The notes beneath the pieces were generated by a model. That model saw nothing but the letters and a program-made list of their open reading frames with translations. It was not told the DNA's origin and did no database searches. DNA of 64,000 nt from Malacoraja senta. Lineage: Eukaryota. The position numbers were made by a program, and so were the translations under genes. Each line of letters starts with the position of its first letter. The first letter of the stretch is position 1. The stretch covers positions 30,504,001 through 30,568,000 of the forward strand of contig CM075982.1 in the NCBI GenBank assembly GCA_038087875.1, read 5' to 3'. Shown piece by piece: positions 1 through 64,000 of the stretch.

Positions 1-160
1 GATGTGGCCCTTGTGGCTAAAGGGATCAGGGGGTATGGAGAGAAGGCAGGTACGGGATACTGAGTTGGATGATCAGCCATGATCATATTGAATGGCGGTG
101 CAGGCTCGAAGGGCCGAATGGCCTACTCCTGCACCTATTTTCTATGTATCTATGTATCTA
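1..160 (+). mobile_element. CR1-type LINE 3' end fragment
   Basis: DVALVAKGIRGYGEKAGTGY C-terminus, gggccgaatggcctactcctgcacct 3' UTR and (tatctatg)n tail; the same sequence recurs many times in the window. Confidence 0.8.
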
Positions 161-916
161 TGTAAATAGGCCATTCAGCCCAACTTGTCCATGCTGACAA
201 AGATGCCCCATCTACTCTAGTCCCGCCGTTGGCCCAGATCCCTCTAAACCTTTCCTCACCGTGTACCTGTCCAGGTGTCTCTTATGTCGTTATAGCACTT
301 GCCTCAACTTCCTTCTCTAACGTCAAGTAACCCTTGCAACCCTCTCTCTCCGTTCCCCTCCCCAACCCCCCCAAGTTGTTGTACCAGCTTCATTGTCTGT
401 AACTCATTTTCACCTGGCCCACAGCTAACAACGACCTGTCTCCTTTATCATCAATACTTTTTTGCATATCTTTCAGTCATTTGTTATATATCTCTCCATA
501 TCACCGTCTCTATCTCTTGTTTCCCTTTCCCTTAACTCTCAGTCTGAAGAAGGGTCTCGACCCAAAATGTCACCTATTGCTTGTCTCCACAGATGCTGCC
601 CGACCCACTGGGTTACTCCAGCTTTTTGTGTGATTCTTTCCTGATAGCTCGTTCCATACACCCACCACCCTCTGTGTGAAAAATGTTGCCCCTCAGGTTC
701 CAATTAAATCTTTCCCCCTCACACCTTAAATCTATGTCCTCTGGTTCTTGATTCTCCTACTCTGGGTAAAATAATCTGGGCATTCGCCCTAACTGATTCT
801 TTCATGATTTTAAGCACCTCCATAAGATTAGCCCTCAGCCTCCTGTGCACCAACAGTCCCAGCCTGCCTATAGCTCAGGCCCTCGAGTCCTGGCAACATC
901 CTATGTCTATAAAAGT

Positions 917-1585
917 AAGCATGCAGTGAAGAAAGCGAATGGCATGTTGGCCTTTATAACAAGAGGAGTCGAGTATAGGAGCAAAGAGGTCCTCCCGCCG
1001 TTGTACAGGGCCCTAGTGAGACCACACCTGGAGTATTGTGTGCAGTTTTGGTCCCTTAATTTGAGGAAGGACATTCTTGCTATTGAGGGAGTGCAGCGTA
1101 GGTTTACAAGGTTAATTCCTGGGATGGCAGGACTGTCATATGCTGAGAGAATGGAGCAGCTGGGCTTGTACACTCTGGAGTTTAGAAGAATGAGAGGGGA
1201 TCTTAATGAAACATATAAGATTGTTAAGGGTTTGGACACGCTAGAGGCAGGAAACATGTTCCCAACATTGGGGGAGTCCAGAACCAGGGGCCACAGTTTA
1301 AGAATAAGCGGTAAGCCATTTAGAAGGGAGACGAGGAAACACTTTTTCTCACAGAGAGTGGTGAGTCTGTGGAATTCTCTGCCTCAGAGGGCGGTGGAGG
1401 CCAGTTCTCTGGATACTTTTAAGAGAGAGCTAGATAGGGCTCTTAAAGATAGCGGAGTCAGGGGATATGGGGTGAAGATAGGAACGGGGTACTGATTGGG
1501 GATGATCAGCCATGATCACATTGAATGGCGGCGCTGGCTCGAAGGGCTGAATGGCCTACTCCTGCACCTATTGTCTATTGTCATC
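917..1585 (+). mobile_element. 5'-truncated CR1 LINE (RT C-terminal region and 3' UTR)
   Basis: ORF 845..1495 contains LYRALVRPHLEYCVQFWS...RRMRGDL...RTRGHSLR...FFSQRVVSLWNSLP, the typical CR1 ORF2 C-terminus. Confidence 0.9.
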
Positions 1586-1764
1586 TGCGTGAATCCTCTC
1601 TGCATTCTTTCCAACTTAACAATATCTTTTCTATAACATGGTGCCCAGAACTGAACACAATACTCTAAATGCGGCCTCACCAACATCTTATACAACTGCA
1701 ACATGACCTCCCAACTTCTATACATTACTCGGACTGATGATGTTCTGGGTTTTTTGGGGGGGTT

Positions 1765-1966
1765 TTTAACAACAGGGATGACTCCCAAGTTCGTCTTCTG
1801 CAGAGAGCATAGACAAGGCTTTAGTTTTAATGTTTCATCTGAAAAACAGTACTTCCATCAGTACAACACTAAAATATTCACCTGGATTTTTTTGTGCAGA
1901 GGTCCTTGGACTTGAACTCACAACCTTCCGGCCGAGGGGTTAGAGCACTACCCAATGAGCCATGGC
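1765..1966 (-). mobile_element. Old DeuSINE (SacSINE1-like) copy
   Basis: Minus strand shows a degenerate tRNA-like head (ggaaggttgtgagttcaagtcc) followed by ctgtttttcagatgaaacattaaaac, resembling the Deu-domain core. Recognised from memory of the consensus. Confidence 0.5.
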
Positions 1967-2131
1967 CAATAACTTTGGAAGGGGAACTTCCAGGTCTCCT
2001 CTTTAAGAAATCAAACCCCAGGCACCTCTGTGTCACACAATCCAAATACCAACCCGCAAATGCACTTAACCTTAGGAAACTTTGGAATAAAGGATTGGGA
2101 TCTAGGCTCAGCTTCGAAAACGGGATCAGGT

Positions 2132-2137
2132 TTTATT
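2132..2137 (-). terminator. Candidate poly(A) signal of the tapasin-like gene
   Basis: AATAAA on the minus strand about 930 nt downstream of the KKPY stop at 3068. Confidence 0.4.
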
Positions 2138-2174
2138 TGTAAATTCCAATAAAGCAACAAATTTCTTTCCTCAC

Positions 2175-2197
2175 CTTGGTCTAAGTACTGCAGCCAA
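2175..2197 (-). other. Candidate 23-nt alternative cytoplasmic micro-exon (LAAVLRP)
   Basis: cttcttgccttag|TTGGCTGCAGTACTTAGACCAAG|gtgagg; the phase-0 start is compatible with exon 7. Confidence 0.3.
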
Positions 2198-2671
2198 CTA
2201 AGGCAAGAAGATAAGACACAAAATGCTGGAGTTACTCAGCGGGTCAGGCAGCATCTCTGGGGAAAAGGGATAGGTGACGTCTCGGGTCGAGACCCTTCTT
2301 CAGACTGAGAGTCAAGGGAGAGGGAGACTAGAGGTATGAAAAAGGAGCAAAGAACAAATGAATGAAAGGCACGAAAAGAACAAATCAGAGCCGCCCGGCA
2401 CCGATGTTCAAGGAGAGGTGGAGCCCACAATGGTCCATTGTTGGCTGTGGGGGAGATGATGGCAAAGGGTACGAACTGTGAAACGAAGCAGGATAACAGT
2501 GAAAAACAGGAAGGCCTTAGATTTTAGATCAGATATTCACTGTGGAAACAGGCCCTTCGGCCCACCAAGTCCAACCCGTCCATACCAGTTCTATGCCATC
2601 CCAATTGTTGATTGGTGGCTAGTGCAGACTTGGTGGGCCGAAGGGCCTGTGTCGGTGCATCTCTCTATGAC

Positions 2672-3045
2672 TCCATGGCTAAAGCTGCTGCCTCAAAGTC
2701 GGAAGGTTGTAGGTTCAGATTCATTTCAAGACTTCCTCATCGTCAGTAAGAACCCTCATTAAACGCCTATTGGGTGGAACTTTAAATGGAGGCTCCACTT
2801 TCCATTTCCTGGGTGGGGAGGGGGGTCGAGTGGATGTGATGTACCAATGAGTGGGTCTGGTGTCCTGGTCAATATTCCTCCCCCAGCAAACAAATAACTG
2901 GGTGATTTGCCGCAATGGGTCCATGTCGGTTGCCGGTGTGTCCAATCTCCACCGCATTTGCCAACAGCCACTAGTTTTGAAGAGGTTCATTGGCGAGAAG
3001 GCACGAGCATGTTCCAAGGACACAAAGGGTTTCTGCTGCATCCTG
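2672..3045 (+). mobile_element. Old DeuSINE (SacSINE1-like), antisense within the tapasin-like 3' UTR
   Basis: Degenerate tRNA head (gctgcctcaaagtcggaaggttgtaggttc), ggtgtcctggtcaatatt core and caacag..act...ttcattggc tail motif. Twin at about 16043-16416. Confidence 0.5.
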
Positions 3046-3067
3046 CCTGAAGTGCTCTTCCCTGGGC

Positions 3068-3082
3068 TCAGTACGGCTTCTT
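3068..3082 (-). CDS. TAPBPL: Tapasin-like exon 8 (KKPY-stop), duplicate copy
   Basis: tttcctttctctcccctgcag|AAG AAG CCG TAC TGA; phase 0 matches exon 7. Confidence 0.75.
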   Translation of the reverse strand, partial: KKPY

Positions 3083-3129
3083 CTGCAGGGGAGAGAAAGG
3101 AAACGTGAGTGGAAAATCCGCGCTGTGGA

Positions 3130-3335
3130 CCGTAACCCGCCTCGCCCGCCGCAGATCGAGGGCCCACGGGAACCCACCTGGAGGGCCGGCGAGCAGACCA
3201 GCTGCGGGAGGGCGTGCGCGGCCTAGATGGGGGAGTGGCCGCTGGAGGCCCTGCAGCAGCCTGGGGCTCGGCTGGACCGGGTGCTGCTCCAAGAGGCCTA
3301 CAGCAGTGGAGCAGCGGCAGAGGCCGACCCTGCAA
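3130..3335. repeat. Unclassified GC-rich interspersed repeat
   Basis: Reverse-complement match to about 14690-14875 (ccggtccagccgagccccaggctgctgca...ggccctccaggtggg). Confidence 0.7.
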
Positions 3336-3340
3336 CGTTG

Positions 3341-3725
3341 CTTGGTTTTTTGCTCTGACATGCACTGTCAACTGTGGGACCTTATGTGTGCCTTTCCAAA
3401 TCATGTCCAATCAATTTAATTTACCACTGGTGGACTCCAATCAAGTTGTAGAAACATCTCAAGGATAATCAATGGAAACAGGCTGAACCTAAGCTCAATT
3501 TTGAGTGTCATAGCAAAGGGTCTGAATACTTATGTAAATGTGATATTTCAGTTATTTCTTTTTAATTACTTTGCAAAACTTTATAAACACCTGTTTTCAC
3601 TTCTTCATTCTGGGGTATTGTGTGTAGATTGATGATTTAAAAAAATGAATTTAATCCATTTTAAAATAAGGCTGTAATGTAACAAAATGTGGTAAAAGTG
3701 GTCTGAATACTTTCTGAATACACTG
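3341..3725 (+). mobile_element. Tc1-like DNA transposon, internally deleted right end with IR/DR repeats
   Basis: Two gtctgaatactt direct repeats and a terminal ...ctgaatacactg|TA, typical of fish Tc1-like elements. Confidence 0.75.
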
Positions 3726-4055
3726 TAGCTTTAGAAAGGAGATGAGGAGGAATTTCTTTGGTCAGATGGTGGTCAATCTGTGGAATTCATTGCCACAGAC
3801 AGCTGTGGAGGCCAAGTCATTGGATATTTATAAGGCGAAGATTGCAAGATGCTTGATTAGTACGGGTGTGAGGAGTTATAGGGAGAGGCCAAGAGAATGG
3901 AGTTGAGGGAAAGACAGATCAGCCATGATTGAATGGGGGAGTAGACGAGATTGGTCAAATGGCCTACTTCTGCTCCAGTGACTTCGAAACTTACCATGTT
4001 TGTACTGTTTTCCTGCATGAATAAATGTAGTATTCAAACACAATATTTCTCTTAC

Positions 4056-4072
4056 CTTGTTCTTGTCCATAA
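4056..4072 (-). CDS. TAPBPL: Tapasin-like exon 7 (17-nt micro-exon, VMDKNK), duplicate copy
   Basis: ctttgctttgcag|TTATGGACAAGAACAAG|gtaaga; phase 1 to 0. Confidence 0.75.
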
Positions 4073-4272
4073 CTGCAAAGCAAAGGATGCAGCGTCATTA
4101 CAACTTATGTCAGCACCACCACATCACTGATACATCATCATTGCTAGCATCGTTCAAAACACTTTTTCAAAATGGATAAACTACATAGCAAAATTCACAC
4201 TGCTATGAGCACAAACTCTTTCCTTGCTCTCCACTGAAGCTACAGGAATGGAAACACATTGGTTATGAATAG

Positions 4273-4580
4273 TTTAGTTTAGTTTAGTTTAGAGATACAA
4301 CCGTGGAAACAGGCCCTTCGGCCCACCGAGTCCGTGCCGACCAGCGATCCCTGCACCCTAACACTATCCTCTTCACTAGGCACAATCTTCACTGAAGCCA
4401 ATTAACCAACAAACCTGTACGTCCTGGAGTGTGGGAGGAAACTGGAGCACCCGGAGAAAACCCACGCGGGCACAGGGAGGATGTACAAACTCCGTACAGA
4501 CGGCGCCTGTAGTCAGGATCGAACCCGGGGCTCTGTCGCTGTAAGGCCGCAACTCTACCGCTGCGCCACCGTGCCGCCCC
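4273..4580 (-). mobile_element. HE1-like V-SINE
   Basis: tRNA-derived head gggcggcacggtggcgcagcgg, V-domain core (ggagtttgtac...gtttcctcccaca), CR1-like tail and (ctaaa)n. Confidence 0.85.
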
Positions 4581-4639
4581 AATAGACATCAGGTGACGTC
4601 ATCTTCTGCAGAACAAACCCCAAACTATACGTCAACAAA

Positions 4640-4928
4640 GGGCGGCACGGTGGAGCAGCGGTCGAGTTGCTGCCTGACAGCGCCAGAGACCCGGGTTCGA
4701 CCCTGTCTACGGGTGCTGTCTGTGTGGAGTTCGCGTGTTCTCCCCGTGACCATGTGTGTTTTCTCCAGTTTCCTCCCACACTCCAAAGATGTGGATGTTT
4801 GTAGACAAATTGGCTTCTGTAAATTGTCCCTAATGTGTAGGATAGAACTAGTGTACGGGGTGATCACTGCTCTGCACGGACTCGGTGGGCTGAAGGGCCT
4901 GATTCCACGCGGTCTCCCTAGTCTAAAG
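4640..4928 (+). mobile_element. HE1-like V-SINE, head-to-head with the previous copy
   Basis: Same head, core and tail architecture in the opposite orientation, about 60 bp away. Confidence 0.85.
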
Positions 4929-4996
4929 TAATCCTCGAGAGATGGGATCACCTCCCAATCATTAATAACATGTAAAATCAAACAGAAAGCACTCAC

Positions 4997-5089
4997 CTTT
5001 ATTCAAGTGAATTAGTAGGATGATCACAATAGCGCAGAAGAATAGAGTCAATATTAAAATTGAGATATAAAATAATATCTGAGGTCGTG
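4997..5089 (-). CDS. TAPBPL: Tapasin-like exon 6 (transmembrane), duplicate copy
   Basis: ttttccacag|CA CGA CCT...AAT AAA G|gtgagt; 93 nt, ARPQILFYISILILTLFFCAIVIILLIHLNK. Confidence 0.85.
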
Positions 5090-5194
5090 CTGTGGAAAAA
5101 AAATATATATTGAGCATTACTGCTTTGAGACTTAGGACAGGAAGAAAAACTTCAGGCCATGCTGGACATGATGACATTAAACTCATCTCCCCTG

Positions 5195-5582
5195 GCTGCA
5201 CATATTGGCCAAGTATTCACATACAAGGAATTTACCTTGGTGCTCCGCCCACAAGTAACAACATGACATACAGTGACAGTTACGAATGACTCAGAAAACA
5301 CTAAACATTAATAATAATAAAACATTAATGATAAAACACCATTGATCAAGCATGTGAACCAACAAAATACCAGATCAAAGGGAGGCTACAGATTTTTGGC
5401 TGTTGAGTAGAGCAACTACTCGTGGATAAAAACTGTTTTTATGTCTGGCTGTGGCAGCTTTGACAGTCCGGAGTCGCCTTCTAGAGGGAAGTGATTCAAA
5501 GAGTTTGTGGCCAGGGTGAGAGGGGTCAGAGATGATCTTGCCCGCTCGCTTCCTGGCCCTTGCAGTGTACAGTTCATCAACG
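5195..5582 (-). mobile_element. Rex1/Babar LINE 3' fragment
   Basis: RKRAGKIISDPSHPGHKLFESLPSRRRLR...RHKNSFYP resembles the C-terminus of the full-length element at 40404-43722. Confidence 0.8.
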
Positions 5583-6560
5583 TGATCCAAATCCCTCCAT
5601 TCCCTGCACATCCATGTGCCCCTCTTAAATGCCACCATTGCATCTGCTTCCACCACCACCCCTGGCAGCACATTCCAGACACCCACAGCCCTCTGTGTAA
5701 ACAAACATGCCCAGCACAACTCCATTAAACTTTCCCCTTCTCACCTGAAAGGTATGGCGTCTATCTTTGGACATTCCCTTCATAGACTGTCTACCCAATC
5801 TACACCCCTCATGATGTTATATACCTCTATCTGGTCTCCCCTCAACCTCCGAAGCTCTAGAAAAAAGAACCCCCCCTAATCCAGGCATCACTCTGGTAAA
5901 CCCCTTCTGCACCCTCTCCGAAAACTCCACATCCTTCCTGGAACAGGGTGATACTTCATTGCGTAGACTGGAAACAAGGGCGGCACGGTGGTGCAGCGGT
6001 AGAGTTGCTGCCTTACAGTACTAGAGACCCGGGTTCGATCCTGACTACGGGTGCTGTCTGTGTGGAGTGTGTACGTTCTCCCTGTGACCGTGTGGATTTC
6101 CTTTGGATGCTCTGGTTTCCTCCCACTTCCCAAAGACGTGCGGCTTTGTAGGTTGTCGACACAAGGAACTGCAGATGACGGTTTACCTCGGCCCACCTGG
6201 ACAACCCCGACCATCGATCATCCGTTCACGCTAGTGCCATGTTATCCCACTTTCTCGTTCACTCCCCACACACTAGGGGGACAGCTTAAAGAACAATTAA
6301 CCTGCAAACCCTCACGCCTTTGGGATGTGGGTGGGAAACCAGAGCACCCGGAGGTAACGCACGTGGCAATAGAGAGAGCGAGCAAAACAGTACACGGACA
6401 GCACTGGAGGTCAGGATCGAACCCAGATCTCTGGCGCCGTGAGGCAGCAGCTCTACCGCTGTGTCGCAGTGCAGCCTTGATGGTGGATGGTGATGGATGG
6501 TGCGTGTGGGCCGAAGGGCCTGTCTCCATGCAGTATTTAAAATGTCTGCTCATTGTTTAC

Positions 6561-6887
6561 CTTGCACTTTTACACGGACGTAGCGTTTGATCGTCTTCTC
6601 CAAGCTGACGTGGTCGACGTGACAAATGAACATTGCGCCGTTGTCCTTGAGGAGGGCGGTGAAGCGGAAGTAGCTGGTCACGTTGAAGGTGCCGTCCCTG
6701 TTCGTCTCGTGTGGGGAGAAGACGGTGTTGGGCAGGTAGTCGGGCAGGAGGTGCCCTCCGCCCTGCCGCCTCTGCCAGCGCACGGTCACGTCCAGCGGGT
6801 AGTACCGCTCCGCGCCGCACGCCAGCTTCTGCTCGTCGCCCTCCCTCAACGAGAGCGAGCTGTGGCTCAGGGACACTGTGGGCGCCT
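6561..6887 (-). CDS. TAPBPL: Tapasin-like exon 5 (IgC1 domain), duplicate copy
   Basis: ctgtgcag|AG GCG CCC ACA...GTG CAA G|gtaaac; 327 nt; LAC.AERYYPLDVTVRW...FICHVDHVSL is a C1-set signature. Confidence 0.9.
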
Positions 6888-7099
6888 CTGCACAGGGAGA
6901 GACAACACAATGCCGGAGTAACTCAACGGGACAGGCACATCATCTCCGGAGAGAAGGAATGGGCGACGTTCCGGGTCGAGACCCGTCTTCAGACCGAGAG
7001 TCAGGGCAGAGGGAGACAGAGATAAGGAGGTGTAAGGTGTGAAAACATGACATCAAAGGGGACGAGGGCCAAGGAAAATGTAGAATAAATCATTGTTAG

Positions 7100-7530
7100 A
7101 AACATAGAAACATAGAAAACAGGTGCAGGAGTAGGCCATTCGGCCCTTCGAGCCTGCACTGCCATTCAATATGGTCATGGCTGATCATCCAACTCAGTGT
7201 CCTGTACCTGCCTTCTCTCCATACCCCCTGAACCCTTTAGCCACAAGGGCCACATCTAACTCCCTCTTAAATATAGCCAATGAACTGGCCTCAACTACCT
7301 TCTGTGGCAGAGAGTTCCACAGATTCACCACTCTCTGTGTGAAAAATGTTTTTCTCATCTCGGTCCTAAGAGACTTCCCCCTTATCCTTAAACTGTGACC
7401 CCTTGTCCTGGACTTCCCCAACATCGGGAACAATCTTCCTGCATCTAGCCTGTCCAACCCCTTAAAAATGTTGTACGTTTCTATAAGATCCCCCCTCAAT
7501 CTTCTAAATTCTAGCGAGTACAATCCAGTA
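7100..7530 (-). mobile_element. CR1 LINE 3' fragment
   Basis: EFRRLRGDLIETY...FFTQRVVNLWNSLP and (catagaaa)n tail; twin at about 20465-20905. Confidence 0.9.
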
Positions 7531-8317
7531 GCTAGGAGAAGGTGACAACGAAGCATACAGCGATAGAATTTAATCAGGGCTAGACAAAAGTGCTGGAGGT
7601 ACTCAGCGGGTGCAGCAGCATCTATGGAGCGATGGAAATAGGCAACGTTTCGGCCCGAAACGTTGCCTATTTCCTTCGCTCCATAGATGCTGCCGCACCC
7701 GCTGAGTTTCTCCAGCACTTTTGTTTACCTTCGATTTTCCAGCATCTGCAGTTCCTTCTTGAACATACTTAATCAGGGGGACAGTCAGACTGGTCGAACT
7801 AGAGAGGAGGAGGGATGGAGAGGGAAAGCAAGGGCACGTGGCGTTAGAGAAGTCAATCTTCATACCGCTGTGGTGTAAGCTGCCCAAGCGATATATGACA
7901 TGCTGTCCCTCCACTTTTCCTCACTCTGACAGTGGAGGAGGCCCCAACAATGATATATTCTGCATTTTCAGGGGAGAGGGAGACACAGAGATATGGAAGG
8001 GTAAGGTGTGAAAACAAGACATCAAAGGGGATGGTTTTGCCACAGTTTGATGATGAGCATTAGGCTGACGTTTATCATTGTAGGTTGGAATCCGACACAT
8101 TTTATACGTTCAAAACATAGTCCTGACCTCATTGGAGACCCTCGGACTACATTTAAATGGACTTTACTGGCTTTACCTTGCACTAAACGTTATTCCCTTA
8201 TCTTGTATCTATAGGCTGCTAATGGCTCGATTGTAATCATGTATTGTCTTTCCGCTGACTGGATAGCATGCAACAAAAGCTTTCCACTGTGCCTCGGTAC
8301 ACGTGTCAATAAACTAA

Positions 8318-8540
8318 ACGGCCTGTCCCACTTGGCGATTTTTTTTCGCCGACGGCCGGCATCATATCAGTGTCGCCAAAAGATTTTGAACATTTCAAAA
8401 TCCAGCGGCGACAAAAGAAATGTTGCGACACTTGAACAAACACGTCATACGTCATCACGCCGCATATTTTTCAGTGATCTGATACGTCAGTCAATGATGC
8501 TGGCAGTCGCCGAAAAAAATCGGCATGTGGGACAGGCCCT
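8318..8540. mobile_element. PIF/Harbinger MITE (type B)
   Basis: TIRs a(c/g)ggcctgtcccac...gtgggacaggccct; TAA at 8315-8317 and 8541-8543. Confidence 0.8.
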
Positions 8541-8916
8541 TAAATTAAACTGAGCCTTTGTAAGTTCATATGTGCTGGGAGCAGAATGAGGCCATTCGGC
8601 CCATCAAGTCTACTCCCATTCAATCATGGCTGATCTATCTTTCCCTCTCAACCCCATTCTCCTGCCTTCCTGACACCCGCACTAATCATTAATCTGTCCA
8701 TCTCTGCCTTAAAAATATCCATTGACTTGGCCTCCACAGCCGTCCGTGGCAATGAATTCCACAGATTCACCACCCTCTGACTAAAGAAATTCCTTCTCAT
8801 CTCCTTTCTAAAGGTACGTCCGTTTATTCTGAGGCTCTGGCCCCAGACTCTCCCACTAGTGGAAACATCCTCTCCACATTCACTCCATACAGTCCTTTCG
8901 TGACAGCTTTTTAAAC

Positions 8917-9060
8917 TTTTAAAACATAGAAACTTCATAGTTTTAAAACAGAAACTTTGTAGGTTTGAAACAGAGAAACGTTGTAGTTTTAAAACGTAGA
9001 AACATTGTAGTTTTAAGACATAGGTAGGTTTAAACCGTACACATTTTGTAGGATTAAAAC
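8917..9060. repeat. Degenerate 22-24 bp minisatellite
   Basis: About 6 units like ttttaaaacatagaaacattgtag. Confidence 0.8.
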
Positions 9061-10067
9061 TCACTCACATGATCCATATCCCTCCATTCTCTGCATATCT
9101 AGTTTGCTAATTTACTGTAACTAGCTATAACCATGTGGGATTCAACCATGTTCGGTGAAGATTGAAGATGTTTTATCAATTATTTGCATTAATCTTAATT
9201 ACAGAACTCTGCACTTCACCCCGGCACTGAACTAACACTTGCAGTACAGTCATTAATCCCACTCCGAAGGCTGACATAGAAACATAGAAAATAGGTGCTG
9301 TACCGGCAATTCAATATGATCATGGCTGATCATCCAAAATCAGTACCCAGTTCCTGCTTTCTCCTCATATCCCTTCCTTGATTCAGTTAGCCCTAAGAGC
9401 TATATCTAACTCTCTCTTGAAAACATCCATGGAGTTGGCCTCCACTGCCCTCTGTGGCAGAGAATTCCACAGATTCACAACTCTCTGGGTGAAGAAGTTT
9501 TCCCTCATCTCAGTCCTAAATGGCCTGCCCCTTATTCTTAAACTGTGACCCCTGGTTCTGGACTCCCCCAACATCAGGAACATTTTTCCTGCATCTAGCC
9601 TGTCCAACCCCTTAAGTATTTTATGTTTCTATAAGATACCCTCTTCATAAACAAAAGGAACTGCAGATGCTGGTTTACACTGAAGATAGACATAAAAAGC
9701 TGGAGTAACTCAGAGGGACAGGCAACATCTCTGGAGAAAAGGAATATGTGACGTTTCGGGTCGAAAGTCTGAAGAAGGGTCACAACCCGAAACATCACCT
9801 ATTACTTTTCTCCAGAGATGCTGCCTGTCCCACTGAGTTACTCCAGCTTTTTGTATCTATCTTTAAGGATAGGTGATATTATGGTTCGGGACCCTTCTTC
9901 AGAGATGGGACCCGTCTGAAGAAGGGTCTTGACCAAAAACATCGCCCATCCATGTTGTCCAGTGATGCTGCCTGACCCGCTGCGTTACTCCAGCTGAAGA
10001 TTTCCGCCTGATTTTCTGCTAATGTCTCCACCACCCAAAAATATTAATCTAAGTTCAATACTCAAGG

Positions 10068-10372
10068 GTGGCACGGTGGCGCAGCGGTAGAGTTACTGCC
10101 TCACAGCGCCAGAGACCTGGGTTCGATCCTGACTACGGGTGCTGTCTGTACGGAGTTTGTACGTTCTCCCCGTAACCTGTGAGGGTTTTCTCCGAGATCT
10201 TCGGTTTCCTCCCACACTCCAAAGACGTGCAGGTTTGTAGGTTAATTGTCTTGGTATAAGAGTAAATTGTGCCTAGAGTGTGTAGGGCAGTGCTAGTATG
10301 CGGGGATTTCTGGTCGGCGTGGATTTAGTGGGCCGAATGGCCTGTTTCTGCACTGTATCCCTAAACTAAACT
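10068..10372 (+). mobile_element. HE1-like V-SINE
   Basis: Full head, core and tail, ending ccctaaactaaac about 30 bp from the IgV exon donor. Confidence 0.85.
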
Positions 10373-10400
10373 GGTTGTGTCATCAAAATTGGCAACTTAC

Positions 10401-10739
10401 CCCATATCTCCAGATTGATGGTGTGTGTTCCAAAGAGTGGAGGGACATACACCAAGCAGGTGTAGGATCCTTCACTGCGAATGTCGACATTTCTTATGCG
10501 GATGGATGCATTCCCGTCTCCGATCTGATCCAAGAATGCCTCAACTCCCTTCTCGATCTGTTCGGTCTGCTGGTTCTTCCCATTGTAGATAAACAGTTTC
10601 TTCCTCACGCCTCGGTGCTGATACCTCCAGTCAATGTAAAAGTCCGTCCTGTGGTCAATCTTGAAGCCGCAGTCCAGAACGAGGTCTCGCTTCATTTTGC
10701 TTCTGACCAATGGAGTTCGTGTGCGGATAACATAGTTCA
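10401..10739 (-). CDS. TAPBPL: Tapasin-like exon 4 (IgV domain), duplicate copy
   Basis: cacttgctag|TG AAC TAT...ATA TGG G|gtaagt; 339 nt; LDCGF...IDWRYQHRG...GDGNASIRI...EGSYTC. Confidence 0.9.
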
Positions 10740-11102
10740 CTAGCAAGTGAAAAGGAACAACAGTTATCACATCGATTATTAATGATATCACACAAGTTTC
10801 ATTTACCTCAGATAGACACATAATGCTGGAGACACTCAGCGGGTCAGGCAACATCTCTGGAGAAAAGGAATAGGTGTCGTTTCGGGTGGACCCGGATCTG
10901 AAGAAGGGTCTCGACCCGAAACATCACCTATTCCTTTTCTCCAGAGATGCTGTCTGACTCACTGAACTACTCCAGCTTTTTGTGTCTATCTTCGATTTAA
11001 ACCAGCATCTGCAGTTCCTTCCTACACATTTAATTTACCTCAGATGCCTACCATTTTAGTCTACCTATTCATTGCCGTCTAGGCTTTAATTCTTTTGTAA
11101 TA

Positions 11103-11459
11103 CAGATCCACCCCCGATCTTCTGGCAAGTGGTGGTCCAGCACCTCCTTTAACCCGGACAAAATCACAAGAGCGCACTTGAAAATCACCCCCGGAAATCC
11201 CCCTGAACACGTGGACCCCAGTCCGGGAGAGGCGGCCGATCCCGATCTCATCGGGGGGCTTCCGCGGCCGATCGCCGGGTCAGATTTGCTCTCTGCGGCC
11301 GGGGCTCTGGAACTCCTGCCCGGCCGGAGCCGGCAGATCCGTTCCCATGACCGACTTCCGAGGCCGACTTTGCGGGCCGTGACCTCTGACGGTCCGGCAA
11401 AACGGATAATACGGCAAGGCTCTGGAACCGAGGGTGCCGGAGAATCGGCGGTGGTCCTG
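11103..11459. mobile_element. Tc1/mariner (pogo/Tigger-like) MITE
   Basis: TA|CAG...CTG|TA with imperfect ~25-bp TIRs; related right end at about 57520-57590; twin at 24475-24831. Confidence 0.65.
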
Positions 11460-11811
11460 TATTGTTGGAAAAGGGGGTTTGTAAATCATTCCTCCGCTAT
11501 TCCCTGCTGAGGTAAAAAAAATATCACGGCATTTCTAAATGGGTAAATGATATTAGGTTTTAGTGCTATGTTTATTATCGTCACTTGTACCACAGTGACA
11601 AGCTTGGTATTGCATGCTACCCAAACTGATCAGATAATACTATGCATAACACACCAGGATCTTGATCGGTTGGGTAGGCGAGCTGAGGATTGGTTAATGG
11701 AGTTTGATGCAGATAAGTGCGAGGTGGTGCGTTTTGGAAAGTCTAACCAGGGCAAGACCTATACCGTGAATGGCAGGGCTCTGGGGAGTGTTGTAGATCA
11801 CAGGGATCTAA

Positions 11812-12038
11812 AGGGCCTGTCCCACTTTCACGACCTAATTCACGACCTCTGCCGAGTTTGTCCTTGACTCATACTCACAGCATGGTCGTCACAAGGTCGT
11901 AGGTAGGTCGTAGCAGGCCGTGATGCTAGTCGTAGGTACTCGTGGCATCAAGTAGGTCGAGGCGTTTTTTCAACATGATGAAAAATGTCCACGAGTAAAA
12001 AAGGTCGTGAATTAGGTCGTGAAAGTGGGACAGGCCCT
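11812..12038. mobile_element. PIF/Harbinger MITE (type A) inserted into a CR1 fragment
   Basis: TIR agggcctgtcccactttcacgacct; TAA TSD at 11809-11811 and 12039-12041. Confidence 0.85.
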
Positions 12039-12144
12039 TAAGAGTGCAGGTAAGATGTGTCGAACGGAATTGCCGATGCTGGTTTACATCAAAGAGAGAC
12101 ACTAAAGCTGGAGTAACTCAGCGAGTCAGGAAGCATCTCTGGCT

Positions 12145-12630
12145 TGGGGCCTACACGATCTCCCGGTTGCCCAACACTTTAACTCCCCTTCCCATTCCCA
12201 CACTGACCTTTCTGTCCGGGGCCTCCTCCACTGTCAGAGTGGGGCCACACACACAAAATGGAGGAACAGCGCCTCATATTTCGCTTGGGCAGCTTACACC
12301 CCAGCGGTATGAACATTGATATCTCTAATTTCAAGTAACCCCTGTACTCCCTCTCTCTCTCCACCCCTCCCCCACCCTAGCCATCCTGCTAGTTCCACTG
12401 TTCGCTTCCCTGCATCCCTTCGTTATCACTTCTTCCACAGCCAACCATGGACCATCAGTGCCGGCTCTGATTTGTTCTGTACCTTTTCATACCTCTTCTT
12501 TTCCCCTCCCCTGACTCTCAGTCCCGAAACGTCACCTAGTCCTTTTTTTCCAGAGATGCTGCCTGTCCCGCTGAGTTACTCCAGCACGTTGAGTCTGTCA
12601 TTGGTGTAAACCAGCATCTGCAGTTCCTTC
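12145..12630 (+). mobile_element. Penelope-like element 3' fragment (GIY-YIG C-terminus and pLTR)
   Basis: DLPVAQHFNSPSHSHTDLSV.GLLHCQ...EEQRLIFRLGSLHPSGMNIDISNFK* (frameshifted), followed by the pLTR repeat. Confidence 0.8.
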
Positions 12631-13336
12631 CTACACATCCTCACATCATTGAACACACATCTCTGGCTCCCTATTATCTGATCCACTGTGCTGCCTGCTA
12701 TCTTTTCCCACAAGACCCGCTGACTTACTCCAGCTTTTGTGTCTCTCTTTGCACTCTTAGATCCCTTTGATCTACAGTTCTGGTCACCCCAAGACAGGAA
12801 GGATGTGGAGGAGTGTATAAGATCATAAGAGGAATAGATAGGGTCTTTACCTAGAGAAGAGGAACCAAAAACCAGAGGACATGGGTTAAATGTGAAAGGG
12901 GGGGGGGGGGATTTAATAGGAGCGTGAGGGGCATTTTTTTAATACACAAAGGGCATATGTATATGAAACAAGCTGTCGGAGGAGGTAGTTGAGGCACGTA
13001 CTATCACAATGTTCTAAAAACATTTAGACAGGCACATGGATAGGATAGGTTTAGAGGGATATGGGCCAAACGCAGGCAGTTGAATACTGTACAGGTTATA
13101 TGGGGCATGTTGGTCGGCATGGGCATGTTGGGCCAAAGGGCCCGTTTCCATGCTGTATATCTCTAAATACAATCAGGTCAAACTTAAATACAACAGGTAG
13201 AGCAAAGGGGATAAGCACAGAGTGAGTGCATCATATACAGTAGTTCTCAGCATTGGAGTGCACCAGTTCCACAGACAAAGTCTAATGTCTGCAATGGGGT
13301 GGAGGTGAGTCGGTTAGTGAAGTTTAGTGAAGTTAA

Positions 13337-13565
13337 AGGGCCTGTCCCACTTTCACGACCTAATTCACGACCTTTTTTACTCGTGGACATTTTTCATCAG
13401 GCTAGAAAGACGCCCTGACCTACTTGATGCCATGAGTACCTACGGCTAGCATCACGACCTACCTACAACCTACCTATGACCTCGTGACGACCATGCTGCG
13501 AGTATGAGTCATGGGCAAACTCGGCAGAGGTCGTGAATTAGGTCGTGAAAGTGGGACAGGCCCCT
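13337..13565. mobile_element. PIF/Harbinger MITE (type A), inverted relative to 11812-12038
   Basis: Same TIRs; internal segments in reverse order; TAA on the left. Confidence 0.85.
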
Positions 13566-13569
13566 TAGT

Positions 13570-14030
13570 TTATTGTCACGTGTACCAAGGTACAGTGAAA
13601 AGCTTTTGTTGCGCGCTAACCAGTCAGCGGAAAGACAATACATGTTTACCATTGATCCATGTACAGTGTATAAGATACACAATAACGTTAAGTGCAAGAT
13701 AAAGCCAGCAAAATCTGAGGGTCACCAAAGAGGTAGACAGTAGTTCAGCACTGCTCTCTGGTTGTTTGTAGGATGGTTCAGTTGCCTGATAACAGCTGGG
13801 AAGAAACTGTCCCTGAATCTGGAGGTGTGCGTTTTCACACTTCTGTACCTCTTGCCTGATGGGAGAGGGGAGAAGAGGAAGTGACCGGGGTGAGACTGGT
13901 CCTTGATTATGCTGCTGGCCTTGCCGAGGCAGCGTGAGGTGTAGATGGAGTCAATAGCAGGGAGGTTGGTTTGTGTGATGGTCGGGGCTGCGTCCACAAT
14001 TCGCTGCCATTTCTTGGATGGAGCTGTTTC
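13570..14030 (-). mobile_element. Rex1/Babar LINE 3' fragment
   Basis: ORF 13722..14072: QRIVDAA...SRCLGKASSIIKDQSHPGHFLFSPLPSGKRYRS...RFRDSFFP. Confidence 0.85.
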
Positions 14031-15763
14031 CAAACCGGCTCGTAACGCTAACGGCAGGTACTCGGGAAACACGGTAAGCTCGGGAAGACTCGGGAAGATT
14101 TTTCAACATGTTGAAAAATGTCCACGAGAGCCCCGAGTACCGACGAGCGGCCATTACCGTAAATCTCCGAGTTCGAATCAGGGCAAACTCGGTAGAACTC
14201 TTGGATGAACTCGTACAGTGGGACAGGGCTAAGGCTGGACTGGGCTCATTTCGGTTCTGCATAAAAGTTTGGCATCAGCATTCTTAGGCAATACAATTTG
14301 TCAAAAAAAGACTGGGGACAAAGGGCGGCACAGCGGTAGAGTTGCTGCCTCACGGCGCCAGAAACCCGGGTTCGATCCTGACTATGGGTGGCATCTGTAC
14401 GGAGTTTGTACGTTCTCCCCGTGACCTGCATGGGTTTTCTCTGGGATCTCCAGTTTCCCCCCACGCTCTAAAGATGTAAAAGTTTGAAGGCAAATTGTAA
14501 GTTGTCCCTAGTGTGTGTAGGATTGTTCTAGTGTGAGGGGATCGCTGGTCGGTAAGGTCACGGCCAATGGACCTGTTTCCGTGCTGTATCTCTAAACTAA
14601 AACTAAAATAACATCAACTTTTGGTTTCAATAGTAAATCACAACTACATTGGCAGCGACATAACCGTGGTGACCTCGTCCACCGCTGCTCCACCGCTGTA
14701 GGCAGCGTGCGCTCCACGTGCCTGGCCTCTTGGAGCGGTCCCCGGTCCAGCCGAGCCCCAGGCTGCTGCATGGCCTCCAGCGGCCACTCCCCCGTCTAGG
14801 CCCTGCACTCCCACCCGCAGCCGGTCTGAACACCGGCCCTCCAGGTGGGTCCCGTGGACCCTCGATCCGTCGCGGTCCGCTGAGACTTTGTGTCCTCCGG
14901 GCAGGCACCATGGCATGGCACCTCGGCAAGGCCTCTGCCGCGCGGTGACTTTGGAGAGGGTGCAGATGGGCTATACCAGAACGCTGCCTGGATTCGTGGG
15001 TATTAGCCACAGGGAGAGGTTGGACAGACGTGGATTGTGTCGTCTGCAACACTGTGGTGTCATCTGCAACACTGTGATTGCGGGGAGACCTGATAGAAGT
15101 AGAGTGTGTCAAATTACGAGTAGATGGGGTAGACAGTCACAGTCTTTATCCCAGGATGGGAAAATCTAATACGAGAGGTCATAGCTTCAAGGTGAGAGGG
15201 GCAAAGTTTAAAGGAGATGTGTTGTACTGTGAGTGGTGGGTGCCTGGAACACGTTGCCAGGGCTGGTGATGGAGGCATTTACAATAGTGGTGTTCAAGAG
15301 GTCTTTGGATAGACACACGAATGTGCAGGGAGTGGAGGGAGATGCATCTTGGGGCAGCCATGGTGGCGCAGCGGTAGAGTTGCTGCCTTCCAGCGCTTGC
15401 AGCACGGAGACCCAGGTTCGAAACCCGACTACGGGTGCTGTCTGGACGGAGTTTGTACGTTCTCCCCTTGACCTGCGTGGGTTTTCTCCGAGATCTTCGG
15501 TTTCCTCCCACACTCCAAAGACGTACAGGTTTGTCGGTTACTTAGCTTGGTATAAATGTAAAAATTGTCCCTAGTGGGTGTAGGATAGTATTAATGTGCG
15601 GGGATCGCTGGTCGGCGTGGACCCGGTGGGCCGAATGGCCTGTTTTCGAGCTGTATCTGTAAACTAAACTGAAAGTGCAGGCAGAGGAGATTAGTTTACC
15701 TTGGCAGGGATTGTGGGCCGAAGGGCCCTTTCCTGGGCTGTACTGCTCAAAGTTCAATGTTCT

Positions 15764-15963
15764 NNNNNNNNNNNNNNNNNNNNNNNNNNNNNNNNNNNNN
15801 NNNNNNNNNNNNNNNNNNNNNNNNNNNNNNNNNNNNNNNNNNNNNNNNNNNNNNNNNNNNNNNNNNNNNNNNNNNNNNNNNNNNNNNNNNNNNNNNNNNN
15901 NNNNNNNNNNNNNNNNNNNNNNNNNNNNNNNNNNNNNNNNNNNNNNNNNNNNNNNNNNNNNNN
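15764..15963. other. Assembly gap (200 N)
   Basis: Run of 200 n; a round length suggests a placeholder size. Confidence 1.
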
Positions 15964-16438
15964 ATGCCATCCCAATTGTTGATTGGTGGCTAGTGCAGAC
16001 TTGGTGGGCCGAAGGGCCTGTGTCGGTGCATCTCTCTATGACTCCATGGCTAAAGCTGCTGCCTCAAAGTCGGAAGGTTGTAGGTTCAGATTCATTTCAA
16101 GACTTCCTCATCGTCAGTAAGAATCCTCATTAAACGCCTATTGGGTGGAACTTTAAATGGAGGCTCCACTTTCCATTTCCTGGGTGGGGAGGGGGGTCGA
16201 GTGGATGTGATGTACCAATGAGTGGGTCTGGTGTCCTGGTCAATATTCCTCCCCCAGCAAACAAATAACTGGGTGATTTGCCGCAATGGGTCCATGTGGG
16301 TTGCCGGTGTGTCCAATCTCCACCGCATTTGCCAACAGCCACTAGTTTTGAAGAGGTTCATTGGCGAGAAGGCACAAGCATGTTCCAAGGACACAAAGGG
16401 TTTCTGCTGCATCCTGCCTGAAGTGCTCTTCCCTGGGC

Positions 16439-16453
16439 TCAGTACGGCTTCTT
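16439..16453 (-). CDS. TAPBPL: Tapasin-like exon 8 (KKPY-stop)
   Basis: Strong polypyrimidine acceptor; AAG AAG CCG TAC TGA gives a C-terminal KKxx motif. Confidence 0.75.
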   Translation of the reverse strand, partial: KKPY

Positions 16454-17431
16454 CTGCAGGGGAGAGAAAGGAAACGTGAGTGGAAAATCCGCGCCGTGGA
16501 CCGTAACCCGCCTCGCCCGCCGCGGATCGAGGGCCCACGGGAACCCACCTGGAGGGCCGGCGAGCAGACCAGCTGCGGGAGGGCGTGCACGGCCTAGATG
16601 GGGGAGTGGCCGCTGGAGGCCCTGCAGCATCCTGGGGCTCGGCTGGACCGGGTGCTGCTCCAAGAGGCCTACAGCAGTGGAGCAGCGGCGGAGGCTGACC
16701 CTGCAACGTTGCTTGGTTTTTTGCTCCGACATGCACTGTCAACTGTGGGACCTTATGTGTGCCTTTCCAAATCATGTCCAATCAATTTAATTTACCACTG
16801 GTGGACTCCAATCAAGTTGTAGAAACATCTCAAGGATAATCAATGGAAACAGGATGAACCTAAGCTCAATTTTGAGTGTCATAGCAAAGGGTCTGAATAC
16901 TTATGTAAATGTGATATTTCAGTTATTTCTTTTTAATTACTTTGCAAAACTTTATAAACACCTGTTTTCACTTCTTCATTCTGGGGTATTGTGTGTAGAT
17001 TGATGATTTAAAAAAATGAATTTAATCCATTTTAAAATAAGGCTGTAATGTAACAAAATGTGGTAAAAGTGAAGGGGTCTGAATACTTTCTGAATACACT
17101 GTAACTTTAGAAAGGAGATGAGGAGGAATTTCTTTGGTCAGATGGTGGTCAATCTGTGGAATTCATTGCCACAGACAGCTGTGGAGGCCAAGTCATTGGA
17201 TATTTATAAGGCGAAGATTGCAAGATGCTTGATTAGTACGGGTGTGAGGAGTTATAGGGAGAGGCCAAGAGAATGGAGTTGAGGGAAAGACAGATCAGCC
17301 ATGATTGAATGGGGGAGTAGACGAGATTGGTCAAATGGCCTACTTCTGCTCCAGTGACTTCGAAACTTACCATGTTTGTACTGTTTTCCTGCATGAATAA
17401 ATGTAGTATTCAAACACAATATTTCTCTTAC

Positions 17432-17448
17432 CTTGTTCTTGTCCATAA
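17432..17448 (-). CDS. TAPBPL: Tapasin-like exon 7 (17-nt micro-exon)
   Basis: gcag|TTATGGACAAGAACAAG|gtaaga. Confidence 0.75.
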
Positions 17449-18372
17449 CTGCAAAGCAAAGGATACAGCGTCATTACAACTTATGTCAGCACCACCACAT
17501 CACTGATACATCATCATTGCTAGCATCGTTCAAAACACTTTTTCAAAATGGATAAACTACATAGCAAAATTCACACGGCTATGAGCACAAACTCTTTCCT
17601 TGCTCTCCACTGAAGCTACAGGAATGGAAACACATTAGTTATGAATAGTTTAGTTTAGTTTAGTTTAGAGATACAACCGTGGAAACAGGCCCTTCGGCCC
17701 ACCGAGTCCGTGCCGACCAGCGATCCCTGCACCCTAACACTATCCTCTTCACTAGGCACAATCTTCACTGAAGCCAATTAACCAACAAACCTGTACGTCC
17801 TGGAGTGTGGGAGGAAACTGGAGCACCCGGAGAAAACCCACGCGGGCACAGGGAGGATGTACAAACTCCGTACAGACGGCGCCTGTAGTCAGGATCGAAC
17901 CCGGGGCTCTGTCGCTGTAAGGCCGCAACTCTACCGCTGCGCCACCGTGCCGCCCCAATAGACATCAGGTGACGTCATCTTCTGCAGAACAAACCCCAAA
18001 CTATACGTCAACAAAGGGCGGCACGGTGGAGCAGCGGTCGAGTTGCTGCCTGACAGCGCCAGAGACCCGGGTTCGACCCTGTCTACGGGTGCTGTCTGTG
18101 TGGAGTTCGCGTGTTCTCCCCGTGACCATGTGTGTTTTCTCCAGTTTCCTCCCACACTCCAAAGATGTGGATGTTTGTAGACAAATTGGCTTCTGTAAAT
18201 TGTCCCTAATGTGTAGGATAGAACTAGTGTACGGGGTGATCACTGCTCTGCACGGACTCGGTGGGCTGAAGGGCCTGATTCCACGCGGTCTCCCTAGTCT
18301 AAAGTAATCCTCGAGAGATGGGATCACCTCCCAATCATTAATAACATGTAAAATAAAACAGAAAGCACTCAC

Positions 18373-18465
18373 CTTTATTCAAGTGAATTAGTAGGATGAT
18401 CACAATAGCGCAGAAGAATAGAGTCAATATTAAAATTGAGATATAAAATAATATCTGAGGTCGTG
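18373..18465 (-). CDS. TAPBPL: Tapasin-like exon 6 (transmembrane)
   Basis: 93 nt, phase 1-1, hydrophobic run ILFYISILILTLFFCAIVIILLI. Confidence 0.87.
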
Positions 18466-19924
18466 CTGTGGAAAAAAAAATATATTGAGCATTACTGCTT
18501 TGAGACTTAGGACAGGAAGAAGAACTTCAGGCCATGCTGGACATGATGACATTAAACTCATCTCCCCTGGCTGCACATATTGGCCAAGTATTCACATACA
18601 AGGAATTTACCTTGGTGCTCCGCCCACAAGTAACAACATGACATACAGTGACAGTTACGAATGACTCAGAAAACACTAAACATTAATAATAATAAAACAT
18701 TAATGATAAAACACCATTGATCATGTGAACCAACAAAATACCAGATCAAAGGGAGGCTACAGATTTTTGGCTGTTGAGTAGAGCAACTACTCGTGGATAA
18801 AAACTGTTTTTATGTCTGGCTGTGGCAGCTTTGACAGTCCGGAGTCGCCTTCTAGAGGGAAGTGATTCAAAGAGTTTGTGGCCAGGGTGAGAGGGGTCAG
18901 AGATGATCTTGCCCGCTCGCTTCCTGGCCCCTGCAGTGTACAGTTCATCAACGTGACCCAAATCCCTCCATTCCCTGCACATCCATGTGCCCCTCTTAAA
19001 TGCCACCATTGCATCTGCTTCCACCACCACCCCTGGCAGCACATTCCAGACACCCACAGCCCTCTGTGTAAACAAACATGCCCAGCACAACTCCATTAAA
19101 CTTTCCCCTTCTCACCTGAAAGGTATGGCGTCTATCGTTGGACATTCCCTTCATAGACTGTCTACTCAATCTACACCCCTCATGATGTTATATACCTCTA
19201 TCTGGTCTCCCCTCAACCTCCGAAGCTCTAGAAAAAATAACCCCCCCTAATCCAGGCATCACTCTGGTAAACCCCTTCTGCACCCTCTCCGAAAACTCCA
19301 CATCCTTCCTGGAATAGGGTGACACTTCATTGCGTAGACTGGAAACAAGGGCGGCACGGTGGTGCAGCGGTAGAGTTGCTGCCTTACAGTACCAGAGACC
19401 CGGGTTCGATCCTGACTACGGGTGCTGTCTGTGTGGAGTGTGCACGTTCTCCCTGTGACCGTGTGGATTTCCTTTGGATGCTCTGGTTTCCTCCCACTTC
19501 CCAAAGACGTGCGGCTTTGTAGGTTGTCGACACAAGGAACTGCGGATGATGGTTTACCTCGGCCCACCTGGACAACCCCGACCATCGATCATCCGTTCAC
19601 GCTAGTTCCATGTTATCCCACTTTCTCGTTCACTCCCCACACACTAGGGGGACAGCTTAAAGAACAATTAACCTACAAACCCGCACGCCTTTGGGATGTG
19701 GGTGGGAAACCGGAGCACCCGGAGGTAACGCACGTGGCAATAGAGAGAGCGAGCAAACAGTACACGGACAGCACTGGAGGTCAGGATCGAACCCAGATCT
19801 CTGGCGCCGTGAGGCAGCAGCTCTACCGCTGCCTCACGGCTTGATGGTGGATGGTGATGGATGGTGCGTGTGGGCCGAAGGGCCTGGCTCCATGCAGTAT
19901 TTAAAATGTATGCTCATTGTTTAC

Positions 19925-20251
19925 CTTGCACTTTTACACGGACGTAGCGTTTGATCGTCTTCTCCAAGCTGACGTGGTCGACATGACAAATGAACATTGC
20001 GCCGTTGTCCTTGAGGAGGGCGGTGAAGCGGAAGTAGCTGGTCACGTTGAAGGTGCCGTCCCTGTTCGTCTCGTGTGGGGAGAAGACGGTGTTGGGCAGG
20101 TAGTCGGGCAGGAGGTGCCCTCCGCCCTGCCGCCTCTGCCAGCGCACGGTCACGTCCAGCGGGTAGTACCGCTCCGCGCCGCACGCCAGCTTCTGCTCGT
20201 CGCCCTCCCTCAACGAGAGCGAGCTGTGGCTCAGGGACACTGTGGGCGCCT
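19925..20251 (-). CDS. TAPBPL: Tapasin-like exon 5 (IgC1)
   Basis: 327 nt, phase 1-1; YYPLDV and CHVDH motifs; the only coding difference I found from the copy-1 exon is one synonymous His codon (19983 vs 6619). Confidence 0.92.
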
Positions 20252-23200
20252 CTGCACAGGGAGAGACAACACAATGCCGGAGTAACTCAACGGGACAGGC
20301 ACATCATCTCCGGAGAGAAGGAATGGGCGACGTTCCGGGTCGAGACCCGTCTTCAGACCGAGAGTCAGGGCAGAGGGAGACACAGAGATAAGGAGGTGTA
20401 AGGTGTGAAAACATGACATCAAAGGGGACGAGGGCCAAGGAAAATGTAGAATAAATCATTGTTAGAAACATAGAAACATAGAAAACAGGTGCAGGAGTAG
20501 GCCATTCGGCCCTTCGAGCCTGCACCGCCATTCAATATGGTCATGGCTGATCATCCAACTCAGTATCCCGTACCTGCCTTCTCTCCATATCCCCTGAACC
20601 CTTTAGCCACAAGGGCCACATCTAACTCCCTCTTAAATATAGCCAATGAACTGGCCTCAACTACCTTCTGTGGCAGAGAGTTCCACAGATTCACCACTCT
20701 CTGTGTGAAAAATGTTTTTCTCATCTCGGTCCTAAAAGACTTCCCCCTTATCCTTAAACTGTGACCCCTTGTCCTGGACTTCCCCAACATCGGGAACAAT
20801 CTTCCTGCATCTAGCCTGTCCAACCCCTTAAGAATTTTGTAAGTTTCTATAAGATCCCCCCTTAATCTTCCAAATTCTAGCGAGTACAAGCCGAGTCTAT
20901 CCAGTAGCTAGGAGAAGGTGACAACGAAGCATACAGAGATAGAATTTAATCAGGGCTAGACAAAAGTGCTGGAGAAACTCAGCAGGTGCGGCAGCATCTA
21001 TGGAGCGAAGGAAATAGGCAACGTTTTGGCCCGAAACGTTGCCTATTTCCTTCGCTCCATAGATGCTGCCGCACCCGCTGAGTTTCTCCAGCACTTTTGT
21101 TTACCTTCGATTTTCCAGCATCTGCAGTTCCTTCTTGAACATACTTAATCAGGGGGACAGTCAGACTGGTCGAACTAGAGAGGAGGAGGGATGGAGAGGG
21201 AAAGCAAGGGCACGTGGCGTTAGAGAAGTCAATCTTCATACCGCTGTGGTGTAAGCTGCCCAAGCGATATATGACATGCTGTCCCTCCACCTTTCCTCAC
21301 TCTGACAGTGGAGGAGGCCCCAACAATGATATATTCTACATTTTCAGGGGAGAGGGTGACACAGAGATATGGAAGGGTAAGGTGTGAAAACAAGATCAAA
21401 GGGGATGGTTTTGCCACAGTTTGATGAGCATTAGGCTGACGTTTATCATTGTAGGTTGGAATCCGACACATTTTATACGTTCAAAACATAGTCCTGACCT
21501 CATTGGAGACCCTCGGACTACATTTAAATGGACTTTACTGGCTTTACCTTGCACTAAACGTTATTCCCTTATCTTGTATCTATAGGCTGCTAATGGCTCG
21601 ATTGTAATCATGTATTGTCTTTCCGCTGACTGGATAGCATGCAACAAAAGCTTTCCACTGTGCCTCGGTACACGTGTCAATAAACTAAACGGCCTGTCCC
21701 ACTTGGCGATTTTTTTTCGCCGACGGCCGGCATCATATCAGTGTCGCCAAAAGATTTTGAACATTTCAAAATCCAGCGGCGACAAAAGAAATGTTGCGAC
21801 ACTTGAAAAAACACGTCATACGTCATCACGCCGCATATTTTTCGGTGATCTGATACGTCAGTCAATGATGCTGGCAGTCGCCGAAAAAAATCGGCATGTG
21901 GGACAGGCCCTTAAATTAAACTGAGCCTTTGTAAGTTCATATGTGCTGGGAGCAGAATGAGGCCATTCGGCCCATCAAGTCTACTCCCATTCAATCATGG
22001 CTGATCTATCTTTCCCTCTCAACCCCATTCTCCCTGCCTTCCTGACACCCGCACTAATCATTAATCTGTCCATCTCTGCCTTAAAAATATCCATTGACTT
22101 GGCCTCCACAGCCATCCGTGGCAATGAATTCCACCGATTCACCACCCTCTGACTAAAGAAATTCCTTCTCATCTCCTTTCTAAAGGTACGTCCGTTTATT
22201 CTGAGGCTCTGGCCCCAGACTCTCCCACTAGTGGAAACATCCTCTCCACATTCACTCCATACAGTCCTTTCGTGACAGCTTTTTAAACTTTTAAAACATA
22301 GAAACTTCATAGTTTTAAAACAGAAACTTTGTAGGTTTGAAACAGAGAAACGTTGTAGTTTTAAAACGTAGAAACATTGTAGTTTTAAGACATAGGTAGG
22401 TTTAAACCGTACACATTTTGTAGGATTAAAACTCACTCACATGATCCATATCCCTCCATTCTCTGCATATCTAGTTTGCTAATTTACTGTAACTAGCTAT
22501 AACCATGTGGGATTCAACCATGTTCGGTGAAGATTGAAGATGTTTTATCAATTATTTGCATTAATCTTAATTACAGAACTCTGCACTTCACCCCGGCACT
22601 GAACTAACACTTGCAGTACAGTCATTAATCCCACTCCGAAGGCTGACATAGAAACATAGAAAATAGGTGCTGTACCGGCAATTCAATATGATCATGGCTG
22701 ATCATCCAAAATCAGTACCCAGTTCCTGCTTTCTCCTCATATCCCTTCCTTGATTCAGTTAGCCCTAAGAGCTATATCTAACTCTCTCTTGAAAACATCC
22801 ATGGAGTTGGCCTCCACTGCCCTCTGTGGCAGAGAATTCCACAGATTCACAACTCTCTGGGTGAAGAAGTTTTCCCTCATCTCAGTCCTAAATGGCCTGC
22901 CCCTTATTCTTAAACTGTGACCCCTGGTTCTGGACTCCCCCAACATCAGGAACATTTTTCCTGCATCTAGCCTGTCCAACCCCTTAAGTATTTTATGTTT
23001 CTATAAGATACCCTCTTCATAAACAAAAGGAACTGCAGATGCTGGTTTACACTGAAGATAGACATAAAAAGCTGGAGTAACTCAGAGGGACAGGCAACAT
23101 CTCTGGAGAAAAGGAATATGTGACGTTTCGGGTCGAAAGTCTGAAGAAGGGTCACAACCCGAAACATCACCTATTACTTTTCTCCAGAGATGCTGCCTGT

Positions 23201-23772
23201 CCCACTGAGTTACTCCAGCTTTTTGTATCTATCTTTAAGGATAGGTGATATTATGGTTCGGGACCCTTCTTCAGAGATGGGACCCGTCTGAAGAAGGGTC
23301 TTGACCAAAAACATCGCCCATCCATGTTGTCCAGTGATGCTGCCTGACCCGCTGCGTTACTCCAGCTGAAGATTTCCGCCTGATTTTCTGCTAATGTCTC
23401 CACCACCCAAAAATATTAATCTAAGTTCAATACTCAAGGGTGGCACGGTGGCGCAGCGGTAGAGTTACTGCCTCACAGCGCCAGAGACCTGGGTTCGATC
23501 CTGACTACGGGTGCTGTCTGTACGGAGTTTGTACGTTCTCCCCGTAACCTGTGAGGGTTTTCTCCGAGATCTTCGGTTTCCTCCCACACTCCAAAGACGT
23601 GCAGGTTTGTAGGTTAATTGTCTTGGTATAAGAGTAAATTGTGCCTAGAGTGTGTAGGGCAGTGCTAGTATGCGGGGATTGCTGGTCGGCGTGGATTTAG
23701 TGGGCCGAATGGCCTGTTTCTGCACTGTATCCCTAAACTAAACTGGTTGTGTCATCAAAATTGGCAACTTAC

Positions 23773-24111
23773 CCCATATCTCCAGATTGATGGTGTGTGT
23801 TCCAAAGAGTGGAGGGACATACACCAAGCAGGTGTAGGATCCTTCACTGCGAATGTCGACATTTCTTATGCGGATGGATGCATTCCCGTCTCCGATCTGA
23901 TCCAAGAATGCCTCAACTCCCTTCTCGATCTGTTCGGTCTGCTGGTTCTTCCCATTGTAGATAAACAGTTTCTTCCTCACGCCTCGGTGCTGATACCTCC
24001 AGTCAATGTAAAAGTCCGTCCTGTGGTCAATCTTGAAGCCGCAGTCCAGAACGAGGTCTCGCTTCATTTTGCTTCTGACCAATGGAGTTCGTGTGCGGAT
24101 AACATAGTTCA
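23773..24111 (-). CDS. TAPBPL: Tapasin-like exon 4 (IgV)
   Basis: 339 nt, phase 1-1; two Ig cysteines and an N-glycosylation site (NAS). Confidence 0.92.
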
Positions 24112-27100
24112 CTAGCAAGTGAAAAGGAACAACAGTTATCACATCGATTATTAATGATATCACACAAGTTTCATTTACCTCAGATAGACACATAATGCTG
24201 GAGACACTCAGCGGGTCAGGCAACATCTCTGGAGAAAAGGAATAGGTGTCGTTTCGGGTGGACCCGGATCTGAAGAAGGGTCTCGACCCGAAACATCACC
24301 TATTCCTTTTCTCCAGAGATGCTGTCTGACTCGCTGACCTACTCCAGCTTTTTGTGTCTATCTTCGATTTAAACCAGCATCTGCAGTTCCTTCCTACACA
24401 TTTAATTTACCTCAGATGCCTACCATTTTAGTCTACCTATTCATTGCCGTCTAGGCTTTAATTCTTTTGTAATACAGATCCACCCCCGATCTTCCGGCAA
24501 GTGGTGGTCCAGCACCTCCTTTAACCCGGACAAAATCACAAGAGCGCACTTGAAAATCACCCCCGGAAATCCCCCTGAACACGTGGACCCCAGTCCGGGA
24601 GAGGCGGCCGATCCCGATCTCATCGGGGGGCTTCCGCGGCCGATCGCCGGGTCAGATTTGCTCTCTGCGGCCGGGGCTCTGGAACTCCTGCCCGGCCGGA
24701 GCCGGCAGATCCGTTCCCATGACCGACTTCCGAGGCCGACTTTGCGGGCCGTGACCTCTGACGGTCCGGCAAAACGGATAATACGGCAAGGCTCTGGAAC
24801 CGAGGGTGCCGGAGAATCGGCGGTGGTCCTGTATTGTTGGAAAAGGGGGTTTGTAAATCATTCCTCCGCTATTCCCTGCTGAGGTAAAAAAATATCACGG
24901 CATTTCTAAATGGGTAAATGATATTAGGTTTTAGTGCTATGTTTATTATCGTCACTTGTACCACAATGACAAGCTTGGTATTGCATGCTACCCAAACTGA
25001 TCAGATAATACTATGCATAACACACCAGGATCTTGATCGGTTGGGTAGGCGAGCTGAGGATTGGTTAATGGAGTTTGATGCAGATAAGTGCGAGGTGGTG
25101 CGTTTTGGAAAGTCTAACCAGGGCAAGACCTATACCGTGAATGGCAGGGCTCTGGGGAGTGTTGTAGATCACAGGGATCTAAAGGGCCTGTCCCACTTTC
25201 ACGACCTAATTCACGACCTCTGCCGAGTTTGTCCTTGACTCATACTCATAGCATGGTCGTCACAAGGTCGTAGGTAGGTCGTAGCAGGCCGTGATGCTAG
25301 TCGTAGGTACTCGTGGCATCAAGTAGGTCGAGGCGTTTTTTCAACATGATGAAAAATGTCCACGAGTAAAAAAGGTCGTGAATTAGGTCGTGAAAGTGGG
25401 ACAGGCCCTTAAGAGTGCAGGTAAGATGTGTCGAACGGAATTGCCGATGCTGGTTTACATCAAAGAGAGACACTAAAGCTGGAGTAACTCAGCGAGTCAG
25501 GAAGCATCTCTGGCTTGGGGCCTACACGATCTCCCGGTTGCCCAACACTTTAACTCCCCTTCCCATTCCCACACTGACCTTTCTGTCCGGGGCCTCCTCC
25601 ACTGTCAGAGTGGGGCCACACACACAAAATGGAGGAACAGCGCCTCATATTTCGCTTGGGCAGCTTACACCCCAGCGGTATGAACATTGATATCTCTAAT
25701 TTCAAGTAACCCCTGTACTCCCTCTCTCTCTCCACCCCTCCCCCACCCTAGCCATCCTGCTAGTTCCACTGTTCGCTTCCCTGCATCCCTTCGTTATCAC
25801 TTCTTCCAAAGCCAACCATGGACCATCAGTGCCGGCTCTGATTTGTTCTGTACCTTTTCATACCTCTTGTTTTCCCCTCCCCTGACTCTCAGTCCCGAAA
25901 CGTCACCTAGTCCTTTTTTTCCAGAGATGCTGCCTGTCCCGCTGAGTTACTCCAGCACGTTGAGTCTGTCATTGGTGTAAACCAGCATCTGCAGTTCCTT
26001 CCTACACATCCTCACATCATTGAACACACATCTCTGGCTCCCTATTATCTGATCCACTGTGCTGCCTGCTATCTTTTCCCACAAGACCCGCTGACTTACT
26101 CCAGCTTTTGTGTCTCTCTTTGCACTCTTAGATCCCTTTGATCTACAGTTCTGGTCACCCCAAGACAGGAAGGATGTGGAGGAGTGTATAAGATCATAAG
26201 AGGAATAGATAGGGTCTTTACCTAGAGAAGAGGAACCAAAAACCAGAGGACATGGGTTAAATGTGAAAGGGGGGGGGGGGATTTAATAGGAGCGTGAGGG
26301 GCATTTTTTTAATACACAAAGGGCATATGTATATGAAACAAGCTGTCGGAGGAGGTAGTTGAGGCACGTACTATCACAATGTTCTAAAAACATTTAGACA
26401 GGCACATGGATAGGATAGGTTTAGAGGGATATGGGCCAAACGCAGGCAGTTGAATACTGTACAGGTTATATGGGGCATGTTGGTCGGCATGGGCATGTTG
26501 GGCCAAAGGGCCCGTTTCCATGCTGTATATCTCTAAATACAATCAGGTCAAACTTAAATACAACAGGTAGAGCAAAGGGGATAAGCACAGAGTGAGTGCA
26601 TCATATACAGTAGTTCTCAGCATTGGAGTGCACCAGTTCCACAGACAAAGTCTAATGTCTGCAATGGGGTGGAGGTGAGTCGGTTAGTGAAGTTTAGTGA
26701 AGTTAAAGGGCCTGTCCCACTTTCACGACCTAATTCACGACCTTTTTTACTCGTGGACATTTTTCATCAGGCTAGAAAGACGCCCTGACCTACTTGATGC
26801 CATGAGTACCTACGGCTAGCATCACGACCTACCTACAACCTACCTATGACCTCGTGACGACCATGCTGCGAGTATGAGTCATGGGCAAACTCGGCAGAGG
26901 TCGTGAATTAGGTCGTGAAAGTGGGACAGGCCCCTTAGTTTATTGTCACGTGTACCAAGGTACAGTGAAAAGCTTTTGTTGCGCGCTAACCAGTCAGCGG
27001 AAAGACAATACATGTTTACCATTGATCCATGTACAGTGTATAAGATACACAATAACGTTAAGTGCAAGATAAAGCCAGCAAAATCTGAGGGTCACCAAAG

Positions 27101-29844
27101 AGGTAGACAGTAGTTCAGCACTGCTCTCTGGTTGTTTGTAGGATGGTTCAGTTGCCTGATAACAGCTGGGAAGAAACTGTCCCTGAATCTGGAGGTGTGC
27201 GTTTTCACACTTCTGTACCTCTTGCCTGATGGGAGAGGGGAGAAGAGGAAGTGACCGGGGTGAGACTGGTCCTTGATTATGCTGCTGGCCTTGCCGAGGC
27301 AGCGTGAGGTGTAGATGGAGTCAATAGCAGGGAGGTTGGTTTGTGTGATGGTCGGGGCTGCGTCCACAATTCGCTGCCATTTCTTGGATGGAGCTGTTTC
27401 CAAACCGGCTCGTAACGCTAACGGCAGGTACTCGGGAAACACGGTAAGCTCGGGAAGACTCGTGAAGATTTTTCAACATGTTGAAAAATGTCCACGAGAG
27501 CCCCGAGTACCGACGAGCGGCCATTACCGTAAATCTCCGAGTTCGAATCAGGGCAAACTCGGTAGAACTCTTGGATGAACTCGTACAGTGGGACAGGGCT
27601 AAGGCTGGACTGGGCTCATTTCGGTTCTGCATAAAAGTTTGGCATCAGCATTCTTAGGCAATACAATTTGTCAAAAAAAGACTGGGGCCAAAGGGCGGCA
27701 CAGCGGTAGAGTTGCTGCCTCACAGCGCCAGAAACCCGGGTTCGATCCTGACTATGGGTGGCATCTGTACGTAGTTTGTACGTTCTCCCCGTGACCTGCA
27801 TGGGTTTTCTCTGGGATCTCCAGTTTCCCCCCACGCTCTAAAGATGTAAAAGTTTGAAGGCAAATTGTAAGTTGTCCCTAGTGTGTGTAGGATTGTTCTA
27901 GTGTGAGGGGATCGCTGGTCGGTGAGGTCACGGCCAATGGACCTGTTTCCGTGCTGTATCTCTAAACTAAAACTAAAATAACATCAACTTTTGGTTTCAA
28001 TAGTAAATCACAACTACATTGGCAGCGACATAACCATGGTGACCTCGTCCACCGCTGCTCCACCGCTGTAGGCAGCGTGCGCTCCACGTGCCTGGCCTCT
28101 TGGAGCGGTCCCCGGTCCAGCCGAGCCCCAGGCTGCTGCATGGCCTCCAGCGGCCACTCCCCCGTCTAGGCCCTGCACTCCCACCCGCAGCCGGTCTGAA
28201 CACCGGCCCTCCAGGTGGGTCCCGTGGACCCTCGATCCGTCGCGGTCCGCTGAGACTTCGTGTCCTCCGGGCAGGCACCGTGGCATGGCACCTCGGCAAG
28301 GCCTCTGCCGCGCGGTGACTTTGGAGAGGGTGCAGATGGGCTATACCAGAACGCTGCCTGGATTCGTGGGTATTAGCCACAGGGAGAGGTTGGACAGACG
28401 TGGATTGTGTCGTCTGCAACACTGTGGTGTCATCTGCAACACTGTGATTGCGGGGAGACCTGATAGAAGTAGAGTGTGTCAAATTACGAGTAGATGGGGT
28501 AGACAGTCACAGTCTTTATCCCAGGATGGGAAAATCTAATACGAGAGGTCATAGCTTCAAGGTGAGAGGGGCAAAGTTTAAAGGAGATGTGTTGTACTGT
28601 GAGTGGTGGGTGCCTGGAACACGTTGCCAGGGCTGGTGATGGAGGCATTTACAATAGTGGTGTTCAAGAGGTCTTTGGATAGACACACGAATGTGCAGGG
28701 AGTGGAGGGAGATGCATCTTGGGGCAGCCATGGTGGCGCAGCGGTAGAGTTGCTGCCTTCCAGCGCTTGCAGCATGGAGACCCAGGTTCGAAACCCGACT
28801 ACGGGTGCTGTCTGGACGGAGTTTGTACGTTCTCCCCTTGACCTGCGTGGGTTTTCTCCGAGATCTTCGGTTTCCTCCCACACTCCAAAGACGTACAGGT
28901 TTATCGGTTACTTAGCTTGGTATAAATGTAAAAATTGTCCCTAGTGGGTGTAGGATAGTATTAATGTGCGGGGATCGCTGGTCGGCGCGGACCCGGTGGG
29001 CCGAATGGCCTGTTTTCGAGCTGTATCTGTAAACTAAACTGAAAGTGCAGGCAGAGGAGATTAGTTTACCTTGGCAGGGATTGTGGGCCGAAGGGCCCTT
29101 TCCTGGGCTGTACTGCTCAAAGTTCAATGTTCTTAAACCACAGGTTATGGAAACTCACATTGTAAAAACAATTGTGTCAATGAGGCCTCCAATATTTCAA
29201 ACTTACAATTACAAAGTCGTTCTCCCACAGGATTTTCCCACGGAAAAAATAAAGCTTGAAAGCGCGCAGCACCAGACTCAGGAACAGTTTCTTCCCCTCT
29301 GTTATCGGGCTTCAGAACGGTCCTTCCATTAGCTAGGGTACTGCCCGATTCACCTCTACCCCATTGCGGACATTGGACTCTGTCTCTGGAACTGATGCGC
29401 TACAATGCTGAGAACTATATTCTGCACTCTGTATCTTCCCCTTTGATCTACCTAGTCTACTTGAGTGAGACTTGATTTGTAGTTGTGAATTGTCTGAATA
29501 ACATGCAAAACAAAGCTTTTCACTGTACCTTGGTACACATGACAATAATAAACCTAACCCCACTAATAGCACGGCAGCACAACAGCAGAGTTGCTGCCTT
29601 TACAGCGCCAGAGACACAGGTTCGATCCTGACTCTGGGTGATTCCTACAATTTTACCGAAGCCAATTAACCTACAAACCTGTACGTCTTTGTAGTGTGGG
29701 AGGAAACCGGAGTACCCAGAGAAAACCCACGCAGTCACAGGGAGAACGTGCGAACTCCGTACAGACAGCACCCGTAGTCAGGATCGAATCTGGGTGACGG
29801 CGCTGTGAGGCAGAAGCACTACCGCTGCGCCACCGTGCAGTTTT

Positions 29845-30283
29845 AGACAATAGGTGCAGGAGTAGGCCATTCGGCCCTTCGAGCCAGCACCGCCATTCAA
29901 TGTGATCATGGCTGATCATCCCCAATCAGTACCCCGTTCCTGCCTTCTCCCCATATCCCCTGACTCAGCTATTTTTAAGAGCCCTATCTAGCTCTCTCTT
30001 GAAAGCATCCAGAGAACCTGCCTCCACCGCCCTCGGAGGCAGAGAATTCCACACTCACCACTCTCTGTGAGAAAAAGTGTTTCCTCGTCTCCGTTCTAAA
30101 TGGCTTACTCCTTGTTCTTAAACTGTGGCCCCTGGTTCTGGACTCCCCCAACATCGGGAACACGTTTCCTGCCTCTAGCGTGTCCAAGCCCTTAACAATC
30201 TTATATGTTTCAATGATATACCCTCTCATCCTTCTAAACTCCAGAGTGTACAAGCCCAGCCACTCCATTCTCTCAGCATATGA
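29845..30283 (-). mobile_element. CR1 LINE 3' fragment
   Basis: ORF 29984..30286: MSYAERME.LGLYTLEFRRMRG...RTRGHSLR. Confidence 0.88.
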
Positions 30284-30430
30284 CATTTACTATTGGTTAA
30301 AACTAAATTGGTTAAAACTAAACTTTTGATTTACTATTGGTTAAAACTAAAATATGCATGGTTTAAAAACACCTGTCTTTTCTTGTGTCATTTTGAGCAA
30401 GATTAGTCGTCTCAAGTGTCAAAACGTTAC

Positions 30431-30718
30431 CTTCAATGATGAGGGTGTCCGTGTTTCCAATGGGTGAAGTGTCCTCATCGGTTGGTGCTTCAATCTGCTC
30501 CTTGGCCTCGTGATCAAGTTTTAGTTCTCTCATGAAGCTGGTTGTGATGAACTTGCCGTGTCTGTGCTTCAGAGTCATGGTGAACCATCGCCTCCCCGGA
30601 ATTTCTTCACCCTGGTGAGGCCAGTCAACATGGTGGTTGTGTGTGGAATACCGGCTGATTTCACATTCCAATTCCTCGTGTTTCCCGTCTACATATTGGA
30701 AAATATCCACAGCGGAGC
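30431..30718 (-). CDS. TAPBPL: Tapasin-like exon 3 (N-terminal domain)
   Basis: ttttcttaccag|GC TCC GCT GTG...ATT GAA G|gtaacg; 288 nt; LECEISRY...W...WF is a tapasin-family motif. Confidence 0.9.
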
Positions 30719-31983
30719 CTGGTAAGAAAAGGAAAAGTTCACATTTCTATTTGGCGGAAAGATGATTCACAAGCGTCGTCGAGTCGTACTGCCTGGAAAA
30801 ACAGGCCCAACCTGCCCACACCAGCCAACATGTCCCATCTACACTCGTCCCACCTGCCTGCGTATGGCCTATGTCCCTCAGTCTGCAGAAGGGTCTCGAC
30901 CCGAAACGTCACCCATTCCTTCTCTCCAGAGATGCTGCCTGTCCCGCTGAGTTACTCCAGCATTTTGTGTCTACCTATATCCCTCTAAACCAGTCCTATC
31001 CATGATGTACCTGATACATACATCCATATACACTTCATGAGGAGGTAGTTGAGGTACCAGACTATCACAATGGTCAAGAAACATTTAGATAGGTACATGG
31101 ATAGGATTGGTTTAGAGGGTTATGAGCCAAAGGCAGGCAGGAGGGACAACCTTAGATGGGGCACGTTGGTCAGCATGGGCAAGTTGGGCCAAAGGGCCTG
31201 TTTCCACGCTGTGTGACTCCATAAAAGCACTTTAGAAATACTACTCGTGCATCACAGCCTGGCTCAGGGAAGTCGAACGCTCAACAACAAAGAAGGCTGC
31301 AGAAAGTGGTGGACAAGGCCCAGTCCATCACGGGTACTGACCTCCTCACCATCGAAGGGTGGTGAATCTGTGGAATTCTTTGCCACAGACGGCTGTGGAG
31401 ACCAAGTCAGTGGATATTTTTACGGCAGAAATAGATCGTTTCTTGATTAGAAACATAGAAACACAGAAAATAGGTGCAGGAGGAGGCCATTTGGCCCTTC
31501 GAGCCAGCACCGCCATTCATTGTGATCATGGCTGATCGTCCCCAATCAATAACCCGTGCTTGCCTTCTCCCCATATCCCTTGATTCCACCAGCCCCTAGA
31601 GCTCTATCTAACTCTCTCTTAAATCCATCCAGTGACTTGGCCTCCACTGCCCTCTGTGGCAGGGAATTCCACAAATTCACAACTCTCTGGGTGAAAAAAA
31701 AAATTCTCACCTCAGTCTTAAATGGCCCACCCCTTTATTCTAAGATTAGTACGGGTGTCATAGGTTATTGGGAGGAGGCAGGAGAATGGGGTTAGGAGGC
31801 AGAGATAGATCAGCCATGATTGAATGGCGGAGCAGACGTGATGGGCCGAATGGCCTAATTCTACGCCTATCACATGACCTCATGATGGGATCTGCAGGAA
31901 GTACTGCCTCAATAAGGCAGCTAATAGAAGTTGCCTATCCACAAAAAACCTGCTTGCTGACCTCACTTCATGTGTCAGGGTAC

Positions 31984-32163
31984 CTTTTACTTTAAAATGA
32001 ATTGCTTTCTCATTGGTATCGATACCACCAAAGAGCAGTAACGCCTTCCTCAAGACGGTCGAGTGGTCCAACATATGAGCCCCTTCATTTTGCTTCTCTT
32101 CTCGAAAGGTGCATTCCAACTTTCTGTTTGCATCAGTGTGTCCATTCTGGGCCAGCGCTGTCC
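31984..32163 (-). CDS. TAPBPL: Tapasin-like exon 2
   Basis: cctcttcag|GG ACA GCG...GTA AAA G|gtaccc; 180 nt; first cysteine (LECTF) and RKALLLFG. Confidence 0.85.
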
Positions 32164-32352
32164 CTGAAGAGGTAGGAAGTGTAAAACAAAGGGAAAGTTT
32201 TTTTAACAATGCTTGAATAACGCATTTAACAGCGTCACTTCATTGAGAATATATGCATATAAACATATGTCTATATGTGTATAAACAAGAATGTAGACAC
32301 AAAGTGCTGGAGTAACTCAGCGGGTCAGGCAGCATCTGCGGAGAAAAAGAAT

Positions 32353-32386
32353 AGGTGACGTTTCGGGTCGGGACCCTTCTTCAGAC
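32353..32386 (-). ncRNA. Minimal hammerhead-ribozyme motif in a Penelope-like pLTR, sense to tapasin-like intron 1
   Basis: gt-CTGAAGA-a-gggtc-cc-gaccc-GAAA-cg-TC|-acct: intact core, GUC cleavage triplet, palindromic ACGT stem III. Confidence 0.6.
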
Positions 32387-32589
32387 AACCTGAAAGGGTT
32401 AGGAGATGTGCGGGGGTGGCGGATACGACAGTGGCGTTTAAGAGACTTTTGGACAGGCCCATGGATATGCAGGGAATGGAGGGATATGGATCATGTGCCG
32501 GCAGATAAGAGTTGGTCTTGGCATCATGTTGGGCACAGACATTGTGGGCCGAAAGGCCTGATCCTGTGCTGTACTGTTGTATGCTCTAT

Positions 32590-33445
32590 AGGGAGGTTTC
32601 ACGGCAGTCGGGTCACGACCCATGACCCGTACTGTTGCTACGCTACGCCAAGTGGAGTACACGCGATGAACTGCAGGTAAATACTTAGGATTGTTTCCAG
32701 CTTAGCCGGCCGTTAAAACCCGCCCAGGTTGTCAATTTTTGCGCTGTAAATAATGATGGAAATCGGGATAAGCGTGAGAGACATTTATCCTACTTCCGAA
32801 TTCAAAAAGTGAGGAGAAATGACGGTAGATAGAAGCGAGTGCTTGGCGAACATTGGCCGTTTGCTCATTGCATTTCATCAACTAAGGCATTATTTGTGTT
32901 TTTTCTTGATTCCTTTGGCATCTAAAAAGTTTCAGAAGGGATAAATCTGGCTGTAAAATTTTAAAATCGTCCATTGTTCTCGTGGGTTTTTACATACAAA
33001 AAGAAAACGCCTCTGAAGCAAAATTTACAACCAGATTTATCACTTCTGAGCCTTTTTAGATATCAAAGGAATCAAGAAAAAAAACAAATAATGCCTTACC
33101 GTTGATGAAATGCAGTGAGCAAACGCGATAATTCCCGATATTTTCAATTCCGATATCTGCATGGCCAATGTTCGCCAAGCACTTTAGCTGTTGTTGTCCC
33201 TTCAGCTGTCGCTTCTCTTTACCTTCATTTCGCTTCACTTTTGGAATTGTGAAGTTGGGTACATGTCTCTCACAGTTACCCCGACTTCCACAAAAATTCA
33301 ACATTTTGGCGGTTTTTAACGGGTAGGAAAGTACGTGTTTCTTGCATTAATAACATATACCGGAAGTTACGGATGTCGTCCAGATGGATTGAGCGGCTCC
33401 GTGCGTCAAGCCCTATGACCCAGTCACCTTACGTGCAACCCCCCT
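32590..33445 (+). mobile_element. Non-autonomous ISL2EU-type (PIF/Harbinger-related) DNA transposon with THAP remnants
   Basis: AGGG...CCCT termini, AT TSD (32588-32589 and 33446-33447), THAP-like peptides (NFC...YRVCSLHFINGK). Confidence 0.75.
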
Positions 33446-33765
33446 ATGGTCCCAAAGAAGCAACTCACGCCCCTGTCTGCTTTCGGATATTGTTGCTGGC
33501 TGTGCCTGAGGTTGAATATATAACGACTAAACTGGGCATTCGGTTTGACTGGAGGTCCAATGGGAATGGTATGTTTGGGGAAAGAACTGCAGATGCTGCT
33601 TTAAGCGAAGATAGACACACAAAATGCTGGAGTAACTCAGCGGGTCAGGCAGCATCTCTGGAGAGAAGGAATAGGTGACGGGGTCCAGTGCCTTCTTCAG
33701 AAACGGGTTCAATGTAACACTAAGCAGCGCGGTGCCAATCGGCTGACAGCGCCGGGTGGTCTTAC

Positions 33766-33799
33766 CAGCGACGAGAATGTGAAGCAGCAGAGCGAACAT
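33766..33799 (-). CDS. TAPBPL: Tapasin-like exon 1 (signal peptide MFALLLHILVA-G)
   Basis: ATG TTC GCT CTG CTG CTT CAC ATT CTC GTC GCT G|gtaaga; phase 1 joins exon 2. The symbol refers to the tapasin family; the lineage is discussed in the findings. Confidence 0.85.
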
Positions 33800-33900
33800 G
33801 TGGAGTAGATGTGGAGCTGGGTTGATGTGGAGCTGGGTTGATGTGGAGCTGGGTTGATGTGGAGCTGGGTTGATGTGGAGCCGGGGTTGATGTGGAGCGG
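33798..33900. repeat. 16-bp tandem repeat in the tapasin-like 5' UTR
   Basis: Four perfect atgtggagctgggttg units (33809-33872) plus three degenerate units. Confidence 0.95.
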
Positions 33901-33924
33901 GTCAGGCAGGCAGCGGGCCGGTCA

Positions 33925-33940
33925 TTTCACTTTCGATTTC
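33925..33940 (-). promoter_or_regulatory. ISRE/IRF-E with three GAAA half-sites
   Basis: Minus strand GAAATCGAAAGTGAAA, about 125 nt upstream of the ATG. Confidence 0.8.
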
Positions 33941-33941
33941 T

Positions 33942-33946
33942 CCAAT
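33942..33946 (+). promoter_or_regulatory. CCAAT (Y-like) box adjacent to the ISRE
   Basis: CCAAT on the plus strand (ATTGG in gene sense), 1 nt from the ISRE. Confidence 0.5.
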
Positions 33947-33963
33947 CCTACGCGGTAGCTTCC

Positions 33964-33973
33964 GGGGTATTCC
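33964..33973 (+). promoter_or_regulatory. NF-kB site
   Basis: GGGGTATTCC fits GGGRNWYYCC and overlaps an ETS core (cttccgg). Confidence 0.65.
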
Positions 33974-34028
33974 AGCATCTAATGTAAAGAAGATTGGTTT
34001 CGAGATTGTTACTGTGCAGGCAGGGGCA

Positions 34029-34330
34029 GGACAAAGGACAGGCAGTGTGGGCGGGGAGGTGATGGGGAGGAGAGAGGGGTGGAAAGGAGAAGGGGTGGGA
34101 GGGTTGTAGAGGGGAGGGGGGTTTGGAGAAAGGGGGGGGGGAGAGAGGTGGAGATGGGGAAGCAGAGGAGAGGGGGTTTGGGAAGAGGAGGGAGGGGTCT
34201 GGAGAGGGGAAAGGGAGCGGATGGTATGGGGAGGGAGGGGTCTGGAGAGGGGAAGGGGAGCGGATGGTATGGGGAGGGGGGGAGTGGAGAGGGGAAGGGG
34301 GGTGGTGGAGGAGAGGAGAGATTGCCAGAG
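34029..34330 (+). repeat. G/A-rich low-complexity tract with an internal ~43-bp duplication
   Basis: Many G3+ runs; ggagggaggggtctggagagggga...gagcggatggtatgg occurs twice. Confidence 0.85.
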
Positions 34331-34526
34331 GTGATGGGATTAACAGATTGGAGGCTGGTGGCCTGGAGTTTGTCTGTGGGATCATGGTCAATGGGTAGGT
34401 TTGAGGAGGTGTGACAATCACACTAGACGGGATTGTGCGGAGGGAGAAGTGTCATGGGTGTCATGTCATGAACAGTGAACAGTGGACCAGGATCGAAGGG
34501 CCAAATGGCCTCCCCCAGCCACTTAG

Positions 34527-34820
34527 GGGGCGGTAGAGTTGCTGCCTTACAGCGCCAGAGACCCGGGTTCGATCCTGACTACGGGTGCTGTCTGTACGGA
34601 GTTTGTACGTTTTCCCTGTGACCTGCGTGGCTTTTCTCCGGGTGCTGCGGTTTCCCCCCACACTCCAAAGACGTACAGGTTTGTAGGTTAATTGGCTTGA
34701 TATCATTGTAAATTATCCCGAGTGTGCAGGATAGTGTTAGTGTGCGGGGAATCGCTGGTCGGCACGGACTCGGTGGCCCGAAGGCCCTGTTTCCGTGCTA
34801 TATGTCTAAACTAAACTAAG
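34527..34820 (+). mobile_element. HE1-like V-SINE
   Basis: Core and (ctaaa)n tail; the ribozyme-headed element inserted at its tail. Confidence 0.85.
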
Positions 34821-34829
34821 CTATTTCTT

Positions 34830-34883
34830 GGGGTGGGAGATTGCAACCTTCACGTGGTCCGCCCTGTTTCGACGAATGCAATC
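34830..34883 (+). ncRNA. Minimal HDV-like ribozyme fold (54 nt)
   Basis: P1 GGGGTGG/CCGCCCT with G1-U wobble; P2 GATTGCA/TGCAATC; P3 ACC/GGT; L3 TTCACGT; mini-P4 T-TTCG-A; J4/2 C(34873)GAA. Confidence 0.8.
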
Positions 34884-34966
34884 AATCTGGCGTGCACAAT
34901 CAAATAAGATCAAATAGAACAAGTTGTCCTACAACTTTAGGCTGTGCACGCCATACCCAAGTAGAG
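34830..34966 (+). mobile_element. Short non-autonomous retroposon with a 5' HDV-like ribozyme (copy 1)
   Basis: 12-bp TSD aagctatt(t/c)ctt at 34818-34829 and 34967-34978; degenerate (aag)n tail; paralog at 53023-53156. Confidence 0.85.
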
Positions 34967-35167
34967 AAGCTATTCCTTATATTAATTTCTATTTCCAGAA
35001 TATAATTTATTCATAGAAAATATGAACAGGAAATGCAAGGCAATGGAAATAGGGGGGGGGGGGGGGGGAATATATATATATATTTTTCACTTTTTGCATC
35101 TTTCATTCATTTGTACCATATCTCTCTATACTGTCCATATCTCTCGTTTCCCTTTCCACCGACGCTC

Positions 35168-35202
35168 AGTCTGAAGAAGGGTCTCGACCTGAAACGTCAC
35201 CT
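35168..35202 (+). ncRNA. Minimal hammerhead motif in a Penelope-like pLTR
   Basis: agt-CTGAAGA-a-gggtctcgacct-GAAA-cg-TC|-acct. Confidence 0.55.
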
Positions 35203-35826
35203 ATTCCTTTTCTCCAGAGATGCTGCCTGACCCGCTGAGTTGCTTTAACTTTGATGGCCAGTACAGTACAGGGAGGAAGGGTCTGTTTCCATGCTGTGTG
35301 ATAATTAAACATACAATTGATTATTTGCAGAAATGAGCCTCGGACTGCTGGTAATGTTTATATTATATCAAACGTGAAAATATATTGAAAGATACAGCAC
35401 GTATCCTTCAGTCCTTCAAGTCCACTGCAAGCATTGATCATCCGTTCACACTGGTTCCATGTCATCCACTTTCTCATCCACACCCTACACACCATAGGGG
35501 CGATTTACAGAAGCCAATTAACCTACAAACCCACACGTCTTCGGGATGTGGGAGGAAACCGGAGCACCCGGAGGAAACCCAGATGGTCACAGGGAGAACG
35601 TGCAAACTTCCTCACGGACGGTATCAGAGGTCGGGATCGAACCCGGTTCTCTGGCGCTGTGAGGTAGCGGCTCTACCAGCTGTGCCACTCTCCCACCTAT
35701 CTTCTATTTAAAAACCTAGAATCACCTATAGCCCATGGTTACGCCCTGTTTTCCACATTACGATGAACTATGGTGATATGGCTATGCTGTGAAATATTAT
35801 TAGATTGTTCCAATGATGGAGTTCCT

Positions 35827-38800
35827 CTGTCCACCAGTGTGCATACTTGCAGGATTCGTTATGCTCCCCAGACGTCGTCTATGTGGTACACATCCTAAAT
35901 ATTCATGGTCATATTTGTGTCCAGCACTGATGCAACTTGATAGCACAAGGAAAGGCCTGGTGACAATCCAATATCTCTAAAAAAGATGCAGTGTGCTGGT
36001 CGGGCAGCGTCTCTGGAGAACATGGATAGACAACATTTGGGTCGGGACCCTTCCTCAGACTTGGGGCTGATGAAGGTCCCGACCCGAAACTTTCATAAGT
36101 TATATGAGCAGAGTTAGGCCATTCGGCCCATCAAGTCTACCCCGCCATTCAATCATGTCTGATCTATCTTTCCCTCTCAACCCCATTCTCCTGCCTTCTC
36201 CACATAATCTTTGATGCCCTTACTAATCAAACCCCTGTTAATCTCTGCTTTGAAAATACCTAATGAAGGCCTCCACAGCTGTCTGTGGCAATAATTCCAC
36301 AGATTGAACACATTCTGACGAAGAATTCTTCCTCATCTTTCTACAGGTATGTCCTTTTACTCTGAGGTTATGCCCCCTGGTCCTAGACTGTCCCACAAGT
36401 GCAAACATCCTCTCCACATCCATTCTATCAGTACTTTCATTATTCAGTGCCTCTCCCATGTTATCCTGAGTTGCTGTCCGACCGGCTGAGTTACTCCAGC
36501 ACTATGACTCTTCTTTAGGAATCCAATCTTTGCAGTGCCTTGTTTCTATAGCTATTATCTACCTCATTGGTGACCCTCGGACTATCCTTGATCAGACTTT
36601 GCTGGCTTTACCTTGCACTAAGCATTATTCACTTATCATGGATAGGTCAAGTTTGGAGGCAGGTGGGACTGGTGTAGCTGGGACATGTTGTCTGATATGG
36701 GCCAGTTGGGCCGAAGGGTCTGTTTTCACACTGTATCACTCTATGACTATGTATCTATACACTGTAAATGCATTGATTGTAATCATGTATTGTCTGCTAA
36801 CTTGTTAGCACGCAACAAAAACGTTGCATTGTACCATTGTACAAGTGACAATAAACTAAACTGAAACTGAACTATAAACAAATATACCTTCTATGTTAAC
36901 ACTGGTACACAGTTTTTTTTATTATGTTTGCTTATTGAACCTAATAGAGAAATAGATACAAAACAATAACGTCAGCAAATGTTGTTTGAGGTTTAAAAAA
37001 GTAATGGGCATTTTTTCAGTGCAATAAATACTTGATGCTCAATAAATGCTATTAGTAGTTCTGGACAATGTACAAACGTTTGGAGCTTATAGACATGATA
37101 ATAATATCTAACATCAACAGCAGCTTATTTTTCAACAAGGCAAAGACATTGAAATGAATCACAGGGATAGTGGCAGGCCAATTCTTAGATTTCATGTGAA
37201 ATGCTTCCTCCCATTCTGATAAGAATGTCACATTTGGAATGCTGGGCAGATACATTTTATAACTCCATCCAGATGTGTATGAGGCATATAGGGGGGTTGC
37301 ACGTAAGGTCACTGGGTCATAGGGCTTGACGCACTGAGTCGCTCAATCCATCTGGAGGACATCCGTAACTTCCGGAATATGTTATTAATGCAAGAAACGC
37401 ACTTTACTACCTGTTAAAAACCGCCAAAATGTTGAATTTTTGCGCTGTAAAAAATTGTGGAATTCGGGGTAAGTGTGAGAGACATGTACCCAACTTCAGA
37501 ATTCCAAAAGTGAAGCGAAATGAAGGTAAAGAGAAGCGAGAGCTGAAGGGACAACAGCAGCTAAAGTGCTTGGCGAACATTGGCCGTGCAGATTTCGGAA
37601 TTGAAAATATTGGGAATTATCGCGTTTGCTCACTGTATTTCATCAACAGTAAGGCATTATTTGGGGGTTTTCTTGATTCCTTTGGTAAATAAAAACTCAG
37701 AAGTGATAAATCTGGTTGTAAATTTTGCTTCAGAGGCATTTTCTTTTTGTATGTAAAAACCCACTTGAGAACCAGGGGCGAGTTTTAAATTTTACAGCCA
37801 GATTTATCCCTTCTGAAACTTTTTAGATGCCAAAGGAATCAAGAAAAAACACAAATAATGCCTTAGTTGATGAAATGCAGTGAGCAAACGGCCAATGTTC
37901 GCCAAGCACTTTGGCTGTTGTTGTCCCTTCAGCTCTCGCTTCTATCTACCGTCATTTCTCCTCACTTTTTTAATTCTGAAGTAGGCTAAATGTCTCTCAC
38001 GCTTATCCCGATTTCCATAATTATTTACAGCGCAAAATTTGACAATTTCGGCGGGTTTTAACGGGCCCGCTACGCTGGAAACAATGGTAAGTGCTTACCT
38101 GCAGTTCATCGCATGTAATCCATTTGGTGTAGCGTAGCGAAAGTACGGGTCATGGGTCGTGACCCGACTGCCGTGAAACCTCCCTATAGTAAATAATGAG
38201 AATCTTTTCACCTTAGCAAAGGCATCTATACCTAGGTAAGGAGACGATTTGGAGTGGACCTTTTAATCTGAAATGCATTGTTCAGTTTAGTTTAGAAACA
38301 GCACGGAAACAGGCCCTTTAATTTAGATACAGCGCGGAAACTGAGTCCGCACGGACCAGCGACCCCTGCACATTAACACTACCCTTCATACGAGGGACAT
38401 TTTAAAAAACATTTATACCAAGCCAATTAACCTACAAACCTGTACGTCTTTGGAGAGTGGGAGGAACATATAAAACTATAAAAGGACTGGACAAGCTAGA
38501 TGCAGGAAAAATGTTCCCAATGTTGGGCGAGTCCAGAACCAGGGGCCACAGTCTTAGAATAAAGGGGAGACCAGAGGTGAGAAAAAACTTTTTCACCCAG
38601 AGAGTTGTGAATTTGTGGAATTCCCTGCCACAGAGGGCAGTGGAGGCCAAATCACTGGATGGATTTAAGAGAGTTAGAGCTCTAGGGGCTAGTGGAATCA
38701 AGGGATATGGGGAGAAGGCAGGCATGGGTTTTATTGATTGGGGATGATCAGCCATGATCACAATGAATGGCGGTGCTGGCTCGAAGGGCCGAATGGCCTC

Positions 38801-39193
38801 CTCCTGCACCTATTTTCTATGTTGCTATGTTTCTATGAAACCAAAGATCTTGGGGAAAAAACCCACGCAGGTCACAGGGAGAACGTACAAACTCTGTACG
38901 GACAAGCACCCGTAGTCAGGATCGAACCCGAGTCTCTGGCGCTGTAAGGCAGTAGTTCTGCTGCTGGATCACTCATGTCCCGAAAGGTTTTTAAGGAAAC
39001 AGGTATGCTTTGTCTAAATGCACTACTTACATTCAGTTAAATACAAACGGCGTTTCACAACACAATAATAAGTGCAGTTAACAACTTTAGTAGAATTTGG
39101 TTGTGAAGTATGCCACTAAGTATGCCAGTTATTTTCGTTTCCACATCAACGATAAATCATCACAAAAATATCTAGTACAGGTCCATCATTGAC
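35827..39193. repeat. Older segmental duplication, copy A (with extra TE insertions)
   Basis: Colinear with 47247-49407 from ctgtccacc to ccatcattgac; noticeably more diverged than the 13-kb pair. Confidence 0.9.
37290..38185 (-). mobile_element. Non-autonomous ISL2EU-type transposon, inverted relative to 32590-33445
   Basis: AT TSD (37288-37289 and 38186-38187); THAP ORF 37429..37692 (MLNFCAVKNCG...YRVCSLYF); the empty site is visible in copy B near 48721. Confidence 0.8.
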
Positions 39194-39214
39194 TTTGCAG
39201 CAACTGTGTTCCGG

Positions 39215-39465
39215 GCAGCACAGTGGCACAGTGGTAGTTGCTGACTTACAGCCCCACAAACCCAGGTTTGATCCTAACTGCGGGTGCTATCAGCATGGAG
39301 TTTACATGTTTTCTCTGTGATCTCATGGGCTTTCCCCTCGTTCCCCCGTTTCCTCCCACATTCCAAAGAATGAGAGTTTGTAGGGTAATTGGCCTCTGCA
39401 AATTGTTCCTAGTGTCTGTAGGATAGAACTAGTGTATGGGCGATCGTTGGTCGGCGCGGACTCAG
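39215..39465 (+). mobile_element. HE1-like V-SINE split by the Gypsy insertion (continues at 47191-47245)
   Basis: gcggactcag|...|ctcagtgggccgaagggcc rejoins into the normal SINE tail. Confidence 0.88.
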
Positions 39466-39669
39466 TGTAAAGAAGCTTTAACAAGACATCGTTACTTTAC
39501 TATCTTTATTCATACTGGAGCATTACATATTGCACTAGCTGTACGTGGTCTGTCACAGGAACTAGAGAGCGATCTGTCGGTGGGGAGGTTGTAGTTATAC
39601 TTGTGATATGGGGAGTGGTTAGTAGGTATGAGGTCACTATGTTAAAGGCACATGCATATATCATCTACA
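39466..39669 (-). repeat. Gypsy 3' LTR
   Basis: 204 bp, 2 mismatches to 46987-47190; preceded on the minus strand by the PPT aaggggaagga (39670-39680). Confidence 0.95.
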
Positions 39670-39722
39670 TCCTTCCCCTTCGAAACGACAGGCAAATACA
39701 ATAGTGACAGGGCAACCACGGC

Positions 39723-40403
39723 TCATGCGCTAGGACAGTTAAACAAAATCGCCATAGCGGACAGGCGGTTTGACAAGACGTCCCGACCGGGTTCGCATCT
39801 CGCCATCCTCCCTTCCGGCAGGAAGAAGAGGCACCGATGGGGGCAGAGGCGCGGCAGCAGGTGGCAGGACCTGTCATGGGAACGCTTTTGGACATCGTGC
39901 CTGAAGGCAATGCGTTTCTGAACCGCCGCAGGCGTGAGGACAGAGGGTATGAGGGAGCGCTGGGCCACAGGGAGAGGGAGTCTGGTAGCGCGAGACATGA
40001 GCCGCTGAGCAGGGGAACCCATGGCAGAGTCGCGGGAAATGTTGCGGAGGTTGAGGAGGGCCAGATAGAAATCGGAGTTAATGCCACCACATTGTTCCAG
40101 CAGGTTCTTCGCACTGCGGACGGCACGCTCGGCCAGACCGTTGCTTTGCGGGTACTCCGGGCTGCTGGTGAAATGGTGGAAGTTCCACCTGGAAGCGAAA
40201 GCTTTAAACTCGGAGCTCGTAAACTGGCTGCCATTGTCCGACTGCAGGCTTGCCGGGGGGCCAAAAGTGCCAAAATGAGGGTATAACCTGTCGATGATGG
40301 CCGAAGAGGTTAGGGAGTGCAGCCGGTCGACCACAAACCAGCTGGAGTAGGAGTCAACGAGAACCAGGAAGTGTTTGCCTCACCACTCGAAAATGTCGAT
40401 GGC
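39723..40403 (-). pseudogene. Gypsy integrase core
   Basis: AIDIFEW...LQSDNGSQF...SSPEYPQSNGLAERAV contains the D,D,E residues. Confidence 0.92.
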
Positions 40404-43400
40404 AAGTCAAGTCAAGTCAAGTCAAGTGAGTTTATTGTCATGTGTCCCTGGTAGGACAATGAAATTCTTGCTTTGCTTGAGCACAACAGAACATAGTAGG
40501 CATTTACTACAAGGCATTCTATAAATATATACACAATGGTCAATATACTGATAAAGTGCAAATAACAGTATTGGCTAGTAAAGTTCAGTGTTATGTCCGA
40601 GCCAGGTTTAATAGCCTGATGGCTGTGGGGAAGTAGCTGTTCCTGAACCTGGTCGTTGCAGTCTTCAGGCTCCTGTACCTTCTACCTGAAGGTAGTAGGG
40701 AGATGAGTGTGTGGCCAGGATGGTGTGGGTCCTTGATGATGCTGCCAGCCTTTTTGAGGCAGCGACTGTGGTAGATCCCCTCGATGGAAGGGAGGTCAGA
40801 GCCGATGATGGACTGGGCAGTGTTTACTACTTTTTTGTAGTCTTTTCCTCTCCAGGGCACTCAAGTTGCCGAACCAAGCCACGATGCAACCGGTCAGCAT
40901 GCTCTCTACTGTGCACCTGTAGAAGTTAGAGAGAGTCCTCCTTGACAAACCGACTCTCCGTAATCTTCTCAGGAAGTAGAGGCGCTGATGTGCTTTCTTA
41001 ATAATGGCATCATTGTTCTCGGACCAGGAAAGATCTTCAGAGATGTGCACGCCCAGGAATTTGAAGCTCTTGACCCTTTCAACCATCGTCCCGTTGATAT
41101 AAATGGGACTGTGGGTCCCCATCCTACTCCTTCCAAAGTCCACAATCAGTTCCTTGGTTTTGCTGGTGGTTGAGGGCCAGGTTGTTGTGCTGGCACCATA
41201 TGGACAGTTGCTCGATCTCTCTTCTATACTCTGACTCATCCCCATCAGTGATACGTCCCACAACAGTGGTGTCATCAGCGAACTTGATGATGGCGTTCGC
41301 ACTATGTCTGGCTACGCAGTCATGAGTATAGAGTGAGTACAGCAGGGGACTGAGCACGCAGCCTTGAGGTGCTCCCGTGCTAATTGTTATCGAGTCTGAC
41401 ACATTTCCACCAATACGAACAGACTGTGGTCTGAGTGTGAGGAAGTCGAGGATCCAATTGCAGAGGGATGCGCAGAGACCCAGTTCTGCGAGTTTGGTAA
41501 CCAGCTTGGAGGGGATGATTGTGTTAAATGCCGAGCTGTAATCGATGAATAACAGCCTGACATATGAGTTTTTGTTGTCCAAGTGGTCCAGAGCGGAGTG
41601 GAGGGCCAGCGAGATCGCATCCACCGTTGATCTGTTGTGGCGGTAAGCGAACTGCAGTGGGTCCAGGTTTTTGTCGAGGTAGGAGTTGATCTGCGTCATG
41701 ATCAACCTCTCAAAGCACTTCATCACCACAGGCGTTAGTGCCACAGGTCGATAGTCATTGAGGCACGTCACCTTACTCTTCTTGGGCACTGGTATAATTG
41801 ATGCCCTTTTGAAGCAGGTGGGGACCTCAGACCTCAGAAGTGAGAGGTTGAAAATGTCCGTAAAAACTCCAGCCAGTTGGTCCGCACAGGTTTTAGAACG
41901 CGACCAGGTATACCATCAGGTCCAGGCGCTTTTCGAGGGTTCACCCCTCTGAAGGATTTCCTGACGTCGGCCTCTGTGACTGAGACTGAAATACCATCAC
42001 AGCGAATGGGGGCTCGGCAAGGCACATCGGTGTTCTCCCTATCAAAGCGTGCGTAAAACGCATTGAGCTCATCAGGGAGTGATGTTTCGCCGACATTCGA
42101 GCTGCCTCCTGATTTCGACTTGTAAGAGGTGATTGCATTCAGGCCCTGCCACAGCCTCCGAACATCTGTCTCTTCCTCCAGTTTGGAGCAGAAGTCCCTT
42201 TTGGCCTTTTTTATGGCCTTACCAAGGTCATATCTGGACTCCTTGTAGGCCACTGTATCATCAGACATGAATGCCCGGTGTCTGGACTTCAGAAGAGTGC
42301 GGATCTCAAAGTTCATCCAAGGTTTCTGATTGGGAAACGCTCGGAAGGTTTTGGTGGGGATGCAGTCCTCCACACACTTCTTAATGAAGTCTGTAACGAC
42401 TGTGGCGTATTCGTTCAGGTCCGTTGCCGAGTCCTTGAACATTGCCCAGTCTACAGACTCCAAACAGTCCTGGAGTTGTTCCTCTGCCCCCCCCGACCAG
42501 CTCTGTACTGTCCTCACCTCTGGGGGTGCACTCTTTAATTGCTGCCTGTAGGCAGGAAGAAGCAGCACCGCGGTATGGTCGGATTTACCGAAGTGAGGGC
42601 GAGGGATAGAGCGATAGGCATTCTTGATGGTGGTGTAGCAGTGGTCGAGGGTGTTTGGTCCTCTGGTGCAGCAGGAGACATGTTGGTGGAAGTTAGGGAG
42701 TGATTTCTTTAGGTTTGCCTTATTGAAGTCCCCGGCTATGGTGGTAAACGCCTCGGGGTAAGACGTCTGGTGTTTGTTGACCATGGCGTGCAGCTCCCCC
42801 AGTGCCAGACGGACGTCTGCCTGGGGTGGGATGTAGACCGCGGTCAGGATGATGGAGGTGAATTCCCTCGGAAGGTAGAAGGGACGACACTTCACCGCCA
42901 GATGTTCGAGGTGTGGAGAGCAGGAGTTGGACAGGACTGCCACGTCTGAGCACCACGCAGAGTTGACCATGAGGCAGACGCCCCCTCCTCTCCCTTTCCC
43001 AGATGCCAGTGTACGGTCCATACGATGGATGGAGAACCCTTCAGGCTGGACCGCTGAATCTGGGGAGCTGGGGGTGAGCCATGTCTCTGTGAAACAGAAC
43101 ACAGAGCATTCCCTCAGCTCCCTTTGATAAAGCAGTCTTGCCCTTAAGTCCTCCACTTTATTTTCAAGGGACTGTACGTTGGCCAGTAGGATAGTAGGGA
43201 GAGGGGGCCGAAGTCCCCTGCGCTTCAGTCTGACCTGAAGTCCTGCCCGTCGGCCACGTTTCCGGACACAATGGAGACTTCCCCTTTGTTTCCAGGTGCT
43301 GAGTTTCCTGTACCTGCTGTTTCTGCGGACCTGCGCTGGAACGGGGATTCCTTCACAGACGGCAGCTCCAGCTCCGTAACGAACGGGGGTACCTTCAAAG

Positions 43401-43722
43401 TCGGCAGCTCCAGCTCCGTTGTTCCTGGGAGATCCGGCCCGTGGGCTCTGCAGGTCATCCCGGGGTTCCCAGGTACAGGACCTGGGATCCTCAATCTGGT
43501 CGGGAGTTCTGCAGCCAGCGTGGGAAAGTTTAAAGTCCAGGGCTCCCGCAGCTGCGGGAGATCGCGAAATTGCCAGCGCTTTCAGCTTGTCTGAAACGGC
43601 ACCGATTACTGCCGTTTCCCTGATGCAGGTGAGTTGATAGAAGTTGTAGGTGAACCTTTTCTGTTCTGGTGCTCCGCAAAAGTCGCCGCAGGCAGGCGCC
43701 ATCTTGGGTTGCCCTGGACGGT
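40404..43722 (-). mobile_element. Full-length Rex1/Babar-clade LINE (APE and RT) with three 1-nt frameshifts
   Basis: LANVQSL...FTETWL...AGDFN (APE); [10 protein letters not shown]...LDPLQFAY...[11 protein letters not shown]...KFADDTT (RT); 5' caagATGgcg; (ACTTG)5 tail at 40403-40427. Confidence 0.93.
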
Positions 43723-45346
43723 AACCGCCATCCAGGGCAGTTCGGGCGCGGGCTGCTGCAGAAGCGGCTGGCGCTGCTGGTGGGGGGCGAGTCTGTTGCA
43801 GGTGGAACACGAGGAGACCCTCTCCCGGATGTATTTGGCCATACCCGGCCAATAGAACTGGCTCCGGGCGAGAGACACGGTGGCATCGGCCCCAGGATGT
43901 CCGCGGTGAGCGACCTGAAAATAGTGGTCGTGCAGCGCAGCGGGCACGACCACCTTGTGACCCTTCACCACCACGCCGTCGTGTAGTACGAGCTCATCAC
44001 GGACCAGGAAGTAGGGCACGGCGCCAGCCGGCAGCGCGGAACGACGGTCGGGCCAGCCCCGCTGGATGACGGCAGAAAGCTGTTGCAGGGCAGGGTCATT
44101 GGTAGTGTGTTCAACCAGGGACTTCATCTGCTGTGAAGGGACGATGTTCACTTGGAGCACCATTAGATCAGACATCTCATAGGGGTGGCGAACGGTGGAC
44201 GTTAGCGGGGCGCGAGACAACGTGTCGGCCACGAACATGTCCTTGCCCTTACGATAAACCACATTGAACGTGAAGCGTTGGAGCTGCAGCATCATGCGCT
44301 GCAGGCGTGATGAGGCGGCATGGATCGACTTGCTGAGAATGGTGACAAGCGGCTGGTGGTCAGTTTCAATAGTGAAAGTGTTGCCCAGGATGTAGTCTTT
44401 GAATTTGGAGCAGGCAAACAGCACGCCCAGTAGCTCCTTCTCGATCTGCGCGTAGTGCTGTTCAGTGGAGGTCATGGTGCGGGATGCGAAGGAGACAGGC
44501 AGCTGTAGGCCGTCATGGACCTGGAGACAGGCGGCACCGAGTCCGAACTGAGAGGCGTCGCAGGTGAGGACAATGGGACGCTGCAGGTCAAAAAACTTGA
44601 GTGTGGGGGTGCTGATTAGCTTGGATTTAAGGATGTCGAATGCTTCCTGGTGGTGGGGGAACCAAGCCCAGGACGTGTCCTTTTTTATCAAATCCCTCAG
44701 GGGAGCGCTGAGCTCGCTGAGGTCGGGGATGAACTTCCCCAGGTAGTTTACCATGCCCAGGAAGCGTTGTAGGCCTGCCACATTAGTAGGAGGAGGCATC
44801 CCGGAAATGGCAGCCGTTTTCTGCGGGTCTGGTTTTAACCCCTCGGCGGTGAATACATGTCCAACATAGGTGACCTCCGGGACGCGAAATCGGCACTTCT
44901 TGAGGTTCAGTTTCAAGTTGATTTCCCGGGCCCGGAGGTTGACATCGTGTTCGGCAACGTCCTTACCGTAAACGAGGATGTCGTCAACGATGATGGCGCG
45001 TGGTCGATCTGAAAACAGCTGCTCCATTGTCCGTTGGAATACCTCGCTGGCAGAGTTGATTCCGAATGGCATTCGGAGAAACCGAAATCTGCCGAATGGG
45101 GTGGCAAAAGTTGTCAAAATGGACGACTGCTCGTCAAGTGGTATTTGCCAGAAGGAGCTTTTGGCATCGAGGACAGAAAAAACCGTTGCCGGACCAACCT
45201 GTGCAGCGACTTCTTCTACCGTTCTCATAGGGTAGTGCGGGCGTCTAATGGCCAGGTTGAGGTCTTTGGGGTTGATGCAGATGCGTATCTCGCTCTTGTC
45301 CTTTTTCGCGGCAACAACCATGGTAGAGACCCACCTGGGGGGGTCG
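43723..45346 (-). pseudogene. Gypsy RT, RNase H and integrase zinc-finger region
   Basis: WVSTMVV...RICINPKDLN...LDAKSSFWQ...RMPFGI...IVDDILVYG; CDASQFGLG...YAQIEKELL...TDHQPL; HRGHPG...CSTC. Confidence 0.95.
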
Positions 45347-45358
45347 ATGACCACCTTT

Positions 45359-46818
45359 TATTTATTTATTTATTTTAAATTTTATTAGAAGTAAGTACAA
45401 TTGTATACAATCATATTTTCATAATACCTTTCATGTACAGCTTCTTATTTTAAAAAAATTTTGAAATAAAGAAGAAAAAGAAAAAAAGTTAGATAATGAA
45501 AAATAGAAAAATGTGAGATATATAGTGTGTGAAAAAGAAAAATAAAGAATGAAATAAGAAAGTTGAGACATGGAAAATAGAAAAGAGAGAATAAAAGAAA
45601 AGATGAGAAGAAAAGAAAATAGAAGGAGATCATTTATAATCTTGACCATCCGCAGTCACGGATTAGCTTTTACACCTGTTTTGCACCATACGTTTCCAAA
45701 AAGACGACAAATGGAGACCAACTCGTTATGAATTGGTCAAATTTATCTATTAGGAGGAATCGCATTTCCTCAAGATGTGCGGTATCCAACATACTTGCAA
45801 TCCACATTTTGAGCGTTGGTATTGGTGTATTTTTCCAAAATTTCAATAATAATTTTTTTGCTATTATTAAACCATAATTAAAAATTGACTTTTCCCATGT
45901 AGCCTTCGTAATTTTTATCAATAATTCCCGTTCCCACTCTTCTCTAATTACCTCGGTCACAGGTAAATCTATATTTAAGATACTATTATATAAATATGCT
46001 ATTAATTTTTGTGTATCAGCTTTTATATTCATTACTTCTTCTAGTAAATCAGGAGTTATTTTTTGATATCCCTGTATGTATGTCTTCAAAAAATTACAAA
46101 TCTGAAAATATTTAAAATAATGAGTGTTTTTCAGTTTACATTTTAATTGTAATTGTTGAAATGATAATAAAGCTCCCATTTCATACATATCCCCGATCCT
46201 TTTAATTCCTAAACTTTCCCATTGATTATATATTTTATCCATCATAGATGGTTTAAATAAAGGATTATTCGCTATCGGTGTTAACAATGATAGGTTTCTT
46301 AATTTTAAGGATAGTTTTATTTGTTTCCATATTCTTATTGTTTCTTGTATAATTGGGTTTTTCTTATATATTGTATTGTTCATTTTTTTAACAATCCTCT
46401 TTCTCCATTTTTATCCATTCTGTCTGTTGAGTTGAACTATCCAACCAGTAAATTATATTCTTAATATGTATTGCCCAATAGTAATACAAAAAATTAGGGA
46501 GTGAAAGTCCCCCGACATCTTTTGGTTTACATAAGTGTTCTTTTTTAATTCCATGTGATTTGTAATCCCAAACAAAATTAGTAATATTAGCGTTCAGTTT
46601 AGAAAAAAAATATTTTGGTACATATACTGGTATAGATTGAAATAAGTATAATAACTGTGGTAAGAAGCTCATTTTAATAGCATTTATTCTGCCTATTAAT
46701 GATAAAGGGAGTGTTTTCCAAAATTTTATCATTATATTAAGTTTATTTATTAAGGGTATAAAATTAGCATTGAATAAAGCTTTATGTTTTCTAGTAATCT
46801 GTATACCCAGATATTTGA
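45359..46818 (-). mobile_element. 5'-truncated L1-clade LINE
   Basis: FKYLGIQ...LPLSLIGRINAIKM...GGLSLPNF.YYYWA; (aaat)n tail; 12-bp TSD atgacc(a/g)ccttt at 45347-45358 and 46819-46830. Confidence 0.9.
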
Positions 46819-46954
46819 ATGACCGCCTTTAGGATGCCCATTTTTACCATACTGTGTAGTGTCGACTCCACTTTGGCCTTCATGGCAAAGGAGACACGGT
46901 GAGTTCGATTGACCACTGGATCGACCTTACGGTCCACTACAATCTTGTAGCTGC

Positions 46955-46986
46955 AGGCGTGGGTTCGTATCCCACTTCTGACACCA
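46955..46986 (-). other. tRNA-Leu primer-binding site extended to 32 nt
   Basis: Plus strand aggcgtgggttcgtatcccacttctgacacca matches the 3' end of vertebrate tRNA-Leu(CAA/CAG) including CCA; the canonical 18-nt PBS is 46969-46986. Confidence 0.9.
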
Positions 46987-47190
46987 TGTAAAGAAGCTTT
47001 AACAAGACATCGTTACTTTACTATCTTTATTCATACTGGAGCATTACATATTGCACTAGCTGTACGTGGTCTGTCACAGGAACTAGTGAGCGATCTGTGG
47101 GTGGGGAGGTTGTAGTTATACTTGTGATATGGGGAGTGGTTAGTAGGTATGAGGTCACTATGTTAAAGGCACATGCATATATCATCTACA
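46987..47190 (-). repeat. Gypsy 5' LTR
   Basis: 204 bp, TG...CA, directly abutting the PBS. Confidence 0.95.
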
Positions 47191-47246
47191 CTCAGTGGGC
47201 CGAAGGGCCTGTTTCCACGCTGTAGCTCTAAACTATACTATCTAAA

Positions 47247-49407
47247 CTGTCCACCCGTGTGCATACTTGGAGGATTCGTTATGCACCCGACCTCGTCTAT
47301 GTGATACACATCCTAAAAAGTCATGGTCATATTTGTGTCCAGCACTGATGCAACTTGATATCATAAGGAAAGGCCTGGTGACAATCCAATATCTCTAAAA
47401 ATGATGCAGAGTGCTGGAGGAGCTCAGCAGGTCGGGCAACATCTCTGGAGAACATGGATACACAATGTTTTTGTCAGAATCCTTCTTCAGACTCGGGTCT
47501 GAAGATCCCAACCCAAAATGTTCACGTCATAGGAGTAGAATTAGGCCATTCGGCCCATTGTATCTACTCCACCATTCGACAATGGCTGATGTCTTTCCCT
47601 CTCAATCCCATTCTCTTGCCTTCTCCCCTGACATCCTTACTAATCAAGAAAATGTGAATCTCTGCTTTAAAAATACCTGACCTCCCCAGTTGCCTGTGGC
47701 AATGAATTCCACAAATTCACCACCCTCTGGTAAAGAATGTCCTCATCTCCTTTCTAAAAGGTACGTCCTTTTATTGTGAGGCAATGCCACCTGGTCCTAG
47801 ACTATCCCACTGGGTGCAAACATCCCCTCCATCTCCACTCTATCCAGTCCTTTCATTATTCAGTACCTCTCCACGTTCTCCTGAGTTGCTGTCTGACCCG
47901 CAGTTACTCCAGCACTCTGTGTCTTCTTTTGTAAACCAATCTCTGCAGTGCCTTGTTTCTATAACTATTATCTACCTCTTTGGTGACCCTCGGACTATCC
48001 TTTATCGGACTTTGCTGGCTTTACCTTGCAGTAAACATTATTCCCTTATCATGTATCCATACACTGTAAATGCATTGATTGTAATCGCGTATTGTCTTCC
48101 TGCTGGCTGGTTAGCACGCAACTACAGCTTTTCACTGTACCTCGGTACACGTGACAAAAAACTAAACTGAAGCTGAACTATAAACAAATATACCTTCCAT
48201 GTTAATACTGGTTAAACTGCAGCTGACTCCCAAGGAATTATTACCAAAAGGATATTAAAATATCTTGACATACAACACATCAATGGAAACATTGCAAGCA
48301 CATTTGTCAGCACTTTCAGAGAAAAAATATTGATTTTTATACACTCATGTTTTTTATTATGTTTGCTTATTGAACCTAATAGAGAAATAGATACAAAACA
48401 CAATAACGTCAGCAAATGTTGTTTGAGGTTTAAAAAAGTAATGAACATTTTTTCAGTGCAATAAATATTTGAAGCTCAATAAATGCTATTAGTAGTTCTG
48501 GACAATGTACAAACGTTTGGAGCTTATAGACATGATAATAATATCTAACATCAACAGCAGCTTATTTTTCAACAAGGCAAAGACATTGAAATGAATCACT
48601 GGGATACTGGCAGGCCAATTCTTTGATTTCATGTGAAATGCTTCCTCCCATTCTGATAAGACAGTCTCATTTGGAATTCTTGGCAGAGGTACGCTTTATA
48701 AGTCCAGATGTATACGAGGCATCGATATAGTAAATAATGAGAAACTTTGCACCTCAGCAACTGCATCCATACCCAGGTAAGGAGAAGATTTGGAGTGGAC
48801 CTTTTAATTAGAAGGTGGTTGAAATTTGGAATGCATTGTTTAGTTTAGTTTAGAGAAACAGCGCAGAAACAGGCCCTTCGGCCCACAGAGTCCGTACCGA
48901 CCAGCGATCCCCGCACATTAACACTGCCCTTCACACACAAGGGACAATTTGTTTACATTGATACAAAGCCAATTAACCTACAAACCTGTACGTTCTTTGA
49001 AGAGTGGGAGGAAACCAAAGATCTTGGAGAAAACCCATGCAGGTCACGGGGAGAACATACAAACTTTGTAGGGACAAGCACCCATAGTGAGGAACTAACC
49101 CGGGTCTCTGGCGCTGTAAGGCAATAACGTTGTGCCACTGTGCAACTCATGTCACGAAAGTTTTTTTAGGAAACAGGTACACTTTGTCTAAATGCATCAG
49201 TTGGATCACTACTTACAATCAGTTAAATGCAAACGGTGTTTCACAACACAATAATAAGTGCAGTTAACAACTTTTAGCAGAATTTAATTGACCAAAGTCC
49301 TTTGGAACATCCTCTGGTTATGAAATGTGTCACGAAACAAAGTTATGTTCGTTTCCACATCAACGATAAATCATCACAAAAATATCTAGTACAGGTCCAT
49401 CATTGAC
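47247..49407. repeat. Older segmental duplication, copy B (EXO5 3' flank or UTR)
   Basis: Colinear with 35827-39193; lacks the ISL2EU and CR1 insertions. Confidence 0.9.
48353..48358 (-). terminator. Candidate EXO5 poly(A) signal
   Basis: AATAAA on the minus strand about 1.3 kb past the stop; duplicated at 36918-36923. Confidence 0.35.
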
Positions 49408-49683
49408 CTTCAGGTCGAGACCCTTCTTCAGACCCGAAACATCACCCATTCCTTCTCTCCAGAGATGCTGCCCGACCCGCTGAGTTACTCCAGCATTTTG
49501 TGTCTACCTTCGATCTAAACCAGCATCTGCAGTTCCTTCCAACAGATGTGTAGGTTAATTGGCATGATATAAGTGTAAATAGTCCCTAATGTAGGATAGT
49601 ACTAGAGATCGTGGATCGCGCGCGGGTGGGTGCGGACTCGGTGGGCCAAAGTGCCTGTTTCCGCGCTGTAGGTCTAAACTAAA

Positions 49684-50157
49684 TTATGATAATTTTCTGT
49701 GATTTGCTCGATTCCTCTCGACAGCTTCTTCGGCTTTCTTCTCTCTCCACTGACAGATGTCTGCAAAGTCGCACGATCGGCATTTCCAGGCCTCCTCGAT
49801 ATCAACCCCCTGGGCCTCCCGCTGGCCCTTCCAGAAGGAGCAGTAATGTTTCAGCTCCTTTACAACCCGCTTCTCCTCAAAGCGCACTACTTCCGTCCCG
49901 ATCACAGAGGCATCGGCTTGGTAGCAGTACTCGATCTTCAGAACGTCAATGGTGGGGATCTCAATGTACATCAGGTTCAAAAATATCAAATCCAAGAGTT
50001 CACCAAATGTGTTTACAAACAGGCCCATCTTCTTAGCGTGCACCATGACCTCCAAACCAAAGCTCCGCTCTGTTTGCAACTGAAGATGTTGAACGATTGT
50101 GTCTTTCTTCAGCTGGCCTTTGACCAAAGCCTCAAACAGAAGCTTGTACACATTGAC
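49684..50157 (-). CDS. EXO5: Exonuclease V, last coding exon
   Basis: gattaccag|GTC AAT GTG TAC...TAA; GVDIEEAWKCRSCDFADICQW carries three Fe-S cysteines. Confidence 0.95.
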   Translation of the reverse strand, partial: VNVYKLLFEALVKGQLKKDTIVQHLQLQTERSFGLEVMVHAKKMGLFVNTFGELLDLIFLNLMYIEIPTIDVLKIEYCYQADASVIGTEVVRFEEKRVVKELKHYCSFWKGQREAQGVDIEEAWKCRSCDFADICQWREKKAEEAVERNRANHRKLS

Positions 50158-50449
50158 CTGGTAATCAAAGGAATTTTGTTTTATTAGAGGAACTATCGTT
50201 AAAGCCAGACTGAATTAAAGCCTCTTGAGGGCGCACAGTAGCGCAGCTGGTAGAGCTGCTGCCTCACAGTATCAAGGACCCGGACTCAATCCTGACCTCA
50301 TGTGTTGTCAGTGTGGAGTTTGCACATTCTCCCTGTGACCGCATGGGTGCTCCGGTTTCCTCCTCCATCCCAAAGATTTGCTGGATTGTCGGTTAATTGG
50401 CCATGAATGACCAAATCAACACCCCCCCCACCACCACCCAGGTACTCTC

Positions 50450-51220
50450 CCCAGCATCTGCAGGAGATGCAACACCTGTCCCTATACTTCCTCCCTCAGA
50501 TCTATCCAGGGATGCAGCATTCCTTCCAAATGTAACAAGGGATCCTGTGCGCCTCCTCTAACCTCACCTGATGCATTTGGTGCTTCCGACGTGGCCGCCT
50601 TTACATTGGTGAGGCCAAGCGTTGACCAGGTGACGTATTCCACAAAGGCCTGCAGAATCTCCAGTTCTGTTAATCATTTTAGCTCCCATTCCCATTCCCG
50701 TAACGATCTTTCTGTCCTGGGCTTCCTCCATTGCCAGATTGAGGCCACACACAAACAGCACCTTATATTCTGCTTTGGTAGATTACTACCCAATGGTATG
50801 AACATTGAATTCTCCAATCTTAGTTAGCAACCCACCCAAACCACCCACCCCCAACAAACCTCTCTTTCCCCCCCTTCTCTCCGCTGTGCCCCACAGATGC
50901 TTTCCCCGTCCCACCTGTATCCCTTCCTCTGGCTTCAGAATTTACTCCTCTTATCAGCCTTTTGTCTTCATTTCATCTCTGGCCTTTGTCCACCGATATG
51001 CCAATAAAAATGCTCCTCACCTGTATTCACCGATCACTTACCAGACCTTATCCAGCCTCCACCTATTTTCTCAGCTTTCTCCCCACCCCACCCCCACAAC
51101 TGCCGAAGAAGGATCCTGACCCGAAACATCGCCTACCCATGTTCTCCAGAGATGCTGCCTGATCCGCTGAGTTGCTCCAGCACTGTGTCTTTCTTTGTAA
51201 ACCAGCATTTGCGGTTCCTT
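50450..51220 (+). mobile_element. Penelope-like element 3' fragment
   Basis: HFSSHSHSRNDLSVLGFLHCQIEATHKQHLIFCFGRLLPNGMNIEFSN followed by the pLTR repeat. Confidence 0.78.
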
Positions 51221-51734
51221 ATGCCCAGTGTCCTGTATATATTACGGCACTGCAGTTGTGCATTTAAGACCTGATGGGTGACTTGAACCAAAAACATTCT
51301 GACCCAGGGGAGAGGGGACTGATAAAGAAGCCACACAGCATGCACTTGGAATTTACTGTGACTCACAAAAGCTCCATGTTAGCGCTCATGAACTTGACTC
51401 TACCATAAGATGGCACAAAATCTAACCCACAACGTGCACTTGGGTATGCCGACCCAAAGCAGTCTAGGGAGGACCATTTGTTTTGTTCTAAACATTAGTT
51501 TAGAGATACAGCAGGGAAACAGGCCTTTGGCCCACCGAGTCTGCGCTGACCATCGATCAGCTGCTCACACTTCTTCATGTCATCTCACTTTCCCATTCAC
51601 TTCCTACACACAGGATCATGGTTTAGCTGGGATCATGAAAGAATTGAAAGGTACAGCATGGAAACATTCCTTCGGCCCCCGAGTCCACGCCAACCATCAA
51701 TCGCCCGCTCACACTTGTTCTAAGTTAACCTACT

Positions 51735-52135
51735 GGGCCTATATTCGCTGGAGTTTAGAAGAATGAGGGGGGACCTCATTGAAACTTACAGAATAATGAA
51801 AGGCATAGATAGAGTGGATGTGGAAAGGATGATTCCAATGGTGGGAGAGTCTAGGACCAGAGGTCATAGCCTCAGCATTAAAGGACGCTCTTTTAGAAAG
51901 GAGGTGAGGAGGAACTTCTTTAGTCAGAAGATAGTTAATCTGTGGAACTCATTGCCAGAGAGCTGTGGAGGGCAAGTCAGTGGATATTTTTAAGGCAGAG
52001 ATAGACAAATTCTTGATTAGAACGGGTGTTAAGGGCTATGGGGAGAAGGCAGAAGAATGGGATTTGGAGGCAGAGATCAGCCATGATTGAATGGTGGAAT
52101 AGACTCGATGGGCCGAATGGCCTAATAGTACTCTG
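51735..52135 (+). mobile_element. CR1 LINE 3' fragment
   Basis: ORF 51763..51993: MRGDLIETYRIMKGIDRVD...NFFSQKIVNLWNSLP. Confidence 0.88.
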
Positions 52136-52203
52136 TAAGCTTGTGAGCTATACGTCAGTGTAAAATGAATGTGTTTCGAATGATTCTCGCCCGACTCACT
52201 TAC

Positions 52204-52376
52204 TTGTAAGTGGTGGCTCTTCCTTTGGGCAGCGCTGGGGAATGTCGGCTGGGCACGGGTTTTCAGCTCACGCAGTTCCAGCTCACCACTGGAACTGTAG
52301 CACAGCTCGTCAATCACACCCACCAGGAAAACCCCCTCCACTTCTCCAAACACGGGCAGCTCTCGTACACGCTCTC
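52204..52376 (-). CDS. EXO5: Exonuclease V coding exon (nuclease core)
   Basis: gttcttcag|GA GAG CGT...TTA CAA|gtaagt; [21 protein letters not shown]...ELKTR catalytic motifs. Confidence 0.95.
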
Positions 52377-53022
52377 CTGAAGAACAAACAACCAAATCAT
52401 GACATTGGCTTATCTGGTTATCTGCTAAAGATTTCTGTGCAGTGTGTCTCACAGTCTAAATCCAACTGGTTTTCAACTAGAATTTGTCAATTCTCAGCTG
52501 GGATTATAAAATCAGCCCACCAAATCCATGCCGACCATCAATTACCGGTTCACACTAGTTTTAGACTTCATAAGTTCATTAGTTTATAGGAGCAGAGTTA
52601 GGCAATTCGGTCCATCAAGTCTTCAAGTCTACTTCGTCATTCAATCATGGCTGATCTATCTTTCCCCATTAACCCCATTCTCCTGCCTTCACCCCATAAC
52701 CCCTGACATCTGTACTAATCAAGAACCTGGCAATCTCCGTCTTAAAAATATTCATTGATGGCCTCCACAGCCTTCCGTGGTAATGAATTCCACAAATTCA
52801 CCATCCTCTGACTAAAGAAATTCCTCCTCATCTCCGTTCTCAAGATTAACTTTAGAGATACAGTGTGGAAACAGGCCCTTCGGCCCGCCGAATCTATGCC
52901 GACCATCGGTTACCGGTTCACACTAGTTTTCAACTTTAGAGATACAGCGAGGAAACAGGCCATTTGGCCCATCGAGTCCGCGCCAACCAGCGATCACACC
53001 TGCAAACTAGCACTATCCTACA

Positions 53023-53076
53023 GGGGTGGGAGATTGCAACCTTCACGTGGTCCACCCTGTTTTGACGAAAGCAATC
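53023..53076 (+). ncRNA. Minimal HDV-like ribozyme fold
   Basis: P1 GGGGTGG/CCACCCT; P2 GATTGC/GCAATC; P3 ACC/GGT; L3 TTCACGT; J4/2 C(53066)GAA. Confidence 0.78.
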
Positions 53077-53156
53077 AACCCGACGTGCACAAACAAGATC
53101 AAATAGAACAAGTTGACCTACAACTTTAGGCTGTACATGCCATTCGCAAGAAGAAG
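53023..53156 (+). mobile_element. Short non-autonomous retroposon with a 5' HDV-like ribozyme (copy 2)
   Basis: Perfect 11-bp TSD actatcctaca at 53012-53022 and 53157-53167, inside an antisense SINE; aagaagaag tail. Confidence 0.88.
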
Positions 53157-54076
53157 ACTATCCTACATACTTGGTACAAGTTATAATTTTTACTGAAGCC
53201 AATTAACCTACAAATCTGTGCGTCTTTGGGATGTGGGAGAAAACCGGAGCACCCGAGGAAAAGCCAAGCGGTCAGAGGGAGAACGTACAAACTCCACACA
53301 GACAGCAGCCAAGGTCAGAATCGAACACGGGTATCTGGTGCCATGAGTCAGCAGCTCTATCAGCAGCACCACTGTGCCGCCCAGAAATGGAGTAAGCAGG
53401 CCATCCGCACCCTACAGAGGCCAGCAGAGCAATGTTTTAAAACAGAAAGAACGCTATGTTGTGTTGTGCCACTTTTGCACCCACTCCCTACATATTAGGG
53501 GCAATTTACAGAAGCCTATTAATCTACCTCAAAAAGGCAACCAAAATCATCAAAGACCCACACCATCCTGGCCGCACTCTCATTTCACCATTGCCATCAG
53601 GAAGAAGGTACAGGAGCCTGAAAACTGTCACGTCCAGGTTCAGGAACAGCTTCTTCCCTACAGCCTTCAGGCTATTAAACACAACAACGAATAAGCTCTG
53701 AGCTCTGAACTGCAAACGGCTATATTATTATTGCACTATATTTGTTATTTAGTGAACTCTTTCTTTTTTTCTCTTCCCCCGTTATGTACTATGTTTACAT
53801 ATTCACATATTCTGTTGTGCTGCAACAAGTAAGAATTTCATTGCCCCATCCGGGACATATGACAATAAAACACTCTTGACTCTTGACAAACTACACAACT
53901 TTGGGATGAGGGAAGAAACCAGAGAATCCGGAGGAAACCCACATGGTCACACGAAGAATGTGAAAACTTCAAACAGACAGCACCCGAGGTCAGGATCAAA
54001 CCGAAATTTTGCCAAATACAACTTCCCTACTTTTATGTGTCGGCTTTGCAACAATCTGTTGATATCTTTGACCTAC

Positions 54077-54181
54077 CTGCCTGCAAGAACTGTATCATCG
54101 AGAGAAAATTAAGAAGTTTAACAGCCCAACTATCTTCTCGGCTCTCTATGTTTATTGGGACGATGTCCTGAATCTCCAACT
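54077..54181 (-). CDS. EXO5: Exonuclease V coding exon (not in the ORF track)
   Basis: gatttgctctag|AG TTG GAG ATT CAG GAC...CAG GCA G|gtaggt; 105 nt, phase 1-1; [35 protein letters not shown]. Confidence 0.92.
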
Positions 54182-54699
54182 CTAGAGCAAATCAGAGAGA
54201 AATTAAACATTTTTAACACAATCCGTTAAATAAAACACTAATATATAGCATAATGTAAAACACATACAAATCAAGATGGACAGAAAGTTTCATTTATAGA
54301 TACAGAATGGAAACAGGACTTTTGGCCCACCAAGTCCATGCCGACCATCGATCACCTGTTCACACTCGTTCATACTCAAGAGGGAAGGTAGACAAAATTG
54401 CTGGAGAAACTCAGCGGGTGAGGCAGCATCTATGGAGCGAAAGTCTGAAGAAGGGGTCTGAAGAAGGGTTTCGGCCCGAAACATTGCCTATTTCCTTTGC
54501 TCCATAGATGCTGCCTCACCCGCTGAATTTCTCCAGCAATTTTGTCTACCTTCGATTTTCCAGCATCTGCAGTTCCTTCTTGAACATACTCAAGAGAGAT
54601 ATGGGTTATGTGCAGGTAGATAAGTGATGGTCTTCGCATCATGTTTGGCACAGACTTCAGTGGATGGTAACATTTTAGAGTCCATTGTAAAGGATGAGG

Positions 54700-55985
54700 T
54701 TTCCGAGTAATTAGAAGCACAGGATAAATTCGGACGGTCAGCATGGTTTTACGAAGGGGTTTGATCTTGCCTGCCAAATCTGCTAGAATTCTTTGAGGAA
54801 GTAAATAGCAGGATTGACAAAGGAGTCAGTGGATATTGTTTACCTAGATTTTCAAAAGGCCTTTGATAAGGTGAGGCTACTAAAAAAAAAATGAGAGGCC
54901 ATGGTATTGGAGGGAAAATACTAGTATGGATAGCAGGTTGGCTGAATGGCAGAAGACAAAGTGTGGCAATAATGGGGGTTTTCTGGTTGGCTGCCCGTGA
55001 CTAGTGGAGTTTGTTGTGTATCAATGAATTGAAGAGGGAATTGAAGGCTTTTGGTGCCAAGTTTGTGGATAATACAATGAAAGGTGAAGGTGGACAAAAG
55101 TGCTGGAGAAACTCAGTGGGTGCAGCAGCATCTATGGAGCGAAGGAAAGGTGAAGGGGCAGGTAGTGTAAAGAAAGCAGGAACTCTGCAGAAGGACTTGC
55201 GCAGGTAGGGAGAGTGGGCAGAGTAGTGGCAGATGGAATATAGTGAAGTAGGAATAAAGGCAGGGACTATTTTCTAAATGAGAGTATTCAGAAATCAGAG
55301 GTGCAAAGGGTGTTGGGAGTGCTGATGCAGGACTCCCATAAGGTTAATTTGCAAGTTGTAAAGGAAAGTAAATGCAATGATAGCATTTATTTTGTGAGGA
55401 CTAGAGTATAAAAAACAGGGATGTAATGCTGAGGTTTTATAAGGCACTGGTCAGACCACATTTGGAATATTGTGAGCAGTGTATGGCCTCATATCTGAGG
55501 TAAGATGTGCTGACATTGGAGAGGGTCTAGAGGAGGTTTACGAGAATGATCCCGGGGGATGGTTAGGTTAATGTTAGCTTGACGGCACTGGGCCTGTACT
55601 CGGTGGAGTTTAGAAGGATGAGGGGACACCTCATTGAAACTTAACGCATACTGAAAGGTCTGGATAGAGCGGATGTAGAGGGGATGGTTCCGCTAGTGGG
55701 AGAGTGTAGGACCTGAGGTCAGAATAAAAGGACATACCTTTAGAAAGAAGATGAGGAGTTTCTTTAGTCAGAATGTGGTGAATGTGGTGAAATTCATTGC
55801 CACATGCTGCGGAGGCCAAGCCATCGGGTATTTTTAAAGCGCAGGTTGAAGGATTCTTGAGTAATAATGGCGTCAAAGGTTATGGGGAGAAGGCAGGAAA
55901 TGAGATTCAGGAAGATCGATTAGCCATGATTGAATGGCAGAGTAGACTTGATGGGCCGAATGGCCTAATTCTGCTCCTTTGACGT
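54700..55985 (+). mobile_element. Degraded CR1 LINE (RT region to 3' end) with deletions and a small Penelope insert
   Basis: NLLEFFEEVNSRIDKGxxVDIVYLDFQKAFDKV, followed by C-terminal CR1 motifs with stops. Confidence 0.82.
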
Positions 55986-57641
55986 GAATATGCTCTCTTA
56001 TTTTTTCCTGCCAAAATAGACAATTTCACATTTTCCCACAATTTACTCCATTTGCCAAATCTTTGTTCACTTATCTAACATTTCTTTAGTGTCATATAAT
56101 GGTATCTTCCCAACTTACTTTCCCTCCTATCATTGCATCTTCAGCAAATTCAGCAATTCATACATAGGACATGGGTGAGTGGTAAAAGAGTTTATAGGAA
56201 CCCGAGAGGTATCTGTTTCAGCGATGGGTGTATGGAACGAGCAGCCAGTCGTAGTTGAGGTAGGTAGTATTGCAACATATAAAAGACATTTGGACAGCTA
56301 TATGGGTAGGAAAGGTTTAAAGAGATATATTGGCCAAACACAGGCAGGTAGGTGGGACTACTGTGGATGGGGCATCTTGGTTGATGTGGACAAGTTGGGC
56401 TGAAGGGCCACTTGGTCTCGACCCTAAACGTCGCCTATTCTCTCCATAGATGCTGCCTCACCCGCTGAGTTTCTCCAGCATTTTTGTCTACCTTCACAAC
56501 TCCAGTTTACATGAGGAACTCAATCGTCCCCATGTGAAAGGGATCTATCCATTGCGGTCCAAGGATCCTTTTTTTCATTTAAAAAATCTGATTGGGAGCG
56601 TATACGAGCCTCAGGGCTGCGTGTTGCCTGATTCGTGATCAAGTCATAAGCCATACAGTGTGGCAACAGGCCCTTCGGTCCAACTTGCCCACACCGATCA
56701 ACATGTCCCACCTACACTATTCCCACCTGCCTGTGTATGGCCCATATCGCTCTAAATCTGCCCTATCCGTGTACCTGTCTAAATGTTTCTTAAACATTGT
56801 GATAGTACCTGCCTTAACTACCTGCTCCAGCAGCTCGTTCCATACAACTACCACCCTTTGTGTGGAAAGGTTAACGCTCAGGTTCCTTTCCCCCCTCACC
56901 TTAAACCTATGTCCTTTGGTTCTCGATTCCCTTACTCTGGGCAAGAGACTCTGTGGTCTACCCGATCTATTCCTCTCATGATTTTGTTCACCTCTATTAG
57001 ATCACCTCTCATCCTCATGCACTCCAAGGAATAGAGTCCTAACGTGCCCAACCTCTCCCTATAGCTCAGGTCCTCGAGTCCATATTGGAGCAGGCTGGTG
57101 CTGGTAATTCCAAATTGTGCGTTACCCTAGTCTATTCTCCTCATGATTTTAAACATCTCTACAAGATCACCCCTCATCCTCCTGCGCTCTGTGGAATAGA
57201 ATCCGAGACTGCTCAACCTCTCCCTGTAGCTCAGGCCCTTGAGTCCTGGCAACATCCTCGTAAATCTTCTCCGCACCCTTTCCAGCTTGACAAACATCGT
57301 TCCTATAACACTGTGAGCAGGCCTGGCTAGAGGATAGACAGAGCGCAGCCAAGCAGCCCCTGAACAGTAGCTGAGCTTGGTTTGCTGTGAGCTTTTACTA
57401 GTGTGCCAATGACTGTGCTCTCACGTCTCCCCCTTCCCATTCTCTGGATAAAAGTACATGTGGAGCGGGGACAACAACCCGTATTATTATTATTATTAAT
57501 GATTATTATGTGACCCCTGGTGGTTCGGCAAAGCAGATAAAGCGGCAAGGCTCTGGAACCAAGTGTGCCGGAAAACTGGTGGTGTACCTGTACTTTATTG
57601 CAGAATAGTGGAACCCATTTCATCGAGCCTGATAAGAGTAC

Positions 57642-57901
57642 CTCTTGCCAGATGGATGCTGCTGCCAGCCTTCACGACTGGTGCATCATCACGTAGCTGC
57701 TGAATGTGCGGCAGCTCCAGCCCGTAAACCACCTGCTGCTCGCACCAAGCCTGGCGACTCAGGTCAGTGACGCTCAAGTGCTTCCGATCAAAGCGCTCCA
57801 GCGGAGTCCCATTGTCCTGCCTTCTCCTTTTGTTGCTGTCGCTCTCACTCTGTGGATCACCTCCACTCCCCGACATCGACAGCTGGCTGGGAGATTGCTG
57901 A
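57642..57901 (-). CDS. EXO5: Exonuclease V coding exon (N-terminal; in-frame ATG at 57876)
   Basis: ttttgcccacag|T CAG CAA...GCA AGA G|gtactc; PLERF.RKHLSVTDLSRQAWCEQQ...GSSIHLAR contains the first Fe-S cysteine. Confidence 0.93.
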
Positions 57902-58771
57902 CTGTGGGCAAAAGTACAATATTTTAAAGCAAGATTAAATTTTCTGCATAGTGCAGCAGACCTGCACTGCAGTAGAGTTGATGCCTTACAGAGCCAAAGA
58001 CCCCGATTAAATCCTTGACTATGGCTGTTGTCTGTACGGAGTTTAGTTTAGAGCGCAGAAACAAGCCCTTCGGCCCATCGAGTCTGCGCCGACCAGCAAT
58101 CCCCTTAAACTAGCACTATCCTACACAATAGGGACAATTTACAATTTTTATCAAAGCCAGTTAACCTACAATCCTGTATTTCTTAGGAGTGTGGGGGGAA
58201 CCGGAGCACCCGGAGAAAACCCACGTAGTCACAGGGAGAACGTCCAAACTCAGGATAAACCCCGGGGTCTCTGGAAGGCAGCAGCTCTACCGATGTACAA
58301 CCGTGCAGTTTGTACCTTCTCCCTGTGACTGTGTGGCTTTTCTCCAGGTGCTCCGGTTTCCTCCCACATTCCAATGACATGCAGGTTTGTTGGCTTCTTT
58401 AAATTGTCCCTGGTAAGCAGGATAGAACAGGTGTAGTGTACAGGATTGTGTACCGCTGAAAGCTGGTCAGCGTGCTCGTTGGGCCAAAGGCCCTGTTTTC
58501 CACGCTGTATCTTTGAACTAAACTAAAATTTACTTCTCAATGCAGTGTCTGAACAAAGTTAAGAACTGTCAACACTCCCGAAGATCATTTTCGATTCGAT
58601 AAATAGGCTGTTAAAATGCCCCCATCCAGTGGTATCAGTCAGTGATTCCCTTCCTCCCCGCAGGGTTCAATCTTCACCAAAGCAATCAATACAGAATCAT
58701 TGATCACTCTTTTCTTGCTGTAAAATTCCTTCGCATTGATTAATGGCATATAACCGAGTACTTGCACTCAC

Positions 58772-58895
58772 TGACTTCTGAGACACATCACTGACAAACT
58801 AATTTTGTGTGCAGATGAGTGGTTCAATTCCAAAGTAATCCTTTTTAAAGTATATAATGTTTCAGGTTCCATATTTTTGCCCTAATCTTTGCCCT
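58772..58895 (-). CDS. EXO5: Candidate EXO5 initiator exon (ATG at 58872)
   Basis: tatttcacaag|...aaatATGG...AGT CA|gtgagt; phase 2 fits the next exon and would give a 370-aa protein. No recognisable homology. Confidence 0.4.
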
Positions 58896-59655
58896 CTTGT
58901 GAAATATACAAAATATTTAATTTATATTTTTTAAAATAATATATTTTAATAATACCTAATAGCAAACTGAGGGGCAACTTTTACATACAGAGGGTGGTGG
59001 ATGTGGAACAAGCTGCCAAAGGGGGTAGTTGAGGCAGATACTATAACAACATTTAAAATACATTTGGACAAGTACCTGGATAGGAAAGGTTTAGGGGAAT
59101 ACGGGCCAAATGCAAACTGGGGGGGACTAGTGCAGGTGGGGCATCTTGGCCGCCATGGGCAGGTGGGGCCGAAGGACCAGTTTCCGTGCTGTGTGACTAT
59201 ATAACAGTACAGCACAGGAGCAGGTGGGACTGGCAGAGATGGGGCATTTTAGTTGACATGGATGAGTTTGGCTGAAGGGCCCGTCTCTGTGCTACATGAC
59301 TCTAGGACTCTACGACACAACTGCAGTCTAGGCATTATAACAGAATGTTTGGAGAGTGTATGACAGTCAGTTATTTCAGTGACGTCGCTGTTGCCCTGCC
59401 AGGCAACATCTCACAGGAAAAGAGGAAATTCACAGCAGGACACCCATTAATTCTTTGTAGGTAGGCTCTCCCTATGTCACTGGCGGGCACTGCTCTTCAC
59501 CCATGGACTACAATACTTAAGCTATTACTTTAATTAAATTACCATCACGGGTACTGACCTCCCCACCATCGAAGGGATCAACAAGAGTCGCTACCTCAAA
59601 AATGCAGCCAGCATCATCTGAGACCCACATCACCCTGGCCACTTTCTCATTACAC

Positions 59656-60009
59656 ACACACACATATGTGTATGTGTGTATATGCATGTCTGTACATATA
59701 GATATACACATATATGCATACATATATACATATATGTATACGCATACACATATATATGTATGTATGTGCAAATACATTTCGGGTTAAAACCCTTCTTCAG
59801 GTTCACCCATTCCTTCTCTTCAGAGATGCTGTCTGTCCCGCTGAGTTACCCCAATTTTTTTTGTCCATCTTGAGTTTAAACCAGCATCTGCAGTTCCTTC
59901 ATACACATTTCCTATATATATGTGTGTGTATCTATGTATATATGTATGCATATATGTGTATATCTATATGTACAGACATACATAGACACACATACACATA
60001 TGTGTGTGT
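59656..60009. repeat. Inverted pair of ~75-bp alternating purine-pyrimidine arms around a Penelope pLTR fragment
   Basis: 59656-59732 is the near-perfect reverse complement of 59933-60009. Confidence 0.85.
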
Positions 60010-60189
60010 ATATATATATGTGTGTGTGTGTGTGTATGTGTATATATATAAACATATTTGTTGTGCTGCGGAAAGTAGGAATTTAATTCTTCCGTTTTGA
60101 CAATATGACAATAAAACATTCTTGCCGCTTGAAATTCAATACTTGAATTAACCTGCAGGAAGCTGTGTCTGTCGCGTGGTCAGACTCAC

Positions 60190-60240
60190 TTGGTCTGTAC
60201 ACGGTGTGGGCACCGTCTCCTTCACATCGCTCAGGCTTTC
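60190..60240 (-). other. Candidate 51-nt EXO5 5' exon
   Basis: gctgaattccag|GAAAGC...GACCAA|gtgagt; unique sequence among repeats. Confidence 0.4.
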
Positions 60241-63200
60241 CTGGAATTCAGCAATTTGACAAAAGATATATTAGATATACTTCAGAAAATATTTATTTAA
60301 CCTTAGTTTTAGAGATACAGCATGGAAACAGGCCCTTTGGTCCACGCTGACCATCGATCACCCGGTCATACCAGTTCTATGTTATCCCACTTTCTCATTC
60401 ATTCCCAGCACACTACGGGTCATTTACACAGGGCCAATTAACTTACAAACCCGCAAGTCTTTGGGATGTGGCAAGAAACCGGAGCACCTGGAGAAAACCC
60501 ACGTGGTCATATGGAGAACGTGCAACCTCTGCACAGACAACACCTGAAGTTAGGATCAAACCTTGATCTCTGGCACTGTGAGGCAGCAGCTCTACAAGCC
60601 GCACCTTATATATTCAAATTAAATGTTGGTTATCCTAAGACTGAAAACTTAATTTCCAAGAGTTCAATAATCTTGTTTGAAGGTTACATAGATACATAGA
60701 AAATAGGTGCAGGAGTAGGCCATTCGGCCCTTCGAGCCTGCACCGCCATTCAATATGATCATGGCTGATCATCCAACTCAGTATCCCGTACCTGCCTTCT
60801 CTCCATACCCCCTGATCCCTTTAGCCACAAGGGCCACATTTAGAGGCATATGGACCGAACGTGGGCAGGTGGAACCAGCTTGGATAGGGCATGTTGGTCA
60901 GCATGGGCAAGTTGGGCTGAAGGGCCTGTTCCCATGCTGTATGGCTGGCTTGCTGAACATCAATTCCAGCCTCTGCCTTATTCATTTGCAGTTGCCAAGT
61001 ACAGCCAACTTAACTCAAGTGTGTAACAGCCTTTTGCAGACATCATAAAATAGGGCCAAATGTAATGAAGTCTGAAGAAGGGTCCAACCCAAAACATCAC
61101 ATATCCACGTTCTCCTGAAATGCTGCCTGACCGGCTGAATTGCTCCAGCATTTTGTGGTTTTTTTGGTAAACCTGCATCTGCAGATCCTTGTGTCTCCAA
61201 ATGTGCTATATCTATTTTGCTGGTAAAAAGCCGGGTGGCAGAGGATTGTGTAGTGAAGTCAGAGAGGCGCAGGCAAAGAATGAGTGTCGAGAGGTACTAA
61301 GCCTTGCAAATGAGATTAGTGTAGATGTACAAAAAGGTCAGCAGAGAATCATGCAGCATAGAAACAGGCCTTACAGTCCAACTTGCCCACGCTGATCAAG
61401 ATGCCCCATCTACACTTGGCCCACCTGTCCACATTTAGTCCATATTCCTCTAAAACATTTATATCCGTGTACCTGTGCAAATGTCTTTTAAATATTTCTA
61501 GTACCTGCCTCAACTACCTCTCTGGCAGCTCGTTCCAATACCCACCACCCTCTGTGTGAAAATGTTCTCTCAGGTTCCTGTTGAATCTTTCTACTCTCAC
61601 AAACCAATGTTTTCTTGGTCTTGATTCTTCAACTGTGCATCTACCCTATCTATTCCACCCATTATTTTACACACCCCTCAGCCTCATACACACCAAGGAA
61701 TAAAGCCCAAACCTGTCCAATCTCTCCCTATAGCTCAGGCCATGTTCTGGCAACATACTGGTAAATCTTCTCTGCACTCTTTCCAGCTTAACGACATCTT
61801 TCCGATAGCAGGGTGACCAAAACTGAACACGATACGAGACATGGTGAGGCAAAGTCTGTCTCAATTCTGTTTAACATTGTGAAACCCTTATTTTAAACCT
61901 TGAATGCGTTCAATGTCCCTTAAAACCTTTAAACCTTGAATATTTAGGTTTATTATTGTCATGTGCACCGAGGTACAGTGAAAAGCTTTGTTTTGCATGC
62001 TATCCAATCAGATACATAAATACGATCAAGTACAATGTTTTCAACTGTCCCTTATTGCAAGCCTTGATATTCAGTGCCCTTATTACAAGCCATTAGTAAG
62101 CTTAGGAACTTTTCCTTAGACAGCTTAGGAAGTTCGGCATGCCCCAACAACTCTCACCAACTTCTACAGATGTGCTGAGGAAGCATTCTATCGGGATGCA
62201 ACACAGCATTGTTTGGGACACAGCTTCATCCAAGACCGCAAGAAATTGCACCAAATTGTGGACGCAGCCCAAACCATCACACAAACCAGCCTCTTTCCAC
62301 GCTGCATCAGCCAAGTCACCAGCATAATAGAAACATAGAAAATAGGAGCAGGAGTAGACCATTCAGCCCTTCGAGCCTGCACCGCCATTCAATATGATCA
62401 TGGCTGATCATCCAACTCAGTATCCTGTACCTGCCTTCTCTCCATACCCCCTGATCCCTTTAGCCACAAGGGCCACATCTAACTCCCTCTTAAATATAGC
62501 CAATGAACTGGCCTCAACTACTTTCTGTGGCAGAGAATTCCACAGATTCACCACTCTCTGTGTGAAAAATGATTTTTTCATCTCGGTCCTGGACCAATCA
62601 AGGACCAGTCGCACCCTGGCCACTCCCTCTTCTCCCCTCAGGCAAGAGGTACAGAAGTGTGAAAACGCAACACCCCCAGATTCAGGGACTGTTTCCTCCC
62701 AGCTGTTATCAGGCAACTGAACCATCCTAACACAACCAGAGGGCAGACCTGACCTCCCATCCACCTCATTGGAGACGCTCGGACGATCTTTCATCGGACT
62801 TTGCTAGACTTTATCTCACACTAAGTGTTATTCCCTTTATCCTGTGATATAAAATGCTGGAGTAACTTCACATCCGCAGTTCCTTCCCACAGATTTTGTC
62901 TGTACACTGTGGATTGCGTGATTATAATCATGTATTGTCTCTGAGACTAACTGGAGAGCAGGCAACAAGGGTCTCGGCCTGAAACGTCACCCATTCCTTC
63001 TCTCCAGAGACGCTGCCTGTCCCGCAGAGTTACTCCAGCATTTTGTGCCTATCCCGCCATTCAATCATGGCTGATCTCCCTCTCCCTCTCTCTCTCTCTC
63101 TCTCAAGCCCAAACCCTGCATACACTTTCATTGTACCCCGGTACGTGACACTAAGGTAAACTGGACTATATTCAGTGCCCATGACTACAAGCTGTGGGGC

Positions 63201-63290
63201 TGAGGTCTGGAGCAGCCGCGGTGGTTTAGCGGGGAATCATCACCGGGTGAAGCGACGCCGCCACCGACCTCCCGCCGCCGCATCGCCGCA

Positions 63291-63355
63291 CCCACTTCCG
63301 GCTGGCCCTCCCACCCACTTCCGGCTGGCCCTCCCATCCACTTCCGGCTGGCCCC
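63291..63355 (-). promoter_or_regulatory. Triple ETS/GABP motif in a 23-bp tandem repeat; probable EXO5 promoter
   Basis: (c/t)ccacttccggctggccc x3 (CCGGAAGTG on the minus strand); GC box at 63367; CpG-rich surroundings. Confidence 0.7.
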
Positions 63356-63413
63356 GTAATACAGTTCCGCCCCCAAGAACAAAGCGTCACAAAATCAGGG
63401 CATAGCTTCTTGT

Positions 63414-63425
63414 TTTATTTTTATT
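63414..63425 (-). terminator. Tandem AATAAA x2, possibly of an upstream neighbouring gene
   Basis: Minus strand ctAATAAAAATAAAacaag. Confidence 0.45.
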
Positions 63426-63789
63426 AGCATCGGACTTGCTGTATTGCCACCTCTCCTCCTTCATTCCCTCCCTCCCTCCCTCCCCTTCTCCGCCCAAAGG
63501 GCTGCGGGGGAATGAAATCTTCCGCCGGACGGATGAGGAGCGGCACACGGCGACGCGCTCTGGCGGAGTGATACCTGACCTGTGAGCCCCCAGCCGGGGA
63601 AATACAACAAAATAACAAGATAACAAACACACCAATGGCCTGGTTGTGTCGGATATCGAAGGATACGCGTTCGGATTCGCGCTTGAGGTTTGAACGGGTG
63701 TTTTAACGCCATTTATCACTCGTTGTTGTGACGCACTAGATTCCCTGCGCGGAGACGCCGCGGCTGGGAGGAGGGGCTGTGATGGGGCG

Positions 63790-63803
63790 GTCGCCATAGC
63801 AAC
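63790..63803. promoter_or_regulatory. RFX X-box followed by a CRE half-site
   Basis: GTCGCCATAGCAAC fits GTNRCC-N2-RGYAAC; GCGTCA follows immediately. Confidence 0.5.
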
Positions 63804-63806
63804 GCG

Positions 63807-63844
63807 TCAGGGGCAGCGGGTGGAGATGTACTTGTTGCTCTGGG
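63807..63844 (-). CDS. Candidate terminal coding exon of an unidentified upstream gene
   Basis: Long polypyrimidine acceptor ...ttcctctctccctgcag|; the phase-1 frame gives xQSNKYISTRCP*; poly(A) signals lie about 385 nt downstream. Confidence 0.3.
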
Positions 63845-64000
63845 CTGCAGGGAGAGAGGAATAAAGACTGCAGAAGGAAGGGGAAAAAGGGAAAATATAA
63901 CCCAACTGAGAATGAAATAGCAACCAGCACGTGTTTGGCTGCTTAGTCTGCCGTCTGGGGGCCAGTTGCTCTGCATTTTGGAGCAGACCAACCAGATTTA

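Follow-up and report, generated by a model that had tools for sequence, protein, structure and literature searches.

A third-lineage tapasin-family gene in the skate Malacoraja senta, a candidate ER-retrieved MHC class I chaperone

To our knowledge, MHC class I has only two known peptide editors, tapasin and TAPBPR. A gene of the skate Malacoraja senta, originally predicted to belong to the tapasin family as neither classical tapasin nor mammalian-type TAPBPR, raises the question of which lineage it represents and what its product might do. We analysed it within a 64-kb stretch of genomic DNA (the window; all coordinates are window positions). This third-lineage tapasin-family gene is intact and under purifying selection, and it is an ordinary member of a lineage that was already known.

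The gene lies on the minus strand (16439–33799) and comprises eight coding exons, all with AG/GT splice sites, and its CDS of 1293 nt encodes a type I membrane protein of 430 amino acids. Introns 1–6 are in phase 1 and intron 7 is in phase 0. Exon 1 (33799–33766) carries the ATG and the signal peptide (MFALLLHILVAG...) up to a phase-1 donor; the skate mRNA L001 aligns here over 33844–33765 and includes the same start methionine, and the N-terminus is the same in the Amblyraja protein P0251. Exon 2 (32163–31984) opens the N-terminal domain, with C29 and a long loop between strands 1 and 2 (NEGAHMLDH, residues 37–45), as seen in the mRNA and in an AF2 model of a 90%-identical orthologue. The remainder of this domain, with G83, C90 in CEISRY, E91 and M119, lies in exon 3 (30718–30431; mRNA and alignments). 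Exon 4 (24111–23773) encodes an IgV-like domain (C191–C262) with the IDWRYQ strand and an NAS sequon at 244; it was recognized by Pfam V-set (4e-9), by PDB phmmer matches to human TAPBPR and by a profile alignment to 5wer_C. Exon 5 (20251–19925) encodes an IgC1 domain (C304–C369; Pfam C1-set, 1e-8) with the YYPLDV motif common to TAPBPR and an NVT sequon at 349, and its best PDB matches are TAPBPR chains (7.5e-9). The transmembrane helix (residues 394–416), which contains no Lys, Arg, Asp or Glu, is encoded by exon 6 (18465–18373). A 17-nt micro-exon 7 (17448–17432, VMDKNK) is followed by exon 8, which contains KKPY and the stop codon (16453–16439) and a 3'UTR reaching at least 16022 (mRNA alignment 16455–16022).

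An out-of-frame junction between the transmembrane and KKPY exons was considered and is ruled out by the micro-exon, which restores the frame after the phase-1 donor of the transmembrane exon, in agreement with the orthologues. At 17 nt, exon 7 is below BLAST length; its basis is a scan of splice sites and phases together with the VMDKHK/VMDKNK sequences of the Rhinoraja and Amblyraja proteins. The skate transcript contig (L001, Logan SRR13269348) aligned to six to seven of the eight exons (exons 1–6 and 8) with identical boundaries, so that transcription of the orthologue is seen in a related skate. Residues 1–430 of the model align at 90% identity to Amblyraja radiata XP_032901516.1 (431 aa) and to Leucoraja XP_055513516.1. 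The 430-aa protein of the original prediction is thus borne out by the open frame, the splice sites, the mRNA and the skate proteins.

Exons 4–8 of the model lie in a 13.2-kb block (copy Y, 15964–29133) that is 99.1% identical to a second copy (X, 2593–15763) ending at an N gap (15764–15963). Because the block is duplicated on both sides of the gap, these exons are present twice, the second set being at 10739–10401, 6887–6561, 5089–4997, 4072–4056 and 3082–3068, with one synonymous difference between the two sets. In Amblyraja, the region of exons 4–8 is a single collinear copy. An unmerged contig overlap is the most likely source of the duplication. The position of these exons in a duplicated block beside an assembly gap, and the origin of the supporting transcript in another skate species, would also fit a pseudogene or an assembly chimera whose 430-aa protein is an artefact of exon joining. 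We consider this very improbable, as all eight exons form one open frame with canonical splice sites, the model is colinear from end to end with proteins from three further skates and with the skate mRNA, and dN/dS between the window gene and that mRNA is 0.37. Moreover, copies X and Y encode identical protein, and Amblyraja has the same gene in single copy, beside the same neighbour.

Two maximum-likelihood trees of the family recovered three clades, TAPBP, TAPBPR and a third lineage, each with support of 100/100. The window gene falls among skates inside the third clade (100/100), and AU tests rejected joining its clade to TAPBPR or TAPBP (p-AU about 1e-4). For want of a safe outgroup the trees are unrooted and make no statement on the oldest lineage. 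The predicted placement outside TAPBP and TAPBPR was therefore upheld, as was membership of a third tapasin-like lineage, one already described as TAPBPL by Grimholt 2018 (PMC5824609) and also cited by Kaufman 2022 (PMC9586880). Judged by its C-terminal tails, the third clade is TAPBPL in that sense, since the gar, chicken, turtle and salmon sequences of the Grimholt supplement end in KKKPY, KPKPY or RKPY (PMC5824609). TAPBPL sensu Grimholt 2018 is distinct from HGNC TAPBPL, which is TAPBPR. The lineage was reported from non-placental vertebrates and as lost in placental mammals (PMC5824609). It is itself not new, being known from bony vertebrates, and chondrichthyan orthologues are already in NCBI. 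Its occurrence in Chondrichthyes is new, as the literature searched has no description of the lineage from cartilaginous fish. We found it in holocephalans, sharks and batoids, beside TAPBP and TAPBPR.

Some features could point to a diverged skate orthologue of TAPBPR: among solved structures, human TAPBPR gives the best sequence match to the clade profile and to each of the two Ig exons, CEISRY is common to TAPBPR, and several orthologues carry the NCBI label 'tapasin-related protein(-like)'. However, Carcharodon, Heptranchias, Heterodontus, Mustelus and Scyliorhinus, and Mobula too, have separate TAPBPR-clade and third-lineage genes, the TAPBPR-invariant LLHADC cysteine is absent from the window protein, and with clades at 100/100 and the union rejected at p = 1e-4 the tree rules this identity out; we regard it as scarcely credible. 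A search for skate TAPBPR seeded with the catshark protein returned seven shark orthologues, a partial Mobula sequence and no skate, which, given its word-based prefilter, is not evidence of absence. Classical skate tapasin has still less to recommend it and its probability is negligible. The dilysine end is as in tapasin, and NCBI names the Amblyraja, Rhinoraja and Leucoraja orthologues 'tapasin-like', but Leucoraja has its own TAPBP-clade gene (P0264) with an LYGALK transmembrane lysine and a KKKN end. Together with the tree, in which the AU test rejects the union, this separate tapasin rules out the assignment; in addition, the neighbour of the window gene is EXO5, and no MHC gene was seen in the 64 kb.

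The protein has six luminal cysteines (C29, C90, C191, C262, C304 and C369) and one more in the transmembrane helix at 408. Superfamily traits that are invariant or nearly so in the clade are kept, namely the N-domain pair C29 and C90, the latter in a C-E-x-S/N-R/P-Y/F motif, and the IgC1 disulfide C304/C369. In our alignments, the region of the tapasin C95 loop contains no cysteine, and the position of TAPBPR C94 (LLHADC motif), which is required for association with UGT1 (PMC5441866), is occupied by G83 (YVDGKHE). Lys or Arg is found in the transmembrane segment of six of the eight tabulated TAPBP-clade sequences and of skate tapasin P0264, and in neither the window protein nor any of 25 third-clade members, whose segments are all uncharged. 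The six cysteines, the missing ERp57 and UGGT1 cysteines, the absence of a tapasin-type lysine and the motifs CEISRY (90–95) and IDWRYQH (203–209) were all found as originally claimed. The tail ends in ...HLNKVMDKNKKKPY, and the K-x-K-P-Y end is nearly invariant among 24 third-clade members. The further claim that TAPBPR lacks a dilysine end held for the sampled sequences, which have no K-x-K-P-Y-type end, except for one bat isoform ending in KKKE. An uncharged transmembrane segment and a C-terminal motif of the ER-retrieval type had been described for TAPBPL by Grimholt 2018 (PMC5824609). Conservation of Pro-Tyr at −2/−1 beyond what a dilysine signal needs hints that the tail may have another or an additional function.

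Grimholt 2018 also noted a 'unique' unpaired cysteine (WFTCT) in TAPBPL (PMC5824609). In alignment A1, this residue lies 11 positions past tapasin C95 and is absent in all 11 chondrichthyans, coelacanth, lungfish, three amphibians and wombat; M119 of the window protein occupies its position in actinopterygian TAPBPL. Only ray-finned fish and the bird have it in A1, and by this distribution it is a sub-clade trait rather than a lineage-defining one. Its absence from chondrichthyans is a new observation.

The upstream neighbour on the same strand is EXO5, whose 3' exons lie at 49684–52452 (minus strand; Pfam Exo5, 2.7e-23 and 4.4e-7) and are collinear with the Amblyraja Exo5 gene. The rest of the window consists of retroelements. 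EXO5 linkage, for which a check across vertebrates had been proposed, holds in the window, Amblyraja and white shark but not in the other loci sampled, where the neighbours within 10 kb are NCBP3 in Xenopus, a Rap-GAP gene in condor and a TPR_Edg1 gene in Scleropages. Among these loci, it is thus seen only in elasmobranchs, which is likewise a new observation.

A proximal ISRE/IRF element (GAAATCGAAAGTGAAATGAC) lies 122–141 nt upstream of the ATG (33921–33940, minus strand) and contains the only GAAAGTGAAA in the 64 kb. The sense GAAAGTGAAA 10-mer was also found 51–122 nt upstream of the ATG in the Amblyraja, Amphiprion, Scleropages and Xenopus orthologues. A sense ISRE at about 50–135 nt upstream across skate, teleosts and frog is a new observation. 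Between the element and the ATG is a 16-nt tandem repeat of 5.9 copies (33808–33902), partly within the 5'UTR according to the mRNA alignment. The conserved proximal ISRE suggests that interferon/IRF drives the gene in concert with the class I pathway; salmon TAPBPL genes are induced by IFN-gamma (PMC7573153).

The 90%-identical Amblyraja orthologue, in an AF2 model computed without MHC-I, served as a proxy for the fold. This model (pLDDT 83.5) shows the full tapasin/TAPBPR ectodomain fold, with strands at 25–36 and 45–56 and a low-confidence tip at 40–42. Tapasin and TAPBPR account for all of the best 16 Foldseek matches in the PDB (E 1e-25 to 1e-19, 350–440 aligned columns). Pfam, the orthologue model and Foldseek agree on the superfamily architecture, an N-terminal barrel fused to the IgV-like domain, followed by IgC1 and a single transmembrane segment. 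The N-domain exon by itself gave no match in a PDB sequence search, so the link to TAPBPR and tapasin comes from the Ig exons, the clade profile (E 1.6e-46 to human TAPBPR) and the fold search.

Tapasin residues probed by the mutants TN3 (E72K) and TN6 (E185K/R187E/Q189S/Q261S; PMC7117912) allow the putative MHC-I face to be compared. In the alignment, E91 (equivalent to E72), D204, R206 and Q208 fill four of the five TN3/TN6 positions, and Thr is found at both the Q261/Q272 and the TAPBPR I261 equivalents. The role of the scoop loop is disputed for TAPBPR (PMC10308438). We propose, as the probable reading, that the skate orthologue is an ER-retrieved MHC-I chaperone or peptide editor working partner-free outside the TAP-centred complex and driven by an ISRE. 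Once its signal peptide is removed, the type I ER membrane protein would stay in the early secretory pathway, retrieved by COPI via the K-x-K-x-x motif at its C-terminus (KKKPY). Its binding face for MHC class I/beta2m would be the one that tapasin and TAPBPR use, given the retained equivalents E91, D204, R206 and Q208 and the long strand 1–strand 2 loop with its conserved hydrophobic pair. Since the transmembrane segment has no Lys or Arg, its chaperone or editing activity would lie outside the TAP-centred loading complex, and since no luminal cysteine is unpaired, the cartilaginous-fish form would have no cysteine-dependent partner such as ERp57 or UGGT1. Expression with the class I pathway would be interferon/IRF-driven through the proximal ISRE. 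The predicted role as a TAP-independent, ER-retrieved MHC-I chaperone is inferred from sequence; in the literature searched, we found no functional, localization or binding data for third-lineage members.

Alternatively, the protein may not edit classical MHC-I, and may instead retain or chaperone another ER client (a non-classical class I-like or other Ig-superfamily protein) or regulate MHC-I negatively by holding it back. No function has been given for the lineage (PMC5824609, PMC7573153), two contact positions differ (T261, T272) and the V-C1 part shows similarity to B7-H6 and B7-H3 as well. Tetrapod and percomorph members have lost the E-W-R-x-Q motif, so that MHC-I binding may not be a property of the whole clade, and classical class I loading in placental mammals did not obviously suffer from the loss of the lineage (PMC5824609). 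Against this, the entire ectodomain, including the family-specific N-terminal domain, matches tapasin and TAPBPR, fish members retain four of the five TN3/TN6 positions, and the ISRE promoter and salmon IFN-gamma induction (PMC7573153) fit the class I pathway. We regard a non-editing role as possible, though clearly less likely than the MHC-I chaperone or editor proposed above.

Across all three chondrichthyan groups, the third family member is present in intact, conserved form, and its tail motif and interferon-type promoter element are common to cartilaginous and bony vertebrates. Chondrichthyan presence and these shared features indicate that the lineage dates to the gnathostome ancestor. 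The cartilaginous-fish form lacks every residue that ties tapasin or TAPBPR to TAP, ERp57 or UGGT1, making it a clean, partner-free candidate for biochemistry; by itself, it is no new kind of system. More speculatively, and in our view doubtfully, chondrichthyan TAPBPL might edit class I as a stand-alone, interferon-driven and ER-retrieved protein without TAP docking or an ERp57/UGGT1 partner, a minimal and possibly ancestral tapasin-family design. In that case, its K-x-K-P-Y tail and ISRE, both retained from the gnathostome ancestor onwards, would be the signature of a third, independent MHC-I quality-control route, one that placental mammals lost.

Compared with tapasin, the MHC-I editor bound to the PLC, the window protein has the same fold (Foldseek E 7.6e-25 to 3f8u, for the orthologue model), a dilysine-type ER retrieval end, the TN3 Glu and three of the four TN6 positions. 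In contrast, it belongs to a separate clade, lacks the transmembrane Lys/Arg for TAP docking and the C95-loop cysteine for ERp57, and its gene has no MHC linkage within 64 kb in an animal group with its own tapasin (skate P0264). TAPBPR, the PLC-independent MHC-I peptide editor, has the closest sequence among solved relatives (profile E 1.6e-46) and shares CEISRY, EWRxQ, YYPLDV, the long strand 1–strand 2 loop and a transmembrane segment without lysine, on which the skate protein is presumably TAP-independent. It differs in clade, and the window protein has a dilysine end, Thr at the I261 and Q272 equivalents, and G83 in place of C94, so that no UGGT1 bridge is predicted. From TAPBPL sensu Grimholt 2018, the window gene and all sampled chondrichthyans differ in lacking the extra unpaired cysteine (WFTCT), and the EXO5 neighbour is found only in elasmobranchs; the window gene otherwise shares its clade (100/100), 8-exon protein architecture, uncharged transmembrane segment, short K-x-K-P-Y tail and IFN-type promoter element.

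The TAPBPL gene (we use this name for the third tapasin-family lineage sensu Grimholt 2018, distinct from TAPBPR, whose HGNC symbol is also TAPBPL) occupies positions 33799-16439 of the minus strand, within vertebrate DNA interrupted by one 200-N gap (15764-15963). Its eight coding exons have AG/GT splice sites throughout, introns 1-6 are in phase 1 and intron 7 is in phase 0, and the CDS of 1293 nt encodes 430 aa. Exon 1 (33799-33766) contains the start codon and signal peptide, exons 2 (32163-31984) and 3 (30718-30431) the N-terminal domain, exon 4 (24111-23773) an IgV-like domain (Pfam V-set, 4e-9), exon 5 (20251-19925) an IgC1 domain (Pfam C1-set, 1e-8) and exon 6 (18465-18373) the transmembrane (TM) helix. 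These are followed by a 17-nt micro-exon encoding VMDKNK (exon 7, 17448-17432) and by exon 8 (16453-16439), which encodes KKPY and the stop codon and leads into the 3'UTR. The KKPY exon is out of frame with the donor of the TM exon unless the micro-exon is counted.

The predicted exon structure was corroborated by a 1.9-kb transcript contig of a related skate (Logan SRR13269348), which matches exons 1-6 and 8 with identical boundaries and, in the frame 5' of its called ORF, has the same MFALLLHILVAG start. Exon 7 is below the length that BLAST can align and is supported by its splice sites and by the VMDKHK/VMDKNK found in skate proteins. Over residues 1-430, the model is 90% identical to both Amblyraja radiata XP_032901516.1 and Leucoraja erinacea XP_055513516.1, and it shares 80% identity with Rhinoraja longicauda XP_078278281.1; comparison with the skate mRNA gives a dN/dS of 0.37. 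The rebuilt protein has the six luminal cysteines (29, 90, 191, 262, 304 and 369), the uncharged TM helix (394-416) and the KKPY end of the original prediction, together with one further cysteine in the TM (408) and two N-glycosylation sequons (N244 and N349).

Exons 4-8 and the 3'UTR are present twice, with one synonymous difference, because they lie in a duplicated block of 13.19 kb. The two copies, 15964-29133 and 2593-15763, are direct repeats with 99.1% identity (79 mismatches and 16 gap openings) and adjoin the 200-N gap, one on each side. In Amblyraja the locus is single-copy: its sequence continues without interruption from the point matching 29226, across the block once, to the point matching 1930. 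Since Amblyraja holds one collinear copy, we favour a false duplication, probably an overlap between two contigs that were scaffolded but not merged; a recent tandem duplication peculiar to this species is less likely. The gene model is unaffected under either reading.

Upstream of TAPBPL on the same strand lie the exons of EXO5 (49684-52452, minus strand; Pfam Exo5, 2.7e-23), and long retroelement ORFs (39665-46732) separate the two genes, among them a reverse transcriptase/endonuclease-like ORF (41834-43852) and a gypsy-type pol (43606-45354). The same order of EXO5 followed by TAPBPL was found in Amblyraja and the white shark. In Xenopus, condor and Scleropages, the genes found within 10 kb of the orthologue were NCBP3, a Rap-GAP gene and a TPR_Edg1 gene, respectively, and not EXO5; synteny with EXO5 is thus supported in these elasmobranchs and not at the other three loci.

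The family was sampled by searching 1.84 billion representatives with HMMER, the IgV exon serving as query, and then by two word-seeded searches. Two maximum-likelihood trees of 50 rows each were computed under LG+C20+F+G4. TAPBP (support 100/99 and 100/100 in the two trees) and TAPBPR (100/100) each form a clade, and the skate protein falls in a third clade, also supported at 100/100, as predicted. Besides the skate protein, this clade includes eleven or twelve sequences from Chondrichthyes (chimaera, sharks, rays and skates), as well as members from coelacanth, lungfish, sturgeon, paddlefish, bowfin, teleosts, amphibians, a bird and a marsupial. Its gene tree matches the species tree, and the skate protein branches outside the pair of Amblyraja and Leucoraja. 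Joining the chondrichthyan part of the third clade to either TAPBPR or TAPBP was rejected in AU tests (lnL difference 44, p ~1e-4). The third-clade gene occurs alongside TAPBPR in Carcharodon, Heptranchias, Heterodontus, Mustelus and Scyliorhinus, alongside a partial TAPBPR in Mobula, and alongside TAPBP in Callorhinchus, Pristis and Leucoraja; the gene is therefore a third paralogue. The clades, the AU tests and the co-occurrence with both genes rule out a diverged copy of TAPBP or TAPBPR.

The word-seeded search with catshark TAPBPR recovered no TAPBPR from skate, sawfish or chimaera, which may reflect search sensitivity or annotation rather than gene loss; the same search recovered TAPBPR orthologues from seven sharks and the 262-aa Mobula fragment. 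The skate classical tapasin (Leucoraja erinacea XP_055486225.1) has a TM lysine in LYGALK and a KKKN end. About 15 Logan transcripts of skate classical tapasin were retrieved, many with ORFs of 271-292 aa that start inside the protein and cover the V-C1-TM part only.

In TAPBPR, C94 is required for association with UGT1 (PMC5441866). This cysteine sits in an LLHADC motif that TAPBPR-clade proteins keep from sharks through to mammals, whereas the skate protein has G83 at the aligned position. The loop matching what we take to be the C95 region of human tapasin is likewise without a cysteine, so the prediction that the skate protein has no free cysteine of the tapasin or TAPBPR kind stands. The extra TAPBPL cysteine described by Grimholt (in WFTCT) is replaced by M119. 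In the third-clade alignment, it is present in sturgeon, paddlefish, teleosts and condor and absent in chondrichthyans, coelacanth, lungfish, amphibians and wombat; being confined to ray-finned fish and a bird, it is not a clade-wide feature of TAPBPL. Six of the eight TAPBP-clade sequences tabulated, and skate tapasin, have a Lys or Arg in the TM, whereas the TM encoded here has neither and thus lacks a tapasin-type lysine, as anticipated.

Dilysine ends direct COPI retrieval. The last five residues read K-K/R/P/S-K-P/H-Y in 22 of the 24 third-clade members, placing Lys at -3 and -5 in agreement with the K-x-K-x-x dilysine rule; two percomorph members have six extra residues beyond the motif.

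The Amblyraja orthologue was modelled with AF2 from a 24-sequence alignment, giving a mean pLDDT of 83.5 and a pTM of 0.73. When this model was compared with the PDB by Foldseek, each of the top 16 hits was a tapasin or TAPBPR chain (E 7.6e-25 to 1e-19), and the third-clade profile retrieves human TAPBPR at 1.6e-46. In the alignment to human TAPBPR (5wer_C), four of the five positions altered in the tapasin contact mutants TN3 and TN6 are retained (E91, D204, R206 and Q208), and the fifth is T272; I261 of TAPBPR is also replaced by T. Chondrichthyans (with E for Q in Callorhinchus), coelacanth, lungfish, sturgeon, paddlefish, Scleropages and Denticeps retain the E/D-W-R-x-Q strand, which tetrapod and percomorph members have lost. 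The loop between strands 25-36 and 45-56 is similar in length to the scoop loop of TAPBPR, a structure whose role is debated even for TAPBPR (PMC10308438), and in chondrichthyans it carries a conserved hydrophobic pair (ML, VL, VF or MF).

The sequence GAAAGTGAAA occurs once in the 64-kb window, in sense orientation 126-135 nt upstream of the ATG and within GAAATCGAAAGTGAAA; about 0.24 occurrences per 64-kb window are expected by chance on both strands. It is also found in sense upstream of the orthologue ATG in Amblyraja (-122), Amphiprion (-81), Scleropages (-66) and Xenopus (-51), and the condor orthologue has GAAAGCGAAA at -427. We read GAAAGTGAAA as a putative conserved ISRE/IRF site, consistent with the induction data from salmon. 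Between this element and the start codon lies a 16-nt tandem repeat (33808-33902, 5.9 copies, 95% matches), which the skate mRNA places partly within the 5'UTR, and G-rich repeats follow at 34086-34300. Directly downstream of Amphiprion ocellaris TAPBPL, a second V-set/C1-set gene (434 aa; 23145-28611 of that locus) is encoded in tandem, with its own GAAAGTGAAA ~78 nt upstream of the start; this second gene probably arose by tandem duplication in teleosts.

Skate TAPBPL is most likely an ER-retrieved, interferon-responsive stabiliser or editor of MHC-I acting outside the TAP complex. The gene would encode an interferon-responsive type I membrane protein, returned to the ER through its dilysine end, whose tapasin/TAPBPR face may engage MHC-I/beta2m and stabilise or edit MHC-I away from the loading complex bound to TAP; the cartilaginous-fish form would need no cysteine-dependent partner for this. 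Under the main rival reading, the lineage would have another client or be a retention factor; the two interface positions that differ in the skate protein and the loss of E/D-W-R-x-Q in tetrapod members keep this reading plausible.

The TAPBPL lineage was named by Grimholt (2018) from teleosts, gar, frog, turtle, alligator, birds and marsupials; it is lost in placental mammals, lacks the TM lysine and has an ER retention signal in some members (PMC5824609). The gar, chicken, turtle and salmon sequences in that supplement end in KKKPY, KPKPY or RKPY, as the third clade does, and therefore belong to the same lineage. Kaufman (2022) gives it as the third member of the family for non-mammalian jawed vertebrates (PMC9586880), and the salmon genes are IFN-gamma inducible, their function being called unknown (Grimholt et al. 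2020, PMC7573153). The literature searched contained no description of the lineage in cartilaginous fish; 'tapbpl' in Verissimo et al. (2023) is explained as 'tapasin-related protein', and we read it as TAPBPR, not the third lineage (PMC10751288). Chondrichthyan orthologues are already listed by NCBI automatic annotation. Since the lineage is both described and automatically annotated, the skate gene adds a member rather than a new kind. The additions are modest: EXO5 linkage confined to elasmobranchs among the loci sampled, a deeply conserved K-x-K-P-Y end and putative proximal ISRE, and a TAPBPL that is present across Chondrichthyes beside TAPBP and TAPBPR and there has no unpaired luminal cysteine.

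Follow-up and report, generated by a model that had tools for sequence, protein, structure and literature searches.

An LTR retrotransposon read on the minus strand

The DNA considered here is a stretch of 64,000 nucleotides from Malacoraja senta, referred to throughout as the window. From 39466 to 47190, on the minus strand, it carries what is confirmed as an integrated copy of a Ty3/gypsy-type (Metaviridae) LTR retrotransposon. The coordinates given in a preliminary description of the locus all hold, with the correction that the element reads on the minus strand; its features are accordingly described below in that direction. Self-comparison and alignment delimit two direct repeats of 204 bp (46987-47190 and 39466-39669) that have TG...CA ends and differ at 2 positions (99% identity). 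The 5' LTR, which contains an AATAAA, runs from 47190 to 46987, and the 3' LTR runs from 39669 to 39466. Just outside lie identical 5-nt copies of CTGAG, upstream at 47195 to 47191 and downstream at 39465 to 39461, which agrees with the target duplication of 4 to 6 bp that is expected of Ty3/gypsy elements along with direct LTRs ending in TG...CA. The two priming sites are in place as well, a primer-binding site (PBS) beside the 5' LTR and the polypurine tract GAAGGGGAAGGA (39681 to 39670) adjoining the 3' LTR.

Between the LTRs, the pol domains follow the order RT, RNase H, integrase (Pfam: RVT_1, RT_RNaseH, Integrase_H2C2, and rve), as in Ty3/gypsy. An open frame at 43725-45357 on the minus strand encodes RT, RNase H, and the zinc-binding domain of integrase (RVT_1, RT_RNaseH, RT_RNaseH_2, and Integrase_H2C2), while the integrase core and C terminus, with a match to rve, occupy 39682-40402 of the same strand and have an in-frame TGA near their start (..FEW*GKHFLVLVDSY..). 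In a protein search, the closest annotated relatives of this pol, at 59% identity, are the K02A2.6-like gypsy pol proteins of teleosts. The closest of the Logan contigs, P0010 (L001), is 80% identical and spans RNase H and integrase only. Two others, L002 and L003 (68%), carry a related gag-protease-RT region, on contigs without an LTR or a PBS. The family of the 204-bp LTR itself is present in high copy in the contigs of one of the organisms used for comparison, organism G.

The preliminary description had credited the copy with an open RT-RNase H-integrase frame. That claim is refuted by two LINE insertions and the in-frame TGA in integrase. The first insertion, at 45358-46818 on the minus strand, is a LINE truncated at its 5' end; it carries an A-rich (AAAT)n tail, is flanked by a target duplication of 11 bp (AAGGYGGTCAT), and separates the first 45 residues of RT from the remainder of that domain. 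The second, at 40403-43724 on the minus strand, is a CR1-like LINE with endonuclease and RT ORFs and an (ACTTG)n tail, and it lies inside integrase. Both LINEs were inserted in the LTR element's own orientation. Given these two insertions, the TGA, and the 1% difference between the LTRs, the insertion is not young.

The surroundings of the retrotransposon are themselves repetitive. It is flanked by direct repeats at 35827-39196 and 47247-49410 that are 2 to 3.4 kb long, 78 to 93% alike, and collinear with gaps, and which lay ~320 bp apart before the retrotransposon was inserted. They may have arisen by tandem duplication, or each may be a copy of some other repeat. The alternative of a much longer LTR, taking in these 2- to 3-kb repeats, was considered and rejected, as they stand in the wrong order with respect to the 204-bp repeat and the CTGAG target duplication directly abuts the 204-bp LTRs. 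The insertion target, 47190-47245, is a short repeat whose abundance is extreme in each of the four organisms compared (summed word depth, 10^6 to 10^7) and is often found in inverted or tandem joints.

The primer-binding site and the joint with pol

The 18 nt of the PBS, TGGTGTCAGAAGTGGGAT (46986 to 46969, minus strand), are the complement of positions 59 to 76 of tRNA-Leu(CAA), CCA included; the match is exact, occurs a single time in the 64,000-nt window, and equals the 3' end of true tRNA-Leu(CAA) genes. Complementarity does not stop there. Past the PBS, 13 of the next 14 letters also match the tRNA-Leu(CAA) complement, for which the computed chance at a fixed place (at least 13 matches in 14) is 1.6e-7, and the sole mismatch falls opposite tRNA position 58. 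At this site, 46968, the element has A in its own sense (T on the plus strand) where a faithful copy would have T, which amounts to a change of A to T in the sense of the tRNA. The 13 letters beyond it, CGAACCCACGCCT (46967 to 46955, minus strand), correspond to the T arm, position 48, and the start of the variable-arm stem. The preliminary description, which had proposed an 18-nt PBS followed by 14 more tRNA-Leu-complementary nucleotides with one change at A58, is therefore borne out in this respect.

Might T58 simply be what the genomic tRNA-Leu genes encode, the possibility against which the preliminary description had set its reading? As a reference, metagenome contigs were scanned for a 31-nt word in which the position-58 site was left free, which gave 39 loci. 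Five loci, all in metazoan DNA, are genuine tRNA-Leu(CAA) genes that contain an intron (Rfam tRNA), and every one of these metagenome-derived genes has A58. Rfam is the relevant tool in this case, since it detects the intron-bearing tRNA-Leu genes that ARAGORN misses. A mark is thus present at the modified base that normally stops the polymerase, with T at 46968 against A58 in true genes; that the base is methylated in Malacoraja senta is presumed. Among the metagenome material was also a metazoan contig, L004:1-3996, filed there with ~13 tRNA matches that include an intron-bearing tRNA-Leu(CAA), together with a signal recognition particle RNA gene (Rfam, 203.7 bits).

The point at which the tRNA match ends can be fixed by comparison. 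Contigs of related organisms extend the tRNA part upstream of 46955 as ...TTCTGGTCTCCAATTGG, which gives the local variable arm. Since the relatives' tRNA copy continues as ...CCAATTGGAGACCAGAA, the last matching letter in the window is the one at 46955, the second of the variable-arm stem. Because the stretch includes the complement of CCA, is in register with the PBS, and is contiguous with U5, the extra 14 nt, judging by these letters, could only have been copied from the mature primer tRNA, and no other origin would appear possible. A tRNA gene or a SINE fragment was tried as a source and rejected: either would be expected to have the 5' half of the tRNA, with internal promoter boxes, and to lack CCA, whereas here CCA is present and the 5' half is absent.

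What follows the tRNA letters is RT. From 46954, the frame CSYKIVVDRKVDPVV... aligns with residues 1 to 41 of the RT ORF of the related element L002 (E 1e-9). On the minus strand, 46819-46954 encodes the opening ~45 residues of RT (CSYKIVVDRKVDPVV...GILKAVI) before the first LINE interrupts them. RT therefore begins 32 nt past the LTR, and neither gag nor protease lies between the two; a Pfam search of the element gave no match to either. Direct entry into the start of RT with no gag or protease, as originally described, is accordingly upheld by both the L002 alignment and the lack of either domain in the element. In L002, a gag zinc knuckle and a DTG protease stand directly upstream of the homologous RT start. 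Since gag and protease are absent here while the relatives (L002 and the intact-type contigs) have both, the element is, going by its domain content, a deleted, non-autonomous member of Ty3/gypsy.

How do intact relatives read at the position of the joint? In organism G, four Logan contigs match the pol side up to 46957, after which they have other letters, and these translate as GKLP-CSYK. Contigs of a second organism, H, depart from the window after 46955 to 46957 and translate, in the RT frame, as RFDDELGKLP-CSYK. With GKLP or RFDDELGKLP standing before CSYK, intact-type relatives have coding sequence upstream of the point at which the window switches to tRNA. At the nucleotide level the relatives run ...GGCAAACTGCC-CTGCAGC across the joint, and the letters CCT are common to the tRNA copy. 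CCT thus forms a microhomology at 46955-46957 (minus strand) in which the tRNA copy equals the pol sequence of intact relatives in the organism G version; it is 3 nt long against that version and 1 nt long against that of organism H. Among the contigs of related organisms that were aligned to the window, no public one was shown to span the exact LTR-tRNA-RT joint, so the joint is read from the Malacoraja senta assembly alone.

Long tRNA copies in related organisms and in metagenomes

The comparison data from related organisms are low-coverage Logan contigs, in which unique joints and copy numbers are unreadable (the raw-read run, X25, amounts to 3 reads). Five unitigs of organism G with a window-type LTR end stop exactly at 46969, as a graph branch at the end of the 18-nt site would give, and one 111-nt contig (X23 record 17) follows the LTR and the PBS to 46968 and then differs for 30 nt. 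Both observations suggest, indirectly, that there may be sister copies without the tRNA extension.

Long copies of the primer are nevertheless plentiful in these genomes. Organisms A, G, and H have very abundant tRNA-Leu(CAA) copies of ~50 nt that run to tRNA position 38, one short of G37, and a copy end beside position 37 fits the known minor strong stop at modified base 37 (PMC13191261). These abundant copies are mostly found on LTR ends unlike that of the window, differing from it right after TGT, behind 46989. In the contigs of organisms G and A, no T-to-A variant at 46968 reaches 5%, and so the abundant copies share the T58 form. Why should they do so? The polymerase may strongly prefer dA opposite m1A58, or the copies may go back to few founders; the latter explanation keeps alive an origin of the window's copy in two steps, which is weighed below. 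In one organism H contig, the U5 end is repeated after a tRNA-Leu copy of the abundant type.

The metagenome scan extends the comparison to other hosts. In about 34 of the 39 loci, between 31 and 57 nt of tRNA-Leu complement come after an LTR-type end (...ACA). At the free position-58 site, 30 of the 34 have the faithful T and 4, from three families, have A; neither G nor C occurs. Read-through thus need not leave a mark at 58, as the 30 copies with the faithful base indicate. Several of these loci resemble the window's element in their architecture. L009 has a 31-nt copy, with A at the position-58 site, that is joined to the middle of protease (in its second half) and is followed by RT, RNase H, and integrase, the RT being 50% identical to that of the window's element. 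In L032, which has its own LTR pair, a 57-nt copy is joined to the gag zinc knuckle. In L011/L017, a 49-nt copy, again with A at the position-58 site, is followed by the integrase core only. L025 (251-6301, minus strand of the locus) is of another kind, an intact copia-type element with an LTR pair and a 2017-aa gag-pol ORF whose match to tRNA-Leu is 34 nt long and not 18. Within three LTR families, the same LTR is found with differing copy lengths and joints (five, three, and two variants), and this variety within one family fits recurrent, independent errors and not a fixed long PBS. In viral contigs, neither the LTR-PBS word nor the 31-nt tRNA word was found.

A further group of loci consists of a single LTR, a tRNA-Leu copy of 36 to 50 nt, and a repeat of the U5 end (L016, L020, L021, L022, L026, L007, L029, L024, L038, L028, and L010). 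In these units the last 4 to 33 nt of U5 are repeated after the tRNA copy, unrelated DNA follows, and there is no second LTR within 7 to 12 kb. Some have flanks that resemble target duplications of 4 to 5 bp, namely, CCGT/CCGT in L016, CATA/CATA in L021, CAGAG/CTGAG in L007, and GTATT/GAATT in L038. L010 has two tandem tRNA copies with TACA between them. The single-LTR units could have originated from over-long strong-stop DNA that slipped back onto U5 and, in that form, became integrated.

Origin of the joint and comparison with known systems

In the normal course of replication, plus-strand strong-stop DNA is made by copying U3, R, and U5 and then the first 18 nt of the tRNA primer, with synthesis halting at N1-methyladenosine 58 (m1A58). 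The product ends one letter before m1A58 (PMC8599865; PMC11251516). The modification is needed for the strong stop, and read-through DNA is noncomplementary after transfer (PMC8599865). Minor strong stops have been described at tRNA positions 55, 54, and 37 (PMC13191261). The pattern of misincorporation at m1A depends on the 3' neighbor, the C signal being low where that neighbor is A (PMC4787781), and the change of A to T (tRNA sense) at 58 fits the pattern for m1A followed by A. The premise of the preliminary description, that m1A58 is normally a stop and causes misincorporation when bypassed, thus has the support of published work (PMC8599865; PMC4787781).

How, then, might the joint in the window have come about? 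The reading that we favor, and that we think is probably correct, is that read-through of m1A58 and transfer of the over-long product into pol made the deletion joint in one step. The polymerase would have passed m1A58, putting in dA instead of dT, and would then have continued along tRNA-Leu(CAA) through the T arm and into the variable arm, where it would have stalled after two letters of the stem. The resulting 3' end, being over-long, could no longer have paired at the PBS. It may instead have found a partner in the minus-strand DNA at the protease/RT boundary, to which it could pair by CCT/AGG, and have been extended from there, in which case leader, gag, and protease would have been lost by an error of reverse transcription. 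The product, made up of LTR, PBS, 14 tRNA letters, RT-RNase H-integrase, polypurine tract, and LTR, is what the sequence shows; it was integrated with its 5-bp target duplication, to be struck after integration by the two LINEs and a nonsense mutation. The error could date from the replication cycle of which this insertion is the product, or it could go back to a recent ancestor, later copied by means of proteins that other elements supplied.

The same read-through had been put forward in the preliminary description as a one-step deletion of gag and protease. Several parts of that proposal stand: the tRNA copy is in register, the change falls at m1A58, CCT provides a microhomology, and L009, L032, and L011 show the same architecture. 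That the course ran in a single step is likely and not proven. In favor of it, the LTR pair, target duplication, PBS, polypurine tract, and pol domains are all present around the joint. Against it, the single substitution may be an ordinary mutation, the LTRs being 1% apart and the prior of hitting position 58 being ~1/14, and a 3-nt microhomology is weak when taken alone and shrinks to 1 nt in the organism H version.

The most serious competitor, which we consider rather unlikely while taking it seriously, divides the events into two. An ancestor would have propagated with a tRNA-Leu copy of ~50 nt in the T58 form, and leader, gag, and protease would have been deleted later, the left end of the deletion falling inside the copy; template switching while the minus strand was being made could account for such a deletion, as could microhomology-mediated end joining in the chromosome. 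In its favor, many copies in contigs of three organisms run past 46955 as ...CCAATTGGAGACCAGAA to tRNA position 38, with no T-to-A variant at 5% or above at 46968. The intact copia-type element L025, with its 34-nt match, means that autonomous elements can carry extended sites, and a 3-nt microhomology is compatible with any of the deletion routes. Most of these long copies, however, sit on LTR ends that part from the window's immediately past TGT, whereas unitigs with the window-type LTR branch exactly at the end of the 18-nt site. A random deletion would also have to end inside a target of 32 nt, where read-through puts it by definition. Finally, copy length and joint vary together within single LTR families, as events in one step predict.

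A second alternative leaves the read-through in place and concerns the base at 46968. The T would be a point mutation that followed integration, or an inherited replication error, and the polymerase would have read through an unmethylated primer and copied it faithfully. We judge this to be improbable. The copy has aged, as its LTRs differ at 2 of 204 sites, and the 30 of 34 analogous copies with the faithful base indicate that read-through without a mark is common. Yet at 1% divergence only ~0.3 mutations are expected in 32 nt, and just 1 in 14 to 1 in 32 of them would hit position 58. Moreover, where the metagenome copies depart from the faithful base at this site, at four loci belonging to three families, they always do so by A to T (tRNA sense). 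That substitution also prevails among the abundant copies of organisms G and A, and its direction fits the published m1A signature (PMC4787781). As this alternative touches only the sub-claim about position 58, the likelihoods that we attach to the various readings are not meant to sum to one.

The last alternative, that a tRNA pseudogene, part of a tRNA-derived SINE, or an assembly chimera has placed the 32-nt stretch between LTR and pol by accident, draws on a region rich in SINEs and LINEs and on the fact that no public contig has been shown across the joint, but we judge it to be highly improbable, given that the stretch opens with the complement of the mature-tRNA CCA exactly at the terminal CA of the LTR, that it holds the 3' 32 nt only, with ARAGORN (blind to intron-bearing tRNA-Leu genes) calling no tRNA in the window, that a matching 3' LTR, a polypurine tract, and a target duplication are in place, and that the same layout recurs in unrelated contigs.

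If read-through of m1A58 with transfer into pol is the origin of the joint, what does the copy add? The steps of plus-strand transfer and the stop at m1A58 are known from biochemistry and cell culture, and natural products of their failure have rarely been pointed out. The Malacoraja senta copy would preserve such a product, completed and integrated in the germ line, with a base change at the methylated position and a joint that can still be read. Together with its analogues in other hosts, it suggests that an autonomous LTR element can become defective in one simple step and that past states of tRNA modification might be read from genome sequence alone. A broader generalization can be put forward only tentatively, since we lean somewhat against it: that, throughout the animals, read-through of the primer tRNA by plus-strand strong-stop DNA frequently and generally gives rise to structurally variant LTR retrotransposons. 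Were it true, the variants would be of three kinds: (i) gag-less or pol-truncated copies, (ii) autonomous elements with a lengthened PBS, and (iii) single-LTR insertions made up of an LTR, a tRNA copy, and a short repeat of the U5 end, with target duplications. Genomes would then keep a record of tRNA modification, in the form of the substitution at m1A58 and of copy ends beside G37. The recurrence, the single-LTR units with tRNA copies, and the modification marks would all gain weight if a genome-wide census confirmed them. In the literature searched, of which coverage was partial, no description was found of natural retrotransposon copies with such a joint and a mark at position 58.

The locus is a natural example of an error class known from retrovirus work and not a new mechanism. 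The nearest parallel is the over-long plus-strand strong-stop DNA of retroviruses, as made by HIV-1 with m1A58-deficient tRNA-Lys3. There too, the primer tRNA is copied past position 58 and the product is noncomplementary to the minus strand. Near position 37 comes another block, and it is at position 38 that the abundant copies of the related genomes end. The retroviral molecules, however, are products of biochemical and cell culture work and are reported to be dead ends for integration, whereas the Malacoraja senta copy was completed, integrated in the germ line, and kept, shows a probable misincorporation at position 58, and belongs to a Ty3/gypsy element primed by tRNA-Leu(CAA).

A second parallel lies in deletions that arise during reverse transcription. 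Pulsinelli and Temin (1991, J Virol 65:4786) reportedly observed that strand-transfer errors produced large deletions within a single cycle in spleen necrosis virus vectors in culture. The likeness is that of an internal deletion made in reverse transcription by a misplaced strand transfer at short homologies; the difference is that those were cultured vectors and the Malacoraja senta element is a natural genomic copy. Captured tRNAs provide a third. A tRNA has been found between the LTRs of a circle (Colicelli and Goff 1986), tRNA-Gly cDNA has been found beside deleted HIV proviruses (PMC12220202), and hairpin-induced, tRNA-mediated recombination is known in HIV-1. All of these cases share with the present one the joining of reverse-transcribed mature tRNA to viral DNA, and deletions. 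They involve other tRNAs, acting as spurious primers or templates, between the LTRs or at the 3' end, while here it is the element's own primer that has been copied, in register with the PBS.

The final comparison is with the non-autonomous LTR elements, such as LARD and TRIM elements and gag-defective families. Like the Malacoraja senta copy, these have LTRs, a PBS, a polypurine tract, and an incomplete set of proteins. They are amplified families, however, and most have neither coding capacity nor a known founding lesion. The Malacoraja senta element, known here from one copy, has kept pol and lost gag and protease, and its founding lesion is still visible.
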